Below, piece by piece: positions 1-52,936 of a stretch of DNA of 52,936 nt. A program made the position numbers and the translations under genes. Origin of the DNA: a virus. The DNA is taken from the IMG/VR virus record IMGVR_UViG_3300045988_058324; one strand, given 5' to 3'. Positions within the stretch are counted from its first letter, which is position 1. Every line of letters starts with the position of its first letter. The notes below the pieces were generated by a model that ran no database searches, was not told the DNA's origin, and worked only from the letters and a program-made list of their open reading frames with translations.

Positions 1-99
1 ATTTTTTTTTGAAAAAACACTTGCATTTTTGTTGTATATGTATTACAATACAATCATAAGATAAAAAACAAAGAAAGTTGAGGTAAATACTATGACAAA
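1..99. repeat. Terminal duplicate of 52838..52936 (wrap-around or terminal redundancy of a circular or circularly permuted genome)
   Basis: Bases 1-99 (A, T x9, GAAAAAACACTTGCA ... ATGACAAA) read identically at 52838-52936, giving a unit length of 52837 bp. Confidence 0.9.
21..49 (+). promoter_or_regulatory. Sigma-70-type promoter (conserved cassette, subfamily i)
   Basis: TTGCAT (21-26), 17-bp spacer, TACAAT (44-49). Shares the core TGTATATGTATTACAATACA with the cassettes at 2167 and 24776. Confidence 0.6.
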
Positions 100-394
100 G
101 GAACAAATTTTAAAGATAATTAATAAGGAAAATGAAAACAGTGAAATCAAATGGGAAGTAGTAAAAAATACTCGTAGCCTTATCGTGATTACAAATAATT
201 ATGATAAAGATATTGAATTTAAAATCGAAGTATCAACCAAAAATAATATTATAATAACAGATGTTAATGGTTGGATTCATAACATTGGAGTTTTATTATA
301 TGGCACAGATAGATGGAGTGATTTCTCAGAGATGGAATGTGGATTAAGAAAAGCTATTAAATTAGTAGTTGAACATTTCTACTACTATTATTAG
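92..394 (+). CDS. Hypothetical early protein (100 aa)
   Basis: ORF track. GAGG about 9 nt upstream of the ATG. First gene after a conserved promoter. No recognisable motif. Confidence 0.6.
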   Translation: MTKEQILKIINKENENSEIKWEVVKNTRSLIVITNNYDKDIEFKIEVSTKNNIIITDVNGWIHNIGVLLYGTDRWSDFSEMECGLRKAIKLVVEHFYYYY

Positions 395-400
395 AATAAT

Positions 401-428
401 TTACTCCTGGACGTTTGTCCAGGAGTAA
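401..428 (+). promoter_or_regulatory. Perfect 12-bp stem-loop without U-tract (possible processing or stability element, or weak attenuator)
   Basis: TTACTCCTGGAC-GTTT-GTCCAGGAGTAA sits between the stop at 394 and the RBS of the next gene. It is followed by GGATTAAGGAGG, not a T-run. Confidence 0.45.
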
Positions 429-446
429 GGATTAAGGAGGATTAAA

Positions 447-2162
447 ATGATTGATATAAAAATAGATTCACCAGACAAATTGAAAGATAATATATTAGTC
501 ACCAAGAGTGCTTTTGTATCTTTTCCTTATAATGGGATGATTATAAATTATATTAAATCCTTAGGGATTAGGGTTTATCATCCTGATACAAGAGTATGGG
601 AGATACCTGTGACAAGTATTATAGGATTATGCAATAAATTCGAAAATGAAGAAATTCATATATCTGGTGTATATGAAGATTTAAGGAAAGAGCAATTTGA
701 GCTGGATATACCTAAGGATTATATCTTTAAAACAAAACCTTTTCCACATCAGCTTGATGGTGTTAGGTTTGGGCTAAATAAAAAAAGATTTTTGCTATGT
801 GACGACCAAGGATTAGGAAAAACAAAGCAAATTATAGATTTAGTAGGCTGTTTAGAAAAAACAGAAAATATTAATAAAGTCCTTATTATATGTGGAGTTA
901 ATTCCTTAAAGTATAACTGGCAATCTGAAATTGAAACACATTCAGACGAAAAAGGATGGGTTCTTGGAACAAGATATAGAAAAAGAACTGGAAAAGCCTA
1001 TGAGGGAACTAATAAGGATAAATTAGATGATTTGAATAATTTGCCTGATTGCAGGTATTTAATTACTAATATTGAGACCTTGAGGGCAATGGCGGAAAAA
1101 GTTAGTAAAACTAAATATAAATTCCCTATTGCAGAAAAATTAAAAGAATTATGTGATAAAGGAATAATATCTATGATAGCCTTCGATGAATGTCATAAAT
1201 CCAAAGAACCAACATCACTACAGAGCCGAGCAATGATAAATGTAACAGCAGATTATATGGTGGCAATGAGTGGAACACCACTTATGAATAAACCTTTGGA
1301 TTTATATTTCCCTCTACATTGGTTAGGATATGAAACACATAGCTTCTACCAATTCAAGCAACACTACTGCACATTAGGTGGCTGGGGTGGTTCTGAAATC
1401 GTTGGTTACAAGAACCTTGAGGAAATAAGAGCTTTAATGAGTGAAGTAATGCTAAGGAGATTAAAGACTGAGGTTTTAGACTTACCTGAAAAAATTAGAA
1501 AGATTGAATATGTAGATATGACACCAAAACAAGCTCAAATATATCGAGAAGTCTATAGTGGTGTTATGAGTGAATTGCAACAAATTAAATTTGCTAATAA
1601 CCCTCTATCTATGATGATTAGATTAAGACAAGCCACTGGGTGGACAGGTATTTTATCCGATACAGTACAAGAATCAGCCAAGATGGACAGAATGTTACAG
1701 TTAGTGGAAGAAATCACATCAAGTGGACAGAAAGTTATCATATTCTCTAACTGGGAATCTATGACATCAGTAGCAAAGCAAAAATTATCTGATTATAACC
1801 CAGCTTATATCACAGGTGGTATCAAGACAGATGATAGAATGAATGAGGTCACTAGATTCCAGACTGATGAAAATTGTAAGATTATAATTGGAACAATAGG
1901 AGCTATGGGTACAGGTTTAACTCTTACAGCTGCACAGAATGTTATATTCCTTGATAGCCCTTGGAATATGGCATTAAAAGCACAGGCAGAAGATAGAGCC
2001 CATAGAATAGGAACGCAGGGAACAGTTAATGTTATAACACTGGTATGTAAGAATACCATAGATGAACGAATAGAAGACCTAGTGGAAAAGAAAGGTCATA
2101 TGGCAGAAGCTCTAGTGGATGGAAAAATATCTGTGGATGATATTAACTTCCTGCTTTCATAG
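447..2162 (+). CDS. SNF2/SWI2-family DNA helicase/translocase
   Basis: Motif I DDQGLGKT, motif II FDECH, motif III SGTP, and C-terminal helicase motifs LTLTAAQNVIFLDSPWN and QAEDRAHRIG. Strong AAGGAGG RBS. Confidence 0.9.
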   Translation: MIDIKIDSPDKLKDNILVTKSAFVSFPYNGMIINYIKSLGIRVYHPDTRVWEIPVTSIIGLCNKFENEEIHISGVYEDLRKEQFELDIPKDYIFKTKPFPHQLDGVRFGLNKKRFLLCDDQGLGKTKQIIDLVGCLEKTENINKVLIICGVNSLKYNWQSEIETHSDEKGWVLGTRYRKRTGKAYEGTNKDKLDDLNNLPDCRYLITNIETLRAMAEKVSKTKYKFPIAEKLKELCDKGIISMIAFDECHKSKEPTSLQSRAMINVTADYMVAMSGTPLMNKPLDLYFPLHWLGYETHSFYQFKQHYCTLGGWGGSEIVGYKNLEEIRALMSEVMLRRLKTEVLDLPEKIRKIEYVDMTPKQAQIYREVYSGVMSELQQIKFANNPLSMMIRLRQATGWTGILSDTVQESAKMDRMLQLVEEITSSGQKVIIFSNWESMTSVAKQKLSDYNPAYITGGIKTDDRMNEVTRFQTDENCKIIIGTIGAMGTGLTLTAAQNVIFLDSPWNMALKAQAEDRAHRIGTQGTVNVITLVCKNTIDERIEDLVEKKGHMAEALVDGKISVDDINFLLS

Positions 2163-2166
2163 ATAC

Positions 2167-2195
2167 TTTACAATTTTATGTATATGTAGTACAAT
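2167..2195 (+). promoter_or_regulatory. Sigma-70-type promoter (conserved cassette, subfamily i)
   Basis: TTTACA (2167-2172), 17-bp spacer, TACAAT (2190-2195). Core TGTATATGTAGTACAATACA. Confidence 0.55.
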
Positions 2196-2226
2196 ACACA
2201 ATAAATAAGAAAGGAGGTGATGTAAC

Positions 2227-2532
2227 GTGCAGGAACGTTTTTCAACTGCTAGAGCAGCACAGATTATAGATGTTTCCACCAAGACCCTCAAAATGTGGTA
2301 TAAATGGTGGGAAGATGAAAACTATGAAAAACCAGCTGGATTAAGTCTTCCAGAGTATACCACAGATGGGAGAGGAACAAGATTTTTTACTTATGAAGCT
2401 GTGCAGTCTCTTGAAGTATTCAAACAAGCAATTCGTAATGAATATAAAGGTTGTATGGCGGAGTTTAATGCTATCAATAGCTGGGGACAACGTGGAACAA
2501 GAATTTTAGGAAAGAAAAAGGAGGACAAATAA
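2227..2532 (+). CDS. Putative helix-turn-helix DNA-binding protein (MerR/excisionase-like N-terminus)
   Basis: GTG start 9 nt after AGGAGG. N-terminal FSTARAAQIIDVSTKTLKMWYKWW resembles a MerR-type HTH. Confidence 0.5.
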   Translation: MQERFSTARAAQIIDVSTKTLKMWYKWWEDENYEKPAGLSLPEYTTDGRGTRFFTYEAVQSLEVFKQAIRNEYKGCMAEFNAINSWGQRGTRILGKKKEDK

Positions 2533-2533
2533 A

Positions 2534-2944
2534 ATGAGCAGACGTAATGGAACAAGTCCATCAATATTGGAACAGCTGATTGACCATTATAAGGAAGGTA
2601 AAGACCAAGAAAATGCCTTAAAGAAATCCAATAATGTTCTGAATGAAAATATTAAGTCTTATATGCAGGAGCACAACCTTAATAATGCGTCATCAGATAA
2701 ATATACTGCTTCTTTATCTATAACAAATAAAGAATCCTTGAATGAAGATTTAGCCATTGAAATTATTAAATCTAAATTAGGAGGACCTTTACTTGCTACA
2801 GTAATTAAGCAGAAAGAGTATATTGATGAAGATGCTTTGGAAAAATTAATCTATAATGGAGATTTTGACCCTAACGATTTAGTTAAGGCTAAAATAGTTA
2901 AATCCATAACTACATTAAGAATATCAAAAAGAAAGGATGTGTAG
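2534..2944 (+). CDS. Hypothetical protein (136 aa)
   Basis: ORF track, tightly packed after the upstream stop, with an AGGAGG-like RBS inside the upstream gene end. Confidence 0.6.
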   Translation: MSRRNGTSPSILEQLIDHYKEGKDQENALKKSNNVLNENIKSYMQEHNLNNASSDKYTASLSITNKESLNEDLAIEIIKSKLGGPLLATVIKQKEYIDEDALEKLIYNGDFDPNDLVKAKIVKSITTLRISKRKDV

Positions 2945-2947
2945 AAT

Positions 2948-3184
2948 ATGAACTGTCCAAAATGCGGTTCAAATGATGTGAAAATCAGTCTAACTGCTAA
3001 TAAAGGCAAAACGAAAACTCATAAGAATAACATATTCTATCTATTAATTAGATGGACGTTAGTCTTATGCACCTGTGGATTATGGCTTTTAGTGCCGAAA
3101 AGAAAATCCACATCAAAAACTAAATATATCAAGAAGAAGACCGCTATATGTCAGCAATGCGGATATAGCTGGAATGTTAAATAA
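2948..3184 (+). CDS. Zinc-ribbon membrane protein
   Basis: CPKCGS near the N-terminus and CQQCGY near the C-terminus flank a hydrophobic segment IFYLLIRWTLVLCTCGLWLLV. Confidence 0.6.
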   Translation: MNCPKCGSNDVKISLTANKGKTKTHKNNIFYLLIRWTLVLCTCGLWLLVPKRKSTSKTKYIKKKTAICQQCGYSWNVK

Positions 3185-3197
3185 GGAGGAATTAAAA

Positions 3198-3797
3198 ATG
3201 TTAAAATGTAAGTGGGCAGGAGATGTCAATGATGAATATTGTAAAGGATGCGATGGTATCCAGATGGAAATGGAAGGTAATGTCATAAGTTGTGAGAAAT
3301 GTGCAGGATATGAAGCTGGAACAGAATCAGTGCAGGTAGAAAAAACTGAACCAGATACAGAACCAACAGAAGATGATAAAAACGACGTTGCAGAAGGAGC
3401 AATGAATCCACCAGAAGAAGAGGTACCCGCAAGACCTACAACAGAAACTAAAAAACCAACTCAAAACAAGAAGAAAGATGAAAAGGTTAGTAAATCTACA
3501 ACAAATACAGAAAAAGCCAAAAATAAGCCAAAATCAAAGTCAGGTACAAAAGTATCAAAGGAAAATAAAGCAACAGAAAAAGAAGTTGAAAAATCTAATG
3601 GTGAAATCAAAGTTGTATCTTTACGTTACACTTCAGGAGCAACAATCAAAAAAGGTGATAACTATTTTAAATTCATTGCTGAGGAAGAATGGGACGTTTC
3701 ACAGATTGACAATGTAGCAGATGCTCGTGAACAGCTGTGGGCTAAATTGAATGCAGAAGTAGATGCACAGATTGAAGAATTAGAAAACATTAAATAA
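3198..3797 (+). CDS. Hypothetical protein with Cys-rich N-terminus and K/E/T/P-rich low-complexity linker
   Basis: ATG 3198 lies 8 nt after AAGGAGG and is preferred to the track start 3174. CKGC...CEKC pairs, then a long charged linker and a globular C-terminal segment. Confidence 0.6.
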   Translation: MLKCKWAGDVNDEYCKGCDGIQMEMEGNVISCEKCAGYEAGTESVQVEKTEPDTEPTEDDKNDVAEGAMNPPEEEVPARPTTETKKPTQNKKKDEKVSKSTTNTEKAKNKPKSKSGTKVSKENKATEKEVEKSNGEIKVVSLRYTSGATIKKGDNYFKFIAEEEWDVSQIDNVADAREQLWAKLNAEVDAQIEELENIK

Positions 3798-3807
3798 AAA
3801 ATTAATG

Positions 3808-3836
3808 TTGTAATTAGATAACAGATATGTTATTAT
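3808..3836 (+). promoter_or_regulatory. Sigma-70-type promoter with extended -10, driving the replication-initiation operon
   Basis: TTGTAA (3808-3813), 17-bp spacer ending in TG, TATTAT (3831-3836). Confidence 0.5.
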
Positions 3837-3841
3837 ATGTG

Positions 3842-3992
3842 GTATAGACAGGTAAGATAATTAAATAAACATATTAGAAAATATAATCCTTGATATAATT
3901 AGGTGTATTCACCCCCGTTATCTTTATGATTTGTTACCTGTCTATACTACAATCATATAGAAGAGTACACCTAATTATATCAAGGATTTTTT
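3842..3992 (+). promoter_or_regulatory. Structured leader (or origin-like element) with two interleaved long inverted repeats, ending in a T-run
   Basis: A 3842-3855 GTATAGACAGGTAA pairs with A' 3934-3947. B 3885-3907 AATCCTTGATATAATTAGGTGTA pairs with B' 3966-3988. Order is A-B-A'-B', and B' runs into T6 (3987-3992). Confidence 0.6.
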
Positions 3993-4013
3993 AACTTTAA
4001 GGAGGAAATACAT

Positions 4014-4787
4014 ATGGCAATCTTTAGAACATTCAAGAATGAGAATTATACAGTAATGAGTAACTATCATTTGAAAGAAAAAAATATGAGCTTAAAGGCT
4101 AAAGGACTTCTATCTATGATGTTATCACTTCCTGATAATTGGGATTATTCACTTGCAGGTCTCATAGCAATATGTAAAGAAAACGAAACAGCAGTTAAGT
4201 CAGCACTTAAAGAATTAAAAGATTTTGGGTATTTAAGAGTGGACAAAATGATGCCTAATGAAACTAAAACAGGACGCATAGAATATGTTTATAATGTGTT
4301 TGAAAAACCACAAAAAAATGAAACACTCAAAGTTGAAAAACAACCACTAGAAAACCAACCTGTTGAAACTCAATATATAGAAAACCAAGTACAATTAAAT
4401 ACTAATAAACAAAATACTAAAGAATTAAATACTAAAAAAATAAAAAATAAAAAAAATTCAAAAAAAGATGCTAAAATCGAGTATATAACTAGAAAATGTC
4501 TTGAATATGATTTAGATGAAAATGTTATAGAATTGGTGTGTACATTCTTTAGTGGACTAATTGATAATGGTAGGCTGGTTACTAATGAAAAAATAGAAGC
4601 GACTTTGAGTGTATTGGCTAAATATAATCAGACCACGCAAATTAACGCCATACAGCTATCTTTAGATAAAGGCTATGTTAATATAGACCCCGCGTGGCTA
4701 AAAGGCGAGAATACGCAAAATTCTAATGGCTACAGGGTATCTATAGATGAGCAGGAACCACAAGTTGACCAGAACTTTGAATTTTAA
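4014..4787 (+). CDS. Replication initiator / replisome organizer (winged-helix N-terminal domain, DnaD-like role)
   Basis: N-terminus FRTFKNENYTVMSNYHLKEKNMSLKAKGLLSMMLSLPDNWDYSLAGL...LKELKDFGYL matches the phage replisome-organizer pattern. It lies upstream of loader, helicase and primase. Confidence 0.65.
   Translation: MAIFRTFKNENYTVMSNYHLKEKNMSLKAKGLLSMMLSLPDNWDYSLAGLIAICKENETAVKSALKELKDFGYLRVDKMMPNETKTGRIEYVYNVFEKPQKNETLKVEKQPLENQPVETQYIENQVQLNTNKQNTKELNTKKIKNKKNSKKDAKIEYITRKCLEYDLDENVIELVCTFFSGLIDNGRLVTNEKIEATLSVLAKYNQTTQINAIQLSLDKGYVNIDPAWLKGENTQNSNGYRVSIDEQEPQVDQNFEF
4332..4466. repeat. Seven consecutive 15-bp tandem units followed by an A-tract inside the initiator gene (candidate in-gene origin)
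   Basis: Units start at 4332, 4347, 4362 and 4377 (core GAAAACCAA), and at 4391, 4406 and 4421 (ending AATACTAA). 4436-4466 is almost pure A/T. Confidence 0.55.
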
Positions 4788-4799
4788 GGAGGAAAATAT

Positions 4800-4916
4800 A
4801 TGAATTTAGAGGATATTGAATTATTGCTACTTGTGTTAGCAATAGGAATTATAGCTGTATTAGATATTTTGATTTTGTTTAAGGAGCGAGGTGACAAAGA
4901 TGAAGATGAACAGTAA
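4800..4916 (+). CDS. Small membrane protein (38 aa), missed by the ORF track
   Basis: ATG 7 nt after AAGGAGG. Sequence is MNLEDIELLLLVLAIGIIAVLDILILFKERGDKDEDEQ, a single TM followed by an acidic tail. Confidence 0.45.
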   Translation: MNLEDIELLLLVLAIGIIAVLDILILFKERGDKDEDEQ

Positions 4917-5238
4917 GGACAATTTAACATATCTCAAGAGTTTAACTCTTGACCATATACCCAACGGAAGAAAGAATGCAGTGAAGTGTAAAGATTTAGC
5001 TTATCGGGTAGGGGTTAGCCCAAGGGTTATAAGAAGATTGGTTCAGTATCTAAGAGACGATGGATACCCTATATGCTCAACTACTTTAGATGGATATTGG
5101 TTGGCAGTGTTACCTGAGGAACTCGATTCTACAATTAAACTATTAGAACATCAGCGAGAAACTATAGATGCTACATTGGAATCCTTGAGGGAGACACGAA
5201 ACTATTTAGGAATGGTGGAAGAAACAGATGAATATTAA
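4900..5238 (+). CDS. Winged-helix HTH protein (HTH_11/DeoR-like)
   Basis: CKDLAYRVGVSPRVIRRLVQYLRDDGYPICS. ATG 4900 is preferred to the GTG at 4891 because of spacing from GAGGTG. Confidence 0.55.
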   Translation: MKMNSKDNLTYLKSLTLDHIPNGRKNAVKCKDLAYRVGVSPRVIRRLVQYLRDDGYPICSTTLDGYWLAVLPEELDSTIKLLEHQRETIDATLESLRETRNYLGMVEETDEY

Positions 5239-5890
5239 TAAGTGTTGGTATAGAAATAAATGTAGAAATAAATGTTCAGAGAGCTGTATTCGTTATAACC
5301 TTGTCTACACCTTATTCCATTTATCAAGAGCCCCTGAAGCGTTATGGGAATATAAGCCTTTATCTTGTGGTGACAAAGACTTAAAAAGTTTTCAAAGGTT
5401 GACTGATATTAGTGATGATATTTTAGAATTTGTTGCAGGCGGAAATAATTTATATCTTTATTCTCACAACTGTGGTAATGGTAAGACAAGCTGGGCAGTG
5501 CGATTAATGTATAGGTATTTTGACGAAATATGGGCAGAGAGTTGTCTTGAATGTAAAGCCTTATATGTGAACGTTCCACATTTCCTTTATTCTTGTAAGC
5601 GTTCTATTTCGCAAAAGGTAGAAGGCTTTGAGGAGCTTTGTAATTTAATTAGTTCCGTAGATTTAGTCATATGGGATGATATTGGTGATAATACAGCGAC
5701 AGGATATGAACATCAAATATTGTTACAATACATAGATGGAAGAATTAATGCTGGAAAGAGTAATATATATACAAGCAATAGAAACTTCAATGAATTGCAG
5801 GATATGTTAGGAGAACGCTTAGCAAGTCGAATCTATAATTGCTCCACGATTATAGAATTAAAAGAAAATGATAAGAGAGGTAAATACTGA
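5228..5890 (+). CDS. DnaC/IstB-like AAA+ helicase loader
   Basis: Walker A NCGNGKTSWA, Walker B DLVIWDDIG, Cys-rich N-terminus. Lies directly upstream of the DnaB-like helicase. Confidence 0.75.
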   Translation: MNINKCWYRNKCRNKCSESCIRYNLVYTLFHLSRAPEALWEYKPLSCGDKDLKSFQRLTDISDDILEFVAGGNNLYLYSHNCGNGKTSWAVRLMYRYFDEIWAESCLECKALYVNVPHFLYSCKRSISQKVEGFEELCNLISSVDLVIWDDIGDNTATGYEHQILLQYIDGRINAGKSNIYTSNRNFNELQDMLGERLASRIYNCSTIIELKENDKRGKY

Positions 5891-6039
5891 TGAGATTTAT
5901 TCATAGATTTAAAACTTGGAATGTGTGGAGAAAACATAATAAAGACCATATATTCACAAAAATTCTTGTATTATTTAACATAATACAATCTCCAACTTTT
6001 GAAATATTTGAAAGAGGTTATGGGAGGGAGTTATGGTAG
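5890..6039 (+). CDS. Possible small ORF (49 aa)
   Basis: ATGA stop/start overlap with the upstream gene. It ends with TAG overlapping the helicase start. No motif, and it could be non-coding. Confidence 0.3.
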   Translation: MRFIHRFKTWNVWRKHNKDHIFTKILVLFNIIQSPTFEIFERGYGRELW

Positions 6040-7307
6040 AATTACAGATATTAAACAGAATACTTGAGAGAAGAAGCACATCTATCCTGCAGGATAATAA
6101 TATTACAGCTGATTATTTTAATCAGTATAGCGAGGAATATGAATACATAGCAGAGCATATAGCGAAGTATGGTAATGTTCCTGACAAGGAGACATTCCTT
6201 TCAGATTTCCCCGAATTTGACATATTGAATGTGAATGAATCTGACGAATATCTCGTTAAGACTTTTCGTGAGGAGCATTTATATTCAAAGTCAGTTCCAA
6301 TAATTACCAAGTTAGCTGAATTATTACAGACGGATTCATATGAAGCTGTGGATTATTTGAAGTCACATATGGACGACTTGAATATAAATACAGATTCTAT
6401 AGGTGTTGATATTATAAAGCACAGTGAAGACCGTTTTAGGGAGTGGCAGGATACTCAAAAGAATAAAGATGTTAAATTTATCCCCAGTGGATTCAAGGAG
6501 ATTGATGATGATTTAGGTGGTTGGCATCGTGGGGAAGAATTAGTAGTGTTATTTGCTAGAACTGGACAAGGAAAATCTTGGGTTATCATTAAGATGCTTG
6601 AACACGCCTGGAAGATGAAGATGCGAGTAGGGTTGGTTGAACCCGAAATGTCAGCAAATAAAACAGGATTTAGATTTGATACAGTACACCAAAACATAAG
6701 TTCACAAGCCTTATACAGGGGTGATGATATACAAGGCTATGATAAGTATATCAATCATTTATCTCAGTCAGATATTCCATTCTATGTTAGTTCCTTACGT
6801 GATTTTGATAATAAAGTCACGGTCAGTAAACTGAAGACTTGGTGTCAAAATAATGAATTGGATATATTAGCTATAGATGGTATTAGTTACATAAAAGATG
6901 AACGTATGCAGCGTGGTGACAATAAAACCACTCAGCTAACCAATATCAGCGAAGACCTGATGCAGTTAAGCATAGATTTAGGAATACCTATATTAGTGGT
7001 TGTTCAGTCCAACAGAGCTGGAACACAGAATGAAGATTTGGAATTGGAGAATATTAGGGATAGTGATGGAATAGCCTATAATGCATCTGTGGTTCTTTCA
7101 ATTCAACAGAAAGAAGTAGGCTTGCAGATACAGAATGTTAAGTCCAGAAATGCAAGAGTAGGACTTAAATGGGTGTATCTATGGGATACAGATAAAGGAA
7201 CTTTCGAATATATCCCACAGCCAGAAAAGGGTGAGCAAGATGAAGAAAAAGCTCAAGAATTAAGAAGACGCTATGCTGATGTCGAGATTCGTGGGGAGGA
7301 ATATTAA
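6033..7307 (+). CDS. dnaB: DnaB-family replicative DNA helicase
   Basis: Walker A ARTGQGKSW, Walker B ILAIDGISY, QSNR motif, N-terminal DnaB-like helical domain, GGGAGGG RBS. Confidence 0.85.
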   Translation: MVELQILNRILERRSTSILQDNNITADYFNQYSEEYEYIAEHIAKYGNVPDKETFLSDFPEFDILNVNESDEYLVKTFREEHLYSKSVPIITKLAELLQTDSYEAVDYLKSHMDDLNINTDSIGVDIIKHSEDRFREWQDTQKNKDVKFIPSGFKEIDDDLGGWHRGEELVVLFARTGQGKSWVIIKMLEHAWKMKMRVGLVEPEMSANKTGFRFDTVHQNISSQALYRGDDIQGYDKYINHLSQSDIPFYVSSLRDFDNKVTVSKLKTWCQNNELDILAIDGISYIKDERMQRGDNKTTQLTNISEDLMQLSIDLGIPILVVVQSNRAGTQNEDLELENIRDSDGIAYNASVVLSIQQKEVGLQIQNVKSRNARVGLKWVYLWDTDKGTFEYIPQPEKGEQDEEKAQELRRRYADVEIRGEEY

Positions 7308-8359
7308 TGTTACGATTAGATGATATAATATTGCAGACAGATACCCAGACTATTCTCAATGTGTTAAAGTCGGAATTAGCTATTCGTGGTATAGATAGAT
7401 TTCATATTTTCAGACCTAATGGGTCTAATATTCAAACGAACTGTCCCTTCCATAAGCAAGGACAGGAAAGGAAACCATCATTTGGTATAAGTGGAGAAAA
7501 AGATAAATGTCACTGCTTCGCTTGTGGATGGAGTGGTTCTATCGAAGAAATGGTATCTGAATTATTTGGATACCAGGATGCAGGAAAGTTTGGAAAAAAT
7601 TGGCTTGTTAAGAGATTCAATTCAGTTGAGATTGAAACAAGACCTAATATATTGGAGGGAATAAATGTTAAGAGAAGTATTTTTGGTTTTAGCACTACTG
7701 GGATATATGCTGATGGAAGTGGCTCTATTCACGATAGTTCCAATAGCTTTAATGTACCTTATAGTTCAAGGACTACATCTAGTTATCTGGATTTCGGAAA
7801 AGATTCGCCATATATTTCGGAAGAAGAATTAGACAAATATAGATATATTCATCCTTATATGTATGAAAGAGGATTAACAGATGAAATTATAGAAAGGTTT
7901 GATATTGGTTATGACAGAGAACGAAAAGAAATTACATTCCCAGTTAGAGACATTGGAGGAAGATGTGTCTTTGTTGCAGGAAGAAGTGTCAAAAGCAAAT
8001 TTTTCAGACTCCCGAAAGAAAAGGATAAACCAGTATATCAAGGATATAGATTTATGTCTGGAGACTATAAGGAAGCGTATATTACAGAATCTTTTTTAAA
8101 TTGTTTGACGTGTTGGAAATATGGAAAGCCTGCTATGGCATTAATTGGAACAGGTAACGAAAAGCAATATAAGATATTGGAGAAACTCCCTGTGAGAACT
8201 TACATTTTAGCATTTGACCCAGACGAAGCAGGACGAAAAGGAACAGAAAGATTTAGAAAAAATGTACACGGAAAAATTATAAAAGAACTTGTATATACAG
8301 ATGAACGAGATATTAATGACCTACAAGAAGAATTTTTAAATTGCAAAATTATTTTTTAA
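7307..8359 (+). CDS. dnaG: DnaG-type DNA primase (CHC2 zinc finger + Toprim)
   Basis: CPFHKQGQERKPSF...CHCFACGWSG zinc finger. Toprim Glu (ITESF) and DPDEAG motif. ATGA-type coupling to the helicase gene. Confidence 0.85.
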   Translation: MLRLDDIILQTDTQTILNVLKSELAIRGIDRFHIFRPNGSNIQTNCPFHKQGQERKPSFGISGEKDKCHCFACGWSGSIEEMVSELFGYQDAGKFGKNWLVKRFNSVEIETRPNILEGINVKRSIFGFSTTGIYADGSGSIHDSSNSFNVPYSSRTTSSYLDFGKDSPYISEEELDKYRYIHPYMYERGLTDEIIERFDIGYDRERKEITFPVRDIGGRCVFVAGRSVKSKFFRLPKEKDKPVYQGYRFMSGDYKEAYITESFLNCLTCWKYGKPAMALIGTGNEKQYKILEKLPVRTYILAFDPDEAGRKGTERFRKNVHGKIIKELVYTDERDINDLQEEFLNCKIIF

Positions 8360-8377
8360 TTTTTTTTAAATTTATTA

Positions 8378-8406
8378 TTTACATATGTATTACAATATGT
8401 TATACT
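8378..8406 (+). promoter_or_regulatory. Sigma-70-type promoter with extended -10 (conserved cassette, subfamily ii)
   Basis: TTTACA, 17 bp ending TGT, TATACT. Preceded by a T/A-rich UP-like tract and followed by the conserved CATAAGTTAAAGAAA. Confidence 0.65.
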
Positions 8407-8464
8407 ATATACATAAGTTAAAGAAATAACAAACAAACACAGAAAGGTTAAAAAGGTGATTAAT

Positions 8465-8686
8465 ATGTCAGTTAAAGAATTAGTAAATAGTTGTTGTAAT
8501 ATGGGTGTAGGACGAATAAGAATTATTAACAAAAATAATTATGAAGATAATGTTTTGTACAATGGAATATCTGAATTGAGTAAAGTAAAACCATTATATA
8601 ATAGAGAAGTTATTAATTGGGAATTTGCACCTAAAAGACAAATAGGTTCTAATGCGTGGGAATTTATTTTGGAAATATTGGTATAA
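8465..8686 (+). CDS. Hypothetical protein (73 aa)
   Basis: ATG 8465 after AAAGGTGA (track start is GTG 8456). First ORF after the cassette promoter. Confidence 0.5.
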   Translation: MSVKELVNSCCNMGVGRIRIINKNNYEDNVLYNGISELSKVKPLYNREVINWEFAPKRQIGSNAWEFILEILV

Positions 8687-8724
8687 AGGAAATTGTGAAG
8701 CGATAACACATAAAACACTAATAT

Positions 8725-8796
8725 AGCTCTTTCGCCAAGTGGTAAGGCACAGGACTTTGACTCCTGCATACGTTGGTTCGAATCCAACAAGGGCTG
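8725..8796 (+). tRNA. tRNA-Gln (anticodon UUG)
   Basis: Hand-folded cloverleaf. Acceptor AGCTCTT/AAGGGCT (one G-U), D arm with GG, anticodon stem CAGGA/TCCTG with loop CTTTGAC, T arm GTTGG-TTCGAAT-CCAAC, discriminator G. CCA is not encoded. Confidence 0.8.
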
Positions 8797-8798
8797 TC

Positions 8799-8815
8799 AA
8801 CCAGTTATTCTGGTT
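8799..8815 (+). terminator. Short hairpin after the tRNA followed by a T-rich stretch (weak terminator or processing site)
   Basis: AACCAG-TTATT-CTGGTT, then GGTGGGGGG and T-rich sequence from about 8827. Confidence 0.35.
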
Positions 8816-8881
8816 GGTGGGGGGAATTTTCCTTTTTTCTGTTTTTTACATAACAGATGTTTTTTGTCCTATTAATTAGGT

Positions 8882-8927
8882 TGGCTAATCGTTGGGATTT
8901 TAGGTGGTTCGATTCCACTCTAGTCAA
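8882..8927 (+). pseudogene. tRNA-like remnant: acceptor stem + T arm only (minihelix), lacking D and anticodon arms
   Basis: GGTGG-TTCGATT-CCACT T arm (8903-8919). The 3' acceptor CTAGTCA pairs 6/7 with TGGCTAA (8882-8888), including a G3:U70-type wobble. Discriminator A. Confidence 0.35.
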
Positions 8928-9028
8928 TTTTCCTACCAGTATATAAAATAATGGAATAAAGGCAGAATAAAGCTGGAAATATGCCTAAAAGATAAACAAG
9001 ACCCACACGATAAGAAAGGAGAAAAAAG

Positions 9029-9685
9029 ATGGGAAGAATTGATGTAAACGATATTGACAAATATTCAAGTGGTAATTCAAGCGAGTGGCTTAAATTACAG
9101 AATGATGGTGATGTGGCAAGAGTGCAGTTTCTATACGACAAGTATACAGATTTAGATGCATTCGTATGTCATAAGGTTAAGATTGGGGATACTGAAAGAT
9201 ATGTAGATTGTAAGCGAACATATGATGACCCATTGGATGCTTGTCCATTATGTGAAGCAGGTATTCCAATTAAACCAGTAATGATTCTAGCTATGTATGA
9301 CCACGCAGACGGAAAGGTTAAAATCTGGGAAAGGGGTAAGACATTCATTAAGAAGATTGAAGCCTTATTCAATAGATACCCTAATTTATCAAATATGGTT
9401 TTTGAGATTGAAAGAAGAGGTGCAAAAGGTGATAAGAAAACTCAATACGAGATTTTCCCAATGCCTGATGTAGAACCAGTGGATTTAAGTGAAATTGAAA
9501 AACCTGAATTTTTAGGTTCATTTATCTTGGATAAGACACCAGATGAAATGATGGCTTATCTTAATACTGGGGCTTTCCCACAGGAAGATAATAATAATGA
9601 TAATGTATCAGAGCGACGCAGAAATAATGAACCTATTAGACGTGAAGGTGATTCAAGAAGAAGTAGAAGAAGAGTATCTTATTAG
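9029..9685 (+). CDS. T4 gp32-like single-stranded DNA-binding protein
   Basis: GDVARVQFLY...CHKVKIGDTERYVDCKRTYDDPLDACPLC...GKVKIWERGKTFIKKIEAL parallels the gp32 Zn (Cys/His) module and OB-fold core. The C-terminal tail is basic (RRSRRR). Confidence 0.65.
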   Translation: MGRIDVNDIDKYSSGNSSEWLKLQNDGDVARVQFLYDKYTDLDAFVCHKVKIGDTERYVDCKRTYDDPLDACPLCEAGIPIKPVMILAMYDHADGKVKIWERGKTFIKKIEALFNRYPNLSNMVFEIERRGAKGDKKTQYEIFPMPDVEPVDLSEIEKPEFLGSFILDKTPDEMMAYLNTGAFPQEDNNNDNVSERRRNNEPIRREGDSRRSRRRVSY

Positions 9686-9695
9686 GAGTAGAAAT

Positions 9696-9965
9696 ATGAT
9701 AAAAGTTGAATTAAATAAAGTTAAAATAGAAGGTACTAAATTTATCATATTAGGTGAATTAAGTACAGTTATTTATGCACTATTTACAGCGGAAGAATTT
9801 GATGAAGAAGAAGTCAGAACAGCCATAGAAGTAGGAATGATTTCAGAAGAAGAGCTTAAAAAAAGGTCTGAAGAATTAGCAGAAGAACTGAAAGCCGATG
9901 AAAAACTTCGTGGCTTCAAAGAATTACTTGATACTATTTTCGATGGGAAGGATGCAGAAGCCTAA
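9696..9965 (+). CDS. Hypothetical acidic protein (89 aa)
   Basis: ATG 9696 after AGGAG, preferred to the overlapping track start 9597. The stop abuts the polymerase ATG. Confidence 0.55.
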   Translation: MIKVELNKVKIEGTKFIILGELSTVIYALFTAEEFDEEEVRTAIEVGMISEEELKKRSEELAEELKADEKLRGFKELLDTIFDGKDAEA

Positions 9966-12218
9966 ATGGCTCTTTCATTTGCACGAAAAACAGTTAAAGA
10001 TAAGAATATAATCAACAAGACAAGAAATGCTAAAACAAGGACATCCGTTCGCACAGGAACCAATTTAGCTTCACAAATTCAGACAATGACAATGATTGCT
10101 GAATCTAAATTGTCACATCATAAAGACGATTATATTCTTATCAGAACTGTTGAAGAATTAGAAGAATATAGAAAGGCTATAGCAGATGCCGAAGAATGTG
10201 CTATAGATACAGAAACAACAGGATTGAATCCTCTATTGATTGACTTGGTTGGTGTGTGTTTGTATGTTCCAGGAAAGAAGGCAGCTTATATACCTGTAGG
10301 ACATAAGTCGCACATCACAGGACAGAAGGTAAAGAATCAAATAGAAGTAAAGGATTTAATTGAGTTTTTTAATAAATTAAAAGATATAAAGTGGATATTC
10401 CACAATGCTAAATATGATATAAGAGTGCTTAGACATACATTAGGAATATATCTTAATCCTTATTGGGATACGCAGTTAGGTGCGTGCTGTATAGATGAAA
10501 ATGAAAGTCACAGACTTAAAGACTTGCATTTGAAATACTGTGATAGCACAGACACTGAATCCCTCACATTCGATAAGTTATTCGGAGGAATTACATTTGA
10601 TTTAGTTCCAATAAAGGTTGCTTATTTGTATGCAGCAGGTGATGCTATTAAGACTTATGAACTGTATCAATACCAAAAAGGATTATTGAATAGAAGAGTA
10701 TTATCAGGTCCTTATAATGTGTTCCAGAATATTGAAATGCCATTGATTACAGTCGTGGCTAATATGGAAGACAGAGGAGTATGTTTAGATTCTGAGATAT
10801 GTGAATATTTACACGAAAAATATCATAAGATTAAGGAAGAAAGACAGCAACAAGCAGACGAAGCCATAGCAATGTATAAGGAGCAGATTGATAACTATAA
10901 GATGAAAAATCCTAATCATAAGTTATCCGACCCTATATCATTAACGAGTCCTACACAGTTAGCTATTCTTTTTTATGATATTTTAGGGCTTACAAGTCCT
11001 GATAAGAAATCACCAAGAGGCACAGGCGAGGAAATATTGAAGCATTTTGCTAAAGGTAAAGAAAAGAACTTATGTGAAGCGATATTAGGAATCAGAAATG
11101 TGGATAAACTGCTCAATACTTATATAGACAAGATGCCACAGATTGCTCTTGATGATGGTAGAGTACACGCAAGCTATAATCAATATGGAGCTAAAACTGG
11201 GAGGTTCAGTTCTAGTGACCCTAACTTACAGAATATTCCATCACATAATAAAGAGATTAGAAAGATGTTCAAGGCTCAAGATGGATATGTATTAATAGGT
11301 GCAGATTATAGCCAGCAAGAGCCAATGGTTACAGCTCACTTGTCAAATGATAAGAAAATGCAAGATGCCTTTATTCACGGAAAAGATATATATGCTACAA
11401 TCGCAGGATTAGCTTTTCATAAACCTTACGAAGAATGCTTGGAATTCAGGGAAGATGGAACAGTAAATCCAGCAGGTAAAGAAAGAAGAACACAGGCAAA
11501 AAGCATTGTATTAGGTATCCTATATGGAAGACAGATTCCATCCATTGCCGAACAATTAGGCGTATCAACAAGAGAAGCTCAGGATATATATGATGCTGTA
11601 TTAAGAGCTTTCCCACAATTAGCTAAATTCATTGATGAATCACAAGGAATGGCTAAAGAGTTGGGATATGTGACTACTGCTTGGGGAAGACGCCGACACC
11701 TCAAGGATATGCAGTTAGACCAGTATGAGTTCAGCTATAGTGGGAATGTGACTAACTTTGACCCCTTGGCTTTTGGTAAGAGTGTTTCTGTTGAGGTTCC
11801 TGAAAACGTTAAAAAAAGTTATATTAAACAGCTGGAAAGAGCCTACGGCTGGCAGAAGAAAAATCAAATAATACAGCAGGCTTTATCGCAAGGAATCAAG
11901 ATAAAAGATAATGGTGGATATATAGCACAGGCTGAAAGACAGTGCGTAAATGCTAGAGTACAAGGTTCTGCAGCTGATATGGCAAAGCTGGCAATGATAG
12001 CAATTAATAATGATGAAAAGATGAAGGAATTAGACTTTCATTTATTGATACAAGTACACGACGAAGTCATAGGAGAATGTCCAGAAGAAAATATGAAAGA
12101 AGCAAGCGAAAGGCTTTCATACCTTATGCGAACAGCACCAAGCCATCTAATCAAATTACCATTCAGGTGTGACTGTGAAATTACTCGAAACTGGTATGGT
12201 GAAAGTATAGATTTTTAA
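9966..12218 (+). CDS. polA: Family A (Pol I-type) DNA polymerase with 3'-5' exonuclease domain
   Basis: Exo I AIDTETTGL, Exo II NAKYDIRVL, Exo III YAAGDAIKTYELY. Pol motif A GADYSQQEP, motif B RRTQAKSIVLGILYG, motif C LIQVHDEV. Confidence 0.92.
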   Translation: MALSFARKTVKDKNIINKTRNAKTRTSVRTGTNLASQIQTMTMIAESKLSHHKDDYILIRTVEELEEYRKAIADAEECAIDTETTGLNPLLIDLVGVCLYVPGKKAAYIPVGHKSHITGQKVKNQIEVKDLIEFFNKLKDIKWIFHNAKYDIRVLRHTLGIYLNPYWDTQLGACCIDENESHRLKDLHLKYCDSTDTESLTFDKLFGGITFDLVPIKVAYLYAAGDAIKTYELYQYQKGLLNRRVLSGPYNVFQNIEMPLITVVANMEDRGVCLDSEICEYLHEKYHKIKEERQQQADEAIAMYKEQIDNYKMKNPNHKLSDPISLTSPTQLAILFYDILGLTSPDKKSPRGTGEEILKHFAKGKEKNLCEAILGIRNVDKLLNTYIDKMPQIALDDGRVHASYNQYGAKTGRFSSSDPNLQNIPSHNKEIRKMFKAQDGYVLIGADYSQQEPMVTAHLSNDKKMQDAFIHGKDIYATIAGLAFHKPYEECLEFREDGTVNPAGKERRTQAKSIVLGILYGRQIPSIAEQLGVSTREAQDIYDAVLRAFPQLAKFIDESQGMAKELGYVTTAWGRRRHLKDMQLDQYEFSYSGNVTNFDPLAFGKSVSVEVPENVKKSYIKQLERAYGWQKKNQIIQQALSQGIKIKDNGGYIAQAERQCVNARVQGSAADMAKLAMIAINNDEKMKELDFHLLIQVHDEVIGECPEENMKEASERLSYLMRTAPSHLIKLPFRCDCEITRNWYGESIDF

Positions 12219-12237
12219 TTTTTTTTTAATTTTACTA

Positions 12238-12266
12238 TTTACATATGTATTACAATATGTTATACT
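12238..12266 (+). promoter_or_regulatory. Sigma-70-type promoter with extended -10 (conserved cassette, subfamily ii)
   Basis: TTTACA (12238-12243), 17 bp, TGT-TATACT (12261-12266). Nearly identical to the cassettes at 8378 and 20023. Confidence 0.65.
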
Positions 12267-12302
12267 GTATTCAGAAGTTAAAAAGAAAAGAGGTACAAAG
12301 AT

Positions 12303-12821
12303 ATGAAAATTTATGTGTCAAGAAAAGACGAAACAGTTAAGGTAAAATTAGTAGAGTACAATGAAAGATTTAATACCTATATGGTAGAATTTATCACAGG
12401 CGATAGAAAGGGTAAAACAACTTCTTTTTCAGCTTCTACAATGAAGCGGTGGTGGAAAGTGGTTGATGATTCTGAAGAAGTCATAACTAAAGAAGTTGTT
12501 AAAAAAGCCAAGACAACAAAGTCAACAGATGACATTTTAGATATGGTTGAAGAAATTTTAAAAAATTTGAGTATTGAATTTAAACGTTCTTCAAGATGTA
12601 TAAATGTATATTCAAATGGTGTAAAATTAGCTAGTATTTATAGACGAGTAGCTCGTGTGAGAATCTATATGAAAGTTAGTTTATTTACAAAGTTAGATGT
12701 TGATAGTGCTATATTTAAGTCTTCAATAATTAATGATGAAATTAATTTTTACATTGACGAAGACAACATTGATTTTTTATTAGAAAATCTTAATACTATA
12801 AGTAAGGAGTGTAAACATTAA
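12303..12821 (+). CDS. Hypothetical protein, first gene of the radical-SAM operon
   Basis: ORF track with an AGAGG RBS. No recognisable motif. ATGA-type junction with the next gene. Confidence 0.6.
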   Translation: MKIYVSRKDETVKVKLVEYNERFNTYMVEFITGDRKGKTTSFSASTMKRWWKVVDDSEEVITKEVVKKAKTTKSTDDILDMVEEILKNLSIEFKRSSRCINVYSNGVKLASIYRRVARVRIYMKVSLFTKLDVDSAIFKSSIINDEINFYIDEDNIDFLLENLNTISKECKH

Positions 12822-13960
12822 TGAATAATGACACATATAGTTGCCCAATGTTAATGACACAGCAGTTCAGGTTTTGTCCTAACCCTTTTAGAGTTGATTT
12901 ATATAAAGGTTGTGATTTTGGCTGTTTATATTGTTTTGCAAATAGTAATCAATCTGCAGGTCACGATGGTTTTGCTGTGGCAAAAATCAAAACGATTGAA
13001 AACCTATTTAAAAAAGCGTTTGAAAACTCAGGAACCAGTAATAATCTAACTGTTGAATTATTAAGGCATAAAGTCCCACTACATTGTGGAGGTATGTCTG
13101 ACCCATTTCAAACCAGAGAATGGAATCTTCACTTGACCAAACAGTTAATTGATTTAAGTAACAAGTATGAATATCCGATTTCATTTAGCACTAAGACAGC
13201 ACATTTACCTGATGAATATTTTGAAATATTAAACCCAAAACTTCACGCATTCCAAGTGTCAATTATGGGCTGGGACGATGAATATATTAGGAAATATGAG
13301 ACCAATACACCTACTGCTAAAGAACGCTTGAATTTCGTTAAAAAGTTACGAGATAAAGGATTTTGGTGCAGTATAAGAATTCAACCGTGTATAGACATAG
13401 AGCAGGCAAAAAAACTTGTCATACACGCAGGTAATATTCCTAGTTATATTACTGTTGAGCATTTAAAGATACCGAATGATAATACAGAAATAAAAAATTT
13501 ATTTAGAGAAGAATACCAAAGTAGTAATTTCTATAAATCTACTAATAATATGCGTAATATAGAAATGTATCCTACTGTTAAAGAAGATAATATCAAGATT
13601 CTAAAGGAAATAGCTAATGCTAACGGTGTATTGATTGGTTGTGGTGATAATGATTTACACCACTTATCACAGAGTAGGTGTTGCTGTGGTATAGATTTAG
13701 CAGGAGAAGCCTTCAGCAATTATTTAAAATACAATTTGACTTATATGGTGACAGGTGAATGTGAACCTTCGGAGCTTTGGTGTCCAAAATGTAATTGCAG
13801 GGATATATTTAATTCTCAGGTGCATAAAGGTCAAAAAGAACTTGATTATAAGGATATGGTAAACGAATATCTTAATAAGAATGAAAAATTAGTTTTAAAT
13901 TCTGAACACCCTGAGATTTCAAAGAAAATATTTGGTGTTTCAAGAAAGAAGTTATTTTAA
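12821..13960 (+). CDS. Radical SAM enzyme, SplB / DNA-repair-photolyase (COG1533)-like
   Basis: NPFRVDLYKGCDFGCLYCFA carries the CX3CX2C cluster in the context typical of the spore-photoproduct-lyase-like clade. Extra Cys clusters RCCCG and CPKCNC lie near the C-terminus. Confidence 0.75.
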   Translation: MNNDTYSCPMLMTQQFRFCPNPFRVDLYKGCDFGCLYCFANSNQSAGHDGFAVAKIKTIENLFKKAFENSGTSNNLTVELLRHKVPLHCGGMSDPFQTREWNLHLTKQLIDLSNKYEYPISFSTKTAHLPDEYFEILNPKLHAFQVSIMGWDDEYIRKYETNTPTAKERLNFVKKLRDKGFWCSIRIQPCIDIEQAKKLVIHAGNIPSYITVEHLKIPNDNTEIKNLFREEYQSSNFYKSTNNMRNIEMYPTVKEDNIKILKEIANANGVLIGCGDNDLHHLSQSRCCCGIDLAGEAFSNYLKYNLTYMVTGECEPSELWCPKCNCRDIFNSQVHKGQKELDYKDMVNEYLNKNEKLVLNSEHPEISKKIFGVSRKKLF

Positions 13961-13973
13961 GGGGGTGAATTAG

Positions 13974-14390
13974 ATGTCATTACTTAAAAGTGTAGTAAAG
14001 AAAGATTATATGGAAGGTGACACTAAATATTCTAGAAGTACATCTATACCACAGTATGAGATAAAGGGCGATAAGCCCCTCATTCAGGAATTATATAATA
14101 ATAAAAAGGTAATTGAATTACTAAGGCACATTAAGGAATCAAATGTGTCTGCGGAAGAAAAGCAATTCCTCACTATTGCAGCATATCGTCATTATGTTTT
14201 TAATTATGACAAAATAGCTGAATACTATCCACACGCAAGCAAAGAAATGCAAGAACTTATGGAAGAATCGGCACTTGTAATTATTGATATTGATAATGCA
14301 ATAAAAAATGGATATGTTAAATATAGTAAGCGTATTCAGCAGATTATTGAAGATTCCAAAAAAGCAAAGGAGGAATTTAATGAGAAGTGA
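13974..14390 (+). CDS. Hypothetical protein (138 aa) within the radical-SAM operon
   Basis: ORF track with a GGGGGTG RBS. No catalytic motif recognised. Confidence 0.6.
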   Translation: MSLLKSVVKKDYMEGDTKYSRSTSIPQYEIKGDKPLIQELYNNKKVIELLRHIKESNVSAEEKQFLTIAAYRHYVFNYDKIAEYYPHASKEMQELMEESALVIIDIDNAIKNGYVKYSKRIQQIIEDSKKAKEEFNEK

Positions 14391-15231
14391 TTTTGCCTGT
14401 TTTATCCTTTGCCACGGGAGACCAAATAATACCCCAACATTTGATACTCTACGAAAGTATGGGTACACTGGTGACATATATATAATCTGTGATGACGAGG
14501 ATAAAACATTACAGGAATATAAGAATATATATGGTGATGATATTGTAAAGGTCTTTAATAAATTAGATGTTTTGCAAAAGTTTGACACTATGGACTGCAG
14601 TGAAAATCGTGGATGTGCAGTTTACGCTAGAAATGCGTGTTTTGATATTGCAAAGGATTTAGGGATAAGATATTTTTGTGAGCTAGATGATGATTATAAA
14701 GAATTTCAATTACGATACCCTAATGAGAATAAATTAAAATTAGTTTATCCACGTAGCTTAGATGATGTATTTAGTGCTTATCTAGATTTTTATATAGAAT
14801 CTGGCGTCACAGCATTAGCTATGGCACAAGGTGGAGATTTTATTGGAGGTTTAAATGGCAATGGCTACAAAAAGAGAGTTCACAGAAAATGTATGAATAG
14901 TTGGTTTTGTGATGTCCATAAACGATTTTACTTTAATGGAAGAATGAATGATGATGTAAACACCTATGCATTGCTGGGTAGTAGAGGATACTGTTTTTTA
15001 ACCTTGGTTGATTGTATGATAAATCAGCCAGACACACAGACAGTTAAAGGGGGTATGACTGATATGTACTCTGGTGAAGGCACATATGTAAAATCATTTT
15101 ACACTGTAATGTGCTGTCCATCCTTTGTAAAAGTAAATATTATGGGTGATGGTCATTATAGAATTCATCATAATATAAATCAAAATAACGCCTATCCTAA
15201 GATAATATCAGATATATATAAAAAGAAATAA
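14380..15231 (+). CDS. Putative GT-A-like nucleotide-sugar transferase (function uncertain)
   Basis: ATG 14380 after AAGGAGG (the track start 14308 overlaps the upstream gene). N-terminal FILCHGRP...IYIICDDED strand-acidic pattern and FCELDDDY, a DxD-like motif. Confidence 0.45.
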   Translation: MRSDFACFILCHGRPNNTPTFDTLRKYGYTGDIYIICDDEDKTLQEYKNIYGDDIVKVFNKLDVLQKFDTMDCSENRGCAVYARNACFDIAKDLGIRYFCELDDDYKEFQLRYPNENKLKLVYPRSLDDVFSAYLDFYIESGVTALAMAQGGDFIGGLNGNGYKKRVHRKCMNSWFCDVHKRFYFNGRMNDDVNTYALLGSRGYCFLTLVDCMINQPDTQTVKGGMTDMYSGEGTYVKSFYTVMCCPSFVKVNIMGDGHYRIHHNINQNNAYPKIISDIYKKK

Positions 15232-15260
15232 AATTATAAAAATTTTAAGGAGGAAATAAA

Positions 15261-16352
15261 ATGAAATTAGCAACTCAAAGATTTAAAGAAGCAGTAAACA
15301 AAGCAACTAAAGGAGCATCCTTTAATAATTTAATTCCTATAACAGGAATGTTAGGTATTAAATTATCCGATGGAAAGTTGAGATTGCTTACAACAGATAT
15401 GACTAATACAATGTGTATTATCATTGACAAGGTGGCGGGAGACGATATGGACATTACAGTAGATGCAGATAAGTTTGGAAAGTTGATTGCAAAAACAACT
15501 TCTGAAGATATTGACTTATCTGTGAAGGATGATGTACTTTCTGTCAGAGGAAATGGGACTTATAAGATTCCATTGATTTCCGATGAAGATGGTCTTGTAT
15601 CTTTCCCTGATATTAGAAGCAATACATCCGAGACAGAAGATTGGTCAACAGTTAAGTTATCAAGCATAATGCAGGCTTATAATATTAATAAGTCAGCACT
15701 AGCTAAAACCTTAGAGAATCCAGCTCTTACAGGTTATTATTGTGATGATAAGGTAATCACTACAGATGCCAATGTTATTACATTTAATAATTTCAGAATG
15801 TTCACAGAAGAATTTGGTCCATTATTAATTTCAGCTCAACAGATGCAGTTATTAACATTATATAAGGAAGAAGATATTAAGGTTACAGTTGACCAAGAAA
15901 CAATCATATTCGCTACAGAATCACAGGTAGTTGAAGGAAGCCTTATGGAAGGAATTGAAGATTTTCCAGTGGAAGAAATTGGAGCATATTTAGATGTTGC
16001 TTTCACTTCATCTTGTAAGGTGCCTAAGGAATTACTCTTATCCGTATTAGATAGATTATCCTTATTCATAGAACCTTATGATAAGAATGGAGCTTATTTC
16101 ACTTTCGGTAGAAAGGGAATAAATATTCATAGTAAGAAAGATGCATCAACAGAGACTATTAACTATGTTGAAAGTAAGGACTTTGAACCTTTTGTTTGTT
16201 GTGTGGATATCCCAATGTTGAAAGAACAGTTACAGGCGTACCCAGAGGAAACAGTCAAGCTCTGGTATGGAAATGAAAATGCCTTGAAGCTGGAATGTGG
16301 AAAGGTCATTCAGGTCATTGCTCTATTAGAAGATGAAGGTCTTGCCAATTAA
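15261..16352 (+). CDS. dnaN: DNA polymerase III beta-type sliding clamp
   Basis: 363 aa. N-terminal pattern ...IPITGMLGIKLSDGKLRLLTTDMTNTM resembles DnaN (PIL..vll...dg.L.l.aTD). The genome also encodes tau/gamma, delta' and delta homologs. Confidence 0.7.
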   Translation: MKLATQRFKEAVNKATKGASFNNLIPITGMLGIKLSDGKLRLLTTDMTNTMCIIIDKVAGDDMDITVDADKFGKLIAKTTSEDIDLSVKDDVLSVRGNGTYKIPLISDEDGLVSFPDIRSNTSETEDWSTVKLSSIMQAYNINKSALAKTLENPALTGYYCDDKVITTDANVITFNNFRMFTEEFGPLLISAQQMQLLTLYKEEDIKVTVDQETIIFATESQVVEGSLMEGIEDFPVEEIGAYLDVAFTSSCKVPKELLLSVLDRLSLFIEPYDKNGAYFTFGRKGINIHSKKDASTETINYVESKDFEPFVCCVDIPMLKEQLQAYPEETVKLWYGNENALKLECGKVIQVIALLEDEGLAN

Positions 16353-16420
16353 TATAAGGATATGCTATAATATGAATTGACAAAGATTACCATTTGTTTA
16401 AATACTTTAACTTTTCTTGG

Positions 16421-16455
16421 ATAGGACCTCATTTTTAATGGGGTCCTATTTTTTA
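16421..16455 (+). terminator. Rho-independent terminator
   Basis: ATAGGACCTC-loop-GGGGTCCTAT (10-bp stem with one G-U) followed by TTTTTT. Confidence 0.8.
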
Positions 16456-16474
16456 ATTTTTTTTAATTTTACTA

Positions 16475-16503
16475 TTTACATATTGTAATACATATGTTAT
16501 AAT
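16475..16503 (+). promoter_or_regulatory. Sigma-70-type promoter (cassette subfamily ii, spacer core inverted)
   Basis: TTTACA, 17 bp, TATAAT. The 20-bp ACATATTGTAATACATATGT (16478-16497) is the exact reverse complement of the segment in the other three copies. Confidence 0.65.
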
Positions 16504-16550
16504 TTATACATAAGTTAAAGAAATACATTATAACATTGGAGGTAATAAAA

Positions 16551-16724
16551 ATGACAAGAGAAAAAAGAGAATTAGCAAAAAGAATTTTAGAAATAGGAAC
16601 ATTTCAAGAGACAACAGGAAGTGAAGTTTACAAAAATAATTTTTATACAATGCCTATGGGTAATTTAGTAAATATTCAGTATAAAAATGGTAAAATGTAT
16701 GATGTTATTAATTATGGAAGATAA
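16551..16724 (+). CDS. Hypothetical protein (57 aa)
   Basis: ATG 8 nt after GGAGG. The track start 16536 is a TTG inside the RBS. Confidence 0.5.
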   Translation: MTREKRELAKRILEIGTFQETTGSEVYKNNFYTMPMGNLVNIQYKNGKMYDVINYGR

Positions 16725-16746
16725 TGTATTAATTAAAGGAGAATAA

Positions 16747-17544
16747 ATGAGTAGGAGATTATTAAATCTAATAAACAACAGTCAACCAGAACTTCCAGCA
16801 AATAAGAAGTTCTTGGTTGATTTAATGAGTTGTATTGAAAGAAGAGAAAAAGAACATAGGAGAAGAGGTTCCAATTGGTATAAACCATCTTCATTACATT
16901 GTATGAGGAATATGTATTTTACTAGGACAAAAGCTCCACAAGATGAGCAGTTAGTGGAATATAATTCAACAGGTATGGCAGATACTGGTACAAGACGTCA
17001 CGAAGCAATACAGGAAGCTCTATTAGATATGCAGAAAATGGGTTATGATTGGGAATATGTAGATGTAGCTCAATATGTAAAGAAGAAACAGGAATTTGGA
17101 AAATGCAGGACTTTACAAGTAAAGGAAACAGTAGGAGCTGAAACTCACCTTATAGACACAGCTTTGAATATTTCTTTTAGGTGTGATGGCATTATAAGAA
17201 GAATATCAACTAACGAATATTTCTTATTCGAATTTAAAAATGTTGTATCTTTTAAATACGCCCAGCTAGATGGAAAAGCGTTGGAACAGCATCATAATCA
17301 GGTCATATGCTATTGTACTGCACTAGATTTGGATAAAGCCTTTATCACATACGAAAATCGTGATGTATGCACATTGGAAGTTCCTGAAATATTCGAGGTG
17401 ACACAGGATATGAAAGATTGGTTAGTTGGCTATATAGCAGAATGTGAGGGCTATGTTGAGAGAATGATAGCCCCACCAAAGACAAATAACTCAAAGAATT
17501 GCAGATTTTGCCCTTATAAGACTATATGCAGAAAGGTGGGATGA
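16747..17544 (+). CDS. PD-(D/E)XK exonuclease, Cas4/RecB-like with Cys cluster
   Basis: FRCDGII...LFEFKN gives the D...ExK core. One N-terminal Cys (SSLHCMRN) plus C-terminal CRFCPYKTIC matches the Cas4-type 4-Cys arrangement. Confidence 0.7.
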   Translation: MSRRLLNLINNSQPELPANKKFLVDLMSCIERREKEHRRRGSNWYKPSSLHCMRNMYFTRTKAPQDEQLVEYNSTGMADTGTRRHEAIQEALLDMQKMGYDWEYVDVAQYVKKKQEFGKCRTLQVKETVGAETHLIDTALNISFRCDGIIRRISTNEYFLFEFKNVVSFKYAQLDGKALEQHHNQVICYCTALDLDKAFITYENRDVCTLEVPEIFEVTQDMKDWLVGYIAECEGYVERMIAPPKTNNSKNCRFCPYKTICRKVG

Positions 17545-17545
17545 T

Positions 17546-17998
17546 ATGATATACATAGGAATTGACCCTGGAAAAAATGGTGGGATAGCAATGATAGAGG
17601 ACGAGTTTATTATGGTTCGCCCCTTTTCAGAAGAGACTTTAATTAAGGAATTATATGATTATTTCACTTCTTATAAGGCTTGTAGGTGTGTACTAGAACA
17701 CGTTCACGCAATGCCTAAACAGGGAGTATCAAGTACATTTAATTTTGGTATGAATTTTGGCTTCATTCAGGGTGTATTGAAAGCCTACAGCATACCTTAT
17801 GAACTGGTTACTCCACAGAAATGGAAGAAAGAATTTAGTTGTACTAGCGATAAAAATACATCTATAGATGTATGCAAGCGATTATTCCCAACAGTGAACT
17901 TAAAAAAGACAGAAAGATGCAAAAAAGACCACGATGGAATGGCAGAAGCCTTATTAATGGCAGAGTATGGAAGGAGGCATTATAATGGAAATACCTAA
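17546..17998 (+). CDS. RuvC-like Holliday junction resolvase
   Basis: N-terminal IYIGIDPGKNGGIA (catalytic Asp), internal LEHVHAMP, and C-terminal HDGMAEALLMAEY acidic/His motif. Confidence 0.7.
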   Translation: MIYIGIDPGKNGGIAMIEDEFIMVRPFSEETLIKELYDYFTSYKACRCVLEHVHAMPKQGVSSTFNFGMNFGFIQGVLKAYSIPYELVTPQKWKKEFSCTSDKNTSIDVCKRLFPTVNLKKTERCKKDHDGMAEALLMAEYGRRHYNGNT

Positions 17999-18206
17999 GA
18001 GTGTTAAAAATATGCTTAATAAAAGAGAACGCCTTGCTTACGAGTTAAATGAAGTTTGTAGTAAACTTGATGCTTGGTTAGAAGAAAATGGAGCAGACTT
18101 AACAGATAGTAGATTAGTTGACTGCACAATAACTGGGTGTATGATTTATTGTGAACCTAATAATGCTAAATTAGCTGTGGCATCTTATATTGAGGAGGCA
18201 TTATAA
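17985..18206 (+). CDS. Hypothetical protein (73 aa)
   Basis: ATG 17985 after AGGAGG, preferred to the track start 17967. Confidence 0.5.
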   Translation: MEIPKSVKNMLNKRERLAYELNEVCSKLDAWLEENGADLTDSRLVDCTITGCMIYCEPNNAKLAVASYIEEAL

Positions 18207-18769
18207 TGACAAGTCGTAGAGAAGGAATAAAAGTAAATGACGAACAACCAAAAACTGCCGAATCTATAATGCAAAATGTGGATAATATAAGTGATACAAT
18301 CAGAAGAATATCAGACGGACTTGTGAAGAAATACTGTAGTGATTTGGACAACTTTATGCAAGTCACAAGAGACTTAATAACAAGAAATGGTGATATAACA
18401 GATGTACAGTTAGAACAGGCTATTCTTGAATTAGCCAATATCTTATATTTCACAGGCTCAGCTCAGGAAGATTTAGGTATTAAAGAAGACACCTGTAAAG
18501 CCATTAGACAGGAAGTTTATCTGAAAGCTAGGGATAGCGGAAAAGGTACAGTGGCAGATAAGACAGCTAGAGCTGAATTAGCTGCACAAAATGAAACCTT
18601 AACTTTGGCTATATATTCAAGAACCTATAAGAAAGTCAAGTTAAAGGTAGAAGCAGGCTATGAGATGCTTAATAGCCTTAAAAAAATAATGAATAGGAGA
18701 ATATCTGAATTGGAGTTATCCAATAGCAGATATATAGGGAAAAGCAATGGAATACCAGAAAGCAACTAA
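18206..18769 (+). CDS. Hypothetical helical protein; possible recombination mediator by position
   Basis: ORF track with a GAGGAGG RBS. Lies just upstream of the RecA-like gene. No motif, so the function is positional inference only. Confidence 0.4.
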   Translation: MTSRREGIKVNDEQPKTAESIMQNVDNISDTIRRISDGLVKKYCSDLDNFMQVTRDLITRNGDITDVQLEQAILELANILYFTGSAQEDLGIKEDTCKAIRQEVYLKARDSGKGTVADKTARAELAAQNETLTLAIYSRTYKKVKLKVEAGYEMLNSLKKIMNRRISELELSNSRYIGKSNGIPESN

Positions 18770-18959
18770 AGGAAAAAATTATATGGGATTGAACAATAAA
18801 ATATGCAAGAATCCCAGATATTGGTGCAGATGTCATCAGGTTTATTTATCAGAGGAAGACGTGCAGCGAAAACACTGTAAAGCTAGATTATCCTTCGATA
18901 TGATAGGTAGGGAAAGATGTCATCACTTAAAAGAATTAGGAGGGAATAAGGATGAGTGA
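18747..18959 (+). CDS. Small Cys/His-rich protein
   Basis: ORF track. An alternative ATG at 18783 would avoid overlap. Contains CKNPRYWCRCH...HCK...CHH. Confidence 0.45.
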   Translation: MEYQKATKGKNYMGLNNKICKNPRYWCRCHQVYLSEEDVQRKHCKARLSFDMIGRERCHHLKELGGNKDE

Positions 18960-19962
18960 AGTTGAGAACATTATTAAGAACATAAATAAAAAGATGAAGG
19001 TCGGGAGCATTCAGTTAGGAGTTGAATTTAAGGAATTAGATAAAATTCCTTTTTCATCCTGCCGTCTTAATTATATGACCTATGGTGGAATACCAGTGGG
19101 CAGGGTTTCCGAGTTTTTCGGGGCTGATGGAAGTGGTAAGACAACAACAGCTGAAGATTTAGCAGGACAAGCACAAAGAAAGTTCCCTGACAAAAAAGTG
19201 TTATTCGTTGATATAGAACACACTTTTGACTCTGTATGGGCTACAAAGCTAGGGGTAGACTGTGAAGAATTAATTTATTTAGACCCTGATTCAATGGGAG
19301 CTGAAGAAGTATTCAACCTTATAATTGATATAATAGATACAGGTGAGATTAGTCTATGTATATTAGATTCAATCGGTGCTATGGTATCAATGCAGGCAAA
19401 TGAGAAGCAGATAGGGGAAAGAACCTATGGTGGAGTAAGTATGGCACTTACAGAGTTCAGTCGGAAGATTACTCCTATTCTAGCCAGAACTAAAACTACA
19501 TTCATAGGGATTAATCAAGTCAGGGACGATATGAACAGCCCATACGGTGGTACAACGACCACTGGCGGTAAATGTTGGCGTCATAGTTGTAGCACAAGAT
19601 TAGAGTTCAGGAAAGGCTACTATATTGATGAAAAAGGTAACAAGCTATCCAGAGCTTGCGAGAATCCAGCTGGAAATATTGTAGATGTTGCTTTGGTAAA
19701 ATCTAAGGTTGATAGACCTGATAGAAAAGTAGGCTTTTATACATTGAAATATTTGGAAGGTGTAGATTATATTTCAGATGCGATTGATGTTGCAATAAAG
19801 TTGGGATTAATAGAACAGGCAGGAGCTTGGTTCTCCTTAATTGATATAGATACAGGCGAAGTACTAGAAAAGGTTCAGGGTAAGCCTAAAATGATTGAAT
19901 ATCTCAAGAGTAACCCTGTTCAATATGAACGATTGGAAAAGGCTATACAAAGTCAATTATAA
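18952..19962 (+). CDS. recA: RecA-family recombinase
   Basis: GGIPVGRVSEFFGADGSGKTT (Walker A in RecA context), ILDSIGAM (Walker B), INQVRDDM...GG loop pattern. Confidence 0.8.
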   Translation: MSEVENIIKNINKKMKVGSIQLGVEFKELDKIPFSSCRLNYMTYGGIPVGRVSEFFGADGSGKTTTAEDLAGQAQRKFPDKKVLFVDIEHTFDSVWATKLGVDCEELIYLDPDSMGAEEVFNLIIDIIDTGEISLCILDSIGAMVSMQANEKQIGERTYGGVSMALTEFSRKITPILARTKTTFIGINQVRDDMNSPYGGTTTTGGKCWRHSCSTRLEFRKGYYIDEKGNKLSRACENPAGNIVDVALVKSKVDRPDRKVGFYTLKYLEGVDYISDAIDVAIKLGLIEQAGAWFSLIDIDTGEVLEKVQGKPKMIEYLKSNPVQYERLEKAIQSQL

Positions 19963-19969
19963 CAGCAAG

Positions 19970-20003
19970 AATCTGTAACTCCGAAAAAGTTACAGATTTT
20001 TTA
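19970..20003 (+). terminator. Rho-independent terminator
   Basis: AATCTGTAACT-CCGAAAA-AGTTACAGATT (11-bp perfect stem) followed by TTTTT. Confidence 0.85.
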
Positions 20004-20022
20004 ATTTTTTTAAATTTGTCTA

Positions 20023-20051
20023 TTTACATATGTATTACAATATGTTATACT
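20023..20051 (+). promoter_or_regulatory. Sigma-70-type promoter with extended -10 (conserved cassette, subfamily ii)
   Basis: TTTACA (20023-20028), 17 bp, TGT-TATACT (20046-20051). Confidence 0.65.
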
Positions 20052-20096
20052 GTATTCAGAAGTTAAAGAAAACAAAGATAAATAAAGGAGGAAACA

Positions 20097-20261
20097 ATGA
20101 AGAATTTAATCATCACATTTTTATTATTAGTAATATTGAATATACTTCCAGGGTGGCAGGTACAAGGTGTCAATCGTGTACTTGTAAATATAAGTCTATT
20201 TATATTAGTTGATTATACCATTGTAGAATTAGATAGAATAATTAAATATGGAAGGAGATAG
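20097..20261 (+). CDS. Small membrane protein (54 aa), missed by the ORF track
   Basis: ATG after AAAGGAGG. MKNLIITFLLLVILNILPGW... is hydrophobic. Replaces the track ORF 20030..20212, which starts inside the promoter. Confidence 0.5.
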   Translation: MKNLIITFLLLVILNILPGWQVQGVNRVLVNISLFILVDYTIVELDRIIKYGRR

Positions 20262-20266
20262 AACTC

Positions 20267-20641
20267 GTGATAGATATATTTAATAAGATTCGTAGATTTT
20301 CCAACGATATGCAATTTGAAGAGGGTAAGCCTTTCGAGATTGTTTTAGACGGAAAAGAAGATAAAAATTCCAGTTATAAAAAAGAAAAAATGGAAGAAGG
20401 TAAATGTTATAGCATTAAGGTCAAGAAGTATATGACAGAACCCGCCACTACTACCTTTGATTTTCAAGATAAATGGAACAACGGATTCCCAATGCCTTCA
20501 CATAAGATGTGGGGGTGGGTGACTAAGGAAACAAGAGGTATGTACTATATGACATTAGAAGATGATGATAACAAGTGGTCAGGCTGGGTTATTAAGTCAG
20601 CAATTAAAGAATGGAAGGAGATAAAAGATGGAAGAAAATAG
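20267..20641 (+). CDS. Hypothetical protein (124 aa)
   Basis: GTG start 9 nt after GGAAGGAG. ORF track. Confidence 0.55.
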   Translation: MIDIFNKIRRFSNDMQFEEGKPFEIVLDGKEDKNSSYKKEKMEEGKCYSIKVKKYMTEPATTTFDFQDKWNNGFPMPSHKMWGWVTKETRGMYYMTLEDDDNKWSGWVIKSAIKEWKEIKDGRK

Positions 20642-20903
20642 ACTAACAGCTGAATATGTGGGAGAAGTGATTAGTGAAACACAAACCAAATACGAAAAAG
20701 AAAGAGAATGTACAGATAAGATTGTACAACTAGCTAGGGAAATAGTGAACACGTATTTAGAATATAACCCTGAAGGCAACTACCTGGATATATGTTTTTT
20801 AGGCGAAGGAAAGACTGAAGTTCCAATAGTAAACATAAATAATAATTATTGGGAAGATTCGTTGAAGATAAAACATACTGAGGTGATTCATTATGGTAAC
20901 TAG
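20628..20903 (+). CDS. Hypothetical protein (91 aa)
   Basis: ORF track, with AGGAG upstream of the ATG. Confidence 0.55.
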   Translation: MEENRLTAEYVGEVISETQTKYEKERECTDKIVQLAREIVNTYLEYNPEGNYLDICFLGEGKTEVPIVNINNNYWEDSLKIKHTEVIHYGN

Positions 20904-21228
20904 AAATTTCAGTGATATGCAGGAACAGCATATAGCAAGAGTTACAGGTGGCAAGACACAGAGTAATTCAGGCGGAACAAGATTTGGAGGTGGAGATGTA
21001 CATACAGAACATTTCTTCATAGAAGCAAAAACACCAACAACGAAAAAGTCATCTTTTTCAATTAAAAATGAGTGGCTTACCAAAATGCAGGAACAAGCAT
21101 TTGAACAGGGAAAGGAAGAAAGTGTGTTAGCTTTCAGGTTTGACCCTGATGCACACGAGGATTTCTATGTGTTATCAGAGAGGCAATTCATTGATTATTT
21201 AGATTATAAGGAGAAGCAATATGGGTAA
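20893..21228 (+). CDS. Putative PD-(D/E)XK-fold nuclease (resolvase-like)
   Basis: GGGDVHTEHFFIEAKT gives a D-x(n)-E-x-K arrangement. Small size and recombination-module context. Confidence 0.45.
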   Translation: MVTRNFSDMQEQHIARVTGGKTQSNSGGTRFGGGDVHTEHFFIEAKTPTTKKSSFSIKNEWLTKMQEQAFEQGKEESVLAFRFDPDAHEDFYVLSERQFIDYLDYKEKQYG

Positions 21229-21403
21229 TCGGATTACTAGACCAGATTGTCCTTGCAGAAGCTGTACAGAGAGATTCGTTGGATGTCACAGTATATGCGA
21301 GGACTACGCAGATTATAAGGATAAAGCAACTAGATACAACGAAGTTATAAAGAAAAGGTCACTATATTATTATATGGACCACAAGAAAGGAAGTGAATAT
21401 TAA
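21221..21403 (+). CDS. Small Cys-rich (zinc-binding?) protein
   Basis: CPCRSCTERFVGCHSIC pattern. ORF track. Confidence 0.5.
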   Translation: MGNRITRPDCPCRSCTERFVGCHSICEDYADYKDKATRYNEVIKKRSLYYYMDHKKGSEY

Positions 21404-22422
21404 TGGCAAAGACAAGTTTAGCAGTTAAATATAGACCCCAGACTTTCGATGATATGACAGAACAAAAATCAATAAAAGATATATTAGAAAATCAAATTAA
21501 AACAAAAACATTTCAGCACGGATACCTATTTACTGGTCCCGCAGGAACAGGAAAAACTACAAGTGCCAGAATCTTTGCAACAATGATTAATGAGGGAAAA
21601 GGAACACCTATAGAAGTGGACGCAGCCTCTAACAGTGGTGTGGACAATATTAGACAGATTATAGAAGATGCGAAAAAACACCCTCTAGATGCTGAATATA
21701 AAATATACATAGTAGACGAATGTCATTCATTATCTAATGGAGCGTGGCAGGCATTGCTTAAAACATTGGAAGAGCCACCTAAATTTACTATATTTATTTT
21801 ATGTACAACAGACCCACAGAAGATTCCAGATACAATCCTATCAAGAGTTCAGAGGTATCAATTCCAGAAGATAAGTGATGACGGAATAGTTTATAGGTTA
21901 GCACACATCTGTCAAGAAGAAGGAATACACACCTATGGAGAGTGTTTATCTTACATCGCTAAAATTGCGAACGGTGGAATGAGAGACGCCATTACTCTAT
22001 TAGACAAGTGCAGTTCCCTTTGTGACGAATTAACTTTAGAAAATGTTCTTAATATTATAGGGACAGAGAATTTTGAAACATTCTTTGATTTTCTTGATGA
22101 TTTAGTGGCGAAAAAAAGTAAATGTATACATATTATTGATGATGCCTATAGACAAGGAAAAGATGTTAAGCAATTAATGAAAGAATTCGCTAAATTCTTA
22201 TTAGATGTACAGAGATACATCATATATAAGGATTTTAAGTACGTCACCATTCCCGAAACAGAGGATAATAAGGCGATGATGGACTACCTATATATGAATA
22301 AAGTGTCAATTATGGAAATTATTGAATTAGTGGTTGATATTAATAATCAAGTTAAATGGGATAGCGACCCTAAGACCTTAATTGACTTGAATTTACTTAT
22401 ATTCTGCAATAAGGAGGATTAA
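21403..22422 (+). CDS. dnaX: Clamp-loader ATPase, DnaX (tau/gamma) N-terminal homolog
   Basis: KYRPQTFDDM, HGYLFTGPAGTGKTT, VDAASNSGVDNIRQI, IYIVDECHSLS, ALLKTLEEPP, ILSRVQRYQF. This is the canonical DnaX motif series. Confidence 0.88.
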   Translation: MAKTSLAVKYRPQTFDDMTEQKSIKDILENQIKTKTFQHGYLFTGPAGTGKTTSARIFATMINEGKGTPIEVDAASNSGVDNIRQIIEDAKKHPLDAEYKIYIVDECHSLSNGAWQALLKTLEEPPKFTIFILCTTDPQKIPDTILSRVQRYQFQKISDDGIVYRLAHICQEEGIHTYGECLSYIAKIANGGMRDAITLLDKCSSLCDELTLENVLNIIGTENFETFFDFLDDLVAKKSKCIHIIDDAYRQGKDVKQLMKEFAKFLLDVQRYIIYKDFKYVTIPETEDNKAMMDYLYMNKVSIMEIIELVVDINNQVKWDSDPKTLIDLNLLIFCNKED

Positions 22423-22424
22423 AT

Positions 22425-23213
22425 ATGATTGGTCAGAAAAATAATATTCAGACATTGCTATCTTGGCGAATGAATAAAGCTGTACCACGCTTCATAATTT
22501 TATCAGGACCTCGTGGGAGTGGAAGATTAACCCTTGCTAAGTTAATAATGAAATATATTAATGCACAAGGGATAATTCTTGGTAATAGCATAAGTGATGT
22601 TAGACAAGCCATAGAATATGCATACACCAAAAGCGAACCCACTTGCTATATCTTTAGGGATGCTGATGATATGCGACAGGAAGCAAAAAACGCCCTACTT
22701 AAAGTGGTAGAGGAACCACCTAATAAAGCATACTTTATTATGACAGTGCATAATATTGATAATATGCTTGGAACAATTAGAAGTCGTGGAACAGTAATAA
22801 AGATGGAACCTTATTCAGAAGAAGAATTGAGGTCATATTCAGATGATGACTATTTATTGGATTACTGTTCCAACATTGGACAGATGCAGATTGATAAGAA
22901 AGAACTGGAAAAGGTACAGAATTGTGTCTTTGATGTATTAGTAGGTTTACAGGAAAAGTCTGGAACAAAGATATTAAAAGCGTGTACACAGCTACAGAAT
23001 AAGCAGACGGAAACAGATAAGATTGATGGCTTATTATTTATGCGAGTTTTTGAACGTTGTTTAGGTCAAACTGCTAGAGAATTATTTACACCCGCTTGCT
23101 TATCTTATATAAGTAGGTGCAAGCAGGAGATTGACAGAGCATCAATTAATAAAAAGGCAAGTATAGAGTGTATGCTGATTAATATATTGGAGGAGCTTAA
23201 GAATGGGAAATAA
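22425..23213 (+). CDS. holB: Clamp-loader delta'-like subunit
   Basis: IILSGPRGSGRLTLA (degenerate P-loop), ALLKVVEEPP, TIRSRGTV. Lies immediately after the dnaX homolog. Confidence 0.65.
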   Translation: MIGQKNNIQTLLSWRMNKAVPRFIILSGPRGSGRLTLAKLIMKYINAQGIILGNSISDVRQAIEYAYTKSEPTCYIFRDADDMRQEAKNALLKVVEEPPNKAYFIMTVHNIDNMLGTIRSRGTVIKMEPYSEEELRSYSDDDYLLDYCSNIGQMQIDKKELEKVQNCVFDVLVGLQEKSGTKILKACTQLQNKQTETDKIDGLLFMRVFERCLGQTARELFTPACLSYISRCKQEIDRASINKKASIECMLINILEELKNGK

Positions 23214-23463
23214 GGATGATATTACAGAAGCCGTTCACGGATTAGATATATTCACAAAGAACTGGTGTATGAATTGTAAAGAAACAGAGGAAAAGAAAGA
23301 TTTAATTTTTAGGTGTGATGGATGTATATTTGGGTTGGAAGATGATATGTGTGCAATTAAAACATTTGCAAATACACATAAGCATAATTACCCAATGTAT
23401 GATTTCGGTAGTATGGGGGTACAGTCAATATGCAAAAATTTCCAAGAAGATGGGATAAAATAA
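23203..23463 (+). CDS. Small Cys-rich protein
   Basis: CMNCKE...CDGC...C pattern. ORF track. Confidence 0.5.
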   Translation: MGNKDDITEAVHGLDIFTKNWCMNCKETEEKKDLIFRCDGCIFGLEDDMCAIKTFANTHKHNYPMYDFGSMGVQSICKNFQEDGIK

Positions 23464-23780
23464 CGTGTATAAATTTTCTGCAACGAAAAATAATAATTAA
23501 CTGTATTCTATATTATGAACTTAACGAAAATAAGCTATCAGACAAGGAATATGATGAATTAAGCAGACAGTTGGTTGAATTACAGGTAGGTGTTGATGTT
23601 AAAAATGATACTCAATATGGCTATTGTATGTATGATTTTGACGGAAATACAGGATTTGACCTATATAGTAGATTAAATGTTAAGGATAAAACATATCTTA
23701 CGAATATAGCCCGAAATTTAGCTGGAAATAGTACCATAGTTAAACCCAAACTGAAAAAGAAGAAAGGAGGATTATTCTGA
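23430..23780 (+). CDS. Hypothetical protein (116 aa)
   Basis: ORF track. ILYYELNENKLSDKEYDELSRQLVELQ faintly recalls the Ia helix of NAD-dependent ligases, but nothing more. The start is uncertain. Confidence 0.45.
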   Translation: MQKFPRRWDKITCINFLQRKIIINCILYYELNENKLSDKEYDELSRQLVELQVGVDVKNDTQYGYCMYDFDGNTGFDLYSRLNVKDKTYLTNIARNLAGNSTIVKPKLKKKKGGLF

Positions 23781-24730
23781 TGGAATTAGTTGAATTGATG
23801 AATTGTATTAGTAATGATAATATACCCAATTTATTAATCTTATTTGGTGAGGAACAGAGCATATTAGATATATACATTGAGCATATCAAAAAAGCTGGGA
23901 AACCAGTGAGTATTGGGTCAGTGTCACAGGTACTTAATAAGTTAAGAACAAAGTCGCTGGATAAGACGAAAAAGGTGTATATAATCAATGATGATTTAGA
24001 ATTTATGAAGAATGAAAAAGCAAGTGAATCCTTGAAAAGTGCTTTGAAAGGAAAACAGGATATAGTAATACTCCGATACCATAAGATAGATAAGAGAGGT
24101 AAATTCTATAAAGAGAACAAAAAAATCGCCGTAGAATTTACATTTTTATCCGAAAACATATTAATAAACTATATAAGAGAGAAAATCGCGAATATGGGCG
24201 ATTCTGTATGTGAACGTATTATAGAAATGTGTGGTCATTCATATGGTAGAATTCTATTAGAATTGGATAAGATAGAACAGTATATGCACTGCCATAAAGA
24301 ATATAAATCATCACCAGATAAAGCCTTTCAAGTGCTGGATAGTGATGGTGCATTTTATAAGGAAATTGGTGATATTACTTTCCAACTTACAGATGCAGTA
24401 TTATCAGGATTTCCAGATACGGCGATAGAATTATTGGACGAAGCTAAACGAAAGGGAGAATCAGCTTTGATGATTGCATCAATTCTTTATAAAGGGTTCC
24501 GAAATATGTTCGCTTATTTAGCCTTAGGAACAAATAAAAAGGGAGCAATGGAAAGAACAGGAATGACCAAAGGGGACTTATATATCGTTAATAAGAATAT
24601 AGGTGGCTACAATCTAACAGAATGCCAGCGAAATATGCGTGTGTGTCAGAAGGTGGAAACAGGCATAAAAATGGGAAAATTAGATGAAGACATAGCTTTG
24701 GATTATTTAATTTTTAATTGTCTACTTTAA
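23780..24730 (+). CDS. holA: Clamp-loader delta-like subunit
   Basis: 316 aa. N-terminal NLLILFGEEQSILDIYIEHIKK resembles the HolA start. Clamp-loader gene neighbourhood. Confidence 0.55.
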   Translation: MELVELMNCISNDNIPNLLILFGEEQSILDIYIEHIKKAGKPVSIGSVSQVLNKLRTKSLDKTKKVYIINDDLEFMKNEKASESLKSALKGKQDIVILRYHKIDKRGKFYKENKKIAVEFTFLSENILINYIREKIANMGDSVCERIIEMCGHSYGRILLELDKIEQYMHCHKEYKSSPDKAFQVLDSDGAFYKEIGDITFQLTDAVLSGFPDTAIELLDEAKRKGESALMIASILYKGFRNMFAYLALGTNKKGAMERTGMTKGDLYIVNKNIGGYNLTECQRNMRVCQKVETGIKMGKLDEDIALDYLIFNCLL

Positions 24731-24731
24731 A

Positions 24732-24763
24732 TTATTAAGAATTTACTTTATTTTATTAAGAAT
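24732..24763. repeat. Direct repeat TTATTAAGAAT x2, 21 bp apart, just upstream of a promoter
   Basis: 24732-24742 and 24753-24763 are identical. The spacing is two helical turns. Confidence 0.5.
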
Positions 24764-24775
24764 CGCATAAAAAGG

Positions 24776-24804
24776 TTTACTTTTTTGTTTATATGTATTA
24801 CAAT
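24776..24804 (+). promoter_or_regulatory. Sigma-70-type promoter (conserved cassette, subfamily i)
   Basis: TTTACT, 17 bp, TACAAT. The downstream leader ...CAGAAGTTAAAAAACAAGGAAAGTTGAGGTAAACA closely matches the leader at 50-91. Confidence 0.6.
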
Positions 24805-24848
24805 ACAATCAGAAGTTAAAAAACAAGGAAAGTTGAGGTAAACATATT

Positions 24849-25262
24849 ATGAGTAAACCAAGTTACAGACAAGATAATGAGCATTTTCGTTTTTACAATG
24901 CTAACCCAAAGAATAAGTTATCAGCAGGTGATTGTGTAGTAAGAGCTATATCATTTGCTAGTGGGTTAGATTGGGATACAGTATATACAGGCTTATGTGA
25001 AATTGGTATGAAGATGAAAATGATGCCTAATGATAGGAAAGTGTTCGATAAGTATTTAGAGGAAATAGGTTTCGTAAAAAGGAAAACACCTAAAAATGCC
25101 TATGGTTGTAGATACACAGTAGAACAGCTTGCAAGACATAATCCTAATATGCTGGCGATATTGAGTACATCTAATCATTTAACCGCTATAAAGGACGGAA
25201 AAGTAGTAGATACTTGGGATTGTGGTTTCAAGTGTGTAGGAAATTATTGGGTGAAGAGATAA
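24849..25262 (+). CDS. Putative papain-like (Cys-His) hydrolase
   Basis: SAGDCVVRAISFA (candidate nucleophile Cys) and NHLTAIKDGKVVDTWD (His...Asp), in the order expected for papain/NlpC-like folds. Function unverified. Confidence 0.4.
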   Translation: MSKPSYRQDNEHFRFYNANPKNKLSAGDCVVRAISFASGLDWDTVYTGLCEIGMKMKMMPNDRKVFDKYLEEIGFVKRKTPKNAYGCRYTVEQLARHNPNMLAILSTSNHLTAIKDGKVVDTWDCGFKCVGNYWVKR

Positions 25263-25274
25263 GGAGGAAAAAAT

Positions 25275-25922
25275 ATGAATAGAAATTTTAGGATAGGTGA
25301 CAGGGTTGTGATTCAGGCAACGGAAACAGTAGAGGACATATATGGAAGATATGAGTTGATAGGAAGACTTGGTGAAATACGTCAAATAATTGATGATGAT
25401 AATACATTTAGACGTATTGGTATCCATATTCCTGGAGAAGATAACAGTTATTCGGCTTTAGGGTTGTTCTGGTTAGATGTGGATTCATTAGAGCTTTTTG
25501 ACCGTCCAAATGATAGACCTAAGGAGCAAGCATTGAATTTACTACCATATGATAGAGTAGCATTTGTTACGGTCGACGGTTCAGTGCAGGAATATGCATA
25601 TGCTTTATATGACGAACCAAACAATAGAATACAACCCACTGATTATGTTTTAGTTTCTGGAAAAGCTGAAGGTAAGCTTTGTTTTATAACAAAGATTCTT
25701 CCTAAAGAAGAAGTAAAAAACAAAGTAACAGAAGAGGTTATATGTAAAGTTGATTTATCTGCCTACAGACAGAGACAGGATATTAAACGTAAGAAGCAGA
25801 AGTTGTTAGCAAAAATGAAAGCGAAAAGACGTGAACTGGAAGCAAGAAAATTAGATGAAATGTATGCAAGTATAGATGAAGATTACGCAAAAATGCTTGA
25901 TGAATTAAAATCAATAGGATAG
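25275..25922 (+). CDS. Hypothetical protein with basic coiled-coil C-terminus
   Basis: ORF track with a GGAGG RBS. The C-terminus RQRQDIKRKKQKLLAKMKAKRRELEARK is helical and basic. Confidence 0.55.
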   Translation: MNRNFRIGDRVVIQATETVEDIYGRYELIGRLGEIRQIIDDDNTFRRIGIHIPGEDNSYSALGLFWLDVDSLELFDRPNDRPKEQALNLLPYDRVAFVTVDGSVQEYAYALYDEPNNRIQPTDYVLVSGKAEGKLCFITKILPKEEVKNKVTEEVICKVDLSAYRQRQDIKRKKQKLLAKMKAKRRELEARKLDEMYASIDEDYAKMLDELKSIG

Positions 25923-25936
25923 GAGGATATTATATT

Positions 25937-26335
25937 ATGCTTAATATTGAATACTACAAAGATAAATTAGTGGAATTATGCGTTATAGACATTGATAGAT
26001 TAGCACTAATACAAGGACAACCACGCATCTGTAATAGTAGTTTGCTGTGTGATGAATGCTTACTTAATAATAAAAATGAATTTTGTTCTAATGAAGCCTT
26101 GAATTGGTTGTTCTCAGAATATGAAGAACCAGAAGTTGATTGGAGCAAGGTCGAAGTTGATACACCTATATTGGTTACGGATGATGTAAGGAGTAAATGG
26201 TTTAAAAGATATTTTGCTAAATTTGTAGACGGGAAAGTTTATGCGTGGGGTGACGGAGCTACGTCCTGGACAGCAGATGGTGAATGTGACGTGACTTCCT
26301 GGAATTGTGCAAAACTAGCAGAAAGTGAGGACTAG
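25937..26335 (+). CDS. Hypothetical protein (132 aa)
   Basis: ORF track with an AGGAGG RBS. Confidence 0.55.
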   Translation: MLNIEYYKDKLVELCVIDIDRLALIQGQPRICNSSLLCDECLLNNKNEFCSNEALNWLFSEYEEPEVDWSKVEVDTPILVTDDVRSKWFKRYFAKFVDGKVYAWGDGATSWTADGECDVTSWNCAKLAESED

Positions 26336-26509
26336 ATGGATTGGATAAGATTAATTAAGGCAATGCTAATAGGCATACTAGCGATTGGGAATATATGGAT
26401 TTTAATTAACCTATTTGACAGTGATGTATATGCATATATTTTTCTGGCAGAGTGCTTAATTGCAATTTTTATATTTATCGTTTGGATAGCATATCACGCT
26501 ATAGGTTGA
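26336..26509 (+). CDS. Small two-TM membrane protein (57 aa), missed by the ORF track
   Basis: The ATG directly follows the upstream TAG. MDWIRLIKAMLIGILAIGNIWILINLF...ECLIAIFIFIVWIAYHAIG. Confidence 0.5.
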   Translation: MDWIRLIKAMLIGILAIGNIWILINLFDSDVYAYIFLAECLIAIFIFIVWIAYHAIG

Positions 26510-26523
26510 AAGGAGATGGAAAG

Positions 26524-26775
26524 ATGAAGATTAAAGATAATAGAGATAAAACACAGAGAAGTTTCAGTGATTTAATAGTTGGAGATATATTCACTAGTGT
26601 AGGGTTTTATTATATGAAGACTGAAAAATCTTATAGTGAAAGTGGTAAGACAACTTGCGCAGGAGATGAATTTAATGCTGTGTGTCTTAGTGAAGGCTAT
26701 ATAGGGGATAAAATTCACTTTAAACCTGATGAGAAAGTTATATTGATAGACGATGTAACATTAGTGTTGAATTAA
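26524..26775 (+). CDS. Hypothetical protein (83 aa)
   Basis: ATG 26524 lies 8 nt after AAAGGAG. The track start 26452 would overlap the membrane ORF. Confidence 0.55.
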   Translation: MKIKDNRDKTQRSFSDLIVGDIFTSVGFYYMKTEKSYSESGKTTCAGDEFNAVCLSEGYIGDKIHFKPDEKVILIDDVTLVLN

Positions 26776-26788
26776 GGAGGATAAGAAT

Positions 26789-26983
26789 ATGGCTAACAGA
26801 GGATTTATTAGTAAAAAGAAAGTAGCAAAAATATATAACACAAAAGGACATAGTGTACTCGACAGTGAAGCGTGTTCTACACTTAATCTTTTGTGTGACA
26901 GATTAAAGATTAAACCGATGCATAGAAATAAATTAGGGGGTGGAACAGGTGAGATGCTGAAAGGGAGGTATAATATTGATTAA
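26789..26983 (+). CDS. Hypothetical protein (64 aa)
   Basis: ORF track with an AAGGAGG RBS. Confidence 0.5.
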   Translation: MANRGFISKKKVAKIYNTKGHSVLDSEACSTLNLLCDRLKIKPMHRNKLGGGTGEMLKGRYNID

Positions 26984-27152
26984 TGAATTGGAACAAACCA
27001 CCTGCAAACGTTGTGGAAGAAAATTAAAGAATCCAAAAGCTATAGAGTTAGGTATGGGAGCAACCTGCTGGAAGAAATTCATAAATGAAGATACACATAA
27101 AAAGCTATTTAATATAGATGAGGAAAATGTTATAATGGATAAAGAATCATAA
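26976..27152 (+). CDS. Small CxxC...GxGxxC protein (DUF6011-like), TTG start, missed by the ORF track
   Basis: TTG 7 nt after AGGGAGG. CKRCGRKLKNPKAIELGMGATCWKKF matches the short Cys motif common in small phage proteins. Confidence 0.45.
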   Translation: MINELEQTTCKRCGRKLKNPKAIELGMGATCWKKFINEDTHKKLFNIDEENVIMDKES

Positions 27153-27171
27153 GAAAGGAGAAAAATCGAAA

Positions 27172-27774
27172 ATGATAAAAGCAGGTTCGACCTATAACCT
27201 ATTGATTAAGTTGAATATAACAAGACCATTTGATTCCGTTATATTTACACTACAATCAGGCTCAGATGAACAGTTACAGATAACAAAGGAACCTACTGAG
27301 TATCTAGAAGGCGTGTTCATCTTAGGACTAACTCAGCAACAGACACAACAACTGGATGGAACAGTAAAGATAGAAGCACAGATTAACTACTCTGATAAGT
27401 CTGTAGATAAATCCAATATTTTATATAAAGTTATTAGCCCTACATTGGCTACTACATTGATTGAAGGTAATGTACCACCATCAGAGGTAACTACGGAAGA
27501 TATTGATTTAGTGCTACAGGTAATTAAAGGAGATGTGGCAATACTTATAGGTCCTGATGCCTCAAAAGAGCTGATTGATGCTGTTACTCAGTTGTTCGAG
27601 CAGACAAAAGCTATAGCTGAAGATGTACAGAAAGCAGTAACAGAGACGGAAAAACACGCTGAAGCAACCCAGAAGGCTGCTGAGGAAATACAGAAAAGTG
27701 CCGAAGCTATAAGCGAAGAATTATCAGGCATACGTTATCTAATCATTGGCGAAGCAGAGGAGGTAGATTTCTAA
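27172..27774 (+). CDS. Hypothetical protein, beta-rich N-terminal half + alanine/glutamate-rich helical C-terminus
   Basis: ORF track with an AAAGGAG RBS. First gene of the LRR-paralog operon. Confidence 0.55.
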   Translation: MIKAGSTYNLLIKLNITRPFDSVIFTLQSGSDEQLQITKEPTEYLEGVFILGLTQQQTQQLDGTVKIEAQINYSDKSVDKSNILYKVISPTLATTLIEGNVPPSEVTTEDIDLVLQVIKGDVAILIGPDASKELIDAVTQLFEQTKAIAEDVQKAVTETEKHAEATQKAAEEIQKSAEAISEELSGIRYLIIGEAEEVDF

Positions 27775-27944
27775 TGAGCAGAGAATATATAGTGCAGGAA
27801 AACACATTAAAATCTATAGCTGATTCGATTCGTGAAAACGGAAACACAACGGAAAGCATAAAAGTAAAAGATATGGCTCAAAAAATCGTTGATTATTCAA
27901 AAAATCAAAATGATTTATATGAGCAAATTATCGGAAAGGTGTAA
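27774..27944 (+). CDS. Small protein (56 aa) with LKSIADSIRENG motif, missed by the ORF track
   Basis: TAATG overlap with the upstream gene. The N-terminal helix resembles the leader segment found on clostridial LRR (BspA-type) proteins. Confidence 0.45.
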   Translation: MSREYIVQENTLKSIADSIRENGNTTESIKVKDMAQKIVDYSKNQNDLYEQIIGKV

Positions 27945-27946
27945 TA

Positions 27947-28144
27947 ATGGCATTTGTAGACGATAAATATATATTAAAATTAGAATATTTAAGAAATAAA
28001 TTAAAAAATTCATTAGCATCTAAAGGTATTGCCGTAGCAGAGGATGCACCTTTAGACAAATTGGTTGAACTAACTGAAAAAGAATATTACATCAACGAAG
28101 AAAATAAACAAGATAATTTATACAAGTTGCTTTTAGGCAATTAA
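27947..28144 (+). CDS. N-terminal-domain-only paralog of the LRR proteins (65 aa)
   Basis: MAFVDDKYILKLEYLRNKLKNSLASKGIAVAEDAPLDKLVE aligns with the first ~45 residues of the 28165 and 29150 products. Confidence 0.6.
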   Translation: MAFVDDKYILKLEYLRNKLKNSLASKGIAVAEDAPLDKLVELTEKEYYINEENKQDNLYKLLLGN

Positions 28145-28164
28145 TACGAAGGGAGAATATAAGT

Positions 28165-28962
28165 ATGGCGATAGTAGATGACAATTTAATACTAAAACTT
28201 GAAAATTTCAGAACGAAAGTTATTCAGGTGTTGAAAGAAAAAGGCATAACTATAGATGATAACGCAAAGTTAGATGATGCTCTAGTAAAAGCTATTGATA
28301 GTATTAGCACATTACAGGGGTTAGATGACTATATTACGAATGATATTGTTGACTATATTAATCAAAAACTAACGCAATTAGGACAGTATAAATTTTATTA
28401 TATGCCTAGCATTCATAACGTGAGATGTGATGCAGTTATTAATATAGGAAAATACACTCTATATGGTTGTTCGAGTTTAAAACATTTGTACTTTCCAAAC
28501 GTAGTTAGTATAGAAGAACACGTGTTTCACACACTGGGATGTGAAAACCTTATTTTGCCAAATTTAAAGACAATGGGTACAGCTTGCTTTGTGAATACAA
28601 CCACATTAAAACGTTTAATTATTCCTAAATGTGTATCACTAACCCCGAATACCTGTTCTTCAACTGGAATATATTTGTTAGATGCAGGGAATACATCTCT
28701 TATTCCTTCATCATCATCTATGCCGAATTTGACGATATTAGTATTAAGAAATAATGTATTGACTACACTCGAAAATAGAAGTTGTATTCGGTCTATTGAA
28801 GAAATCTACGTCCCACAAGACCTAATTGAATCCTACAAGGTAGCGACAAATTGGGCGACTTATGCCGACAAATTTAAACCATTAGAGGGCAGTAAATATG
28901 AGCCTTTAAATTGGTATGAGGAAGAAGCTTGGTATAAAGAAGAAATGAAAGTATGGGAATAG
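28165..28962 (+). CDS. Leucine-rich-repeat (BspA-type) protein, paralog 1
   Basis: Repeats of the type LKHLYFPNVVSIEEHVF, ENLILPNLKTMGTACF and LKRLIIPKCVSL. Conserved tail ATNWATYADKFKPLEGSKYEPLNWYEEEAWYKEEMKVWE. Confidence 0.65.
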   Translation: MAIVDDNLILKLENFRTKVIQVLKEKGITIDDNAKLDDALVKAIDSISTLQGLDDYITNDIVDYINQKLTQLGQYKFYYMPSIHNVRCDAVINIGKYTLYGCSSLKHLYFPNVVSIEEHVFHTLGCENLILPNLKTMGTACFVNTTTLKRLIIPKCVSLTPNTCSSTGIYLLDAGNTSLIPSSSSMPNLTILVLRNNVLTTLENRSCIRSIEEIYVPQDLIESYKVATNWATYADKFKPLEGSKYEPLNWYEEEAWYKEEMKVWE

Positions 28963-28974
28963 AGGTGGTATTAA

Positions 28975-29166
28975 ATGCCAACAATAGAAAAGGCAAATAT
29001 AAAGCAATTAATAACCGATGAAATAGAAAGAATGAACGAATACACAGGCAAAAATGACACAAGCGTGCATAACGCTGTTGATAGTTTGATTAATAGCTGT
29101 AATCAAGACCTAATGTATGAAAATGTATTAGGTCAGGAAGGAGAAGCAAATGGCGGTAGTAAATGA
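28975..29166 (+). CDS. Small helical protein (63 aa)
   Basis: ORF track. Sits between the two LRR paralogs in the same position as 27774..27944. Confidence 0.5.
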   Translation: MPTIEKANIKQLITDEIERMNEYTGKNDTSVHNAVDSLINSCNQDLMYENVLGQEGEANGGSK

Positions 29167-29959
29167 CCTGTATATATTACAGTTAGACAGGATAAGAGAA
29201 AAGTTAAGAAATATACTAATGGATAAAGGCATCATTAAAGATAAAGACGCAACTCTGGAAGAATTAGTTGAAGCTGTAAAAATAACAAATGAGAAAAATA
29301 GCTTATCTAATTTACTATCTAACGAATTAGAAAGCATTACAGACGATGAAATTTTAAGGTTACGCCCTTATAGTTTGTATGGTCTTACAACGTTGACAAA
29401 AGCACATTTTGAAAATTTAACGTATATAGCACCATCAACTTTTTATAATTGTACAAGTTTAAAAAATTTATATGCCCCAAACGTAATAGAAATAGATTCA
29501 GGCTCGCCGTATTATCCGTTTAGAAATACACAAATTGAAAACCTGATTTTTCCTAAGGCACAAGTGATAAGCAGTAATGGTTATTATACTTTTCAAACTG
29601 CAAAGTTAAAAAGACTTATAATTCCAAAATTAACAATATTACCAGCCACGCCTTTTGCTAGTACAAATATGTTAGAAGTGCTAGATTCTTCAATAACTGG
29701 GTGGAATAATAAGCAGGTTAATTTAAAAACTTTGATATTTAGAAACACATCAAAGATGCCGTCATTATCATCAACTGATAACTTACAAAATATAGAAGAA
29801 ATATATTGCCTAAACCAATTCGTAGAAGAACTTAAAAAAGCTACCAATTGGTCAGTATATGCTGATAAGATTAAACCTATTGAAGGTAGCAAATACGAAA
29901 ATTTAGAGTGGTATAAAAAAGAAGAATGGTACGCCGAAGAAATGAGCGTATGGGAATAA
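29150..29959 (+). CDS. Leucine-rich-repeat (BspA-type) protein, paralog 2
   Basis: Same architecture as 28165..28962. N-terminus MAVVNDLYILQLDRIREKLRNILMDKGI and tail ATNWSVYADKIKPIEGSKYENLEWYKKEEWYAEEMSVWE. Confidence 0.65.
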   Translation: MAVVNDLYILQLDRIREKLRNILMDKGIIKDKDATLEELVEAVKITNEKNSLSNLLSNELESITDDEILRLRPYSLYGLTTLTKAHFENLTYIAPSTFYNCTSLKNLYAPNVIEIDSGSPYYPFRNTQIENLIFPKAQVISSNGYYTFQTAKLKRLIIPKLTILPATPFASTNMLEVLDSSITGWNNKQVNLKTLIFRNTSKMPSLSSTDNLQNIEEIYCLNQFVEELKKATNWSVYADKIKPIEGSKYENLEWYKKEEWYAEEMSVWE

Positions 29960-29970
29960 GGAGGTAACTT

Positions 29971-30168
29971 ATGTTAATTACAGAAACAGTAACAATAAAA
30001 GACGAAAAATTTATAAAAAATTATTCAGATGCAGGAATGTACATTGAGCGTGATGGCGTTATATATGAAGAGGCTGTCGATCCTATTGAATACAAGGATA
30101 GTCGAATTTATATAGAAACAGACAAGCCGATTGAGATGGAACAGGAACAGAAATTCACGGAAGAATAA
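29971..30168 (+). CDS. Hypothetical protein (65 aa)
   Basis: ORF track with an AAGGAGG RBS. Confidence 0.5.
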   Translation: MLITETVTIKDEKFIKNYSDAGMYIERDGVIYEEAVDPIEYKDSRIYIETDKPIEMEQEQKFTEE

Positions 30169-30205
30169 TGGTATTACCAATAAGGTAGAAAGGAGTAATA
30201 ATATT

Positions 30206-30418
30206 ATGACTTGGGAAGAGCAGCAAGAAATACTGCGAAAATTAGAAGGTTTATATTCAGAGATAAAAAGTTATGATTATATCGGAACAAAGATAGCGAC
30301 AGGTGTTGCAACAATAGAAGAATATGCAGAAAAGATAGCCTATATGGAAGAGTTGAGAAAACAAATTCGTGAATTAGAGGCGAAGATAGAACCAAATAAC
30401 TATAAATTAATATATTAA
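30206..30418 (+). CDS. Hypothetical coiled-coil protein (70 aa)
   Basis: ATG 30206 after AAGGAG, preferred to the track start 30131. Confidence 0.5.
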   Translation: MTWEEQQEILRKLEGLYSEIKSYDYIGTKIATGVATIEEYAEKIAYMEELRKQIRELEAKIEPNNYKLIY

Positions 30419-30434
30419 CAACTATTTAACAATT

Positions 30435-30470
30435 AGAGTACAAATCTTATACAGGTTTGTACTCTTTTTA
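30435..30470 (+). terminator. Rho-independent terminator
   Basis: AGAGTACAAA-11 nt loop-TTTGTACTCT followed by TTTTATTT. Confidence 0.75.
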
Positions 30471-30499
30471 TTTACATTTTATGCTTTTTTTGTTATATT
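30471..30499 (+). promoter_or_regulatory. Sigma-70-type promoter of the packaging/head operon
   Basis: TTTACA (30471-30476), 17 bp ending TGT, TATATT (30494-30499). Confidence 0.55.
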
Positions 30500-30527
30500 T
30501 TTATGTAGTTAAAAAGGAGATAATGTT

Positions 30528-30830
30528 ATGGCAAATCAACAAGCATTAATATATAAATTACAATTAGCATTGAAACAAAAAGGTTATATCATAAGTATAA
30601 ATACAACCCAATTTTATTCGGGGGACAAGGGAAGATATGTAAAAGGATATATACTAAAAAGAGATTATAAAATAGTATATAGTTCATATAGTACAATAAG
30701 AATAATTAGATATTTAGTAAACCTACTGAATATAGTGAAAACCCTTAATAAACAAGAGATTCAAAGCAGAAGAATTGATACCATAATAGAACAAAGAATG
30801 GAGGAAATATATAATGCCAAAAACAATTAG
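30528..30830 (+). CDS. Hypothetical protein (100 aa)
   Basis: ORF track with an AAAGGAG RBS. First gene of the packaging operon. Confidence 0.55.
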   Translation: MANQQALIYKLQLALKQKGYIISINTTQFYSGDKGRYVKGYILKRDYKIVYSSYSTIRIIRYLVNLLNIVKTLNKQEIQSRRIDTIIEQRMEEIYNAKNN

Positions 30831-31233
30831 AAGAAAGAGATTAAAGCCAGATTACTTAAATCAAAAACAATTTGAATTCTTTGAAAACTATCTAGCTACA
30901 AACAACATTACACAATCAGCTATAGATGCAGGATATAGTGAGAAAACAGCTGGACAGCAAGGATGTAGAATGTTAAAAAGTATAAAAGGGCAAAATTACA
31001 TCGCAGACCGTATGGCAGAACTTGATGAAGAAAAGGTAGCCACAGCGAATGAAGTATTAGAGTATCTGACTTCTGTGATGCGTGGTGAAGTACAGGACCA
31101 GTTTGATTTAGAGCCATCATTATCTGACAGAACGAAGGCTGCTAGTGAACTAGCTCGTAGATTAGTAGATACAAAGCCTGCTGTAATTCCTGTTAAGATT
31201 GTGGATGATATTCCACGTCCAAAGGAGGCGTAG
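30814..31233 (+). CDS. terS: Terminase small subunit
   Basis: LNQKQFEFFENYLATNNITQSAIDAGYSEKTAGQQGCRMLKSIKGQNYI is the classic HTH N-terminus of P27-type small terminases. Precedes the large subunit. Confidence 0.8.
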   Translation: MPKTIRRKRLKPDYLNQKQFEFFENYLATNNITQSAIDAGYSEKTAGQQGCRMLKSIKGQNYIADRMAELDEEKVATANEVLEYLTSVMRGEVQDQFDLEPSLSDRTKAASELARRLVDTKPAVIPVKIVDDIPRPKEA

Positions 31234-31235
31234 AT

Positions 31236-32507
31236 ATGTTTCCAATTAAACCAAAAGCAGAATTGACTATCCCCTTAACTGAATGTATTGGTCCAGCGTT
31301 CTATGATGTTCACTGGGATATAGCTGAAGGAAAACATACCTATTATGACTTTGTTGGTGGAAGAGGTAGCTTAAAGTCTTCCGATATTAGTGTTGAGATT
31401 GTGATGGGAATAATGCAGGATAAAGATGCAAATGCTCTTATATATAGAAAGGTAGGAGATACCATTGGAGATTCTGTATATGAACAGATATGTTGGGCTA
31501 TAGACAAGCTCGGAGTTAGTGATTTATGGCATTGTGTTAAATCACCATATAGATGCGTATATAAGCCTACAGGACAGAAGATTATATTTAAGGGATTGGA
31601 TAAAGCGAAAAAATCAAAGTCCGTAAAGACACAATTCGGCTATTTCAAGTATCTTTGGTTCGAAGAATTAGATGAGTTCAATGGAGCACAGGAGTTGAGA
31701 ACAGTTCAACAGTCAGTATTAAGAGGTGGACCTAAGTTCGTAGTATTTAAGTCTATGAACCCACCACGAAGCCGAACTAATTGGGCTAATGCTTATATAG
31801 AAGAAGAAAAGTTAAGACCAGATACATATGTAAGTGAAACCACATATCTTGATGCACCGAAAGAATGGTTAGGACAGCAGTTCATAGATGATGCTGAGTG
31901 GCTGAAGCAAATAAATCCAAAAGCATACGAACACGAATATTTAGGCAAACCAGTAGGAACAGGCAACAATGTATTTGATAACCTTAATATAAGAACAATC
32001 ACAGACGAGGAAATAGCTTCATTTGACCATATCTATATGGGAATAGACTGGGGTTGGTATCCAGACCCATTCCATTGGGGTAAAATGCACTATGACGCCA
32101 ATAGGAGAAAGCTATATATATTTGATGAATATAGAGCTATTAAAACAAAGAATAGAGATACAGCTGCTTATTTAGTTGAGAATAAGGGTGTAAGAGCCCA
32201 CGACTTAATCACTTGTGATAGTGCAGAGAATAAGTCCGTAGCTGATTATAGGAGCTACGGATTAAATGCAAGGGCAGCTGAAAAAGGTCCTGATTCAGTA
32301 CGTTATGGAATTAAGTGGTTGCAGTCATTAGTTGAGATTGTAATTGACCCAATAAGATGTCCTGAAACAAAAGACGAATTCAAGAATGCAGAATATGAAT
32401 TGAACAAAGACGGTGAACCAACAAGCGTTATTCCAGACCGTGATAACCATAGCATTGATATGACTAGATATGCAATGGAAAGAGTTTGGAAAAGAAAGGG
32501 AAGATAA
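31236..32507 (+). CDS. terL: Terminase large subunit
   Basis: Walker A VGGRGSLKSS, Walker B LWFEELDEF, and a C-terminal nuclease region with GIDWGW and ITCDSAE. 423 aa. Confidence 0.85.
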   Translation: MFPIKPKAELTIPLTECIGPAFYDVHWDIAEGKHTYYDFVGGRGSLKSSDISVEIVMGIMQDKDANALIYRKVGDTIGDSVYEQICWAIDKLGVSDLWHCVKSPYRCVYKPTGQKIIFKGLDKAKKSKSVKTQFGYFKYLWFEELDEFNGAQELRTVQQSVLRGGPKFVVFKSMNPPRSRTNWANAYIEEEKLRPDTYVSETTYLDAPKEWLGQQFIDDAEWLKQINPKAYEHEYLGKPVGTGNNVFDNLNIRTITDEEIASFDHIYMGIDWGWYPDPFHWGKMHYDANRRKLYIFDEYRAIKTKNRDTAAYLVENKGVRAHDLITCDSAENKSVADYRSYGLNARAAEKGPDSVRYGIKWLQSLVEIVIDPIRCPETKDEFKNAEYELNKDGEPTSVIPDRDNHSIDMTRYAMERVWKRKGR

Positions 32508-32511
32508 GATT

Positions 32512-32838
32512 ATGGAGAAAAGAATATTAATATTAGGCACATTATACAAGATTAAATATAAGAATCTAAATGATGCTGATTGTGATGGTTACTGTGATTA
32601 CACAGCTAGGACAATTATAATCAGAAATGATAATTATAACAATGTGGGTGACTTCCAACGACTACAGAATAAGCAATTACGACACGAGATTATACACGCT
32701 TTTCTAGCTGAAAGTGGATTACAAAGTAATTTTGAACACTCTACAACGTGGGGTCACGAGGAGACTATGGTTGATTGGATAGCAATTCAATTCCCTAAGC
32801 TCTTAGAGGCTTATAAGGAATTAAATATATTAGATTAA
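32512..32838 (+). CDS. Putative zinc metallopeptidase-like protein (HExxH)
   Basis: LRHEIIHAFLAESG contains HEIIH. ATG 32512 is preferred to the overlapping track start 32470. Confidence 0.5.
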   Translation: MEKRILILGTLYKIKYKNLNDADCDGYCDYTARTIIIRNDNYNNVGDFQRLQNKQLRHEIIHAFLAESGLQSNFEHSTTWGHEETMVDWIAIQFPKLLEAYKELNILD

Positions 32839-32851
32839 AAAGGAGAATAAA

Positions 32852-34468
32852 ATGTTTAGTAAATTAATTGAAATGATTAAGGAAGCCTTGAGGAAGATGA
32901 TAGGATATAAGTCCATAACTGATACAGTTAATGATGTACAGATGTATACCATTAGTGATTCAATGAAGGACGCTATCACATTGTGGAAAAGTGTATATAA
33001 AGATGAAGCCCCTTGGCTTAATCCTGAAGAAGGAATTTATTCTTTGCAGTTAGGAAAAGAGATATGTCAATCTTTGCAGTCACAAGTAATGTCCGAAATG
33101 ACAAGTACAATCACAGAACCTGGAAGTACAGTTCCAAAGGAAGATGAATCATCAACTGCACCATTACCAGACACAAGAGCAAGCTTCTTGAATAATCAAT
33201 ATCAGAAGCATCTACTAAAGAAACTTCCTAATAAGTTAGAACAAGGGATGGCTCTTGGGGGAATGATAATAAAGCCTTATGTTGTAGGCAAGAATATTTA
33301 TTTTGATTTCTGTAGACAAGGTAACTTCATTCCTATCGCATTTGACGATGAAGAAAATATTATAGATATAGCATTCCCTGACCAGTTCATAGCGGGTGAT
33401 TATATCTACACAAAGATTGAGCGACAGACCTTTGACGCAGAAAAGGGAGTTGTTGTAGTTGAGAACAAAGCATTCAAAGCACAGCTCAGAACAGGTGATG
33501 ATGAAGATGACCAGCAGGATTTAGGGCTCGAGGTTCCACTTTCAAGCATTAATAGATGGGCTAATATATCCGAAGAACCAGTAATCATTGAAAATGTTGA
33601 TAGACCACTATTTGGATTCTACAGAGTTCCATTAGCGAATAACATAGACTTAGATACACCATTAGGAATATCCATATTTAGTCCAGCTTTGAAACTTATA
33701 GAAAAAGCAGATGAACAGTTCAGTAGATTAGATTGGGAATATGAAGGTGGGCAAATGGCTATTGATGTTGATGAAGGAGCCCTCAACTTTAGTCAGACAT
33801 ACTTCGGAGCACCTCCTAGAATGGATAGAGTAAAAGACAGATTATATAGGAGTCTTGACCTTAATAGTGACGAAACCTATAAGGCATTTACACCAACATT
33901 GAGAGATACAAGTTATATCACAGGATTAAATCGTTATCTAATGCGTATCGAAGATCTAGTTGGTTTGGCTCGTGGTTCTTTGTCAGAAGTACAATCAGAA
34001 GCACGAACAGCAACAGAAATTAAAATACTTAAACAACGAAGCTATATAACAGTATGTAGAAATCAAGAGGCTTTGGAAAGTGCCTTGAATGATGCCATCT
34101 ATGCAATGGATGTATTTGCTACCTTATACGGATTAGCTCCTGATGGGTTATATGCAACTACAACTGACTGGAAAGATAGTATATTAACTGATACCGACAC
34201 AGAATTAAGCCAAAAGGTTCAATTATTAGACGCTAATATATTAGCTAAATATGAGGTACGTGCTTGGTATACAGGTGAAGATGAAGAAACAGCTAAGGCT
34301 ATGATTGAAGAAATTGAAGATTCAAGCTCTAACAAGATGATGAATGACTTATTTAGCCAAAAGCCTGAAAATCCATTGGAACCTAATGAAGATGAAACTG
34401 AAGAAGGTGAGGAACCAGAGGATACCAATAATGTTATAGATGAACCAGAGGCTGGTGAAGAAGAGTAG
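32852..34468 (+). CDS. Portal protein (SPP1 gp6-like)
   Basis: 538 aa, positioned after the terminase. The acidic C-terminal tail (EDETEEGEEPED) and size are typical. The call rests on synteny and general resemblance. Confidence 0.75.
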   Translation: MFSKLIEMIKEALRKMIGYKSITDTVNDVQMYTISDSMKDAITLWKSVYKDEAPWLNPEEGIYSLQLGKEICQSLQSQVMSEMTSTITEPGSTVPKEDESSTAPLPDTRASFLNNQYQKHLLKKLPNKLEQGMALGGMIIKPYVVGKNIYFDFCRQGNFIPIAFDDEENIIDIAFPDQFIAGDYIYTKIERQTFDAEKGVVVVENKAFKAQLRTGDDEDDQQDLGLEVPLSSINRWANISEEPVIIENVDRPLFGFYRVPLANNIDLDTPLGISIFSPALKLIEKADEQFSRLDWEYEGGQMAIDVDEGALNFSQTYFGAPPRMDRVKDRLYRSLDLNSDETYKAFTPTLRDTSYITGLNRYLMRIEDLVGLARGSLSEVQSEARTATEIKILKQRSYITVCRNQEALESALNDAIYAMDVFATLYGLAPDGLYATTTDWKDSILTDTDTELSQKVQLLDANILAKYEVRAWYTGEDEETAKAMIEEIEDSSSNKMMNDLFSQKPENPLEPNEDETEEGEEPEDTNNVIDEPEAGEEE

Positions 34469-34477
34469 AGGTAATAT

Positions 34478-36721
34478 ATGATAAGTAGCACGGAACTGAA
34501 CCGAATAGCATATAAGATGGCTCAAGCATTCGAGGAAATAAATGAGGAGTACATTGAGTTGATGGCTAAACACGTCAAGGATATGGGAAGATTATCTGCT
34601 ACGGATATGCATAGATTGGAACAGATGAATAAGATGGATACTAATATAGCCCATATCAATAAGAAGCTGAGACAGCAGTGTAATTTAACAGTGTTACAGC
34701 TTGATAAGCTATACAGAGAAAGTGGCTTATCGTTATATGATGATATGGATGTGTTCTATTCAGCTAAAGGCGTTGAGCAAGTTCCATTTGAGCAAAATAG
34801 ACGTATACAAGAATATATTCAGTCAGTAGATTCACTCACATATGGAACCTTCGAGAATTTATCCCGAACAACAGCAATGTCCGAAAATTATAGGAAAGTT
34901 GTTGATAGAGGTATATATGCAGTTTCCTCAGGAATGGAGAATTATAAGACAGCTATAAGAAAAGCACTGGTCAAAGCAGCAACAGACGGAATGCGTGTGA
35001 AATATGCAAGTGGATATACAAGAAGACTTGACAGTGCTGCTAGGATGAATATATTAAGTGGAGTTAGACAAGTGAATCTTGGAATAAGACAAATCACAGG
35101 AGAACAGTTCGGGGCAGATGGATATGAGATTTCTGCCCACGGACTCTGTGCAGAAGACCACCAACCAATTCAAGGAAAACAATTTAGCAAGAAAGAATTT
35201 AATAAATTGCAGGCTTCTTTAGCCAGACCTATAGGAACATTAAATTGCCAACATACTGCATATCCTATTATACTAGGAGTAAGCCAACCTGCTTATAGTG
35301 ATTCGGAATTGAAGGATATGTTAGATTATTCTAACGAAAAAATAACACTTCCTAATGGTAAGATAGTAAGCAGGTATGAAGCTTCACAGGTGATGCGGAA
35401 TATAGAAACGAATATTAGATATGCTAAGGATTCCTTTATTGCAGGAAAAGCCAGTGGTGATGATGTATTAATGCAGAAAGCCAAAGCGAAGATAAAAAGA
35501 AATCAAGAACAATATAAAAAAGTGTGTGAAGCTTCAGGATTAAAACCTCGTACTGAACGAATGAGTGTATCAGGTTATAGAAATATGAGTATCAAGATAC
35601 CTAAGACTGTTAAGGCACCAGTGAGCAGTAATAGAGTACCAACCATCAAGAATACCTTAACAATGAAAGATATTAAATCAATGAATAGGGATACACTACA
35701 AGCCACAGCAAAGAATATATTCTTGAAGGAGAATGTTACGTTAGGTGAGGAAGAGGCTACTAGAAGATTCAATGCCTTAATTAATTCTAACAGTGACAAC
35801 CAATTACAGAATTATATTCATAAACATCAGGACAACTTGGGTGTAGCTGAAACAATCAAAGAAGCTAAGGAACATCCTGAAACATTAAAGAACTTTAAAG
35901 CATTTAGCACAGAACGAAAAGATAAATGGATGGACGATATAGCTAGTAGACACATTGTGGATATAGATAAAGTTAATTCCAATATTAAGAATGTAAATAA
36001 ACATTTTGGAGATTTTTTAGCTAGTGATGACGCTCAGTTTTGTATGAGAATTGATACAGAAGAAGTTCTACCTAAAATCATTGAGAGTGGTAAATTCAAG
36101 ACACAGTTCGAAACCAACACATCAGGAGGAGCATTAAGCACATCATTGAGGGAGCTGACCAGCAAGAATCTTTTCGGCTGGAAGGATAGACCTACTGATG
36201 CAGGCTTTGAAAAGTATGGCTATTTAAGGGCAGGTTCCTTCAAGGATGAAGCTTTATTAGGTGATGTTGGTGTAAGTCAATATGGAGATGCTAGTATAAC
36301 ATTTAAGAAAAAAAATCTTATGGACAGAACAACTTTAACATTTGGTGATAGTTTGGATGCTGGTGGTGCTGTTGGACAAATCACACCAACTAAAGTGAAT
36401 GATTTTGATGTTAGGCATTCAGCTAGGAAAATGAGTGATTGGGCTACTGTTGATAAGGATTGGCAAAAACTTGATGATAATGTAGCGAATTTCACAAAAA
36501 TGACTAATGTACAGAAAAATGATTTCCTTATGGGAGATGGAATAAGTAACGGTAAAATATCAATGCGTTACACTGAATTACAGTTTCACGGAGACCTTAC
36601 CGTGGATGATATAGATACAATATCCATAGAACAGGATATGTGGGATTACTTGCCTGATTCTTCCAGGAAAAATATACAAAATTTTGTTAAATTAAAGAAT
36701 ATTAAGCTAGAAATCATATAG
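34478..36721 (+). CDS. MuF/SPP1 gp7-like head morphogenesis protein fused to a ~250-aa uncharacterised C-terminal domain
   Basis: The N-terminal ~300 aa have the MuF-like pattern (…GYEISAHGLCAEDHQPIQGKQFS…) directly after the portal. 747 aa in total, far longer than a bare MuF domain. Confidence 0.7.
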   Translation: MISSTELNRIAYKMAQAFEEINEEYIELMAKHVKDMGRLSATDMHRLEQMNKMDTNIAHINKKLRQQCNLTVLQLDKLYRESGLSLYDDMDVFYSAKGVEQVPFEQNRRIQEYIQSVDSLTYGTFENLSRTTAMSENYRKVVDRGIYAVSSGMENYKTAIRKALVKAATDGMRVKYASGYTRRLDSAARMNILSGVRQVNLGIRQITGEQFGADGYEISAHGLCAEDHQPIQGKQFSKKEFNKLQASLARPIGTLNCQHTAYPIILGVSQPAYSDSELKDMLDYSNEKITLPNGKIVSRYEASQVMRNIETNIRYAKDSFIAGKASGDDVLMQKAKAKIKRNQEQYKKVCEASGLKPRTERMSVSGYRNMSIKIPKTVKAPVSSNRVPTIKNTLTMKDIKSMNRDTLQATAKNIFLKENVTLGEEEATRRFNALINSNSDNQLQNYIHKHQDNLGVAETIKEAKEHPETLKNFKAFSTERKDKWMDDIASRHIVDIDKVNSNIKNVNKHFGDFLASDDAQFCMRIDTEEVLPKIIESGKFKTQFETNTSGGALSTSLRELTSKNLFGWKDRPTDAGFEKYGYLRAGSFKDEALLGDVGVSQYGDASITFKKKNLMDRTTLTFGDSLDAGGAVGQITPTKVNDFDVRHSARKMSDWATVDKDWQKLDDNVANFTKMTNVQKNDFLMGDGISNGKISMRYTELQFHGDLTVDDIDTISIEQDMWDYLPDSSRKNIQNFVKLKNIKLEII

Positions 36722-36731
36722 TGCAAAATAA

Positions 36732-36759
36732 AAGAGCCTTTGGTTAGTCAAAGGCTCTT
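36732..36759. terminator. Hairpin terminator shared by convergent genes (U-tract on the minus-strand side)
   Basis: AAGAGCCTTTG-GTTAGT-CAAAGGCTCTT (11-bp perfect stem). On the minus strand it is followed by TTTTATTTTG. Confidence 0.75.
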
Positions 36760-36950
36760 ATTAAGTGTTCAATTCGTTTTTCCTGGCTTTCAGTAACATT
36801 TGGCTCTTTCCAATAACCAGACTTCATCCAACTCTCGGATTTAGGTATATTAGATATAATTCTAGTCTTAGGACGTATTTGGACATTGTATAGTTTATCT
36901 TTTTCTGCAACAATGAAATTTGAATTTCCCATTTGAGCTATAATCTTCAT
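36744..36950 (-). CDS. Moron: only convincing minus-strand gene (68 aa, unknown function)
   Basis: Has its own AGGAGG RBS (complement of 36960-36966), its own extended -10 promoter and its own terminator. Inserted between head morphogenesis and scaffold genes. Confidence 0.7.
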   Translation of the reverse strand: MKIIAQMGNSNFIVAEKDKLYNVQIRPKTRIISNIPKSESWMKSGYWKEPNVTESQEKRIEHLIRAFD

Positions 36951-36980
36951 TTTTTACTTCCTCCTTTATATTTTATTTTT

Positions 36981-37009
36981 ATTGTAACACATATAGTTAA
37001 AAAAAACAA
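36981..37009 (-). promoter_or_regulatory. Minus-strand promoter for the moron
   Basis: On the minus strand: TTGTTT (37009-37004), 17 bp, TGT-TACAAT (36989-36981). Confidence 0.5.
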
Positions 37010-37028
37010 CATATATACTAAATTATTT

Positions 37029-37235
37029 TGTTAATAACTTAAATTTATTTTGTTAATAATGTTAATAACTTTGTTAATAAGTATTTTTATGTTAATAACT
37101 TGCATAAAATGTTAATAACTTTTGTTAATGGTGTTAGTAATGTTAATAGGTTTATTCTTACTTATTAACATTACTAACATTTTTATTAGCTTATTAACAT
37201 TTTACTATTTACAAATGTTAATAATTTGTTATAAT
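37029..37235. repeat. Dense array of TGTTAATAA-type motifs (about 14 copies, both orientations)
   Basis: Direct copies start at 37029, 37051, 37060, 37072, 37090, 37110, 37123, 37132 (TGTTAGTAA), 37141, 37216 and 37227 (variant). Inverted copies lie at 37161-37170, 37171-37179 and 37191-37199. Confidence 0.9.
37208..37235 (+). promoter_or_regulatory. Promoter of the capsid-tail-lysis operon, overlapped by array motifs
   Basis: TTTACA (37208-37213), 16 bp ending TGT, TATAAT (37230-37235). The spacer contains TGTTAATAAT. Confidence 0.55.
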
Positions 37236-37299
37236 AGTAACGTAAATAAAATCCAGAGCGAAGAAAATTCGCTATATAAGATATTTTAGGAGGCATACA

Positions 37300-37929
37300 A
37301 TGAAAAATATTTACAGCATTTTGGAACAGTTTGGTTTATCAATTCCAGAAGATAAAAAGGAAGAATTTGATAAATTAGTTTTAGAGAATTATAAGACTAT
37401 TGCCGATTATAACCGCTTGGAGAATAAGGTATCTAACGTTGAAGAAGAACGTGATACCTATAAAACAAAATATGACAAGGATATTAAGCAGAGGGACACA
37501 GATTTAGCTGATTTAAAAAAGAAACTAAAGGATGCAGACCCTGAGAAGTTGGAAACACTTACTACAGAGCTTGATAATCTCAAGGTTAAGTATGGCAATG
37601 ATAAAAAAGACTGGGAAGACCAGTTAAAGAAACAGAAGTATGAGTTTGCAATTAAAGAAAAAGCCAATGGCTTGAAATTCACAAGTAACACAGCAAAGAA
37701 AGGATTCCTTGCTGATGTGATGGCAGCAGAATTAAAGATGGAAGGTGATGACCTTTTAGGTTTTGATGATTATGTGGCTAAATATAAGGAAGAAGATGCT
37801 GGTGCGTTCGTTAAGGACCCAGACCCAGATACAAAACCTAAGCCACAGTTTTCAGGCAAGCAGGGAAATGCAGGTACAGAACCTGAACCTAAGCCTGAAG
37901 AACATAAACCAAGACCATTAATTTGGTAA
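37300..37929 (+). CDS. Scaffolding protein (GP20-like)
   Basis: Highly charged coiled coil. The N-terminus ILEQFGLSIPEDKKEEFDKLV is typical of Firmicutes phage scaffold proteins. Lies immediately upstream of the capsid gene. Confidence 0.7.
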   Translation: MKNIYSILEQFGLSIPEDKKEEFDKLVLENYKTIADYNRLENKVSNVEEERDTYKTKYDKDIKQRDTDLADLKKKLKDADPEKLETLTTELDNLKVKYGNDKKDWEDQLKKQKYEFAIKEKANGLKFTSNTAKKGFLADVMAAELKMEGDDLLGFDDYVAKYKEEDAGAFVKDPDPDTKPKPQFSGKQGNAGTEPEPKPEEHKPRPLIW

Positions 37930-37975
37930 CTTTTCAATTCAAACTACTATATCAAGAAAGAGAAGGAGAAAGAAA

Positions 37976-38860
37976 ATGGCAGAAACAACAAGAATCACAT
38001 CCTTGGATGTATTATTAGACCCAACAGGTAAGATGCTCTTATCAGAAGCTTATGATGGCGTTCTTGAGAATGTGCAGAAGACTACAATTTCTAGTAAGCT
38101 GAAGAACACAGATTTATCTGGTGACCCAACAGCAGGTACAGTTGAAGCAAAGCGATTTGTAAACGCTACATCTAAAGCCTATGGTACAGCTAGAGGTGCA
38201 AGTGCAGGAGATAAAGTAAAAGGTAAACCAGTTACAATCCCTATTGATACAGATAGAGAATTTGTAGAAGAAATTGAACAGAAAGATGTATCCCTTTTAG
38301 GTGTGGATGGGCTTATTGCTAAGCGTTCAGCTAATCACGCCCTAAGAATGGCTGCAGAGTTAGATTCAAAATTTTTTGAAGTAGCTGCTACAGAAGGAAC
38401 TAAATTCACCCCTACAAAGACAGACATCCAAGATATTGTAGAAGAAGCTATCGTTACTCTTGAAACACTTAAGAATGACTATATTGATGGTGTAGATAGA
38501 AGTTTAATGTCAATTACATTTGACCCTGCTACATACTCACAGATGAGAAGCTTCTTAGACACAAAAGTGAATAACTCAAATGTGGACACATCACAGGAAG
38601 AATTCTTCACATATCACGGAGTAAGATGTTATAGCTCAGTTAGATTACCTATTTCAGTAGCTGGTAAGACAACGACTACAACAAAATTTATTCTTCAGGT
38701 AGATGGTTCAATAGCACAGCCTATTAGAAGTACACCATATGCAGCAGAAAGAATTCCAATGTCAGAAGCAATGGCAGTAGAATTGTTCTTCTACTATGGA
38801 ACTAAAGCCGTAACACCTGAGACAATTCTTGTATATAACACAGAAGTTACAACATCATAA
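37976..38860 (+). CDS. Major capsid protein
   Basis: 294 aa, follows the scaffold, strong GGAGAAAG RBS. Composition and synteny match an SPP1-like head module. Confidence 0.7.
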   Translation: MAETTRITSLDVLLDPTGKMLLSEAYDGVLENVQKTTISSKLKNTDLSGDPTAGTVEAKRFVNATSKAYGTARGASAGDKVKGKPVTIPIDTDREFVEEIEQKDVSLLGVDGLIAKRSANHALRMAAELDSKFFEVAATEGTKFTPTKTDIQDIVEEAIVTLETLKNDYIDGVDRSLMSITFDPATYSQMRSFLDTKVNNSNVDTSQEEFFTYHGVRCYSSVRLPISVAGKTTTTTKFILQVDGSIAQPIRSTPYAAERIPMSEAMAVELFFYYGTKAVTPETILVYNTEVTTS

Positions 38861-38886
38861 TAAAGTGATGTAGACGGAGGTGTTAT

Positions 38887-39033
38887 ATGAAAATTAAACT
38901 TATAAGTGGTGTTATAGTTGAGACAGATAATCCAGATATTGTAGAACAATATCTTAAATATGGAGGAAAAGAAGTCAAGTCAAATAAGGGTGCTTCTAAA
39001 GGTTCTAAGTCCTCCGAGAATAAGGAAGCCTAA
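38887..39033 (+). CDS. Small lysine/serine-rich protein (48 aa), missed by the ORF track
   Basis: ATG after GACGGAGGTG. MKIKLISGVIVETDNPDIVEQYLKYGGKEVKSNKGASKGSKSSENKEA. Confidence 0.45.
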   Translation: MKIKLISGVIVETDNPDIVEQYLKYGGKEVKSNKGASKGSKSSENKEA

Positions 39034-39053
39034 TTATTTGAAGGGAGGTTATT

Positions 39054-39434
39054 ATGGAACATTTATCATATGAAGAATATGTAAGTCTTGGTGGTAAGGT
39101 TGATATTGATAGCTTCCCTACTTTATTATTAGACTGTGAAATTTACCTTGATAAGATTACAATGAGTAAGATTAATAGTACACCTTTCACCTCGAGTATT
39201 AAGCGTTTAATCGTAAAGTGTATAGAAGTCTTGCAGCAGAATAATGAAGCAAATGCTTCTATATCAAGTTATTCTGATGGTATTGAGAGCATAAGTTATA
39301 ACACAGCTGAAATAGGTGAAAAACCTACAGAAGCAAAGATGTATAGTTTATGCAAATTATATCTTCCACCTGGATTGATGTACAGAGGAAAGCGAGGATG
39401 GAAAGATGCAGGGTCCAATAACTATTTTAAATAA
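39054..39434 (+). CDS. Head-tail connector/adaptor protein
   Basis: Position after the capsid gene. Size and the N-terminal LSYEEYVSLGG...F pattern are typical of adaptor proteins. Confidence 0.5.
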   Translation: MEHLSYEEYVSLGGKVDIDSFPTLLLDCEIYLDKITMSKINSTPFTSSIKRLIVKCIEVLQQNNEANASISSYSDGIESISYNTAEIGEKPTEAKMYSLCKLYLPPGLMYRGKRGWKDAGSNNYFK

Positions 39435-39816
39435 ATTAAAACACCAGGATTCGGCTACAGGACTTGATGTGTGGTATAAGACCATACTCAAGGATATCAA
39501 GTACACCAATACAAAGGTAGCCAATGTAGTTGGAACTGATGTTAGTATGGGTCAATCTTTTACAATTTTAATTCCTTTTACTGGTAAGTATTTACCTTAT
39601 TCAGAATGGAAAAATAGTACACAGAAAGATACTCGATACACAATCAATCAAGGCGATTATATTTTTCTTGGAAAAGAATTAGAAGAGGAAGTTACTCCTA
39701 ATAATATAATGAAGCTAAAGACTAAATATGAACCTAATGTATGTGAAGTTCGTTCAATAGAAGAAGTTTCTCAGAAGTACGGAGTTAAGATTCAACTCAA
39801 GATTGCAGGAGTATAG
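39406..39816 (+). CDS. Head-closure / head-tail joining protein
   Basis: ORF track. Call is by synteny in the connector module. Confidence 0.45.
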   Translation: MQGPITILNKLKHQDSATGLDVWYKTILKDIKYTNTKVANVVGTDVSMGQSFTILIPFTGKYLPYSEWKNSTQKDTRYTINQGDYIFLGKELEEEVTPNNIMKLKTKYEPNVCEVRSIEEVSQKYGVKIQLKIAGV

Positions 39817-39820
39817 CAAT

Positions 39821-40159
39821 ATGGGAGTTAGATTTGAATTTAATAAGATTCCTAGAAAATTAGATAAGATATGTAAGAGTGATAAGGTTGGGTTATATAC
39901 CGCCCAACAAGCTGAAAGACTAATGGCTCCATATGTACCAATGGATACAGGTATGTTAGTTGATAATACTACAGTAGAACCTTTCAAGGTAACATATAAC
40001 TCTACTTATGCTCATCACATATATGAAGGAACCAATTTAAACTTTAACAAAGAAAAGCACCCATTAGCTACAGCAAAATGGGACAGGGCTATGAGTATAG
40101 CAAAGTCTGGTCAACTTGCTACTGAGGTGACTAATTTTATTAAAAAGAATGGATATTAA
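39821..40159 (+). CDS. HK97 gp10-like tail-completion/neck protein
   Basis: ATG 39821 after GCAGGAG (the track start is a TTG at 39803). ...APYVPMDTGMLVDNT is typical of the gp10 family. Confidence 0.55.
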   Translation: MGVRFEFNKIPRKLDKICKSDKVGLYTAQQAERLMAPYVPMDTGMLVDNTTVEPFKVTYNSTYAHHIYEGTNLNFNKEKHPLATAKWDRAMSIAKSGQLATEVTNFIKKNGY

Positions 40160-40161
40160 AT

Positions 40162-40596
40162 ATGGTTAATAGATATGAGAAGATTTCCGAGTGGTTAAAA
40201 GAATATACACCGAGATTCAGGTGGATATACTTTAATGTTACTAACACTGAAGCTGACAATCTTTCACTCAACAGTGTACAAAATGAAAGAGAGTTAGATA
40301 AGTTCATTGACGGCAGTCGACGAGTGGAATTCTTATTTGCATTAGATTTAGTTAAAGAATATGATACAGGAACAAGCTCAATTAATCTTGAAGCCAATCG
40401 TGAATTTGAAACGATTAGCGAATGGGTTGAGCTAATGAATAAAGAGAAACATTTTCCAGATTTTGGAGAAAATGTACTTATAGAACAAATAGATGTTCTT
40501 GAAACTGTTCCGAGCGTAACAGTTGATACTCAGGCAGGTATGGCTAAATATCAAGGGCAGTTCAAGATTACTTATATGGAAATGAAAGGAGAATAA
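40162..40596 (+). CDS. Tail terminator / neck protein
   Basis: ORF track. Call is by synteny, immediately upstream of the major tail gene. Confidence 0.45.
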   Translation: MVNRYEKISEWLKEYTPRFRWIYFNVTNTEADNLSLNSVQNERELDKFIDGSRRVEFLFALDLVKEYDTGTSSINLEANREFETISEWVELMNKEKHFPDFGENVLIEQIDVLETVPSVTVDTQAGMAKYQGQFKITYMEMKGE

Positions 40597-40597
40597 G

Positions 40598-41113
40598 ATG
40601 GCAGACGCAATGAAGAAGCTAACCAAGGACCAGTTCATTCCATTCCTTGATACTGCCGAAGATAAGACATACAAGGCAAGCGAATGGGCTAGAATTGATT
40701 TATCTACAATATTTGAGTTAGCTATTAATCCACAGTCAGAATCAATGGATTATATATGTTATAAGAATGCAGTAGAAGAAGTTATGAGTAACCAGCCAGA
40801 GTTACCTCAGGAAATTGCTTTATATGAAGGAAATCCTTTATATGATTATATGGCAGAAAAGCTGTTTAACTTGCCAACAGGTGATGAATGTAAAGTTCCG
40901 TTCCTTCTTTGCTTTGGTGGAACAACGGCTAGAGCTTGGAGAGGCATTTGTACCTTATTACTTGATAACTTATCCACAACAGATGGTAAATTATCATTTT
41001 CAATGAAAATGGGTGGAGATATTGAGTTAGGTACTTATACTATTACAGCAGGAAAACCTGTATTCACACCAGCAGCAGAAGCAGCATCAACCAAGAAGTT
41101 ATCTATGAATTAA
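40598..41113 (+). CDS. Major tail protein
   Basis: 171 aa, positioned before the chaperone genes and the tape measure. No sheath gene is present. Confidence 0.6.
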   Translation: MADAMKKLTKDQFIPFLDTAEDKTYKASEWARIDLSTIFELAINPQSESMDYICYKNAVEEVMSNQPELPQEIALYEGNPLYDYMAEKLFNLPTGDECKVPFLLCFGGTTARAWRGICTLLLDNLSTTDGKLSFSMKMGGDIELGTYTITAGKPVFTPAAEAASTKKLSMN

Positions 41114-41135
41114 TACAATATAAGGAGGACAGTGT

Positions 41136-41540
41136 ATGTATTCAATAGTATTTAATGGAACAGAAGTAAATCTCCCTAATTATAGCTTTAAAACAGCTAG
41201 CAAAATTGAAGAGATTGAAGTAAGCAACAACAATGCAGGAAAGAAATTCAAAGATAAATGTAACCTGATGTATAAGTTCGAATCTGAGCTTATTGGGAAA
41301 CAGCAGTTATCTGAATTAATTGGAGACTTTAATGACTGTGACCCTAATGACATCAATCTTTTATATTTGAAAATTGTTGCAAGTTATCAGCAACCAATAG
41401 TTGATTACAATAGTGAGGCTACTGAATCAAAGATGAATGATGCGAATTTATCAAAGTTGTTGGAAGTGCTAAATGCTGTATCTAGTATATCTGATAGTGG
41501 TATATTAGATGGTGACAGCAAGTTTAAAGTTATAAAATAA
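41136..41540 (+). CDS. Tail assembly chaperone
   Basis: Lies between the major tail and tape measure genes. Acidic, 134 aa. Confidence 0.5.
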   Translation: MYSIVFNGTEVNLPNYSFKTASKIEEIEVSNNNAGKKFKDKCNLMYKFESELIGKQQLSELIGDFNDCDPNDINLLYLKIVASYQQPIVDYNSEATESKMNDANLSKLLEVLNAVSSISDSGILDGDSKFKVIK

Positions 41541-42112
41541 TGATAGACCTTAGGAATAAATCCTTACCAGATACCATTACGGTTAATGGTAAGGATTTTT
41601 TAATAAAAACAGATTTTCGCTTATGGTTGAAATTCAGTACAATGATAGAAGAAGAACGACCATTATCTGATTATTTGTTTTTATTGGAAGATGTGGAAGG
41701 AAATATTCCATTGACGAATTTCTTTCCACAGTTAGTGCAATTCTATACAAATCCTAATTCTACTCCGAAGAATATTAATGGCACTTCCACGGATAGAATT
41801 GTGGACTATGTAGAAGATGGAGAATATATCGTAGCATCCTTTATGCAGGACTATGGAATAGACTTAACTACTTGTGATATGCATTGGCACAAGTTCAAGG
41901 CACTATTTGCAGGGTTAAGCGATAATACTAAAATAAAGCAGATAATGTCTATGAGGTCTTATAGGAAAAATAAAAAATCGTATGATGCACAATGTGAAGA
42001 AAATAAAAAGGCTTGGGCTTTACCACATCATACACGTCAGGTATCAACTGACACTATGAACGAAATAAACGAGTTATTCTATAACAGTGTGTATCAAGGA
42101 ACAAAAACATAA
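41540..42112 (+). CDS. Phage Gp15-family protein (second tail assembly protein)
   Basis: KTDFRLWLKFSTMIEE and the following pattern resemble the Gp15 family found before the tape measure in Firmicutes siphoviruses. TAATG junction. Confidence 0.5.
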   Translation: MIDLRNKSLPDTITVNGKDFLIKTDFRLWLKFSTMIEEERPLSDYLFLLEDVEGNIPLTNFFPQLVQFYTNPNSTPKNINGTSTDRIVDYVEDGEYIVASFMQDYGIDLTTCDMHWHKFKALFAGLSDNTKIKQIMSMRSYRKNKKSYDAQCEENKKAWALPHHTRQVSTDTMNEINELFYNSVYQGTKT

Positions 42113-42137
42113 ATAGAAAGAAAGGAGGAACTATAAT

Positions 42138-44462
42138 ATGGCAGAAGGAGATGGCAAGGTTGTAATTGATACTGAACTAGATTCCTCTGGGGCTAAAGAT
42201 GGCGTTAAGGGATTAAGTTCCTCTATTGCTTCCTCAGCTGGAGGAGCAGTTAAGAGTATAGCTAAAATAGGCACAGCAGCTGTAGCAGCAGGTGCAACAG
42301 CAACAGCTGCATTAGTTAAATCATCCGTGGATGCTTATGCTTCATATGAACAGCTAAGCGGCGGAATTGAAACACTTTTTGGGGCTGGTGGTCAATCAGC
42401 TAAAGAGTACGCTAAGTCCGTTGGAAAAAGCACAGAGGAAGCAAAAAAAGACTATCAACAGCTTATGAATGCTCAGAATATAGCTTTGAAGAATGCCGAT
42501 AAAGCATATAAGACAGCTGGTATGTCAGCGAATGATTATATGGAGACGGTTACAAGTTTCGCCGCATCTTTAAAACAGAGTACAAAGAATGAAACTGAAG
42601 CAGCAACCGCAGCAGACCAGATTGTTACGGATATGTCAGATAATGCCAATAAGATGGGTACTGATATGGAAATGATACAGAACGCCTATAATGGATTTTC
42701 TAAGCAGAACTATACGATGCTCGACAACCTGAAGTTGGGATACGGTGGAACTCAAGAGGAAATGAAACGATTATTGGAAGACGCTGGAAAATTATCAGGG
42801 CAGAAATATGAGTTAGGAAACCTCAAGGATATGGCAGAAGCTATTCACGTTGTACAGACCGAAATGGGAATCACTGGTACGACAGCAAAAGAAGCTAGTA
42901 CAACTATTGAAGGTTCAGTGAACTCCGCTAAAGCTGCTTGGACTAACCTCGTATCAGGAATGTCTCAAGATGATGCTGATATGGGTAAATTAATAAACGA
43001 ATTCATTGAATCCGTTGGGGTAGCTGCTGGGAACATACTTCCAAGAATTGAACAGGCTTTAACGGGTGTTGGAACTCTTATATCAACACTAATGCCTAAG
43101 ATTATGGCTCAACTGCCAGGATTCTTGGAAAAAGTTTTACCTCAACTACTTACATCTGGTGCGAACATTGTGGTTACACTTGTTCAGGGAATTGTTAGTG
43201 CCATTCCGACATTATTGGCTATGATACCTACGATTCTAACCCAAGTCGGAGAAACCTTAGTAACAGCTTTTCCTCAGTTACTTAATTCTTTAATAACGGT
43301 TGGAACTCAGTTAGTATCATTCATACTTGAAAATTTTCCTACATTAATGGATAGTATAACAGAAGGTCTTAATAGTCCAATGCTGGAAAAAATCCTAGCA
43401 ATGGGCATTACTTTTCAGCAGAACATTATACAGGCACTTATGCAGAGTTTGCCAACACTATTAGAATCTTTGATTAATTTACTTACACAAGTCATAGATG
43501 TCATACTACAGCAAATACCAATGATTGTGAATTTAGGGTTACAGCTAATCGTAGGATTGGCAAATGGATTACTTCAAGCTATACCTACATTAATTCAAGC
43601 AATACCACCACTTATAACATCATTAGTAAATGGATTACTTGATTGTATACCTAGTATCATAAATGCTGGTGTTAGACTTATAGGGGCATTAGTTGATAAT
43701 TTACCTGAAATAATCAGCACTATTGTTGCAGTTATTCCAGAGATTATAACTAACTTGCTTAATGCCATACTTAACCATTTACCTATGATTGTGAATGCTG
43801 GGTTCAAACTTATAACGTCTCTTGTAAAGGCTTTGCCACGAATTATAGTTACTATTGTTACGGCAATACCTAAGATTATAACTGGTATTATTGGAGCCCT
43901 CGTCAAAGCAGTACCTAAGATTATTAAAACTGGTGTAATTTTATTAGTTGCACTAATTAAGAATTTACCTGAAATAATAAAAAATATTGTAAAGGCAATC
44001 CCTAAAATTATTAAAGCTATAGTGGAAGGAATCGGCGGATTCGTTAAAGATATGGGAGAATGTGGTTTAAACCTCATCAAAGGTCTATGGAACGGTATTA
44101 AGGATGCAGGTGCGTGGCTTAGGGACAAAATATCTGGTTTCTTCGGTGGTGTAGTAGATAGTATCAAAGATTTCTTTGGAATAGCATCTCCTTCAAAACT
44201 TATGAGAGACCAAGTTGGTAAGTTTATTGCTCAAGGTATATGGGTAGGCTTCCAAGAGGAAGACCCTATGGACCAGATTAATAGAGACCTTAGGTACGGA
44301 ATGAAGAAATTAGATAATACTATGACATTGAGTGGCGGATATTATAATGGATTTAATTATGACGAATTCGGTAGAGCTACTGTCGATGCATTCGTGGAAT
44401 CTAATATTGGGGTATCAGTAGGTTCACGACAATTCGGAAGATTAGTTAGGGGGGTTCAATAA
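42138..44462 (+). CDS. Tape measure protein
   Basis: 774 aa. Long hydrophobic helical repeats (…LPEIIKNIVKAIPKIIKAIVEG…, AIPTLIQAIPPLITSLV…) and the position are typical. Confidence 0.85.
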   Translation: MAEGDGKVVIDTELDSSGAKDGVKGLSSSIASSAGGAVKSIAKIGTAAVAAGATATAALVKSSVDAYASYEQLSGGIETLFGAGGQSAKEYAKSVGKSTEEAKKDYQQLMNAQNIALKNADKAYKTAGMSANDYMETVTSFAASLKQSTKNETEAATAADQIVTDMSDNANKMGTDMEMIQNAYNGFSKQNYTMLDNLKLGYGGTQEEMKRLLEDAGKLSGQKYELGNLKDMAEAIHVVQTEMGITGTTAKEASTTIEGSVNSAKAAWTNLVSGMSQDDADMGKLINEFIESVGVAAGNILPRIEQALTGVGTLISTLMPKIMAQLPGFLEKVLPQLLTSGANIVVTLVQGIVSAIPTLLAMIPTILTQVGETLVTAFPQLLNSLITVGTQLVSFILENFPTLMDSITEGLNSPMLEKILAMGITFQQNIIQALMQSLPTLLESLINLLTQVIDVILQQIPMIVNLGLQLIVGLANGLLQAIPTLIQAIPPLITSLVNGLLDCIPSIINAGVRLIGALVDNLPEIISTIVAVIPEIITNLLNAILNHLPMIVNAGFKLITSLVKALPRIIVTIVTAIPKIITGIIGALVKAVPKIIKTGVILLVALIKNLPEIIKNIVKAIPKIIKAIVEGIGGFVKDMGECGLNLIKGLWNGIKDAGAWLRDKISGFFGGVVDSIKDFFGIASPSKLMRDQVGKFIAQGIWVGFQEEDPMDQINRDLRYGMKKLDNTMTLSGGYYNGFNYDEFGRATVDAFVESNIGVSVGSRQFGRLVRGVQ

Positions 44463-45307
44463 TGCAGATTTATTACCAAAATGGAAAAGGCGAAAAATTA
44501 AGTCTAACGAGCTATCCTTATCTTATGCTAACGGACACTGATTTATTTGATTATTCTTGGTCTAATACAACAAAGGGAACAATATTCCCTCGTATTAGTG
44601 CCTTTAAAAGAAGTATGGTTCCAAAAAAGATAAGCATAAGAGTGAAAGGTAACACGGATGAGGAATATCTCAGAAATATTCAGAGATTAACGGAATTTTT
44701 TGATGCAGATATTTTTAATCTCACAATGGGGAGATTATATGTAGGCGAATATTATATCGACTGCTACATACATAGTAGCACTAAAAAATCTAAATATCTA
44801 TTGGTTAATGCCACAACCGTGGAATTTAACTTAATCAGTCCTGATGGTAACTGGAAGACCTCACATCTTTATAGTTTTGGGGATACCCAGAAAGATGATG
44901 AGATTGAAACAGCTGGTGCTGTATTAGATTACCCTTACGACTATACATACGACTTAGGAGCCAGCCCTGATTTCAGTACACTAAAACAGAGAAGCTATGC
45001 TCCTTCACATTTTAGATTGACAATCTATGGACCGTGTGCTAACCCTTTAATTAGGATAGGTGATTGGAATTATGGTGTGTTAAGTACTGCCATAAATAGT
45101 GATGAAAAAATCATCATTGATTCAATTCACAAAAAAATATGGAAAGAAAATATATCAGGTGAAAAAGAGAATTTATTTTCTCAAAGATTACAAGATTTTT
45201 ATGCTTTCGAAAAAATTGCACCTGGAACTCAGATTGTAGGATGGAACGGAACATTTAAGTTTGACATAGAACTATATGAGGATAGGAGTGAACCTTTATG
45301 GATTTAA
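44462..45307 (+). CDS. Distal tail protein (Dit-like)
   Basis: 281 aa, immediately after the tape measure with an ATGA-type junction. Confidence 0.6.
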   Translation: MQIYYQNGKGEKLSLTSYPYLMLTDTDLFDYSWSNTTKGTIFPRISAFKRSMVPKKISIRVKGNTDEEYLRNIQRLTEFFDADIFNLTMGRLYVGEYYIDCYIHSSTKKSKYLLVNATTVEFNLISPDGNWKTSHLYSFGDTQKDDEIETAGAVLDYPYDYTYDLGASPDFSTLKQRSYAPSHFRLTIYGPCANPLIRIGDWNYGVLSTAINSDEKIIIDSIHKKIWKENISGEKENLFSQRLQDFYAFEKIAPGTQIVGWNGTFKFDIELYEDRSEPLWI

Positions 45308-47241
45308 TTTATACAGATGCTAATAGAGTTGAACAAGGAATATTGTTACAGTATAATTTAGATACAGCATTCGGTAAATCTGAAAATGACTTCGAATTAA
45401 AAGTTCCTATTGAAGATGTAGTATTACAGCCATCTGGGTTCATTTATATCCCTGATACTCAGTATGGTGGGATTATTGATACCATAAGTCCTAGCACATC
45501 AACTCAGGATTTGACTTATTCAGGTAGAACGTGGCACGGAATACTTGATAGCAAGATTGTAACCCCACCTAAAGGATATGATTATTTAATGTTGAATGGT
45601 GATGCTAACTATATTCTCAGAACCTTATTAAGTCAATATGGATTAAGTAGCTTATTTGAGGGTAATATAGAAGATAGTGGAATTGAAATAGATGGATATG
45701 CTTTTCCTAGATATGCTTCTTGGTATCAAGGCGTCAGAATGATGTTATACTCAGTAGGTGCTAAATTAGATATTAAATATTCAAGCAAATCACAGAAAGT
45801 CCTTATATCGGCAGTTCCATTAGTTGATTATAGTATGGATGAGGAGTGGGATTCAAGTGATTTCGCAATGACAATAAAAAAGCATTTTAACCCAGTGAAT
45901 CATTTATACTGCTTAGGTTCTGGAAGTCTTGAAGACCGCTTTGTTATTGAACTATTCACAGATGAATATGGAACCTTACAATCTTATACTAAGGTTGATA
46001 ATCCAATTAAGGATTCACAGTATATTCGTAATGCTAGTCAAAAAGTGCTCACAGGTATACGTGAAAATTGTGCCATATATAATAACGAATCCGCACAGAC
46101 TACTGAAAACTATGAATTGCAGACGAAACGTCCGAAGAACTGGAATGACCCATATGTCTATACACAGTATTATACTTATGATGCTTATGAGAAGAACTAC
46201 GTGCAGAATGAGCGAGAGTTTAAGGAGACATATGAGTTACTATCCAATAAGCCATTAGACTGGAACTGGAACTATTCTGAATATTATTATAAAGAGAAGG
46301 GTTCAGAAGGAGATGATGCTTATAAAAATTTAGACGAGAATTATGTACATAAGGATGTAAATTATGTCAAGATTAATGATATGCCAAAGGGCTGGAGAAA
46401 GAATTATTCTAACTATTATTATAAATATTCAGATGGGTTAAGTATTACTTATAAGCCTATTGAAACAGTCAAGAAGTCCGTACATAGAAAACTCAAATAT
46501 CGTCCATCTGATTGGAAATCCAATAAGGGAAATTACTATGTACATATCAAACACTACGAATACACCTACGAGTTGAAGATGCTAGACCCTAAGGATATTA
46601 CAGTGTGGCGTACATATATAGTTAAAACACGTTCCAAAATGTCAGCAGCTGATATGAAAAAATCTAAGGCTAAACAGATTGGAAAAAGAAAACTGGTTAA
46701 ATCTGAATTTGTTAAGATTTCTGACCTAGTGAAAAACCCTGAGAAGTATATAGACCAGAGACCTGTTCCTGATGTTAGAATGTCAGATTTCAGTTCGTGG
46801 TCGAAGAGTAAGTGGCGTCCATTTTATACACAGATTTCAGTGGACAAAGCTCCAAAGTACGTGGACGGAAAATACTATTATAAAAATGAAGTGCTTAGCA
46901 GTCCTGATTGGGTCAAGGATAAATACTATGCTAAGACAAATTTGGAGATTATTCCAAAGTTTACTTCAGGTATGTACTACTTGAAAGTACAGGATAACTA
47001 TGCTGAACTTGTAGCTGGTGGAATTGAACAGCTTAAGCAGTATTGGAGCTTAGATACTTGTGAAAGCTCTTTTGGTCCAGATGAAGAGTACTATGATGTC
47101 GGGGACATTGTAGGTGCTACAGAACCAAGAACAAATATATCTATAACTTCACCAATAACTAAAAAGATTGTAAATATAGATGACGGTGAGTTATCTGTTC
47201 AATATGAGTTAGGTGATGATAACGAATTAACTAATTATTAG
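45298..47241 (+). CDS. Tail-tip / minor structural protein (Tal-like N-terminus) with internal aromatic repeats
   Basis: The N-terminus MDLIYTDANRVEQGIL...FGKSENDFELKVP matches the minor-structural-protein N-terminal pattern. The central region has P-x-x-W...YY repeats. Confidence 0.6.
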   Translation: MDLIYTDANRVEQGILLQYNLDTAFGKSENDFELKVPIEDVVLQPSGFIYIPDTQYGGIIDTISPSTSTQDLTYSGRTWHGILDSKIVTPPKGYDYLMLNGDANYILRTLLSQYGLSSLFEGNIEDSGIEIDGYAFPRYASWYQGVRMMLYSVGAKLDIKYSSKSQKVLISAVPLVDYSMDEEWDSSDFAMTIKKHFNPVNHLYCLGSGSLEDRFVIELFTDEYGTLQSYTKVDNPIKDSQYIRNASQKVLTGIRENCAIYNNESAQTTENYELQTKRPKNWNDPYVYTQYYTYDAYEKNYVQNEREFKETYELLSNKPLDWNWNYSEYYYKEKGSEGDDAYKNLDENYVHKDVNYVKINDMPKGWRKNYSNYYYKYSDGLSITYKPIETVKKSVHRKLKYRPSDWKSNKGNYYVHIKHYEYTYELKMLDPKDITVWRTYIVKTRSKMSAADMKKSKAKQIGKRKLVKSEFVKISDLVKNPEKYIDQRPVPDVRMSDFSSWSKSKWRPFYTQISVDKAPKYVDGKYYYKNEVLSSPDWVKDKYYAKTNLEIIPKFTSGMYYLKVQDNYAELVAGGIEQLKQYWSLDTCESSFGPDEEYYDVGDIVGATEPRTNISITSPITKKIVNIDDGELSVQYELGDDNELTNY

Positions 47242-47252
47242 GAGGTAAGAAT

Positions 47253-48089
47253 ATGGGATTAGAATTAGTCACAGGGTACGCAGGGAAACCACATATAACA
47301 GCTCATCAAGATGCTATAATCAATGCATTAATAACAGGAACTGGGAAGTATGTAATAGGGATTGGAAATATGTTCAAGTATGCTATCAACAGCAACACAT
47401 CAATACGAATCAATGATGGATATGCTATCAATCAAGGCAGATTGATAGGAATGGGTTATCACGACTACGAGGACATTCCAATTAATGTAGGCATATCTGG
47501 AAATAAGCGAAGCGACATCATAGGAATTAAATACAGCAAGGATTTTTCTACTGGTATTGAGAAAGCAGAATTTTCGGTCGTTACAGGAACAGCTGGTGAA
47601 GATTATGTTGACCCACCATATTCAGTAGGTGATATACTTGTCACAGATGCTGTAGATGATTTTATGCCACTTTATAGAATTAAGATAGATGGGTTGAATA
47701 TTCAAGCCATACAACCATTATTTCTAAAATGGTATCCAGAGCAATCAAGAGAAGATTTAATTATAATTGAAAATTTCAATAAAGCTTCAGGTCCACCTGA
47801 AGAGTTTCTTGAGCCATTCAGTATAAGATTAAGCGGAACAAGTGTTAAATTAGAGGGCGTACAGTATGGAATGATTGGGAAGGATGCAACTCATCCAACA
47901 AGACTTACAATGCCTCACGAACTCGCACCTAAGACAACCTATAGTTGGAAAGAAAGTTTGAAATATAGAGACACTGAATACATAGTCTACTATGAGATAA
48001 ATCATTCAGGCATTCTAACTATATATGGAAATATACCGAATCCGATTTTTTTAAGGCTCAGAGATATTCCTGCCTGGCACATTGACTAA
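47253..48089 (+). CDS. Putative receptor-binding / tail fibre-associated protein
   Basis: Last structural ORF before lysis. The N-terminal GKPHITAHQDAIINALITG motif is seen in Firmicutes phage distal tail proteins. Confidence 0.45.
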   Translation: MGLELVTGYAGKPHITAHQDAIINALITGTGKYVIGIGNMFKYAINSNTSIRINDGYAINQGRLIGMGYHDYEDIPINVGISGNKRSDIIGIKYSKDFSTGIEKAEFSVVTGTAGEDYVDPPYSVGDILVTDAVDDFMPLYRIKIDGLNIQAIQPLFLKWYPEQSREDLIIIENFNKASGPPEEFLEPFSIRLSGTSVKLEGVQYGMIGKDATHPTRLTMPHELAPKTTYSWKESLKYRDTEYIVYYEINHSGILTIYGNIPNPIFLRLRDIPAWHID

Positions 48090-48142
48090 TTGTAATTTAT
48101 TTATGTTTATGTTAATATTGTAATTAATAAGGAGGTGCTACT

Positions 48143-48340
48143 ATGAAATTAAGCAAAATAACAAAGAAACAGATTATTGATATTCTTATAAGAACTGGAA
48201 AGACATTTATAGCTGCAGGTATTGTAGCTGTTCAGGCTTTAGGTAATGTTGACGCAAAGACAGCTATCATAGCTTTTGGTTCTGCAGGTTTAACTGCTAT
48301 ATGGAATTTAATAATTAAAGCATTCACGGAGGAAGAATAA
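48143..48340 (+). CDS. Holin
   Basis: 65 aa with two hydrophobic segments (FIAAGIVAVQALG, AIIAFGSAGLTAIWNLII) and a charged C-terminus. The stop abuts the endolysin ATG. Confidence 0.7.
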   Translation: MKLSKITKKQIIDILIRTGKTFIAAGIVAVQALGNVDAKTAIIAFGSAGLTAIWNLIIKAFTEEE

Positions 48341-49066
48341 ATGGGATATAAGAATTTCAAACAGAAAGATGTTAAATGGTGTAAAAACTATTATTCAGGT
48401 GGTACTATTTCAGCACAAGGTTGTGGTCCAACATCTATAGCAGATGCAGTATATGATTTAGTTCCATCTATTACACCAGCCAAAACAGCAAAATGGATGG
48501 AAGATAATGGATGTAGCTGTCACGGATCTGGTACATATTATTCAGGTATGGTCAAGGCATTGAAGCATTATGGTTATTCTGATTCTGTACAGTTAAACTA
48601 TACTTCTTTATATGGAAAGAAAAATGCAGCAGTTGTCACAGATTTCCTTAAGAAGATTAGAACAGACAAGTACATTGGTATAGCCTGTATGGGCAAGAGC
48701 ATCTGGACTACATCAGGTCACTATGTCTTTGTCCGTGAAGTAACTAAAGACCACATTTACATCTATGACCCTTGGAGTAGCAGGTCTGAATGTGAAAAGA
48801 CAACAAGAGATAAATGGGAGAGGTATGTGAAATATTTATTCCTTATTAAGAAACCAGTTAAGAAGGTGAAGACCACAGTTAAGAAAGTGGTTGTAAGAAA
48901 AGAACCTAAAATATTAGCAAAGACAAAGAAAATCGCAAAATTACCAAAGAATACTGTTGTAGCTTTAGGACAAACCAAAAAAGTAAATAAAACTGAGTAT
49001 GGCAAGATAATGGGTGGAAAGTACGACGGCAAATGGATAAGACTCAAAAGAACTAAGGAGATTTAA
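48341..49066 (+). CDS. Endolysin: C39-like/papain-fold cysteine peptidase domain + SH3-like cell-wall-binding domain
   Basis: SAQGCGPTSIADA (nucleophile Cys), TSGHYVFV (His), K-rich linker, and a C-terminal VVVRKEPK...GKWIRLK SH3-like segment. Confidence 0.75.
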   Translation: MGYKNFKQKDVKWCKNYYSGGTISAQGCGPTSIADAVYDLVPSITPAKTAKWMEDNGCSCHGSGTYYSGMVKALKHYGYSDSVQLNYTSLYGKKNAAVVTDFLKKIRTDKYIGIACMGKSIWTTSGHYVFVREVTKDHIYIYDPWSSRSECEKTTRDKWERYVKYLFLIKKPVKKVKTTVKKVVVRKEPKILAKTKKIAKLPKNTVVALGQTKKVNKTEYGKIMGGKYDGKWIRLKRTKEI

Positions 49067-49070
49067 AAAA

Positions 49071-49331
49071 TTGATAGAGATAATCGTAGCTTTGATTACT
49101 TGTGGCGGAACTATAATTGGCGTGTGGTTACAAAACCAACGTCATAATAAGGAGATTACAGCGTTAATAGAATACAGAGTGAGCAAACTTGAAGAGAAGC
49201 AAGACAAGCATAATAATATGATTGAACGTGTCTATCAGCTTGAAGGTGCTGTAGAATTATTAGATAATAAAATTAAATCAAGTAACTACAGAATAAAAGA
49301 TTTAGAGGAGGACGCAAAAGATGGAAGATAA
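49071..49331 (+). CDS. XhlA-like membrane/coiled-coil lysis accessory protein
   Basis: TTG start. N-terminal TM IEIIVALITCGGTIIGVWL, then the coiled coil YRVSKLEEKQDKHNNMIERVYQLEG. Confidence 0.5.
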   Translation: MIEIIVALITCGGTIIGVWLQNQRHNKEITALIEYRVSKLEEKQDKHNNMIERVYQLEGAVELLDNKIKSSNYRIKDLEEDAKDGR

Positions 49332-49560
49332 TACATTAGCAATGGAACTTCTACATCAGCTTAAATCAAATATGCGAAAATGGTTCATCGCATTTATAAT
49401 TGTGTTGATTATGTTTTTCGCTAGTAATATCGCTTGGTTGTATGCTTGGAATCTACCAACGGAAAACACAACTACTACTTATGATGCTGATAGTGAGGAT
49501 AATGGTAACGCTATAATTAATGATGAAGGAGAGGTTAGTATAGATGGCGAGAGCAATTAA
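49321..49560 (+). CDS. Small membrane protein (second holin-like or lysis regulator)
   Basis: TM WFIAFIIVLIMFFASNIAWLYAW followed by an acidic tail. ORF track. Confidence 0.5.
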   Translation: MEDNTLAMELLHQLKSNMRKWFIAFIIVLIMFFASNIAWLYAWNLPTENTTTTYDADSEDNGNAIINDEGEVSIDGESN

Positions 49561-49654
49561 AACTGTTAGAGTTGTTGTCAGACGTACAAGACGACCACCT
49601 CACCGTTCTGGAGCGACTAATAGAAATAGGAACAGACGGAGGAGAAGAAGATGA
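49544..49654 (+). CDS. Arginine-rich 36-aa peptide (15 Arg), missed by the ORF track
   Basis: ATG after GAAGGAGAGG. MARAIKTVRVVVRRTRRPPHRSGATNRNRNRRRRRR. ATGA overlap with the next gene. The purine-rich 3' end doubles as that gene's RBS. Confidence 0.35.
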   Translation: MARAIKTVRVVVRRTRRPPHRSGATNRNRNRRRRRR

Positions 49655-49851
49655 TTATATCAGATTTCACAGCACCTGAGTTGGACTACTTACGACAGAA
49701 CTGCAACTTCGTGAATCTGGAACGTGACTTATTCGAGATGCGAAGTTCAGGCGAAACACTTGAGACCATAGCTGATAAATTCTGTATATCTATTGATTAT
49801 GCCCGACGCATAAGCCAAAAAGTAAACAAGAAGATTATTAAGGTTCTTTAA
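49651..49851 (+). CDS. Small sigma-70 region-4-like HTH protein (candidate late transcription regulator)
   Basis: LERDLFEMRSSGETLETIADKFCISIDYARRISQKVNKKI follows the region-4 / LuxR-type HTH pattern. Confidence 0.6.
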   Translation: MIISDFTAPELDYLRQNCNFVNLERDLFEMRSSGETLETIADKFCISIDYARRISQKVNKKIIKVL

Positions 49852-49856
49852 TCCCT

Positions 49857-49886
49857 TACATTTTTACTACATTTTTACTACATTTA
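49857..49886. repeat. 11-bp tandem repeat TACATTTTTAC x2.7
   Basis: 49857-49867 and 49868-49878 are identical, with a partial third unit. Lies immediately before the terminator. Confidence 0.6.
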
Positions 49887-49913
49887 AGACACATTGTATA
49901 ATGTGTCTTTTTT
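49886..49913 (+). terminator. Rho-independent terminator
   Basis: AAGACACATT-GTAT-AATGTGTCTT followed by TTTTTT. Confidence 0.85.
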
Positions 49914-49921
49914 GTTACAAT
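49894..49921 (+). promoter_or_regulatory. Possible promoter overlapping the terminator (extended -10)
   Basis: TTGTAT (49894-49899), 16 bp ending TGT, TACAAT (49916-49921). Confidence 0.4.
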
Positions 49922-49955
49922 TTAAGTATAACAAGAGAGAAAGGAGGGCTGGTAT

Positions 49956-50081
49956 ATGAACAGAGAGTTTTTAGAATTATTAATTCAACATAAAGCTCTG
50001 CAGGATATACCAGTCCTTCATATTATAAAGGTACTTGTAGCAGTGCTAGAAATAAAAGAGGAGCAAAATGAACAGAAATGA
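49956..50081 (+). CDS. Small ORF (41 aa), missed by the ORF track
   Basis: ATG after AAAGGAGGG. MNREFLELLIQHKALQDIPVLHIIKVLVAVLEIKEEQNEQK. Confidence 0.4.
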   Translation: MNREFLELLIQHKALQDIPVLHIIKVLVAVLEIKEEQNEQK

Positions 50082-50158
50082 CATATATAGGCTAGAACCA
50101 GTTATTCTAACTAAGGGATTGCTTATATTTAATGATTATATCAGAAAGGAGTTTGGAA

Positions 50159-50578
50159 ATGGCAATGATGAATACAAATCCATTGATGGTAAACAGTCCA
50201 TACACACTGAACAACCCAATGAACACACCTAACCCTTATATGAATAATTATAACGCGATGCAGAATCAGATGAGTAACAATCTTATAAGAGTGACAGGAA
50301 TGGATGGGGCTAAGGCGTATCAGATGCAACCTAACAGCACAGTCGCTTTATTTGACAGTAGTGAAGATGTAATGTATATAAAGTCTACGGATGGAGCAGG
50401 ATTTCCAACAATTAGGACTTTTGGATTTGCCCCAATAGAACAGCCTACTAATCAAGGTAACGACTTTATTAGCAGAGCAGAATTTGAGCAATTTAAGCAG
50501 GAGGTGTTAGATAATGGCAAGCAGCTTATTTCAGAATCAAAATCCATTAAATCAAATAAACTCACAAATACTAAATAA
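50159..50578 (+). CDS. Hypothetical protein: N/M/P-rich low-complexity N-terminus + small beta-rich domain
   Basis: ATG 50159 after AGAAAGGAG (track start 50132). NTNPLMVNSPYTLNNPMNTPNPYMNNYNAMQNQMSNN, then LIRVTGMDGAKAYQMQPNSTVALFD. Confidence 0.55.
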   Translation: MAMMNTNPLMVNSPYTLNNPMNTPNPYMNNYNAMQNQMSNNLIRVTGMDGAKAYQMQPNSTVALFDSSEDVMYIKSTDGAGFPTIRTFGFAPIEQPTNQGNDFISRAEFEQFKQEVLDNGKQLISESKSIKSNKLTNTK

Positions 50579-50726
50579 AGCTAAAAATATGATGAATAAT
50601 ATGGGTGAGGTTAAGAATGTTATGTCAATGCTACAAGGAAAAGGGATGAATGCAGAACAGATGGTAAGAAACATCTGTAAGCAACAAGGAATTGACGTGG
50701 ACGAATTTATGAAAATGTTAAAATAA
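50514..50726 (+). CDS. Hypothetical N/M/Q-rich protein (70 aa)
   Basis: ATG after GCAGGAGG. Overlaps the upstream ORF by 65 nt in the +1 frame. Confidence 0.5.
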   Translation: MASSLFQNQNPLNQINSQILNKAKNMMNNMGEVKNVMSMLQGKGMNAEQMVRNICKQQGIDVDEFMKMLK

Positions 50727-50774
50727 GGAATTTGCAAATTCATATAAATTAAAATTAATGAAAGGAGATTCGCT

Positions 50775-51380
50775 ATGAACGAAGGTGTATCTTTAGCTGA
50801 CATCGCAGCCGTTACAGATAAGAACGACGGTATGTTCGGTGGTGGAAATGGCGGAATGTGGATTTTCGCCTTACTAATTCTCTTACTCATTGGTGGAGGT
50901 GGATTCTTTGGAAACAGAGGTCCTGCAATGAATGGAGAACCAGTTACAGAAGCTGGATTATGTAATGCTATGAACTTCAACAACCTTGAGAACTCAGTGG
51001 GTAGATTAAGTGATAGCTTACAGGCAGATTATATGGGATTACAGAATGGTATCTGCAATCTTGGATATGAAACATTAAGAAACTTCGGTGCAACACAACA
51101 GCAGTTAGCTGAATGTTGCTGCACAACACAGAGAGCTATTGATGGAGTAAATTATAACAATGCAATCAATACAGCTGCTATTAATGCGAACACAACTGAG
51201 CAGACTCAGAAAGTGCTTGACGCTATTCAGCAGAATAAGATTGAAACATTACAGGCACAGGTTAATCAGCTCCAGCTTCAGTCCGCTATGTGTGGTGTAA
51301 TCAGATATCCGAATGCAACAACTTACACAGCTGGATTCAGCCCAGTATTCGGTACAGGTTGTGGATGTCAGAATGTTTAA
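50775..51380 (+). CDS. Gly-rich membrane-anchored protein with Cys clusters
   Basis: GGGNGGMWIFALLILLLIGGGGFFGN (reminiscent of tiny YjcZ-type sporulation proteins), then a Q/N-rich helical region with CCC, ending GTGCGCQNV. Confidence 0.55.
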   Translation: MNEGVSLADIAAVTDKNDGMFGGGNGGMWIFALLILLLIGGGGFFGNRGPAMNGEPVTEAGLCNAMNFNNLENSVGRLSDSLQADYMGLQNGICNLGYETLRNFGATQQQLAECCCTTQRAIDGVNYNNAINTAAINANTTEQTQKVLDAIQQNKIETLQAQVNQLQLQSAMCGVIRYPNATTYTAGFSPVFGTGCGCQNV

Positions 51381-51417
51381 GTTTATAAGTAAACGAGCGT
51401 ATTAGTACGTCAATCAC

Positions 51418-51450
51418 AGAGGAAGTGCTAATATAGTATTTCCTCTTTTT
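51418..51450 (+). terminator. Weak hairpin terminator/attenuator
   Basis: AGAGGAA-15 nt loop-TTCCTCT followed by TTTTAATT. Confidence 0.4.
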
Positions 51451-51471
51451 AATTAGAAAGGAGTTAAGAAT

Positions 51472-51882
51472 ATGATAGAAGCATATGCTAAAAATCAGGC
51501 AATTCCTGCAACAACAGGAATAGTTCCATTTACAGGGGTAACCTTGAAGAAAGGACAAACAGTAGAGTTGAATGGTGTTAATTCTATTCAGCTTAATAAA
51601 TGTGGAGTATATGAGGTCATCTTTAATGCTGTAGCTTTAGCTGGAACAGCTGGTGCAGTCACCATTGAAATGACAAAGAATGGAGTTCCTCAGCCACAGG
51701 CTACAACAACAATCACAGGAGCTACTACTACAACATCAGTGAATGTGCCAATAACAACATTAGTACAGGTTAAGGATAATAACTCTTGCTGTTGCTGTGA
51801 TGCACCAACTATTCTCCAATTCATTAACACTGGAGTAGCTATTACCGCTGACACAAATATAGTAGTAACTAAAATCTGTTAA
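51472..51882 (+). CDS. Beta-rich protein resembling BclA-C-terminal/C1q-TNF-like jelly-roll domains, with a CCCC run
   Basis: LNKCGVYEVIFNAVALAGTAGAVTIEMTKNGV...VQVKDNNSCCCCDAPTILQFINTGVAITADTNIVVTKI parallels exosporium BclA/BxpB-type C-terminal domains. Assignment is tentative. Confidence 0.4.
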   Translation: MIEAYAKNQAIPATTGIVPFTGVTLKKGQTVELNGVNSIQLNKCGVYEVIFNAVALAGTAGAVTIEMTKNGVPQPQATTTITGATTTTSVNVPITTLVQVKDNNSCCCCDAPTILQFINTGVAITADTNIVVTKIC

Positions 51883-51902
51883 TAGAATGGAGGTAGTGAA
51901 GA

Positions 51903-52472
51903 ATGACCATAGGTGAGATTTTTTCCAAAATAGTCGGACATCAGATTAAGGGCTTAATGGTTCACGAACAATTAGCGAACTTTTATGATTTTTTAAGCCT
52001 TCACGGCTATAAAAGATGTCACGAATATCATTATTTATGCGAGTCCTACTGTATGCGAAAAGTACAAAGGTACTATATCAATCATTATAATAAGTTAGTG
52101 AAAAAAGAACCTATTGATACTCCTAAGATTATACCTGAAAGTTGGTATAATTATAGTCGTATGGATGTTGATATTGCTACAAGGCAGAACGCCTTGAAAA
52201 CTGGAATATCTACTTGGATTGACTGGGAGAAGAAAACAAAGTCATTATATGAATCGATGTATAAGGAGCTGTGTGATATAGGTGAAATCGCTGCTGCTTG
52301 TAAGGTTAAGGAATTAATCTGTGATGTAGATGGTGAACTGAAATATGCAGAGCGTGAAGGACTAAAGTTGAAAGCCATAGATTATGACTTGGATGCTATA
52401 TATCTGTGTCAAGACGAACTGCACGAGAAATATAAACATAAGACAGAGAAAATTGGAGTGAATATATGCTAG
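51903..52472 (+). CDS. Putative ferritin-like four-helix-bundle protein
   Basis: HEQLANFYDFLSLHGYKRCHEYHYLCE and later E/H-containing helices suggest a di-metal ferritin-like fold. Tentative. Confidence 0.35.
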   Translation: MTIGEIFSKIVGHQIKGLMVHEQLANFYDFLSLHGYKRCHEYHYLCESYCMRKVQRYYINHYNKLVKKEPIDTPKIIPESWYNYSRMDVDIATRQNALKTGISTWIDWEKKTKSLYESMYKELCDIGEIAAACKVKELICDVDGELKYAEREGLKLKAIDYDLDAIYLCQDELHEKYKHKTEKIGVNIC

Positions 52473-52816
52473 ATATTAAGGAGATAGAAGAAGCAATACA
52501 AGAGTTAGAACAAGGAGAAGCTACCTATACATCTTGTAACAAATTAGCCAGTTTATATATTGTGCGGGATAAATTGGGTGAAAAAGTTGACTTGGTTCCT
52601 GAAAGCAATATAGATGAACAAATAGCTGATATTCAGAGTTTATTCGTAACCTATATGCGAGATAGGAATATAACTAATCTGAATAATATGTTAGATTCAA
52701 CTTATAAGATGATAAGCGAGTTGTACCACACTTGCTCCGACCCGAATGAAAGAAATATCTTCCATAAATTCATTGACAGCATATCCAGCATAAATTCAAC
52801 AACAATTATAGGATAA
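52466..52816 (+). CDS. Hypothetical helical protein (116 aa)
   Basis: ORF track, coupled to the upstream gene, followed by a strong terminator. Confidence 0.55.
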   Translation: MLDIKEIEEAIQELEQGEATYTSCNKLASLYIVRDKLGEKVDLVPESNIDEQIADIQSLFVTYMRDRNITNLNNMLDSTYKMISELYHTCSDPNERNIFHKFIDSISSINSTTIIG

Positions 52817-52847
52817 AGGGAATTTTATATTCCCTTTATTTTTTTTT
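52815..52847 (+). terminator. Rho-independent terminator at the end of the late accessory module
   Basis: AAAGGGAAT-TTTAT-ATTCCCTTT followed by A and T x9. Confidence 0.85.
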
Positions 52848-52936
52848 GAAAAAACACTTGCATTTTTGTTGTATATGTATTACAATACAATCATAAGATA
52901 AAAAACAAAGAAAGTTGAGGTAAATACTATGACAAA
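52838..52936. repeat. Terminal duplicate of 1..99
   Basis: Identical to bases 1-99, including the promoter and the first 8 nt of the first gene. Confidence 0.9.

Follow-up and report, generated by a model that had tools for sequence, protein, structure and literature searches.

Do two adjacent genes in the replication region of a phage, one encoding a radical SAM enzyme and the other a putative DNA-base glycosyltransferase, correspond to successive steps of one DNA hypermodification pathway? The question is raised by an interval located between the genes of a family-A DNA polymerase (PolA) and of a sliding clamp, in a stretch of viral DNA of 52,936 nucleotides (the window, i.e. the whole stretch that was analysed). 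This DNA corresponds to a phage of about 53 kb found in gut metagenomes, whose hosts are probably Clostridia. An earlier note had proposed that a base in DNA is first activated by radical SAM chemistry and then receives a glycosyl (or other) group from the transferase.

The interval includes five tightly packed genes, all on the + strand and either overlapping or almost abutting according to ORF analysis. They encode p172, a small protein with no named family (12303-12821, 172 aa), the radical SAM protein (12821-13960, 379 aa), p138 (13974-14390, 138 aa), the transferase (14380-15231 or 14308-15231, i.e. 283 or 307 aa depending on the start) and a sliding clamp of the DNA polymerase III beta type (15261-16352, 363 aa; PF00712; phrog_947, E=4.6e-35). 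The 14380 start is favoured since the homologs of the transferase are about 283 aa long. A promoter-like site (12238-12266, + strand; TTTACA-17-TATACT, extended TG) was found by consensus scan within a repeated intergenic element starting at 12224. Four copies of this element are present in the window (8364, 12224, 16461, 20009) versus 0.01 expected by chance, and it is also kept in strain-level relatives. The unit is closed by a strong intrinsic-terminator-like hairpin (16419-16451, + strand; 15-bp stem and T-run). Both signals are consensus matches, i.e. predicted transcription signals. The five-gene arrangement, the promoter-like site at 12238 and the terminator near 16421 are those given in the earlier note, and all were found again here. 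The wider gene context comprises PolA, the clamp, a Cas4-like exonuclease, RuvC and RecA.

The TAGT family was reportedly defined by Iyer et al. in 2013. The 14380 product matches its profile (Pfam PF20691; 111.6 bits, cut-off 27.5, E=6.4e-32) over residues 6-225, which correspond to profile positions 2-205 of 205, and also matches phrog_842 (PHROG, E=2.6e-66). More than 4,560 homologs of this product were found. FILCHGRP, IYIICDDED and FCELDDDY are all present in the protein; in 25 homologs, no variation was seen at H12, D38, D41 or D103-D105 and very little at R14 and Y106 (motif used for comparison: bioRxiv 10.1101/2023.12.21.572611). On these matches, the protein is a JGT-like, GT-A member of TAGT, a bona fide family of DNA-base glycosyltransferases. 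Within the family, it is one of the "solitary, distantly related" TAGTs of PMC13216743. The earlier "transferase-like" assignment is thus borne out by the profile scores and the conserved D, R and Y columns, and the profile searches that had been suggested as a check place the protein in a glycosyltransferase family and not in a non-transferase one.

The product of the gene preceding TAGT, p138, had been left as an unknown protein and can now be related to ParB. It matches positions 125-216 of the 217 of phrog_620 ("ParB-like partition protein", E=1e-8) and aligns with the C-terminal half of the ParB-like protein (gp24) of phage phi jlb1. No Pfam match was found; the NTP-binding N-terminal domain (PF02195) is absent, as the alignment covers only the C-terminal half of phrog_620. 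In 70-71 of 80 viral loci, the gene just before TAGT encodes a p138 homolog. The TAGT-adjacent partners match p138 with phmmer E-values of 1e-29 to 1e-67 in 70 loci; 38 of these partners have 216-342 aa, and such long homologs carry ParB_N (PF02195). By these alignments, p138 corresponds to a ParB-like C-terminal domain; by gene order, it is a near-obligate partner of TAGT.

The radical SAM protein carries NPFRVDLYKGCDFGCLYCFA at residues 21-40 of its 379 aa and matches PF04055 (38.9 bits, cut-off 29.5, E=1.3e-9). The three cysteines of its CX3CX2C motif (C31, C35, C38) are invariant in 25 sequences of the family. Two additional cysteine clusters had been pointed out: only the last two cysteines of RCCCG (C288, C289) are invariant, and CPKCNC is not conserved across the family. 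C19 and C89 are nearly invariant. The closest NCBIfam profiles are those of the PA0069 family (3e-16), the Rv2578c family (3e-11) and spore photoproduct lyase (SPL, 1.7e-4), all with scores far under the family cut-offs: a score of 59 bits for a cut-off of 360 was obtained with the cellular families, and the SPL profile TIGR04070 gives 20.7 bits for a cut-off of 400. The protein therefore lies outside SPL as delimited by this profile, and a profile search of PDB sequences did not reach SPL. The AF2 model of the protein (pLDDT 89.5) was compared with the PDB using Foldseek. The top six matches are all SPL entries (including 4fhg, 4k9r and 4fhc; E=2e-9 to 7e-8, TM 0.50-0.58), the next-best structural families being at about 1e-6. 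As modelled, the protein has SPL as its closest solved fold, whereas its nearest sequence profiles are those of the SplB-like PA0069/Rv2578c clade. Both results agree with the SPL-type assignment initially made.

The position that follows C38 is F39, invariant in the family, where SPL has Tyr98. Yang et al. in 2013 reportedly identified this tyrosine as the radical-relay residue of SPL (G. thermodenitrificans). C89 is located 51 residues past C38 and might correspond to the catalytic H-atom-donor cysteine of SPL (C140/C141). SPL residues are numbered by counting the motif CMGHCHYC from residue 90 (PMC8989533). The radical SAM family comprises 623 homologs and is essentially restricted to phages; the genomes in which members are found are gut Clostridia MAGs. 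Cellular homologs share 22-30% identity over the N-terminal half only, the C-terminal half with its CC motif being specific to the phage family. A tblastn search of 50,697 deposited phage records gave only three weak matches, all from uncultured faecal phages; no sequence relationship to M6 gp53 was found in this search.

The first protein of the unit, p172, has no Pfam or NCBIfam family. Alignment of the 20 homologs found delimits two domains, an invariant N-terminal one of 52 aa and a variable C-terminal one. The AF2 model (pLDDT 79) shows a weak similarity of the C-terminal domain to the DNA-binding domain of T4 MotA (Foldseek E=6e-3, TM 0.53-0.60; top six matches all MotA). As modelled, p172 is possibly a DNA-binding protein rather than an enzyme. 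It is found with and without the radical SAM gene, and with and without TAGT.

Pfam/PHROG searches of the genome, which covered almost every + strand ORF of 90 aa or more apart from obvious head, tail and portal genes, detected no ThyA, dCMP hydroxymethylase, dUTPase, dNMP kinase, DNA methyltransferase or TET/JBP. The claim that nucleotide-pool enzymes are missing is upheld at this sensitivity and extends to methyltransferases and TET/JBP. The genome thus has no route recognisable by these profiles for making a modified base before replication. Likewise, no partner that would make the TAGT acceptor (TET/JBP 5mYOX, ThyA-type hydroxymethylase/hydroxylase) was detected in the scanned window ORFs of at least 90 aa at Pfam/PHROG sensitivity; divergent 5mYOXs evading Pfam have been reported. 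Genes for a 5-hmdU kinase or an amino-acid transferase (aGPT-Pplase-type) are also absent from the scanned ORFs.

A survey of the genes in related phages had been put forward as a check on the single pathway. It does not indicate co-inheritance: equivalent slots hold both modules, the radical SAM gene only, TAGT only or neither. The relatives L122-L125 are 98% identical to the window over 12222-13965 and then again from 15242 (blastn). In these relatives, the clamp gene directly follows the radical SAM gene (order: PolA-(C5-MTase)-p172-radical SAM-clamp; identities to the window: radical SAM protein, 99-99.5%; PolA, 97%; clamp, 98%). The p138 and TAGT genes, absent from them, form an accessory insertion of 1.28 kb in the window (13966-15241). 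L287 (RecA, 100% identical; DNA, 96-98.5%) has the order PolA-151 aa protein-p138-TAGT-clamp and no radical SAM gene; its TAGT is a different allele (49% identity), hence an imperfect control. Strains whose backbone DNA is 90-98% identical thus have the radical SAM gene only (L122-L125), TAGT only (L287) or neither.

The same separation is found at greater distances. TAGTs 92% (L040) and 71% (L041) identical to that of the window belong to p172-like-p138-TAGT arrangements without a radical SAM gene in the slot (for L040, in the part of the contig that was read); the L040 contig was not recovered in the radical SAM family scan. Radical SAM proteins 87% (L035) and 79% (L036) identical to that of the window are encoded in slots where SNF2 and N6-MTase genes are found at the place of TAGT. 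Among genus-level loci spanning the full PolA-clamp slot, the radical SAM gene is present in 0 of 14 and TAGT in 1 of 14; 13 more partial slots have neither. No TAGT, p138 or p172 gene was found within 8 kb of the radical SAM gene in 34 loci of its family (0/34), and TAGT loci outside the lineage of the window have no such radical SAM gene. Other genes found in this interval are those of C5- and N6-methyltransferases, of an SNF2 helicase, of PLP enzymes and of MetK; the clamp gene is its conserved right-hand border. We consider it probable that the PolA-clamp interval is a hypervariable island of the replication operon, holding two independently acquired DNA-modification and/or anti-defence modules. 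The radical SAM and TAGT genes would be adjacent because both cassettes occupy this insertion hotspot.

No recognisable source of hydroxymethyl-pyrimidine was found in the window to account for the substrate of TAGT, and the acceptor might here be provided by the radical SAM enzyme. It would abstract H from the methyl group of thymine or 5mC in polymerised DNA, as an O2-independent substitute for TET/JBP, and TAGT with p138 would glycosylate the activated C5-methyl. This single pathway would account for the adjacency and predicted co-transcription of the two genes, an order repeated in L039 (with two GTs), and it would suit a genome in which none of the usual makers of an acceptor (5mYOX, ThyA-like enzyme, MTase) was found. 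SPL, the closest fold, acts through a thymine allyl radical. The family is found in gut Clostridia MAGs, where an O2-dependent dioxygenase presumably could not work, and a C5-MTase gene adjoins p172-radical SAM in L122-L124 and is near the radical SAM gene in L016. Other types of radical SAM genes are directly beside p138-TAGT in unrelated loci (L058, PA0069/SplB-like; L079 and L075, SPASM/twitch-type), so that a functional link is possible in some lineages. Against it, the modules are found apart from one another, both among near-isogenic strains and at some 100 further loci, no locus of the radical SAM family among the 34 has TAGT, p138 being the constant partner of the latter, and p138 plus TAGT is a discrete insertion into a general hotspot for unrelated modification genes. 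Cultured temperate phages carry ParB and TAGT, radical SAM or oxidase being absent from their annotations; in the complete genome of phi jlb1, ParB and TAGT are alone, with no oxidase, ThyA or radical SAM annotated. The relay Tyr of SPL is replaced by an invariant Phe, and no radical SAM thymine hydroxylase is known to us. The pathway initially proposed is therefore unlikely.

Repair of a radical-repairable lesion in replicating phage DNA, as by SPL and by SOS-linked cellular COG1533 proteins, is a quite unlikely role for the radical SAM enzyme. It would suit the fold of a repair enzyme, profiles (PA0069, Rv2578c) of the COG1533 "DNA repair photolyase" type and a gene located among those of PolA, the clamp, the Cas4-like exonuclease, RuvC and RecA. 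One member of the family has an intein within its cluster motif, and inteins are reported to cluster in replisome proteins (PMC4760082). Yet the gene is dispensable at the strain level and missing from most of the genus, as is typical of accessory anti-defence genes more than of repair functions, and spore photoproduct would not be expected in gut phage DNA. The Phe at the place of Tyr98 also argues against repair, as do the neighbours of the gene in other loci, which are mostly DNA methyltransferases (C5-MTase, Dam, N6/N4-MTase), together with a Mom-family protein, MetK, PLP enzymes and a PP-loop ATPase. These neighbours vary greatly from locus to locus, in keeping with independent modules; with DruA-like proteins and a dNMP kinase also among them, they are of DNA-modification or anti-defence types, in keeping with a module of that kind. 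Instead of DNA, TAGT and p138 could have a protein or some other molecule as acceptor: a source of hydroxylated base is missing from many ParB-TAGT phages, solitary TAGTs are said to lack a defined function (PMC13216743), and the eukaryotic GREB1, whose GT domain is related, O-GlcNAcylates ER-alpha (PMC7968844). This is very unlikely in view of the characterised phage TAGT members, all of which act on DNA bases, of a ParB-fold obligate partner, from a family built around DNA, and of the location of ParB-TAGT cassettes elsewhere, in DNA-replication modules or just before terminase, also a site of DNA methyltransferases.

TAGT/GT-A enzymes put a sugar on 5hmC or glucosyl-5hmC in DNA (bioRxiv 10.1101/2023.12.21.572611; PMC13216743). 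Phage ParB+5mYOX+GT-A cassettes (PMC13229309; bioRxiv 10.1101/2023.12.21.572611) share with the window the GT family PF20691 with its R...DDD...DDY motifs, an adjacent ParB-fold partner and a post-replicative setting near polymerase, clamp or terminase genes. The window genome differs by lacking 5mYOX, C5-MTase and ThyA homologs. Furthermore, its ParB-like partner is tied to the GT and not to the dioxygenase, and is a C-terminal domain only, whereas characterised ParB activators need both NTP-binding and C-terminal domains. The T2/T6 beta-glucosyl-HMC-alpha-glucosyltransferase and the trypanosome JGT, which both add sugar to a modified DNA base, have the Pfam family and GT-A fold of the window TAGT; the T-even enzymes use glucosyl-5hmC from a pre-replicative pathway that the window lacks. 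T-even phages are absent from the organism tally of a TAGT tblastn search of deposited phages (E<=1e-5).

SplB (4fhc, 4fhg), the best structural match (about 286 columns), has the same CX3CX2C radical SAM core, in which the last Cys is preceded by an aromatic residue, but shares 13% identity with the radical SAM protein of the window. The latter has in addition a C-terminal region carrying an invariant CC pair and belongs to a phage-specific, strain-variable family. The PA0069/Rv2578c families and the NCBIfam "radical SAM mobile pair" proteins A/B, the closest profiles over the N-terminal ~190 residues, are of uncharacterised function and frequently occur on mobile elements. Like the window family, they include a variant with an intein (Rv2578c-family proteins of this type have their own NCBIfam model); the window protein scores far beneath their cut-offs and its CC-motif half is found in phages only. 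M6 gp53 likewise is an SPL-like radical SAM enzyme that a phage encodes and that has been implicated in the chemistry of DNA bases after replication. PLP-dependent enzymes, as in its system, are occasional neighbours of the window family (L035, L033), whereas the 5-hmdU kinase and amino-acid transferase genes on which gp53 depends are missing from the window. The statement that such a route had not been described for phages needs qualifying, as action of an SPL-like radical SAM enzyme on modified thymine in phage DNA is already known for M6 gp53 (PMC8989533).

We infer from family and context that DNA is the substrate of either enzyme in the window phage. In the two-module reading, a single promoter would read through both modules in this strain. 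TAGT would glycosylate phage DNA once it is replicated, with a sugar taken from a host nucleotide-sugar and on an acceptor independent of the adjoining radical SAM enzyme. ParB activates DNA-modifying 5mYOX enzymes (PMC13229309); by analogy with the ParB activators of phage thymine dioxygenases on double-stranded DNA, p138 may dock or activate the GT on DNA. The second module would consist of the radical SAM gene, usually preceded by that of a small p172-type protein. The enzyme would bind a [4Fe-4S] cluster by C31/C35/C38, cleave SAM to the 5'-deoxyadenosyl radical and perform radical chemistry on nucleic acid, most likely a phage DNA base, as a stand-alone modification or repair.

A broader view, distinctly improbable at present, is that the SPL-like radical SAM family provides phages of strict anaerobes, where O2-dependent TET/JBP dioxygenases could not work, with oxygen-independent activators of C5-methyl groups (thymine or 5mC, in dsDNA). 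The activated groups would be glycosylated where ParB-CTD/TAGT is present (window, L039; with other radical SAM types, L058, L079, L075), and the radical SAM product itself would be the protective mark in strains having the radical SAM gene only. The outcome would be a hypermodification resembling base J but formed without oxygen.

Within the replication operon, the region between the genes of the DNA polymerase (PolA) and of the sliding clamp is a hypervariable island, and its content here is best read as two distinct cassettes: a radical SAM gene (rSAM) related in fold to spore photoproduct lyase (SPL), and a glycosyltransferase gene (TAGT) paired with a gene encoding a ParB-like C-terminal domain (p138). 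Five plus-strand ORFs, overlapping or nearly abutting, were called in 12303-16352: p172 (12303-12821, 172 aa), rSAM (12821-13960, 379 aa), p138 (13974-14390, 138 aa), TAGT (14380-15231, 283 aa; ATG overlapping the p138 stop) and, as fifth ORF of the unit, the clamp gene (15261-16352, 363 aa). A longer TAGT start is present at 14308; the 14380 start is supported because homologues are about 283 aa long. The consensus scan gave a promoter-like site at 12238-12266 (TTTACA-17-TATACT with an extended TG), a terminator-like hairpin at 16419-16451 (15-bp stem and T-run) and no comparable signal between them. The five packed genes, the promoter-like site, the terminator-like hairpin and the motifs quoted in the earlier note were all recovered. 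The promoter core (about 23 nt) is found in four copies in the window (8364, 12224, 16461, 20009; 0.01 expected) that include the 12238 site, so the proposed cassette promoter is a genuine repeated element. The corresponding intergenic element, TTTTAATTTTACTATTTACATAT and variants with the promoter-like site inside (8364-8386, 12224-12246, 16461-16483, 20009-20031), precedes a block of replication genes at each copy and usually follows closely on a terminator-like hairpin; it has the look of a phage-specific middle-promoter cassette.

The first gene behind one of these copies encodes p172, which has no family match. Across its 20 homologues, the 52-residue N-terminal domain is invariant and the C-terminal domain divergent. 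The model (pLDDT 79) gives weak fold matches, the top six being the DNA-binding domain of T4 MotA (E~6e-3), a hint that p172 may bind DNA. A hidden dioxygenase was ruled out: p172 has one His (C-terminal), no family match and a small two-domain fold.

The rSAM protein passes the Pfam Radical_SAM threshold. Its best NCBIfam profiles are PA0069 (3e-16) and Rv2578c (3e-11), two uncharacterised families, and more weakly SPL (1.7e-4), all far under the family cut-offs. The AlphaFold model, built with 25 homologues in the alignment, is confident (pLDDT 89.5, pTM 0.90). Its top six fold matches in the PDB are SPL throughout (E=2e-9 to 7e-8, TM 0.50-0.58, 13% identity); the enzymes next in rank (CysS, TsrM, PFL-AE) score about 100-fold worse. 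PDB sequence searches with rSAM, TAGT and the rSAM profile returned nothing meaningful, SPL being reached only through fold comparison. In SPL, the residue that follows the third cluster Cys is the radical-relay Tyr, whereas rSAM has an invariant Phe at this position. Given this replacement and a score of 20.7 against the SPL family model (cut-off 400), "SPL-like" denotes fold resemblance and not membership. Of the Cys residues, C31, C35 and C38 (CX3CX2C), C288 and C289 never vary among the 25 homologues, and C19 and C89 hardly do. Of the additional Cys clusters that had been pointed out, "RCCCG" is thus conserved in its last two Cys (C288, C289) and "CPKCNC" is not conserved.

The rSAM family has 623 detectable members (48-88% identity), most of which come from contigs of phage size. 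In 185,579 representative genomes, a scan found homologues of at least 49% identity on 4 MAG contigs only, 3 of them from gut Clostridia; the remaining matches are of the cellular COG1533 type (22-30% identity across the N-terminal half). The family is essentially phage-specific. Among deposited phage genomes, BLAST with rSAM detected no similarity beyond three uncultured faecal phages. A separate search of deposited phages for near-identical DNA gave no match. The literature search found no paper characterising the family. Members of one subgroup (P0028-P0033; L008 6001-7581), 60% identical to the window protein, carry an N-terminal GNAT acetyltransferase domain; Elp3 also pairs radical SAM and acetyltransferase, but in the opposite domain order. 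In another member (L032 1029-3122), an intein splits the cluster motif, so this 697-aa "fusion" does not carry an extra catalytic domain. NCBIfam contains a model for an intein-bearing radical SAM protein of the Rv2578c family, and the ThyX gene of L016 (5436-7115) also bears an intein, with an HNH domain.

The genes adjoining rSAM vary from locus to locus among the 34 loci compared for this gene. In other phages, neighbouring genes encode a C5-methyltransferase and ThyX (L016), an N6/N4-methyltransferase and a DruA-like protein (L024), a dNMP kinase (L023), MetK (full-length in L027, 3e-90; truncated in L002 and L038) or PLP enzymes of the D-cysteine desulfhydrase/ACC-deaminase type (L035, L033). 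In L028 (3682-5321), a Dam-type N6-adenine methyltransferase and a protein of the Mom (adenine carbamoylmethylation) family are encoded directly upstream. Outside the window's lineage, the commonest immediate neighbour is a protein weakly similar to PP-loop ATPases of the tRNA-thiolation type (TtuA/MnmA), directly upstream of rSAM in about 8 loci; in L004, L005, L006, L007, L011, L012 and L013 it is a 335-360-aa ORF (E~1e-5; DUF7411). Together with the cysteine-desulfhydrase-like PLP enzymes, it gives a hint of sulfur chemistry. No fixed partner was found: MetK, PP-loop ATPase, PLP enzymes, GNAT fusion and methyltransferases are each limited to a subset of loci. In our reading, rSAM is a stand-alone accessory enzyme with a nucleic-acid substrate. 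M6 gp53, an SPL-like phage radical SAM protein, isomerises glycinyl-thymine in phage DNA (PMC8989533). Modification of DNA bases has roughly an even chance of being the role of rSAM; action on RNA or another substrate is possible with a clearly lower probability, and repair of lesions is unlikely.

The 14380 product matches Pfam TAGT (PF20691, TET-associated glycosyltransferase) over the whole domain (E=6.4e-32) and phrog_842 (E=2.6e-66). In the alignment of homologues, the columns of the R...DDD...(E/D)DY motifs, which characterise phage GT-A enzymes and the trypanosome JGT (bioRxiv 10.1101/2023.12.21.572611), are invariant or nearly so. The earlier proposal of a GT-A-like transferase of DNA bases was thus right at the family level. 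For the 13974 product, then listed as unknown, a match was obtained to phrog_620 ("ParB-like partition protein"), confined to its C-terminal half. A p138 homologue lies directly upstream of TAGT in 70 of the 80 viral loci retrieved with the TAGT profile, or 71 when L040 is counted. Of these partners, 38 are 216-342 aa long, with the ParB N-terminal domain PF02195 in those examined for it, and 31 are short and reduced to the C-terminal domain like p138 (23 of the 31 from PolA/clamp-type phages). By analogy with phage ParB-like proteins that lack a DNA-binding domain and activate cognate thymine dioxygenases on dsDNA (2026, PMC13229309), p138 could dock or activate TAGT on DNA; the characterised activators, however, needed both NTP-binding and C-terminal domains (PMC13229309), whereas p138 has the latter only.

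The ParB-TAGT pair is a self-contained two-gene module. It also directly precedes the small terminase gene of cultured temperate phages, whose hosts include Lactobacillus and E. coli, for which annotated regions were examined; tblastn matches add Salmonella, Vibrio, Nocardia and Haloarcula. p138 aligns visibly with the C-terminal half of the ParB-like protein of Lactobacillus phage phi jlb1, whose complete 38-kb genome has no annotated oxygenase, thymidylate-synthase homologue or radical SAM. A 5mYOX (TET/JBP-like dioxygenase) hidden in the 1.4-kb unannotated gap upstream of its ParB gene was ruled out (ORFs of at most 73 aa). "Solitary" TAGTs were reported in 288 of 753 phage genomes and their function called undefined (2026, PMC13216743). 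The module is present in thousands of phages, including cultured phages of Lactobacillus and E. coli, many without a recognisable source of the hydroxylated base required by all characterised relatives; this implies either a new acceptor or acceptor-making activity, or glycosylation of canonical DNA. Two glycosyltransferase cassettes in the PolA-clamp slot (L059 8435-9532; L083 4441-5756) include ORFs that, judged by eye, look like sugar-nucleotide genes (UDP-galactopyranose mutase-like; nucleotidyltransferase-like, adjoining another GT-like ORF), which suggests diverse glycans.

The two modules are not co-inherited. No TAGT, p138 or p172 was found by phmmer within 8 kb of rSAM in the 34 rSAM loci, and none of the 80 TAGT loci has a member of the window's rSAM family, although a distantly related radical SAM protein of the PA0069 type is encoded in L058. 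Closer relatives carry rSAM with other genes (L035, rSAM 87% identical to that of the window: 190 aa-PLP enzyme-rSAM-DUF4406-SNF2-N6/N4 MTase; L036, rSAM 79%: p172-like-rSAM-SNF2-MTase; L038, rSAM 67%: MetK-like-rSAM), TAGT with other genes (L040, TAGT 92%: p172-like-p138-TAGT-SNF2-MTase; L041, TAGT 71%: p172-like-p138-TAGT) or both (L039, rSAM 82%: p172-like-rSAM-p138-TAGT-TAGT). L122-L125 are near-isogenic with the window (rSAM 99-99.5%, PolA 97%, clamp 98% identical) and have the order PolA-(C5 DNA methylase)-p172-rSAM-clamp. Their DNA matches the window at 98% identity until 13965 and again from 15242; p138 and TAGT are therefore a clean 1.28-kb insertion. Conversely, L287 (RecA 100%, DNA 96-98.5% identical) has PolA-151 aa-p138-TAGT-clamp and no radical SAM, its p138 and TAGT (73% and 49% identical) being a different allele. 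L288 and L290 (RecA 98%) have p172-like, N6-MTase and PLP enzyme genes instead. Among 14 genus-level loci spanning the whole interval, rSAM is present in none and TAGT in one; both are absent from another 13 loci, which cover 2.5-4.9 kb on the upstream side of the clamp. As every combination of presence and absence is seen, the slot is a hypervariable accessory island with both modules as interchangeable cargo. In the genus-level relatives L293, L297-L300, L303-L305, L309, L311 and L322, a recurrent unannotated block (about 234, 117-128, 214 and 190 aa) lies directly upstream of the clamp, in the slot that holds rSAM and TAGT in the window. The synteny SSB-PolA-x-rSAM-clamp (L002, L008, L010, L027, L029) had suggested a core replication-module gene; this was rejected on the RecA-anchored survey (0/14 complete and 0/13 partial slots).

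A CX3CX2C screen of 1,851 ORFs from the 80 TAGT loci gave 15 matches in 12 loci. A radical SAM gene directly adjoins the p138-TAGT cassette in three (L058, L075, L079); SplB-like "mobile pair" proteins are encoded 5-16 genes from TAGT in L067, L088, L106 and L118, and another radical SAM 12 genes away in L083. Other matches tested are false positives (e.g. a DnaC-like ATPase). This result is suggestive, too sparse for a claim. The proteins of L079 (5712-6692) and L075 (8658-9614) are of an unrelated SPASM/twitch type (best matches: tungsten-cofactor maturase, MoaA-like). In L079, the gene separates the p138-like gene from TAGT and is closely preceded by a 398-aa ORF that has no annotation; in L075, it immediately follows TAGT.

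The window also encodes replication and recombination proteins (SNF2 helicase, DnaC-like loader, DnaB, primase, SSB, PolA, clamp, clamp-loader subunits, Cas4-like exonuclease, RuvC-type resolvases, RecA), terminase and siphovirus-type structural proteins. No DNA methyltransferase, TET/JBP, thymidylate-synthase homologue, dUTPase or dNMP kinase was found among the scanned plus-strand ORFs of at least 90 aa; at this profile-scan sensitivity, the reported lack of nucleotide-pool enzymes stands. A few phage 5mYOXs are reported to be missed by the Pfam model (PMC13229309). Shortly ahead of the terminase genes, the window encodes two paralogous BspA-type leucine-rich-repeat proteins (28165-28962 and 29150-29959; LRR_5, E=1e-18 and 5e-13). 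An ORF of 116 aa flanked by clamp-loader subunit genes (23430-23780) matches only PF22745 (E=2.7e-14), the N-terminal NAD+-binding Ia domain of NAD-dependent DNA ligase, without the ligase catalytic domain.

Both modules are maintained singly, in strains of near-isogenic background as well as in about 100 other loci, and each must therefore work without requiring the other. A sequential pathway, in which rSAM activates a base that TAGT then glycosylates, is accordingly quite improbable in this phage, even though TAGT requires an acceptor and the usual acceptor-making enzymes were not found in the window scan. The recurrence of the order rSAM-p138-TAGT in L039 and the radical SAM genes of other types beside p138-TAGT in L058, L079 and L075 would fit such coupling, but adjacency is expected by itself inside a shared insertion hotspot. 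The phage probably infects anaerobes, where a dioxygenase that depends on O2 would serve no purpose; this too would fit a radical route. Comparative genomics nevertheless goes against the coupling proposed in the earlier note, which had the families right, and its new two-step radical-then-glycosyl route is probably wrong.

With two separate cassettes, the interest lies in the chemistry of the rSAM family, in what solitary ParB-TAGT modules use as acceptor, and in a natural strain series that could resolve both. The family is large, tightly conserved and essentially phage-only, has the fold of the DNA-acting SPL and is sited in DNA-modification islands, and is a good candidate for a new chemistry of DNA (or RNA) bases. 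The near-isogenic strains (rSAM only, TAGT only, both, neither) are a natural experiment bearing on this chemistry and on that acceptor, and their variation displays the shuffling of anti-restriction cassettes in one slot of the replication operon.

Follow-up and report, generated by a model that had tools for sequence, protein, structure and literature searches.

DnaA-type boxes at the capsid–tail promoter in a clade of uncultured gut phages

The datA locus of Escherichia coli consists of five DnaA boxes and an IHF site and promotes the hydrolysis of DnaA-ATP. Clusters of phased DnaA boxes are likewise featured by P1 oriR and by oriC, and SPP1 has a second origin. In the lactococcal phage TP901-1, the phage-encoded activator Alt binds repeats at a weak late promoter. 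The coupling of late phage expression to replication is a classic problem; it is known from T4, where it relies on the sliding clamp, and recently from Mu, again via the clamp.

In Bacillus subtilis, DnaA generally represses transcription (PMC2533591). It does so at DnaA-box clusters, which also buffer the availability of the initiator (PMC2533591, PMC3245932). The lytic Bacillus phages phi29 and Nf carry boxes for the host regulator Spo0A in their own promoters (PMC2731898). The injection-stop region of T5-like phages contains conserved DnaA boxes together with variant boxes, the commonest of which are TTATCAACA and TTATTAACA (bioRxiv 10.1101/866236). In the literature searched, DnaA-box arrays had not been described at the late promoter of a phage. 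The array described here lies in the window—the whole 52,936-nt stretch (53 kb) of IMG/VR record IMGVR_UViG_3300045988_058324—and is, as judged by its sequence, a cluster of DnaA-type boxes fused to the promoter of the capsid–tail operon.

Architecture of the array and its promoter

The array spans 196 bp (37029–37224) and comprises nine exact copies of TGTTAATAA—seven on the plus and two on the minus strand—and three one-mismatch copies, in addition to two relics with two mismatches (Table 1). Counting the exact motif across the whole window, a check proposed in the initial annotation, yields only two further copies (8523 and 15849); for the window as a whole, shuffles give 2.0 ± 1.4, none of 100 got to 11, and the chance expectation for 196 bp is about 0.0075. 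The annotated figure of about 14 copies is close to the total of 12 good and 2 weak ones, and the start-to-start spacings of 9, 12, 13, 18, 20, and 22 bp agree with those given there. Two of the annotated copies do not stand: the one at 37227 departs from the motif at three positions and does not count as a copy in this phage—at the equivalent spot, relatives feature a true box, TGTGTATAA, which overlaps the −10—and the one upstream of the holin gene (48110) is TGTTAATAT, which carries no weight since single-mismatch copies are as frequent in the window as chance predicts (61 observed versus 49.7 ± 7 expected). Some boxes abut at a spacing of 9 bp, which is atypical, and their simultaneous occupancy may be impossible. 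The copy number of the distal block differs among relatives, close ones included; the layout of the proximal boxes, the last of which abuts the −35 region, is kept in nine close relatives.

Table 1. Coordinates of the array and its neighboring features in the window
Feature	Position	Strand	Remarks
Hairpin and T-run ending the small minus-strand gene	36732..36759	-	11-bp stem, tail TTATTTTGCA on the minus strand
68-aa ORF	36744..36950	-	No match to a Pfam or PHROG family; accessory insert outside the array module
Putative early-type promoter of the minus-strand ORF	36981..37009	-	TTGTTT, 17 nt, TGtTACAAT
Distal block, six perfect boxes	37029..37118	-	TTATTAACA on the minus strand; starts 37029, 37051, 37060, 37072, 37090, 37110
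Three degenerate boxes	37123..37149	-	On the plus strand TGTTAATGG (37123, two mismatches), TGTTAGTAA (37132, one mismatch), TGTTAATAG (37141, one mismatch); hairpin 5' arm
Terminator-like element	37132..37189	+	20-22 bp stem (37132-37151 / 37160-37179), 8-nt loop, then TTTTTATTAG
Proximal boxes, opposite orientation	37162..37199	+	TTATTAACA (37162-37170), TTACTAACA (37171-37179, one mismatch), relic TTATTAGCT (37183-37191, two mismatches), TTATTAACA (37191-37199)
Capsid–tail operon promoter	37208..37235	+	-35 TTTACA 37208-13, 16-nt spacer, TG 37227-28, -10 TATAAT 37230-35
Operator-type box in promoter spacer	37216..37224	-	TGTTAATAA on the plus strand; spacer nucleotides 3-11
5'-UTR hairpin, scaffold-gene leader	37257..37273	+	AGCGAA-gaaaa-TTCGCT; compensatory changes
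Scaffolding protein gene, first of operon	37300..37929	+	Phage_scaffold, phrog_194
Major capsid gene	37976-38860		Downstream of the scaffold gene; then tail genes, lysis genes

The TTTACA/TATAAT promoter was correctly assigned from the outset: it matches 11 of 12 consensus positions, has the TG, and is the best match within 36000–38000. Each of the 22 distinct arrays has a TTTACA-N16/17-TATAAT promoter. The position of the spacer box is invariant in every array-bearing lineage, where it appears as TGTTAATAA, TGTTGATAA, TGTGGATAA, or TGTTTATAA, and TGTGTATAAT, a box overlapping the −10, is present in most lineages. The hairpin of the 5'-UTR features compensatory changes at five of six pairs (11 lineages) and is an independent element, since it is present with or without the array.

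The inverted repeat between distal and proximal boxes is real, but its dimensions differ from the 17 bp with a 14-bp gap of the initial annotation: the arms are 20 nt long, 95% complementary, and 8 nt apart. The predicted RNA fold of the element reaches −27 kcal/mol (z = −9.6), with only four G–C pairs in the stem, and its tail, UUUUUAUUAG, gives it the layout of an intrinsic terminator, that is, a hairpin and then a U-tract downstream of an operon. Almost all array lineages (11) have equivalent hairpins with T-runs, of −11 to −26 kcal/mol, whereas array-less lineages have none. Converging boxes may yield the terminator as a by-product: since the box flanks are T-rich (TGTTAATAACTT), a hairpin with T-run is near-automatic where boxes converge. 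The loop of the hairpin is inverted in one relative (L005), which indicates that the arms recombine. A comparison with Rfam gave nothing near threshold.

The 68-aa ORF is the sole plausible minus-strand gene, as annotated. The hairpin at its end would be a weak terminator on the plus strand because the tail is not T-rich there. Its putative promoter resembles the TATATGTATTACAAT promoters at 1–99 and 24756.

Box identity and conservation

The sequence TTATTAACA is the reverse complement of TGTTAATAA and differs from the DnaA box TTATNCACA by one change, C6 to A. Each of the nine window copies has this single mismatch at position 6; strict-consensus boxes are absent from the window. Since all window boxes have A at position 6, their affinity for a given host DnaA may be low. 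That the motif is a DnaA box on the opposite strand had been overlooked in the initial annotation, whose reading stands in part, and it makes host DnaA the best candidate binder. In M. hominis, M. mobile, and M. arthritidis, TTATTAACA precedes dnaA and has been named a putative DnaA box (PMC2751442).

The 9-mer is also found at bacterial origins. Among 77 bacterial loci with three close TGTTAATAA copies, each fetched as an 8-kb locus, the triplets directly flank dnaA in 17—upstream of the gene or in the dnaA–dnaN spacer—and hemE lies within the 8 kb in six further ones. These 23 of 77 loci belong to several phyla; in Clostridia MAGs, the triplet stands beside canonical TTATCCACA boxes in the dnaA–dnaN spacer. 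Triplets of TGTTGATAA have dnaA in 22 of 120 loci, adjoining the array in most. The box sequence is, hence, in use at genuine chromosomal origins, and triplets of TTATTAACA and TTATCAACA make useful markers of origins for AT-rich genomes. For Rickettsiales loci only, CtrA (TTAA-N7-TTAA) instead of DnaA could bind those near hemE. Readings as PhoP-type sites (TTAACA, 11-bp repeats) or Spo0A sites (TGTCGAA) were rejected, since arrays flank dnaA across phyla and fit the degeneracy of DnaA boxes.

Comparison of the equivalent intergenic region in related phages, likewise proposed as a check, revealed that 21 of 27 uncultured gut phages have an array at this position; the array is not essential, since the other six do without it. 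The boxes of the relatives are TTATTAACA, TTATCAACA, TTATACACA, TTATCCACA, and TTATTCACA, often mixed in one array (e.g. L455 and L429). A census of 21 distinct arrays counts TTATTAACA 60 times, TTATCAACA 57, TTATACACA 31, and TTATCCACA 27 times, followed by TTATAAACA (9), TTATTCACA (5), and TTATGCACA (1); the relatives thereby contribute perfect DnaA boxes, namely TTATCCACA, TTATACACA, TTATTCACA, and TTATGCACA. The mixture of variants within arrays points to DnaA-box degeneracy and not to a phage-specific iteron. Sites matching TTATNNACA occur 201 times in 5.67 kb of arrays versus 22 times in a 66-kb coding control. Between relatives, the spacers and loops have diverged, but the boxes have been kept. 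Boxes in the same orientation are most often 11 bp (n = 41) or 12 bp (n = 20) apart, with lesser maxima around 20 and 30 bp, and neighbors at 11–12 bp have a helical phasing compatible with a DnaA oligomer. This spacing, the conservation in 21 of 27 phages, and the fixed spacer box support the proposal of a phased platform for cooperative protein binding, linked to the promoter of the capsid operon.

As judged by score A—the published score for B. subtilis DnaA-box clusters, where values above the cut-off of 0.3 picked out the eight sites at which DnaA is stably present in vivo (PMC2533591)—the window has at least four clustered boxes and a peak of 0.31 at 37051, the sole position of the genome above 0.3. 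Other array lineages score 0.27–0.68, six of eight above 0.3, and the array-less L472 scores 0.06.

The clade is uncultured. A DNA search with the array region against known phages gave no match, the capsid protein has no relative among known phages, and the nearest cultured relative, Clostridium phage phiCTP1 (PolA 45% identical), has no box cluster in its first 50 kb. In 15 relatives, the early region is free of arrays. A search of viral contigs for two abutting exact copies returned mostly unrelated 9-bp tandem repeats, many of them in giant-virus bins, and, as relatives, L098, L114, and L130 only. A query with a tape-measure fragment retrieved 80 siphoviruses, most of them unrelated, but not its own contig; by chance, it also brought up three more array-bearing lineages. 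A scan of bacterial genomes with polymerase and endolysin gave no host match, and the relatives of the endolysin are confined to other viral-contig (IMG/VR) records. The likely host is a Firmicute, an assignment suggested by the nearest relatives, the promoters, and the ribosome-binding sites.

Proposed mechanism and alternative explanations

The phage probably uses the host initiator to control the time at which particles are made. In the reading that we hold to be probable, if by no great measure, the array is a DnaA-box module at which host DnaA represses the capsid–tail operon until replicating phage DNA titrates DnaA. The array, the terminator-like hairpin, and the near-consensus sigma-A promoter would form one module driving the operon for scaffold, capsid, tail, and lysis. 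Host DnaA would bind the phased boxes cooperatively, and because boxes occupy the −35/−10 spacer, overlap the −10 in most relatives, and lie against the −35, bound DnaA would block RNA polymerase, so that the particle genes stay off early in infection. The hairpin of convergent boxes would stop read-through from the upstream packaging operon, which would make expression depend on the capsid–tail promoter. The phage's own replisome—DnaB, loader, primase, PolA, clamp, and clamp loader are encoded—would then multiply the genome, and with every copy bringing 10–15 boxes, free DnaA would be titrated and the promoter would open; as a side effect, the host origin would be starved of DnaA. Binding by DnaA, repression by this binding, and relief by titration are what we infer from the arrangement of the boxes. 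In its widest form, a virulent phage without a dedicated late activator would time its particles by host DnaA, with titration opening the operon on most copies and depriving the host origin, so that late switch and host shut-off are achieved in cis only; this is put forward tentatively and is, taken as a whole, somewhat doubtful. A multicopy phage genome could possibly silence initiation on the host chromosome just by its box content.

Such a sink for DnaA could also be the main purpose of the array, which, in the manner of E. coli datA or the B. subtilis clusters, would soak up host DnaA and stop new rounds of host replication, the position at the promoter being secondary. With a complete replisome of its own, many box-laden genome copies would accumulate; in B. 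subtilis, deletion of six DnaA-box clusters leads to early initiation (PMC3245932), and multicopy dat plasmids disturb the replication cycle (cited in PMC2533591). A sink, however, needs neither an invariant box in the promoter spacer nor a box at the −10 in lineage after lineage, and it is compatible with repression by DnaA, where titration already has its part; as the main role it is unlikely. We consider it distinctly unlikely that the boxes merely resemble DnaA boxes and serve a phage-encoded protein, be it a late regulator, the HTH_36 initiator (4014–4787), or possibly another product of the early genes. Several HTH proteins are indeed encoded (2227–2532, 4014–4787, 4891–5238, and 49651–49851), and the window-type lineage uses one homogeneous variant, TTATTAACA, in an iteron-like manner. 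But the relatives' arrays mix five to six variants, whose only differences are at positions 5 and 6, the same 9-mer forms arrays at bacterial origins of several phyla, and arrays with up to six variants lack the uniform repeats of an iteron or operator array, for which co-variation with a cognate phage gene would also be expected. The two products favored in the initial annotation were compared with array distribution and are uncorrelated with it. The 68-aa gene is present only in L001, L004, L006, and L114 and missing from L002, L003, and L005, which keep the array; the 66-aa product of 49651–49851, a weak GerE/LuxR-like HTH protein, is found in five array-less relatives (67–70% identity) and is missing from its usual place in the array-bearing L467. 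An HMM of DnaA domain IV has no match better than E = 0.17 in all six reading frames of the phage, and the helicase loader is the only phage match to the DnaA ATPase domain.

A dense cluster of DnaA boxes is an origin hallmark, and the phage helicase and loader could be recruited by DnaA, maybe with activation by transcription from the adjacent promoter. The secondary origin considered in the initial annotation, which would depend on DnaA in the manner of P1 oriR or resemble the second origin of SPP1, is weakly supported and quite improbable; the array sits inside the structural module and is fused to the core promoter. On one side, it is bordered by the end of the minor-head gene (the stop codon in L002 and L005) or by an accessory gene and its promoter, and on the other by the capsid promoter with 5'-UTR; when read by eye, these flanks feature no AT-rich unwinding element conserved across relatives. 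Six of the 27 relatives lack the array, at least three of which (contigs 110617, 117181, and 117691) keep the PolA-centered replication module, and a more conventional origin candidate is the phage's own initiator-like gene, directly preceded by a 26-bp inverted repeat (3885–3988). The partition-like site also suggested there finds no support: about 70 proteins scanned contain no ParA/ParB domain, and the motif is unlike the parS palindrome. Very improbable, finally, is an RNA-level or structural element or neutral expansion, in which the packaging operon would simply end at the inverted repeat as its terminator and AT-rich slippage would have produced the direct repeats. The strong hairpin with its T-run, the variable number of distal boxes among close relatives, and the recombining arms in L005 fit such a reading. 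Conserved boxes between diverging spacers and loops nevertheless refute slippage, which the initial annotation had named as the alternative; in addition, the variants follow DnaA degeneracy, neighboring boxes are helically phased, the spacer box is invariant in position, and 10–15 repeats are superfluous for a terminator.

Comparison with known systems

The array resembles the clusters and DnaA-repressed promoters of B. subtilis (dnaA promoter/oriC1, ywlC, yydA, and thdF; PMC2533591, PMC3245932) in having at least four close boxes with at most one mismatch to TTATNCACA, in being intergenic at a sigma-A promoter, and in passing the cut-off of A >0.3. It differs in that it lies in a virulent-looking phage before a capsid–tail operon, that the window boxes are all of the C6-to-A variant, and that its copy number, unlike that of the chromosomal clusters, rises during infection. 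With datA, it shares being a non-origin DnaA-box cluster, which in datA lowers the supply of active initiator; the phage array, however, is fused to a promoter core, and its likely host is a Firmicute.

Similar to phi29 and Nf, sites for a host master regulator in phage promoters would let host physiology decide on the lytic program (PMC2731898), but the regulator would be DnaA instead of Spo0A, the target is a structural operon instead of early promoters and replication, and the sites are more numerous here. In T5-like phages, too, a non-coding region features boxes as pairs and inverted repeats; T5, a Gram-negative phage, has eight boxes, which lie in its terminal-repeat region, with a proposed role in the arrest of DNA entry, and not at a late promoter. 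Unlike P1 oriR and oriC, the array has no adjoining unwinding element visible by eye and no initiator iterons, the replication genes are not adjacent, and sister phages dispense with it. Like the Firmicute siphovirus TP901-1, the phage carries direct repeats ahead of a structural-gene promoter; the promoter here is near consensus, though, the sites overlap its core, and they match the box of a host protein.

If the mechanism holds, DnaA-box clusters would be mobile regulatory modules. The 200-bp module is portable and testable in B. subtilis or Clostridium. The about 200 boxes of the clade, varying only at positions 5 and 6, are a natural set with which the specificity of DnaA in uncultured low-GC gut Firmicutes could be studied. 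Coupling of late expression to replication in cis only, via the host initiator, would then be a different answer from that of the clamp systems.

Identity of the repeated motif

The dense array that the initial annotation described beside the capsid operon promoter is real: exact TGTTAATAA occurs nine times in it (seven copies on the + strand, two inverted) and only twice in the remaining 52.7 kb—the shuffle expectation for the whole window is 2.0. Three one-mismatch copies and two relics add to these. Its inverted repeat holds, with arms of 20 nt, and so does its TTTACA/TATAAT promoter, which in the form TTTACA-16-TGtTATAAT is the top promoter of the region. The copy assigned to 37227 is no true copy in the window phage, and the one at 48110 is uninformative, being a one-mismatch match of a class found at chance frequency.

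Read on the opposite strand, the array unit is TTATTAACA, namely the DnaA box TTATNCACA with C to A at position 6, the variant found throughout the window boxes. Bacterial origins, literature, degeneracy, and spacing with score all argue that the unit is a DnaA box, beyond mere resemblance. Three close TGTTAATAA copies occur at 77 bacterial loci among the 185,579 species genomes scanned. Seventeen of these loci, among them MAGs of Bacilli, Clostridia, Kiritimatiellae, Patescibacteria, and Verrucomicrobia, have the copies immediately 5′ of dnaA or in the dnaA–dnaN interval; six further loci contain hemE, a marker of the alphaproteobacterial origin, within the same 8-kb locus. Two Clostridia MAGs carry TGTTAATAAct three times in the dnaA–dnaN spacer, next to canonical TTATCCACA boxes. 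For the sister motif TGTTGATAA, dnaA is present in 22 of 120 loci, mostly adjoining the array. TTATTAACA has been named a putative DnaA box at three Mycoplasma origins (PMC2751442) and is, together with TTATCAACA, the commonest variant box of T5-like phages (bioRxiv 10.1101/866236).

About 70% of the bacterial TGTTAATAA/TGTTGATAA triplet loci (L137–L213, L248–L367) have neither dnaA nor hemE in the fetched 8 kb. For some, the neighbouring gene is dnaX (L138), polA (L284, L298), or that of a DnaC-like loader (L279); archaeal MAG contigs supply a few, although archaea are not known to have DnaA, and others are probably simple tandem repeats. The unrelated viral contigs L094, L117, and L021 bear four to six TGTTAATAA copies each; in L094 they precede the gene of a DnaC-like loader by approximately 650 bp and may point to a phage origin that contains DnaA boxes.

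Arrays and promoters of related phages

Twenty-eight related contigs, each covering the site of the array as well as the end of the late region, were recovered, and the scaffold-upstream region is readable in 27. An array sits at exactly the same junction in 21, and six feature no more than a short intergenic stretch (about 110–150 bp). The 21 distinct arrays consist of TTATTAACA (60), TTATCAACA (57), TTATACACA (31), TTATCCACA (27), and the rarer TTATAAACA (9), TTATTCACA (5), and TTATGCACA (1), with variants mixed inside single arrays: that of contig L455 combines TGTTAATAA, TGTTGATAA, and TGTGTATAA. Matches to the scan pattern TTATNNACA, which fixes seven of the positions and leaves only 5 and 6 free, carry T, C, or A (G once) at position 5 and A or C, rarely T, at position 6. 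One-mismatch departures at the fixed positions are uncommon (45 versus 201 matching sites). The density of matching sites in arrays is about 100 times that in nearby coding DNA. This pattern of variation is that of DnaA boxes and not that of phage-protein iterons.

Same-orientation neighbours are spaced by 11 or 12 bp in 61 of 109 cases, and lesser peaks lie around 20 and 30. Values above 0.3 of a published score A identified, in B. subtilis, the eight sites stably bound by DnaA in vivo (PMC2533591); in the window genome, the array alone qualifies (0.31), the other array lineages reach 0.27–0.68 (six of eight above 0.3), and one array-less relative 0.06. The number of distal direct boxes differs among close relatives, and in the relatives compared box sequences are intact where spacers and hairpin loop diverge. 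In the L429-type lineage, contigs L465/L468 have four same-orientation DnaA-box-like sites in 240 bp (15634–15871) inside a tail-region gene, a minor secondary cluster that may be chance.

All arrays are joined to one promoter type, TTTACA-N16/17-TATAAT, with a box at spacer nucleotides 3–11 whose sequence varies by lineage (TGTTAATAA, TGTTGATAA, TGTGGATAA, TGTTTATAA) and whose position is constant. A second box, TGTGTATAA, decayed in the window phage, provides bases 1–5 of the −10 in most lineages (TGTGTATAAT), and boxes of opposite orientation abut the −35. Upstream of the promoter, convergent boxes build an RNA hairpin that leads into a T-run, with a fold of −27 kcal/mol (z = −9.6) in the window and −11 to −21 kcal/mol in ten other lineages; none was found in the array-less lineages examined. 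In the array-less relatives the promoter is of another kind and free of boxes, and the terminator is missing; therefore, terminator, boxes, and promoter are gained or lost as one unit.

The hairpin loop of relative L005 (contig 065517), GTAAGAATAAACC, matches the window loop GGTTTATTCTTAC exactly in reverse complement: recombination between the inverted box arms has flipped the segment. The scaffold-gene 5′-UTR has a hairpin of 6 bp with a GAAA(A/G) loop, followed by conserved CATTTTAG, which recurs in L368, L457, L459, L460, L461, L462, L472, and L475, in array-bearing and array-less phages alike. Compensatory changes affect five of six pairs across 11 lineages compared (stems include AGCGAA, GACCA, CCCG, AGTCCA, ATTGTG, and AGTGAT); it may be an mRNA stabiliser, processing site, or protein-binding site.

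Genome setting and candidate binders

The phage genome has approximately 33% G+C, with all real genes except one on the + strand. Its exact 99-bp terminal duplication is an assembly overlap, and the contig is thus a closed circle of 52,837 bp. The early half holds a tRNA-Gln gene and full replisome genes: SNF2 helicase, HTH_36 initiator-like protein, DnaC-like loader, DnaB, primase, PolA, beta clamp, three clamp-loader subunits, and RecA. In the late half the order is terS, terL, portal, minor head protein, array, scaffold, major capsid, tail and lysis genes; no integrase was seen in the genome. Among cultured phages, phiCTP1 of Clostridium and Dp-1 of Streptococcus are the closest (PolA identity 42–45%). 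No relative of the capsid protein was found among deposited phages, and scans of bacterial genomes with the polymerase and the endolysin did not identify the host.

Coordinates of features in the window
Feature	Position	Remark
Terminal duplication	1–99, 52838–52936	exact
Early cassettes, family 1	8346–8435, 12206–12295, 16443–16532, 19991–20080	A/T-tract, TTTACA, TATGTATTACAATATGT, TATACT; spacer element reversed in 16443 copy
Early cassettes, family 2	1–99, 24756–24854	TTGCAT/TTTACT ... TATATGTATTACAAT
26-bp inverted repeat	3885–3910, 3963–3988	96% complementary; arms 52 nt apart
HTH_36 initiator-like gene	4014–4787	directly 3′ of the repeat
Radical-SAM protein	12821–13960	
TET-associated glycosyltransferase	14308–15231	PF20691, E = 8e-32
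BspA-type leucine-rich-repeat proteins	28165–28962, 29150–29959	just 5′ of packaging genes
Packaging-operon promoter	30471–30499	no box
Minor head protein	34478–36721	747 aa
68-aa gene	36744–36950	minus strand
Altered ATGTATTACAAT	36981–37009	
Array	37029–37224	
Inverted-repeat arms	37132–37151, 37160–37179	
Hairpin loop	37152–37159	
Capsid-operon promoter	37208–37235	
5′-UTR hairpin	37257–37273	
66-aa HTH protein	49651–49851	last in late operon
Terminator	about 49880–49910	

Both families of early promoter cassettes are conserved and share ATGTATTACAAT, which looks like an operator or phage-specific promoter signal and also occurs in the promoter of the L012 minus-strand gene. The two BspA-type proteins are unusual siphovirus cargo and may be an adhesin or host-interaction factor. 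The radical-SAM and glycosyltransferase genes suggest hypermodified cytosines in phage DNA; speculatively, the few C/G positions in the window boxes might keep these readable by a host protein.

Residues 1–350 of the minor head protein match Phage_min_cap2, and its C-terminal extension of ~380 aa weakly matches DUF3626; in relatives L002 and L005 the protein has just 367–370 aa. Extension and 68-aa minus-strand gene co-occur or are both absent in most relatives, an exception being L003 (708-aa minor head protein, no minus-strand gene). In L012 and L013 the same place is taken by another minus-strand gene, of 131 aa. The minor head/array junction is a hotspot of accessory inserts.

Neither binder proposed initially tracks the array in the gene-content comparison, made over the late region and a portion of the early one. 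The 68-aa gene is an accessory insert absent from some array-keeping relatives. The 66-aa protein, a weak GerE/LuxR-type HTH match encoded by a conserved gene, occurs in five array-less relatives and is not at its usual position in L467, which bears an array; the array-less version is 67% identical to that of the window, versus 52% in one array-bearing lineage. A candidate target is ATGTATTACAAT. No phage ORF resembles a DnaA DNA-binding domain, which together with the uncorrelated binders makes host DnaA the most economical candidate, with an early-region phage protein as a less probable one.

Proposed function and known systems

The capsid-operon promoter is near-consensus and, as such, should require no activator, and boxes in its spacer, over its −10, and against its −35 could only hinder RNA polymerase. 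DnaA of B. subtilis is reported mostly as a repressor (PMC2533591). These points lead us to propose that DnaA keeps the capsid–tail–lysis operon off, while the hairpin would insulate it from the packaging operon, whose own promoter is box-free. As phage genomes accumulate with 10–15 boxes apiece, DnaA would be titrated and the capsid promoter would open; the same titration would also rob the host origin of initiator. The sequences show the identity of the boxes, their fusion to the promoter, and their conservation; DnaA binding, repression, and titration at the array are inferred from them, and repression relieved by titration is the most likely mechanism.

Titration by itself, with the array as a pure DnaA sink, leaves the invariant operator position unexplained. 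A replication origin would also gather DnaA boxes at one site, but no conserved unwinding element was seen in the flanks of this array, sister phages do without it, and a more conventional candidate exists in the 26-bp inverted repeat beside the initiator gene. Sites of a phage-encoded binder are at odds with the mixed box variants, and a slippage product or bare terminator does not account for conserved, phased boxes.

In the literature searched, T5-like phages are the sole phages for which DnaA-box arrays were found described (bioRxiv 10.1101/866236); those arrays, putative too, differ in their genome location, and none was found reported at the late promoter of a phage. The array logic is akin to that of the Spo0A boxes of phages phi29 and Nf (PMC2731898). 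In its proposed working, the array resembles the B. subtilis clusters of DnaA boxes and the promoters that DnaA represses there (PMC2533591, PMC3245932), with whose sequence criteria it agrees.
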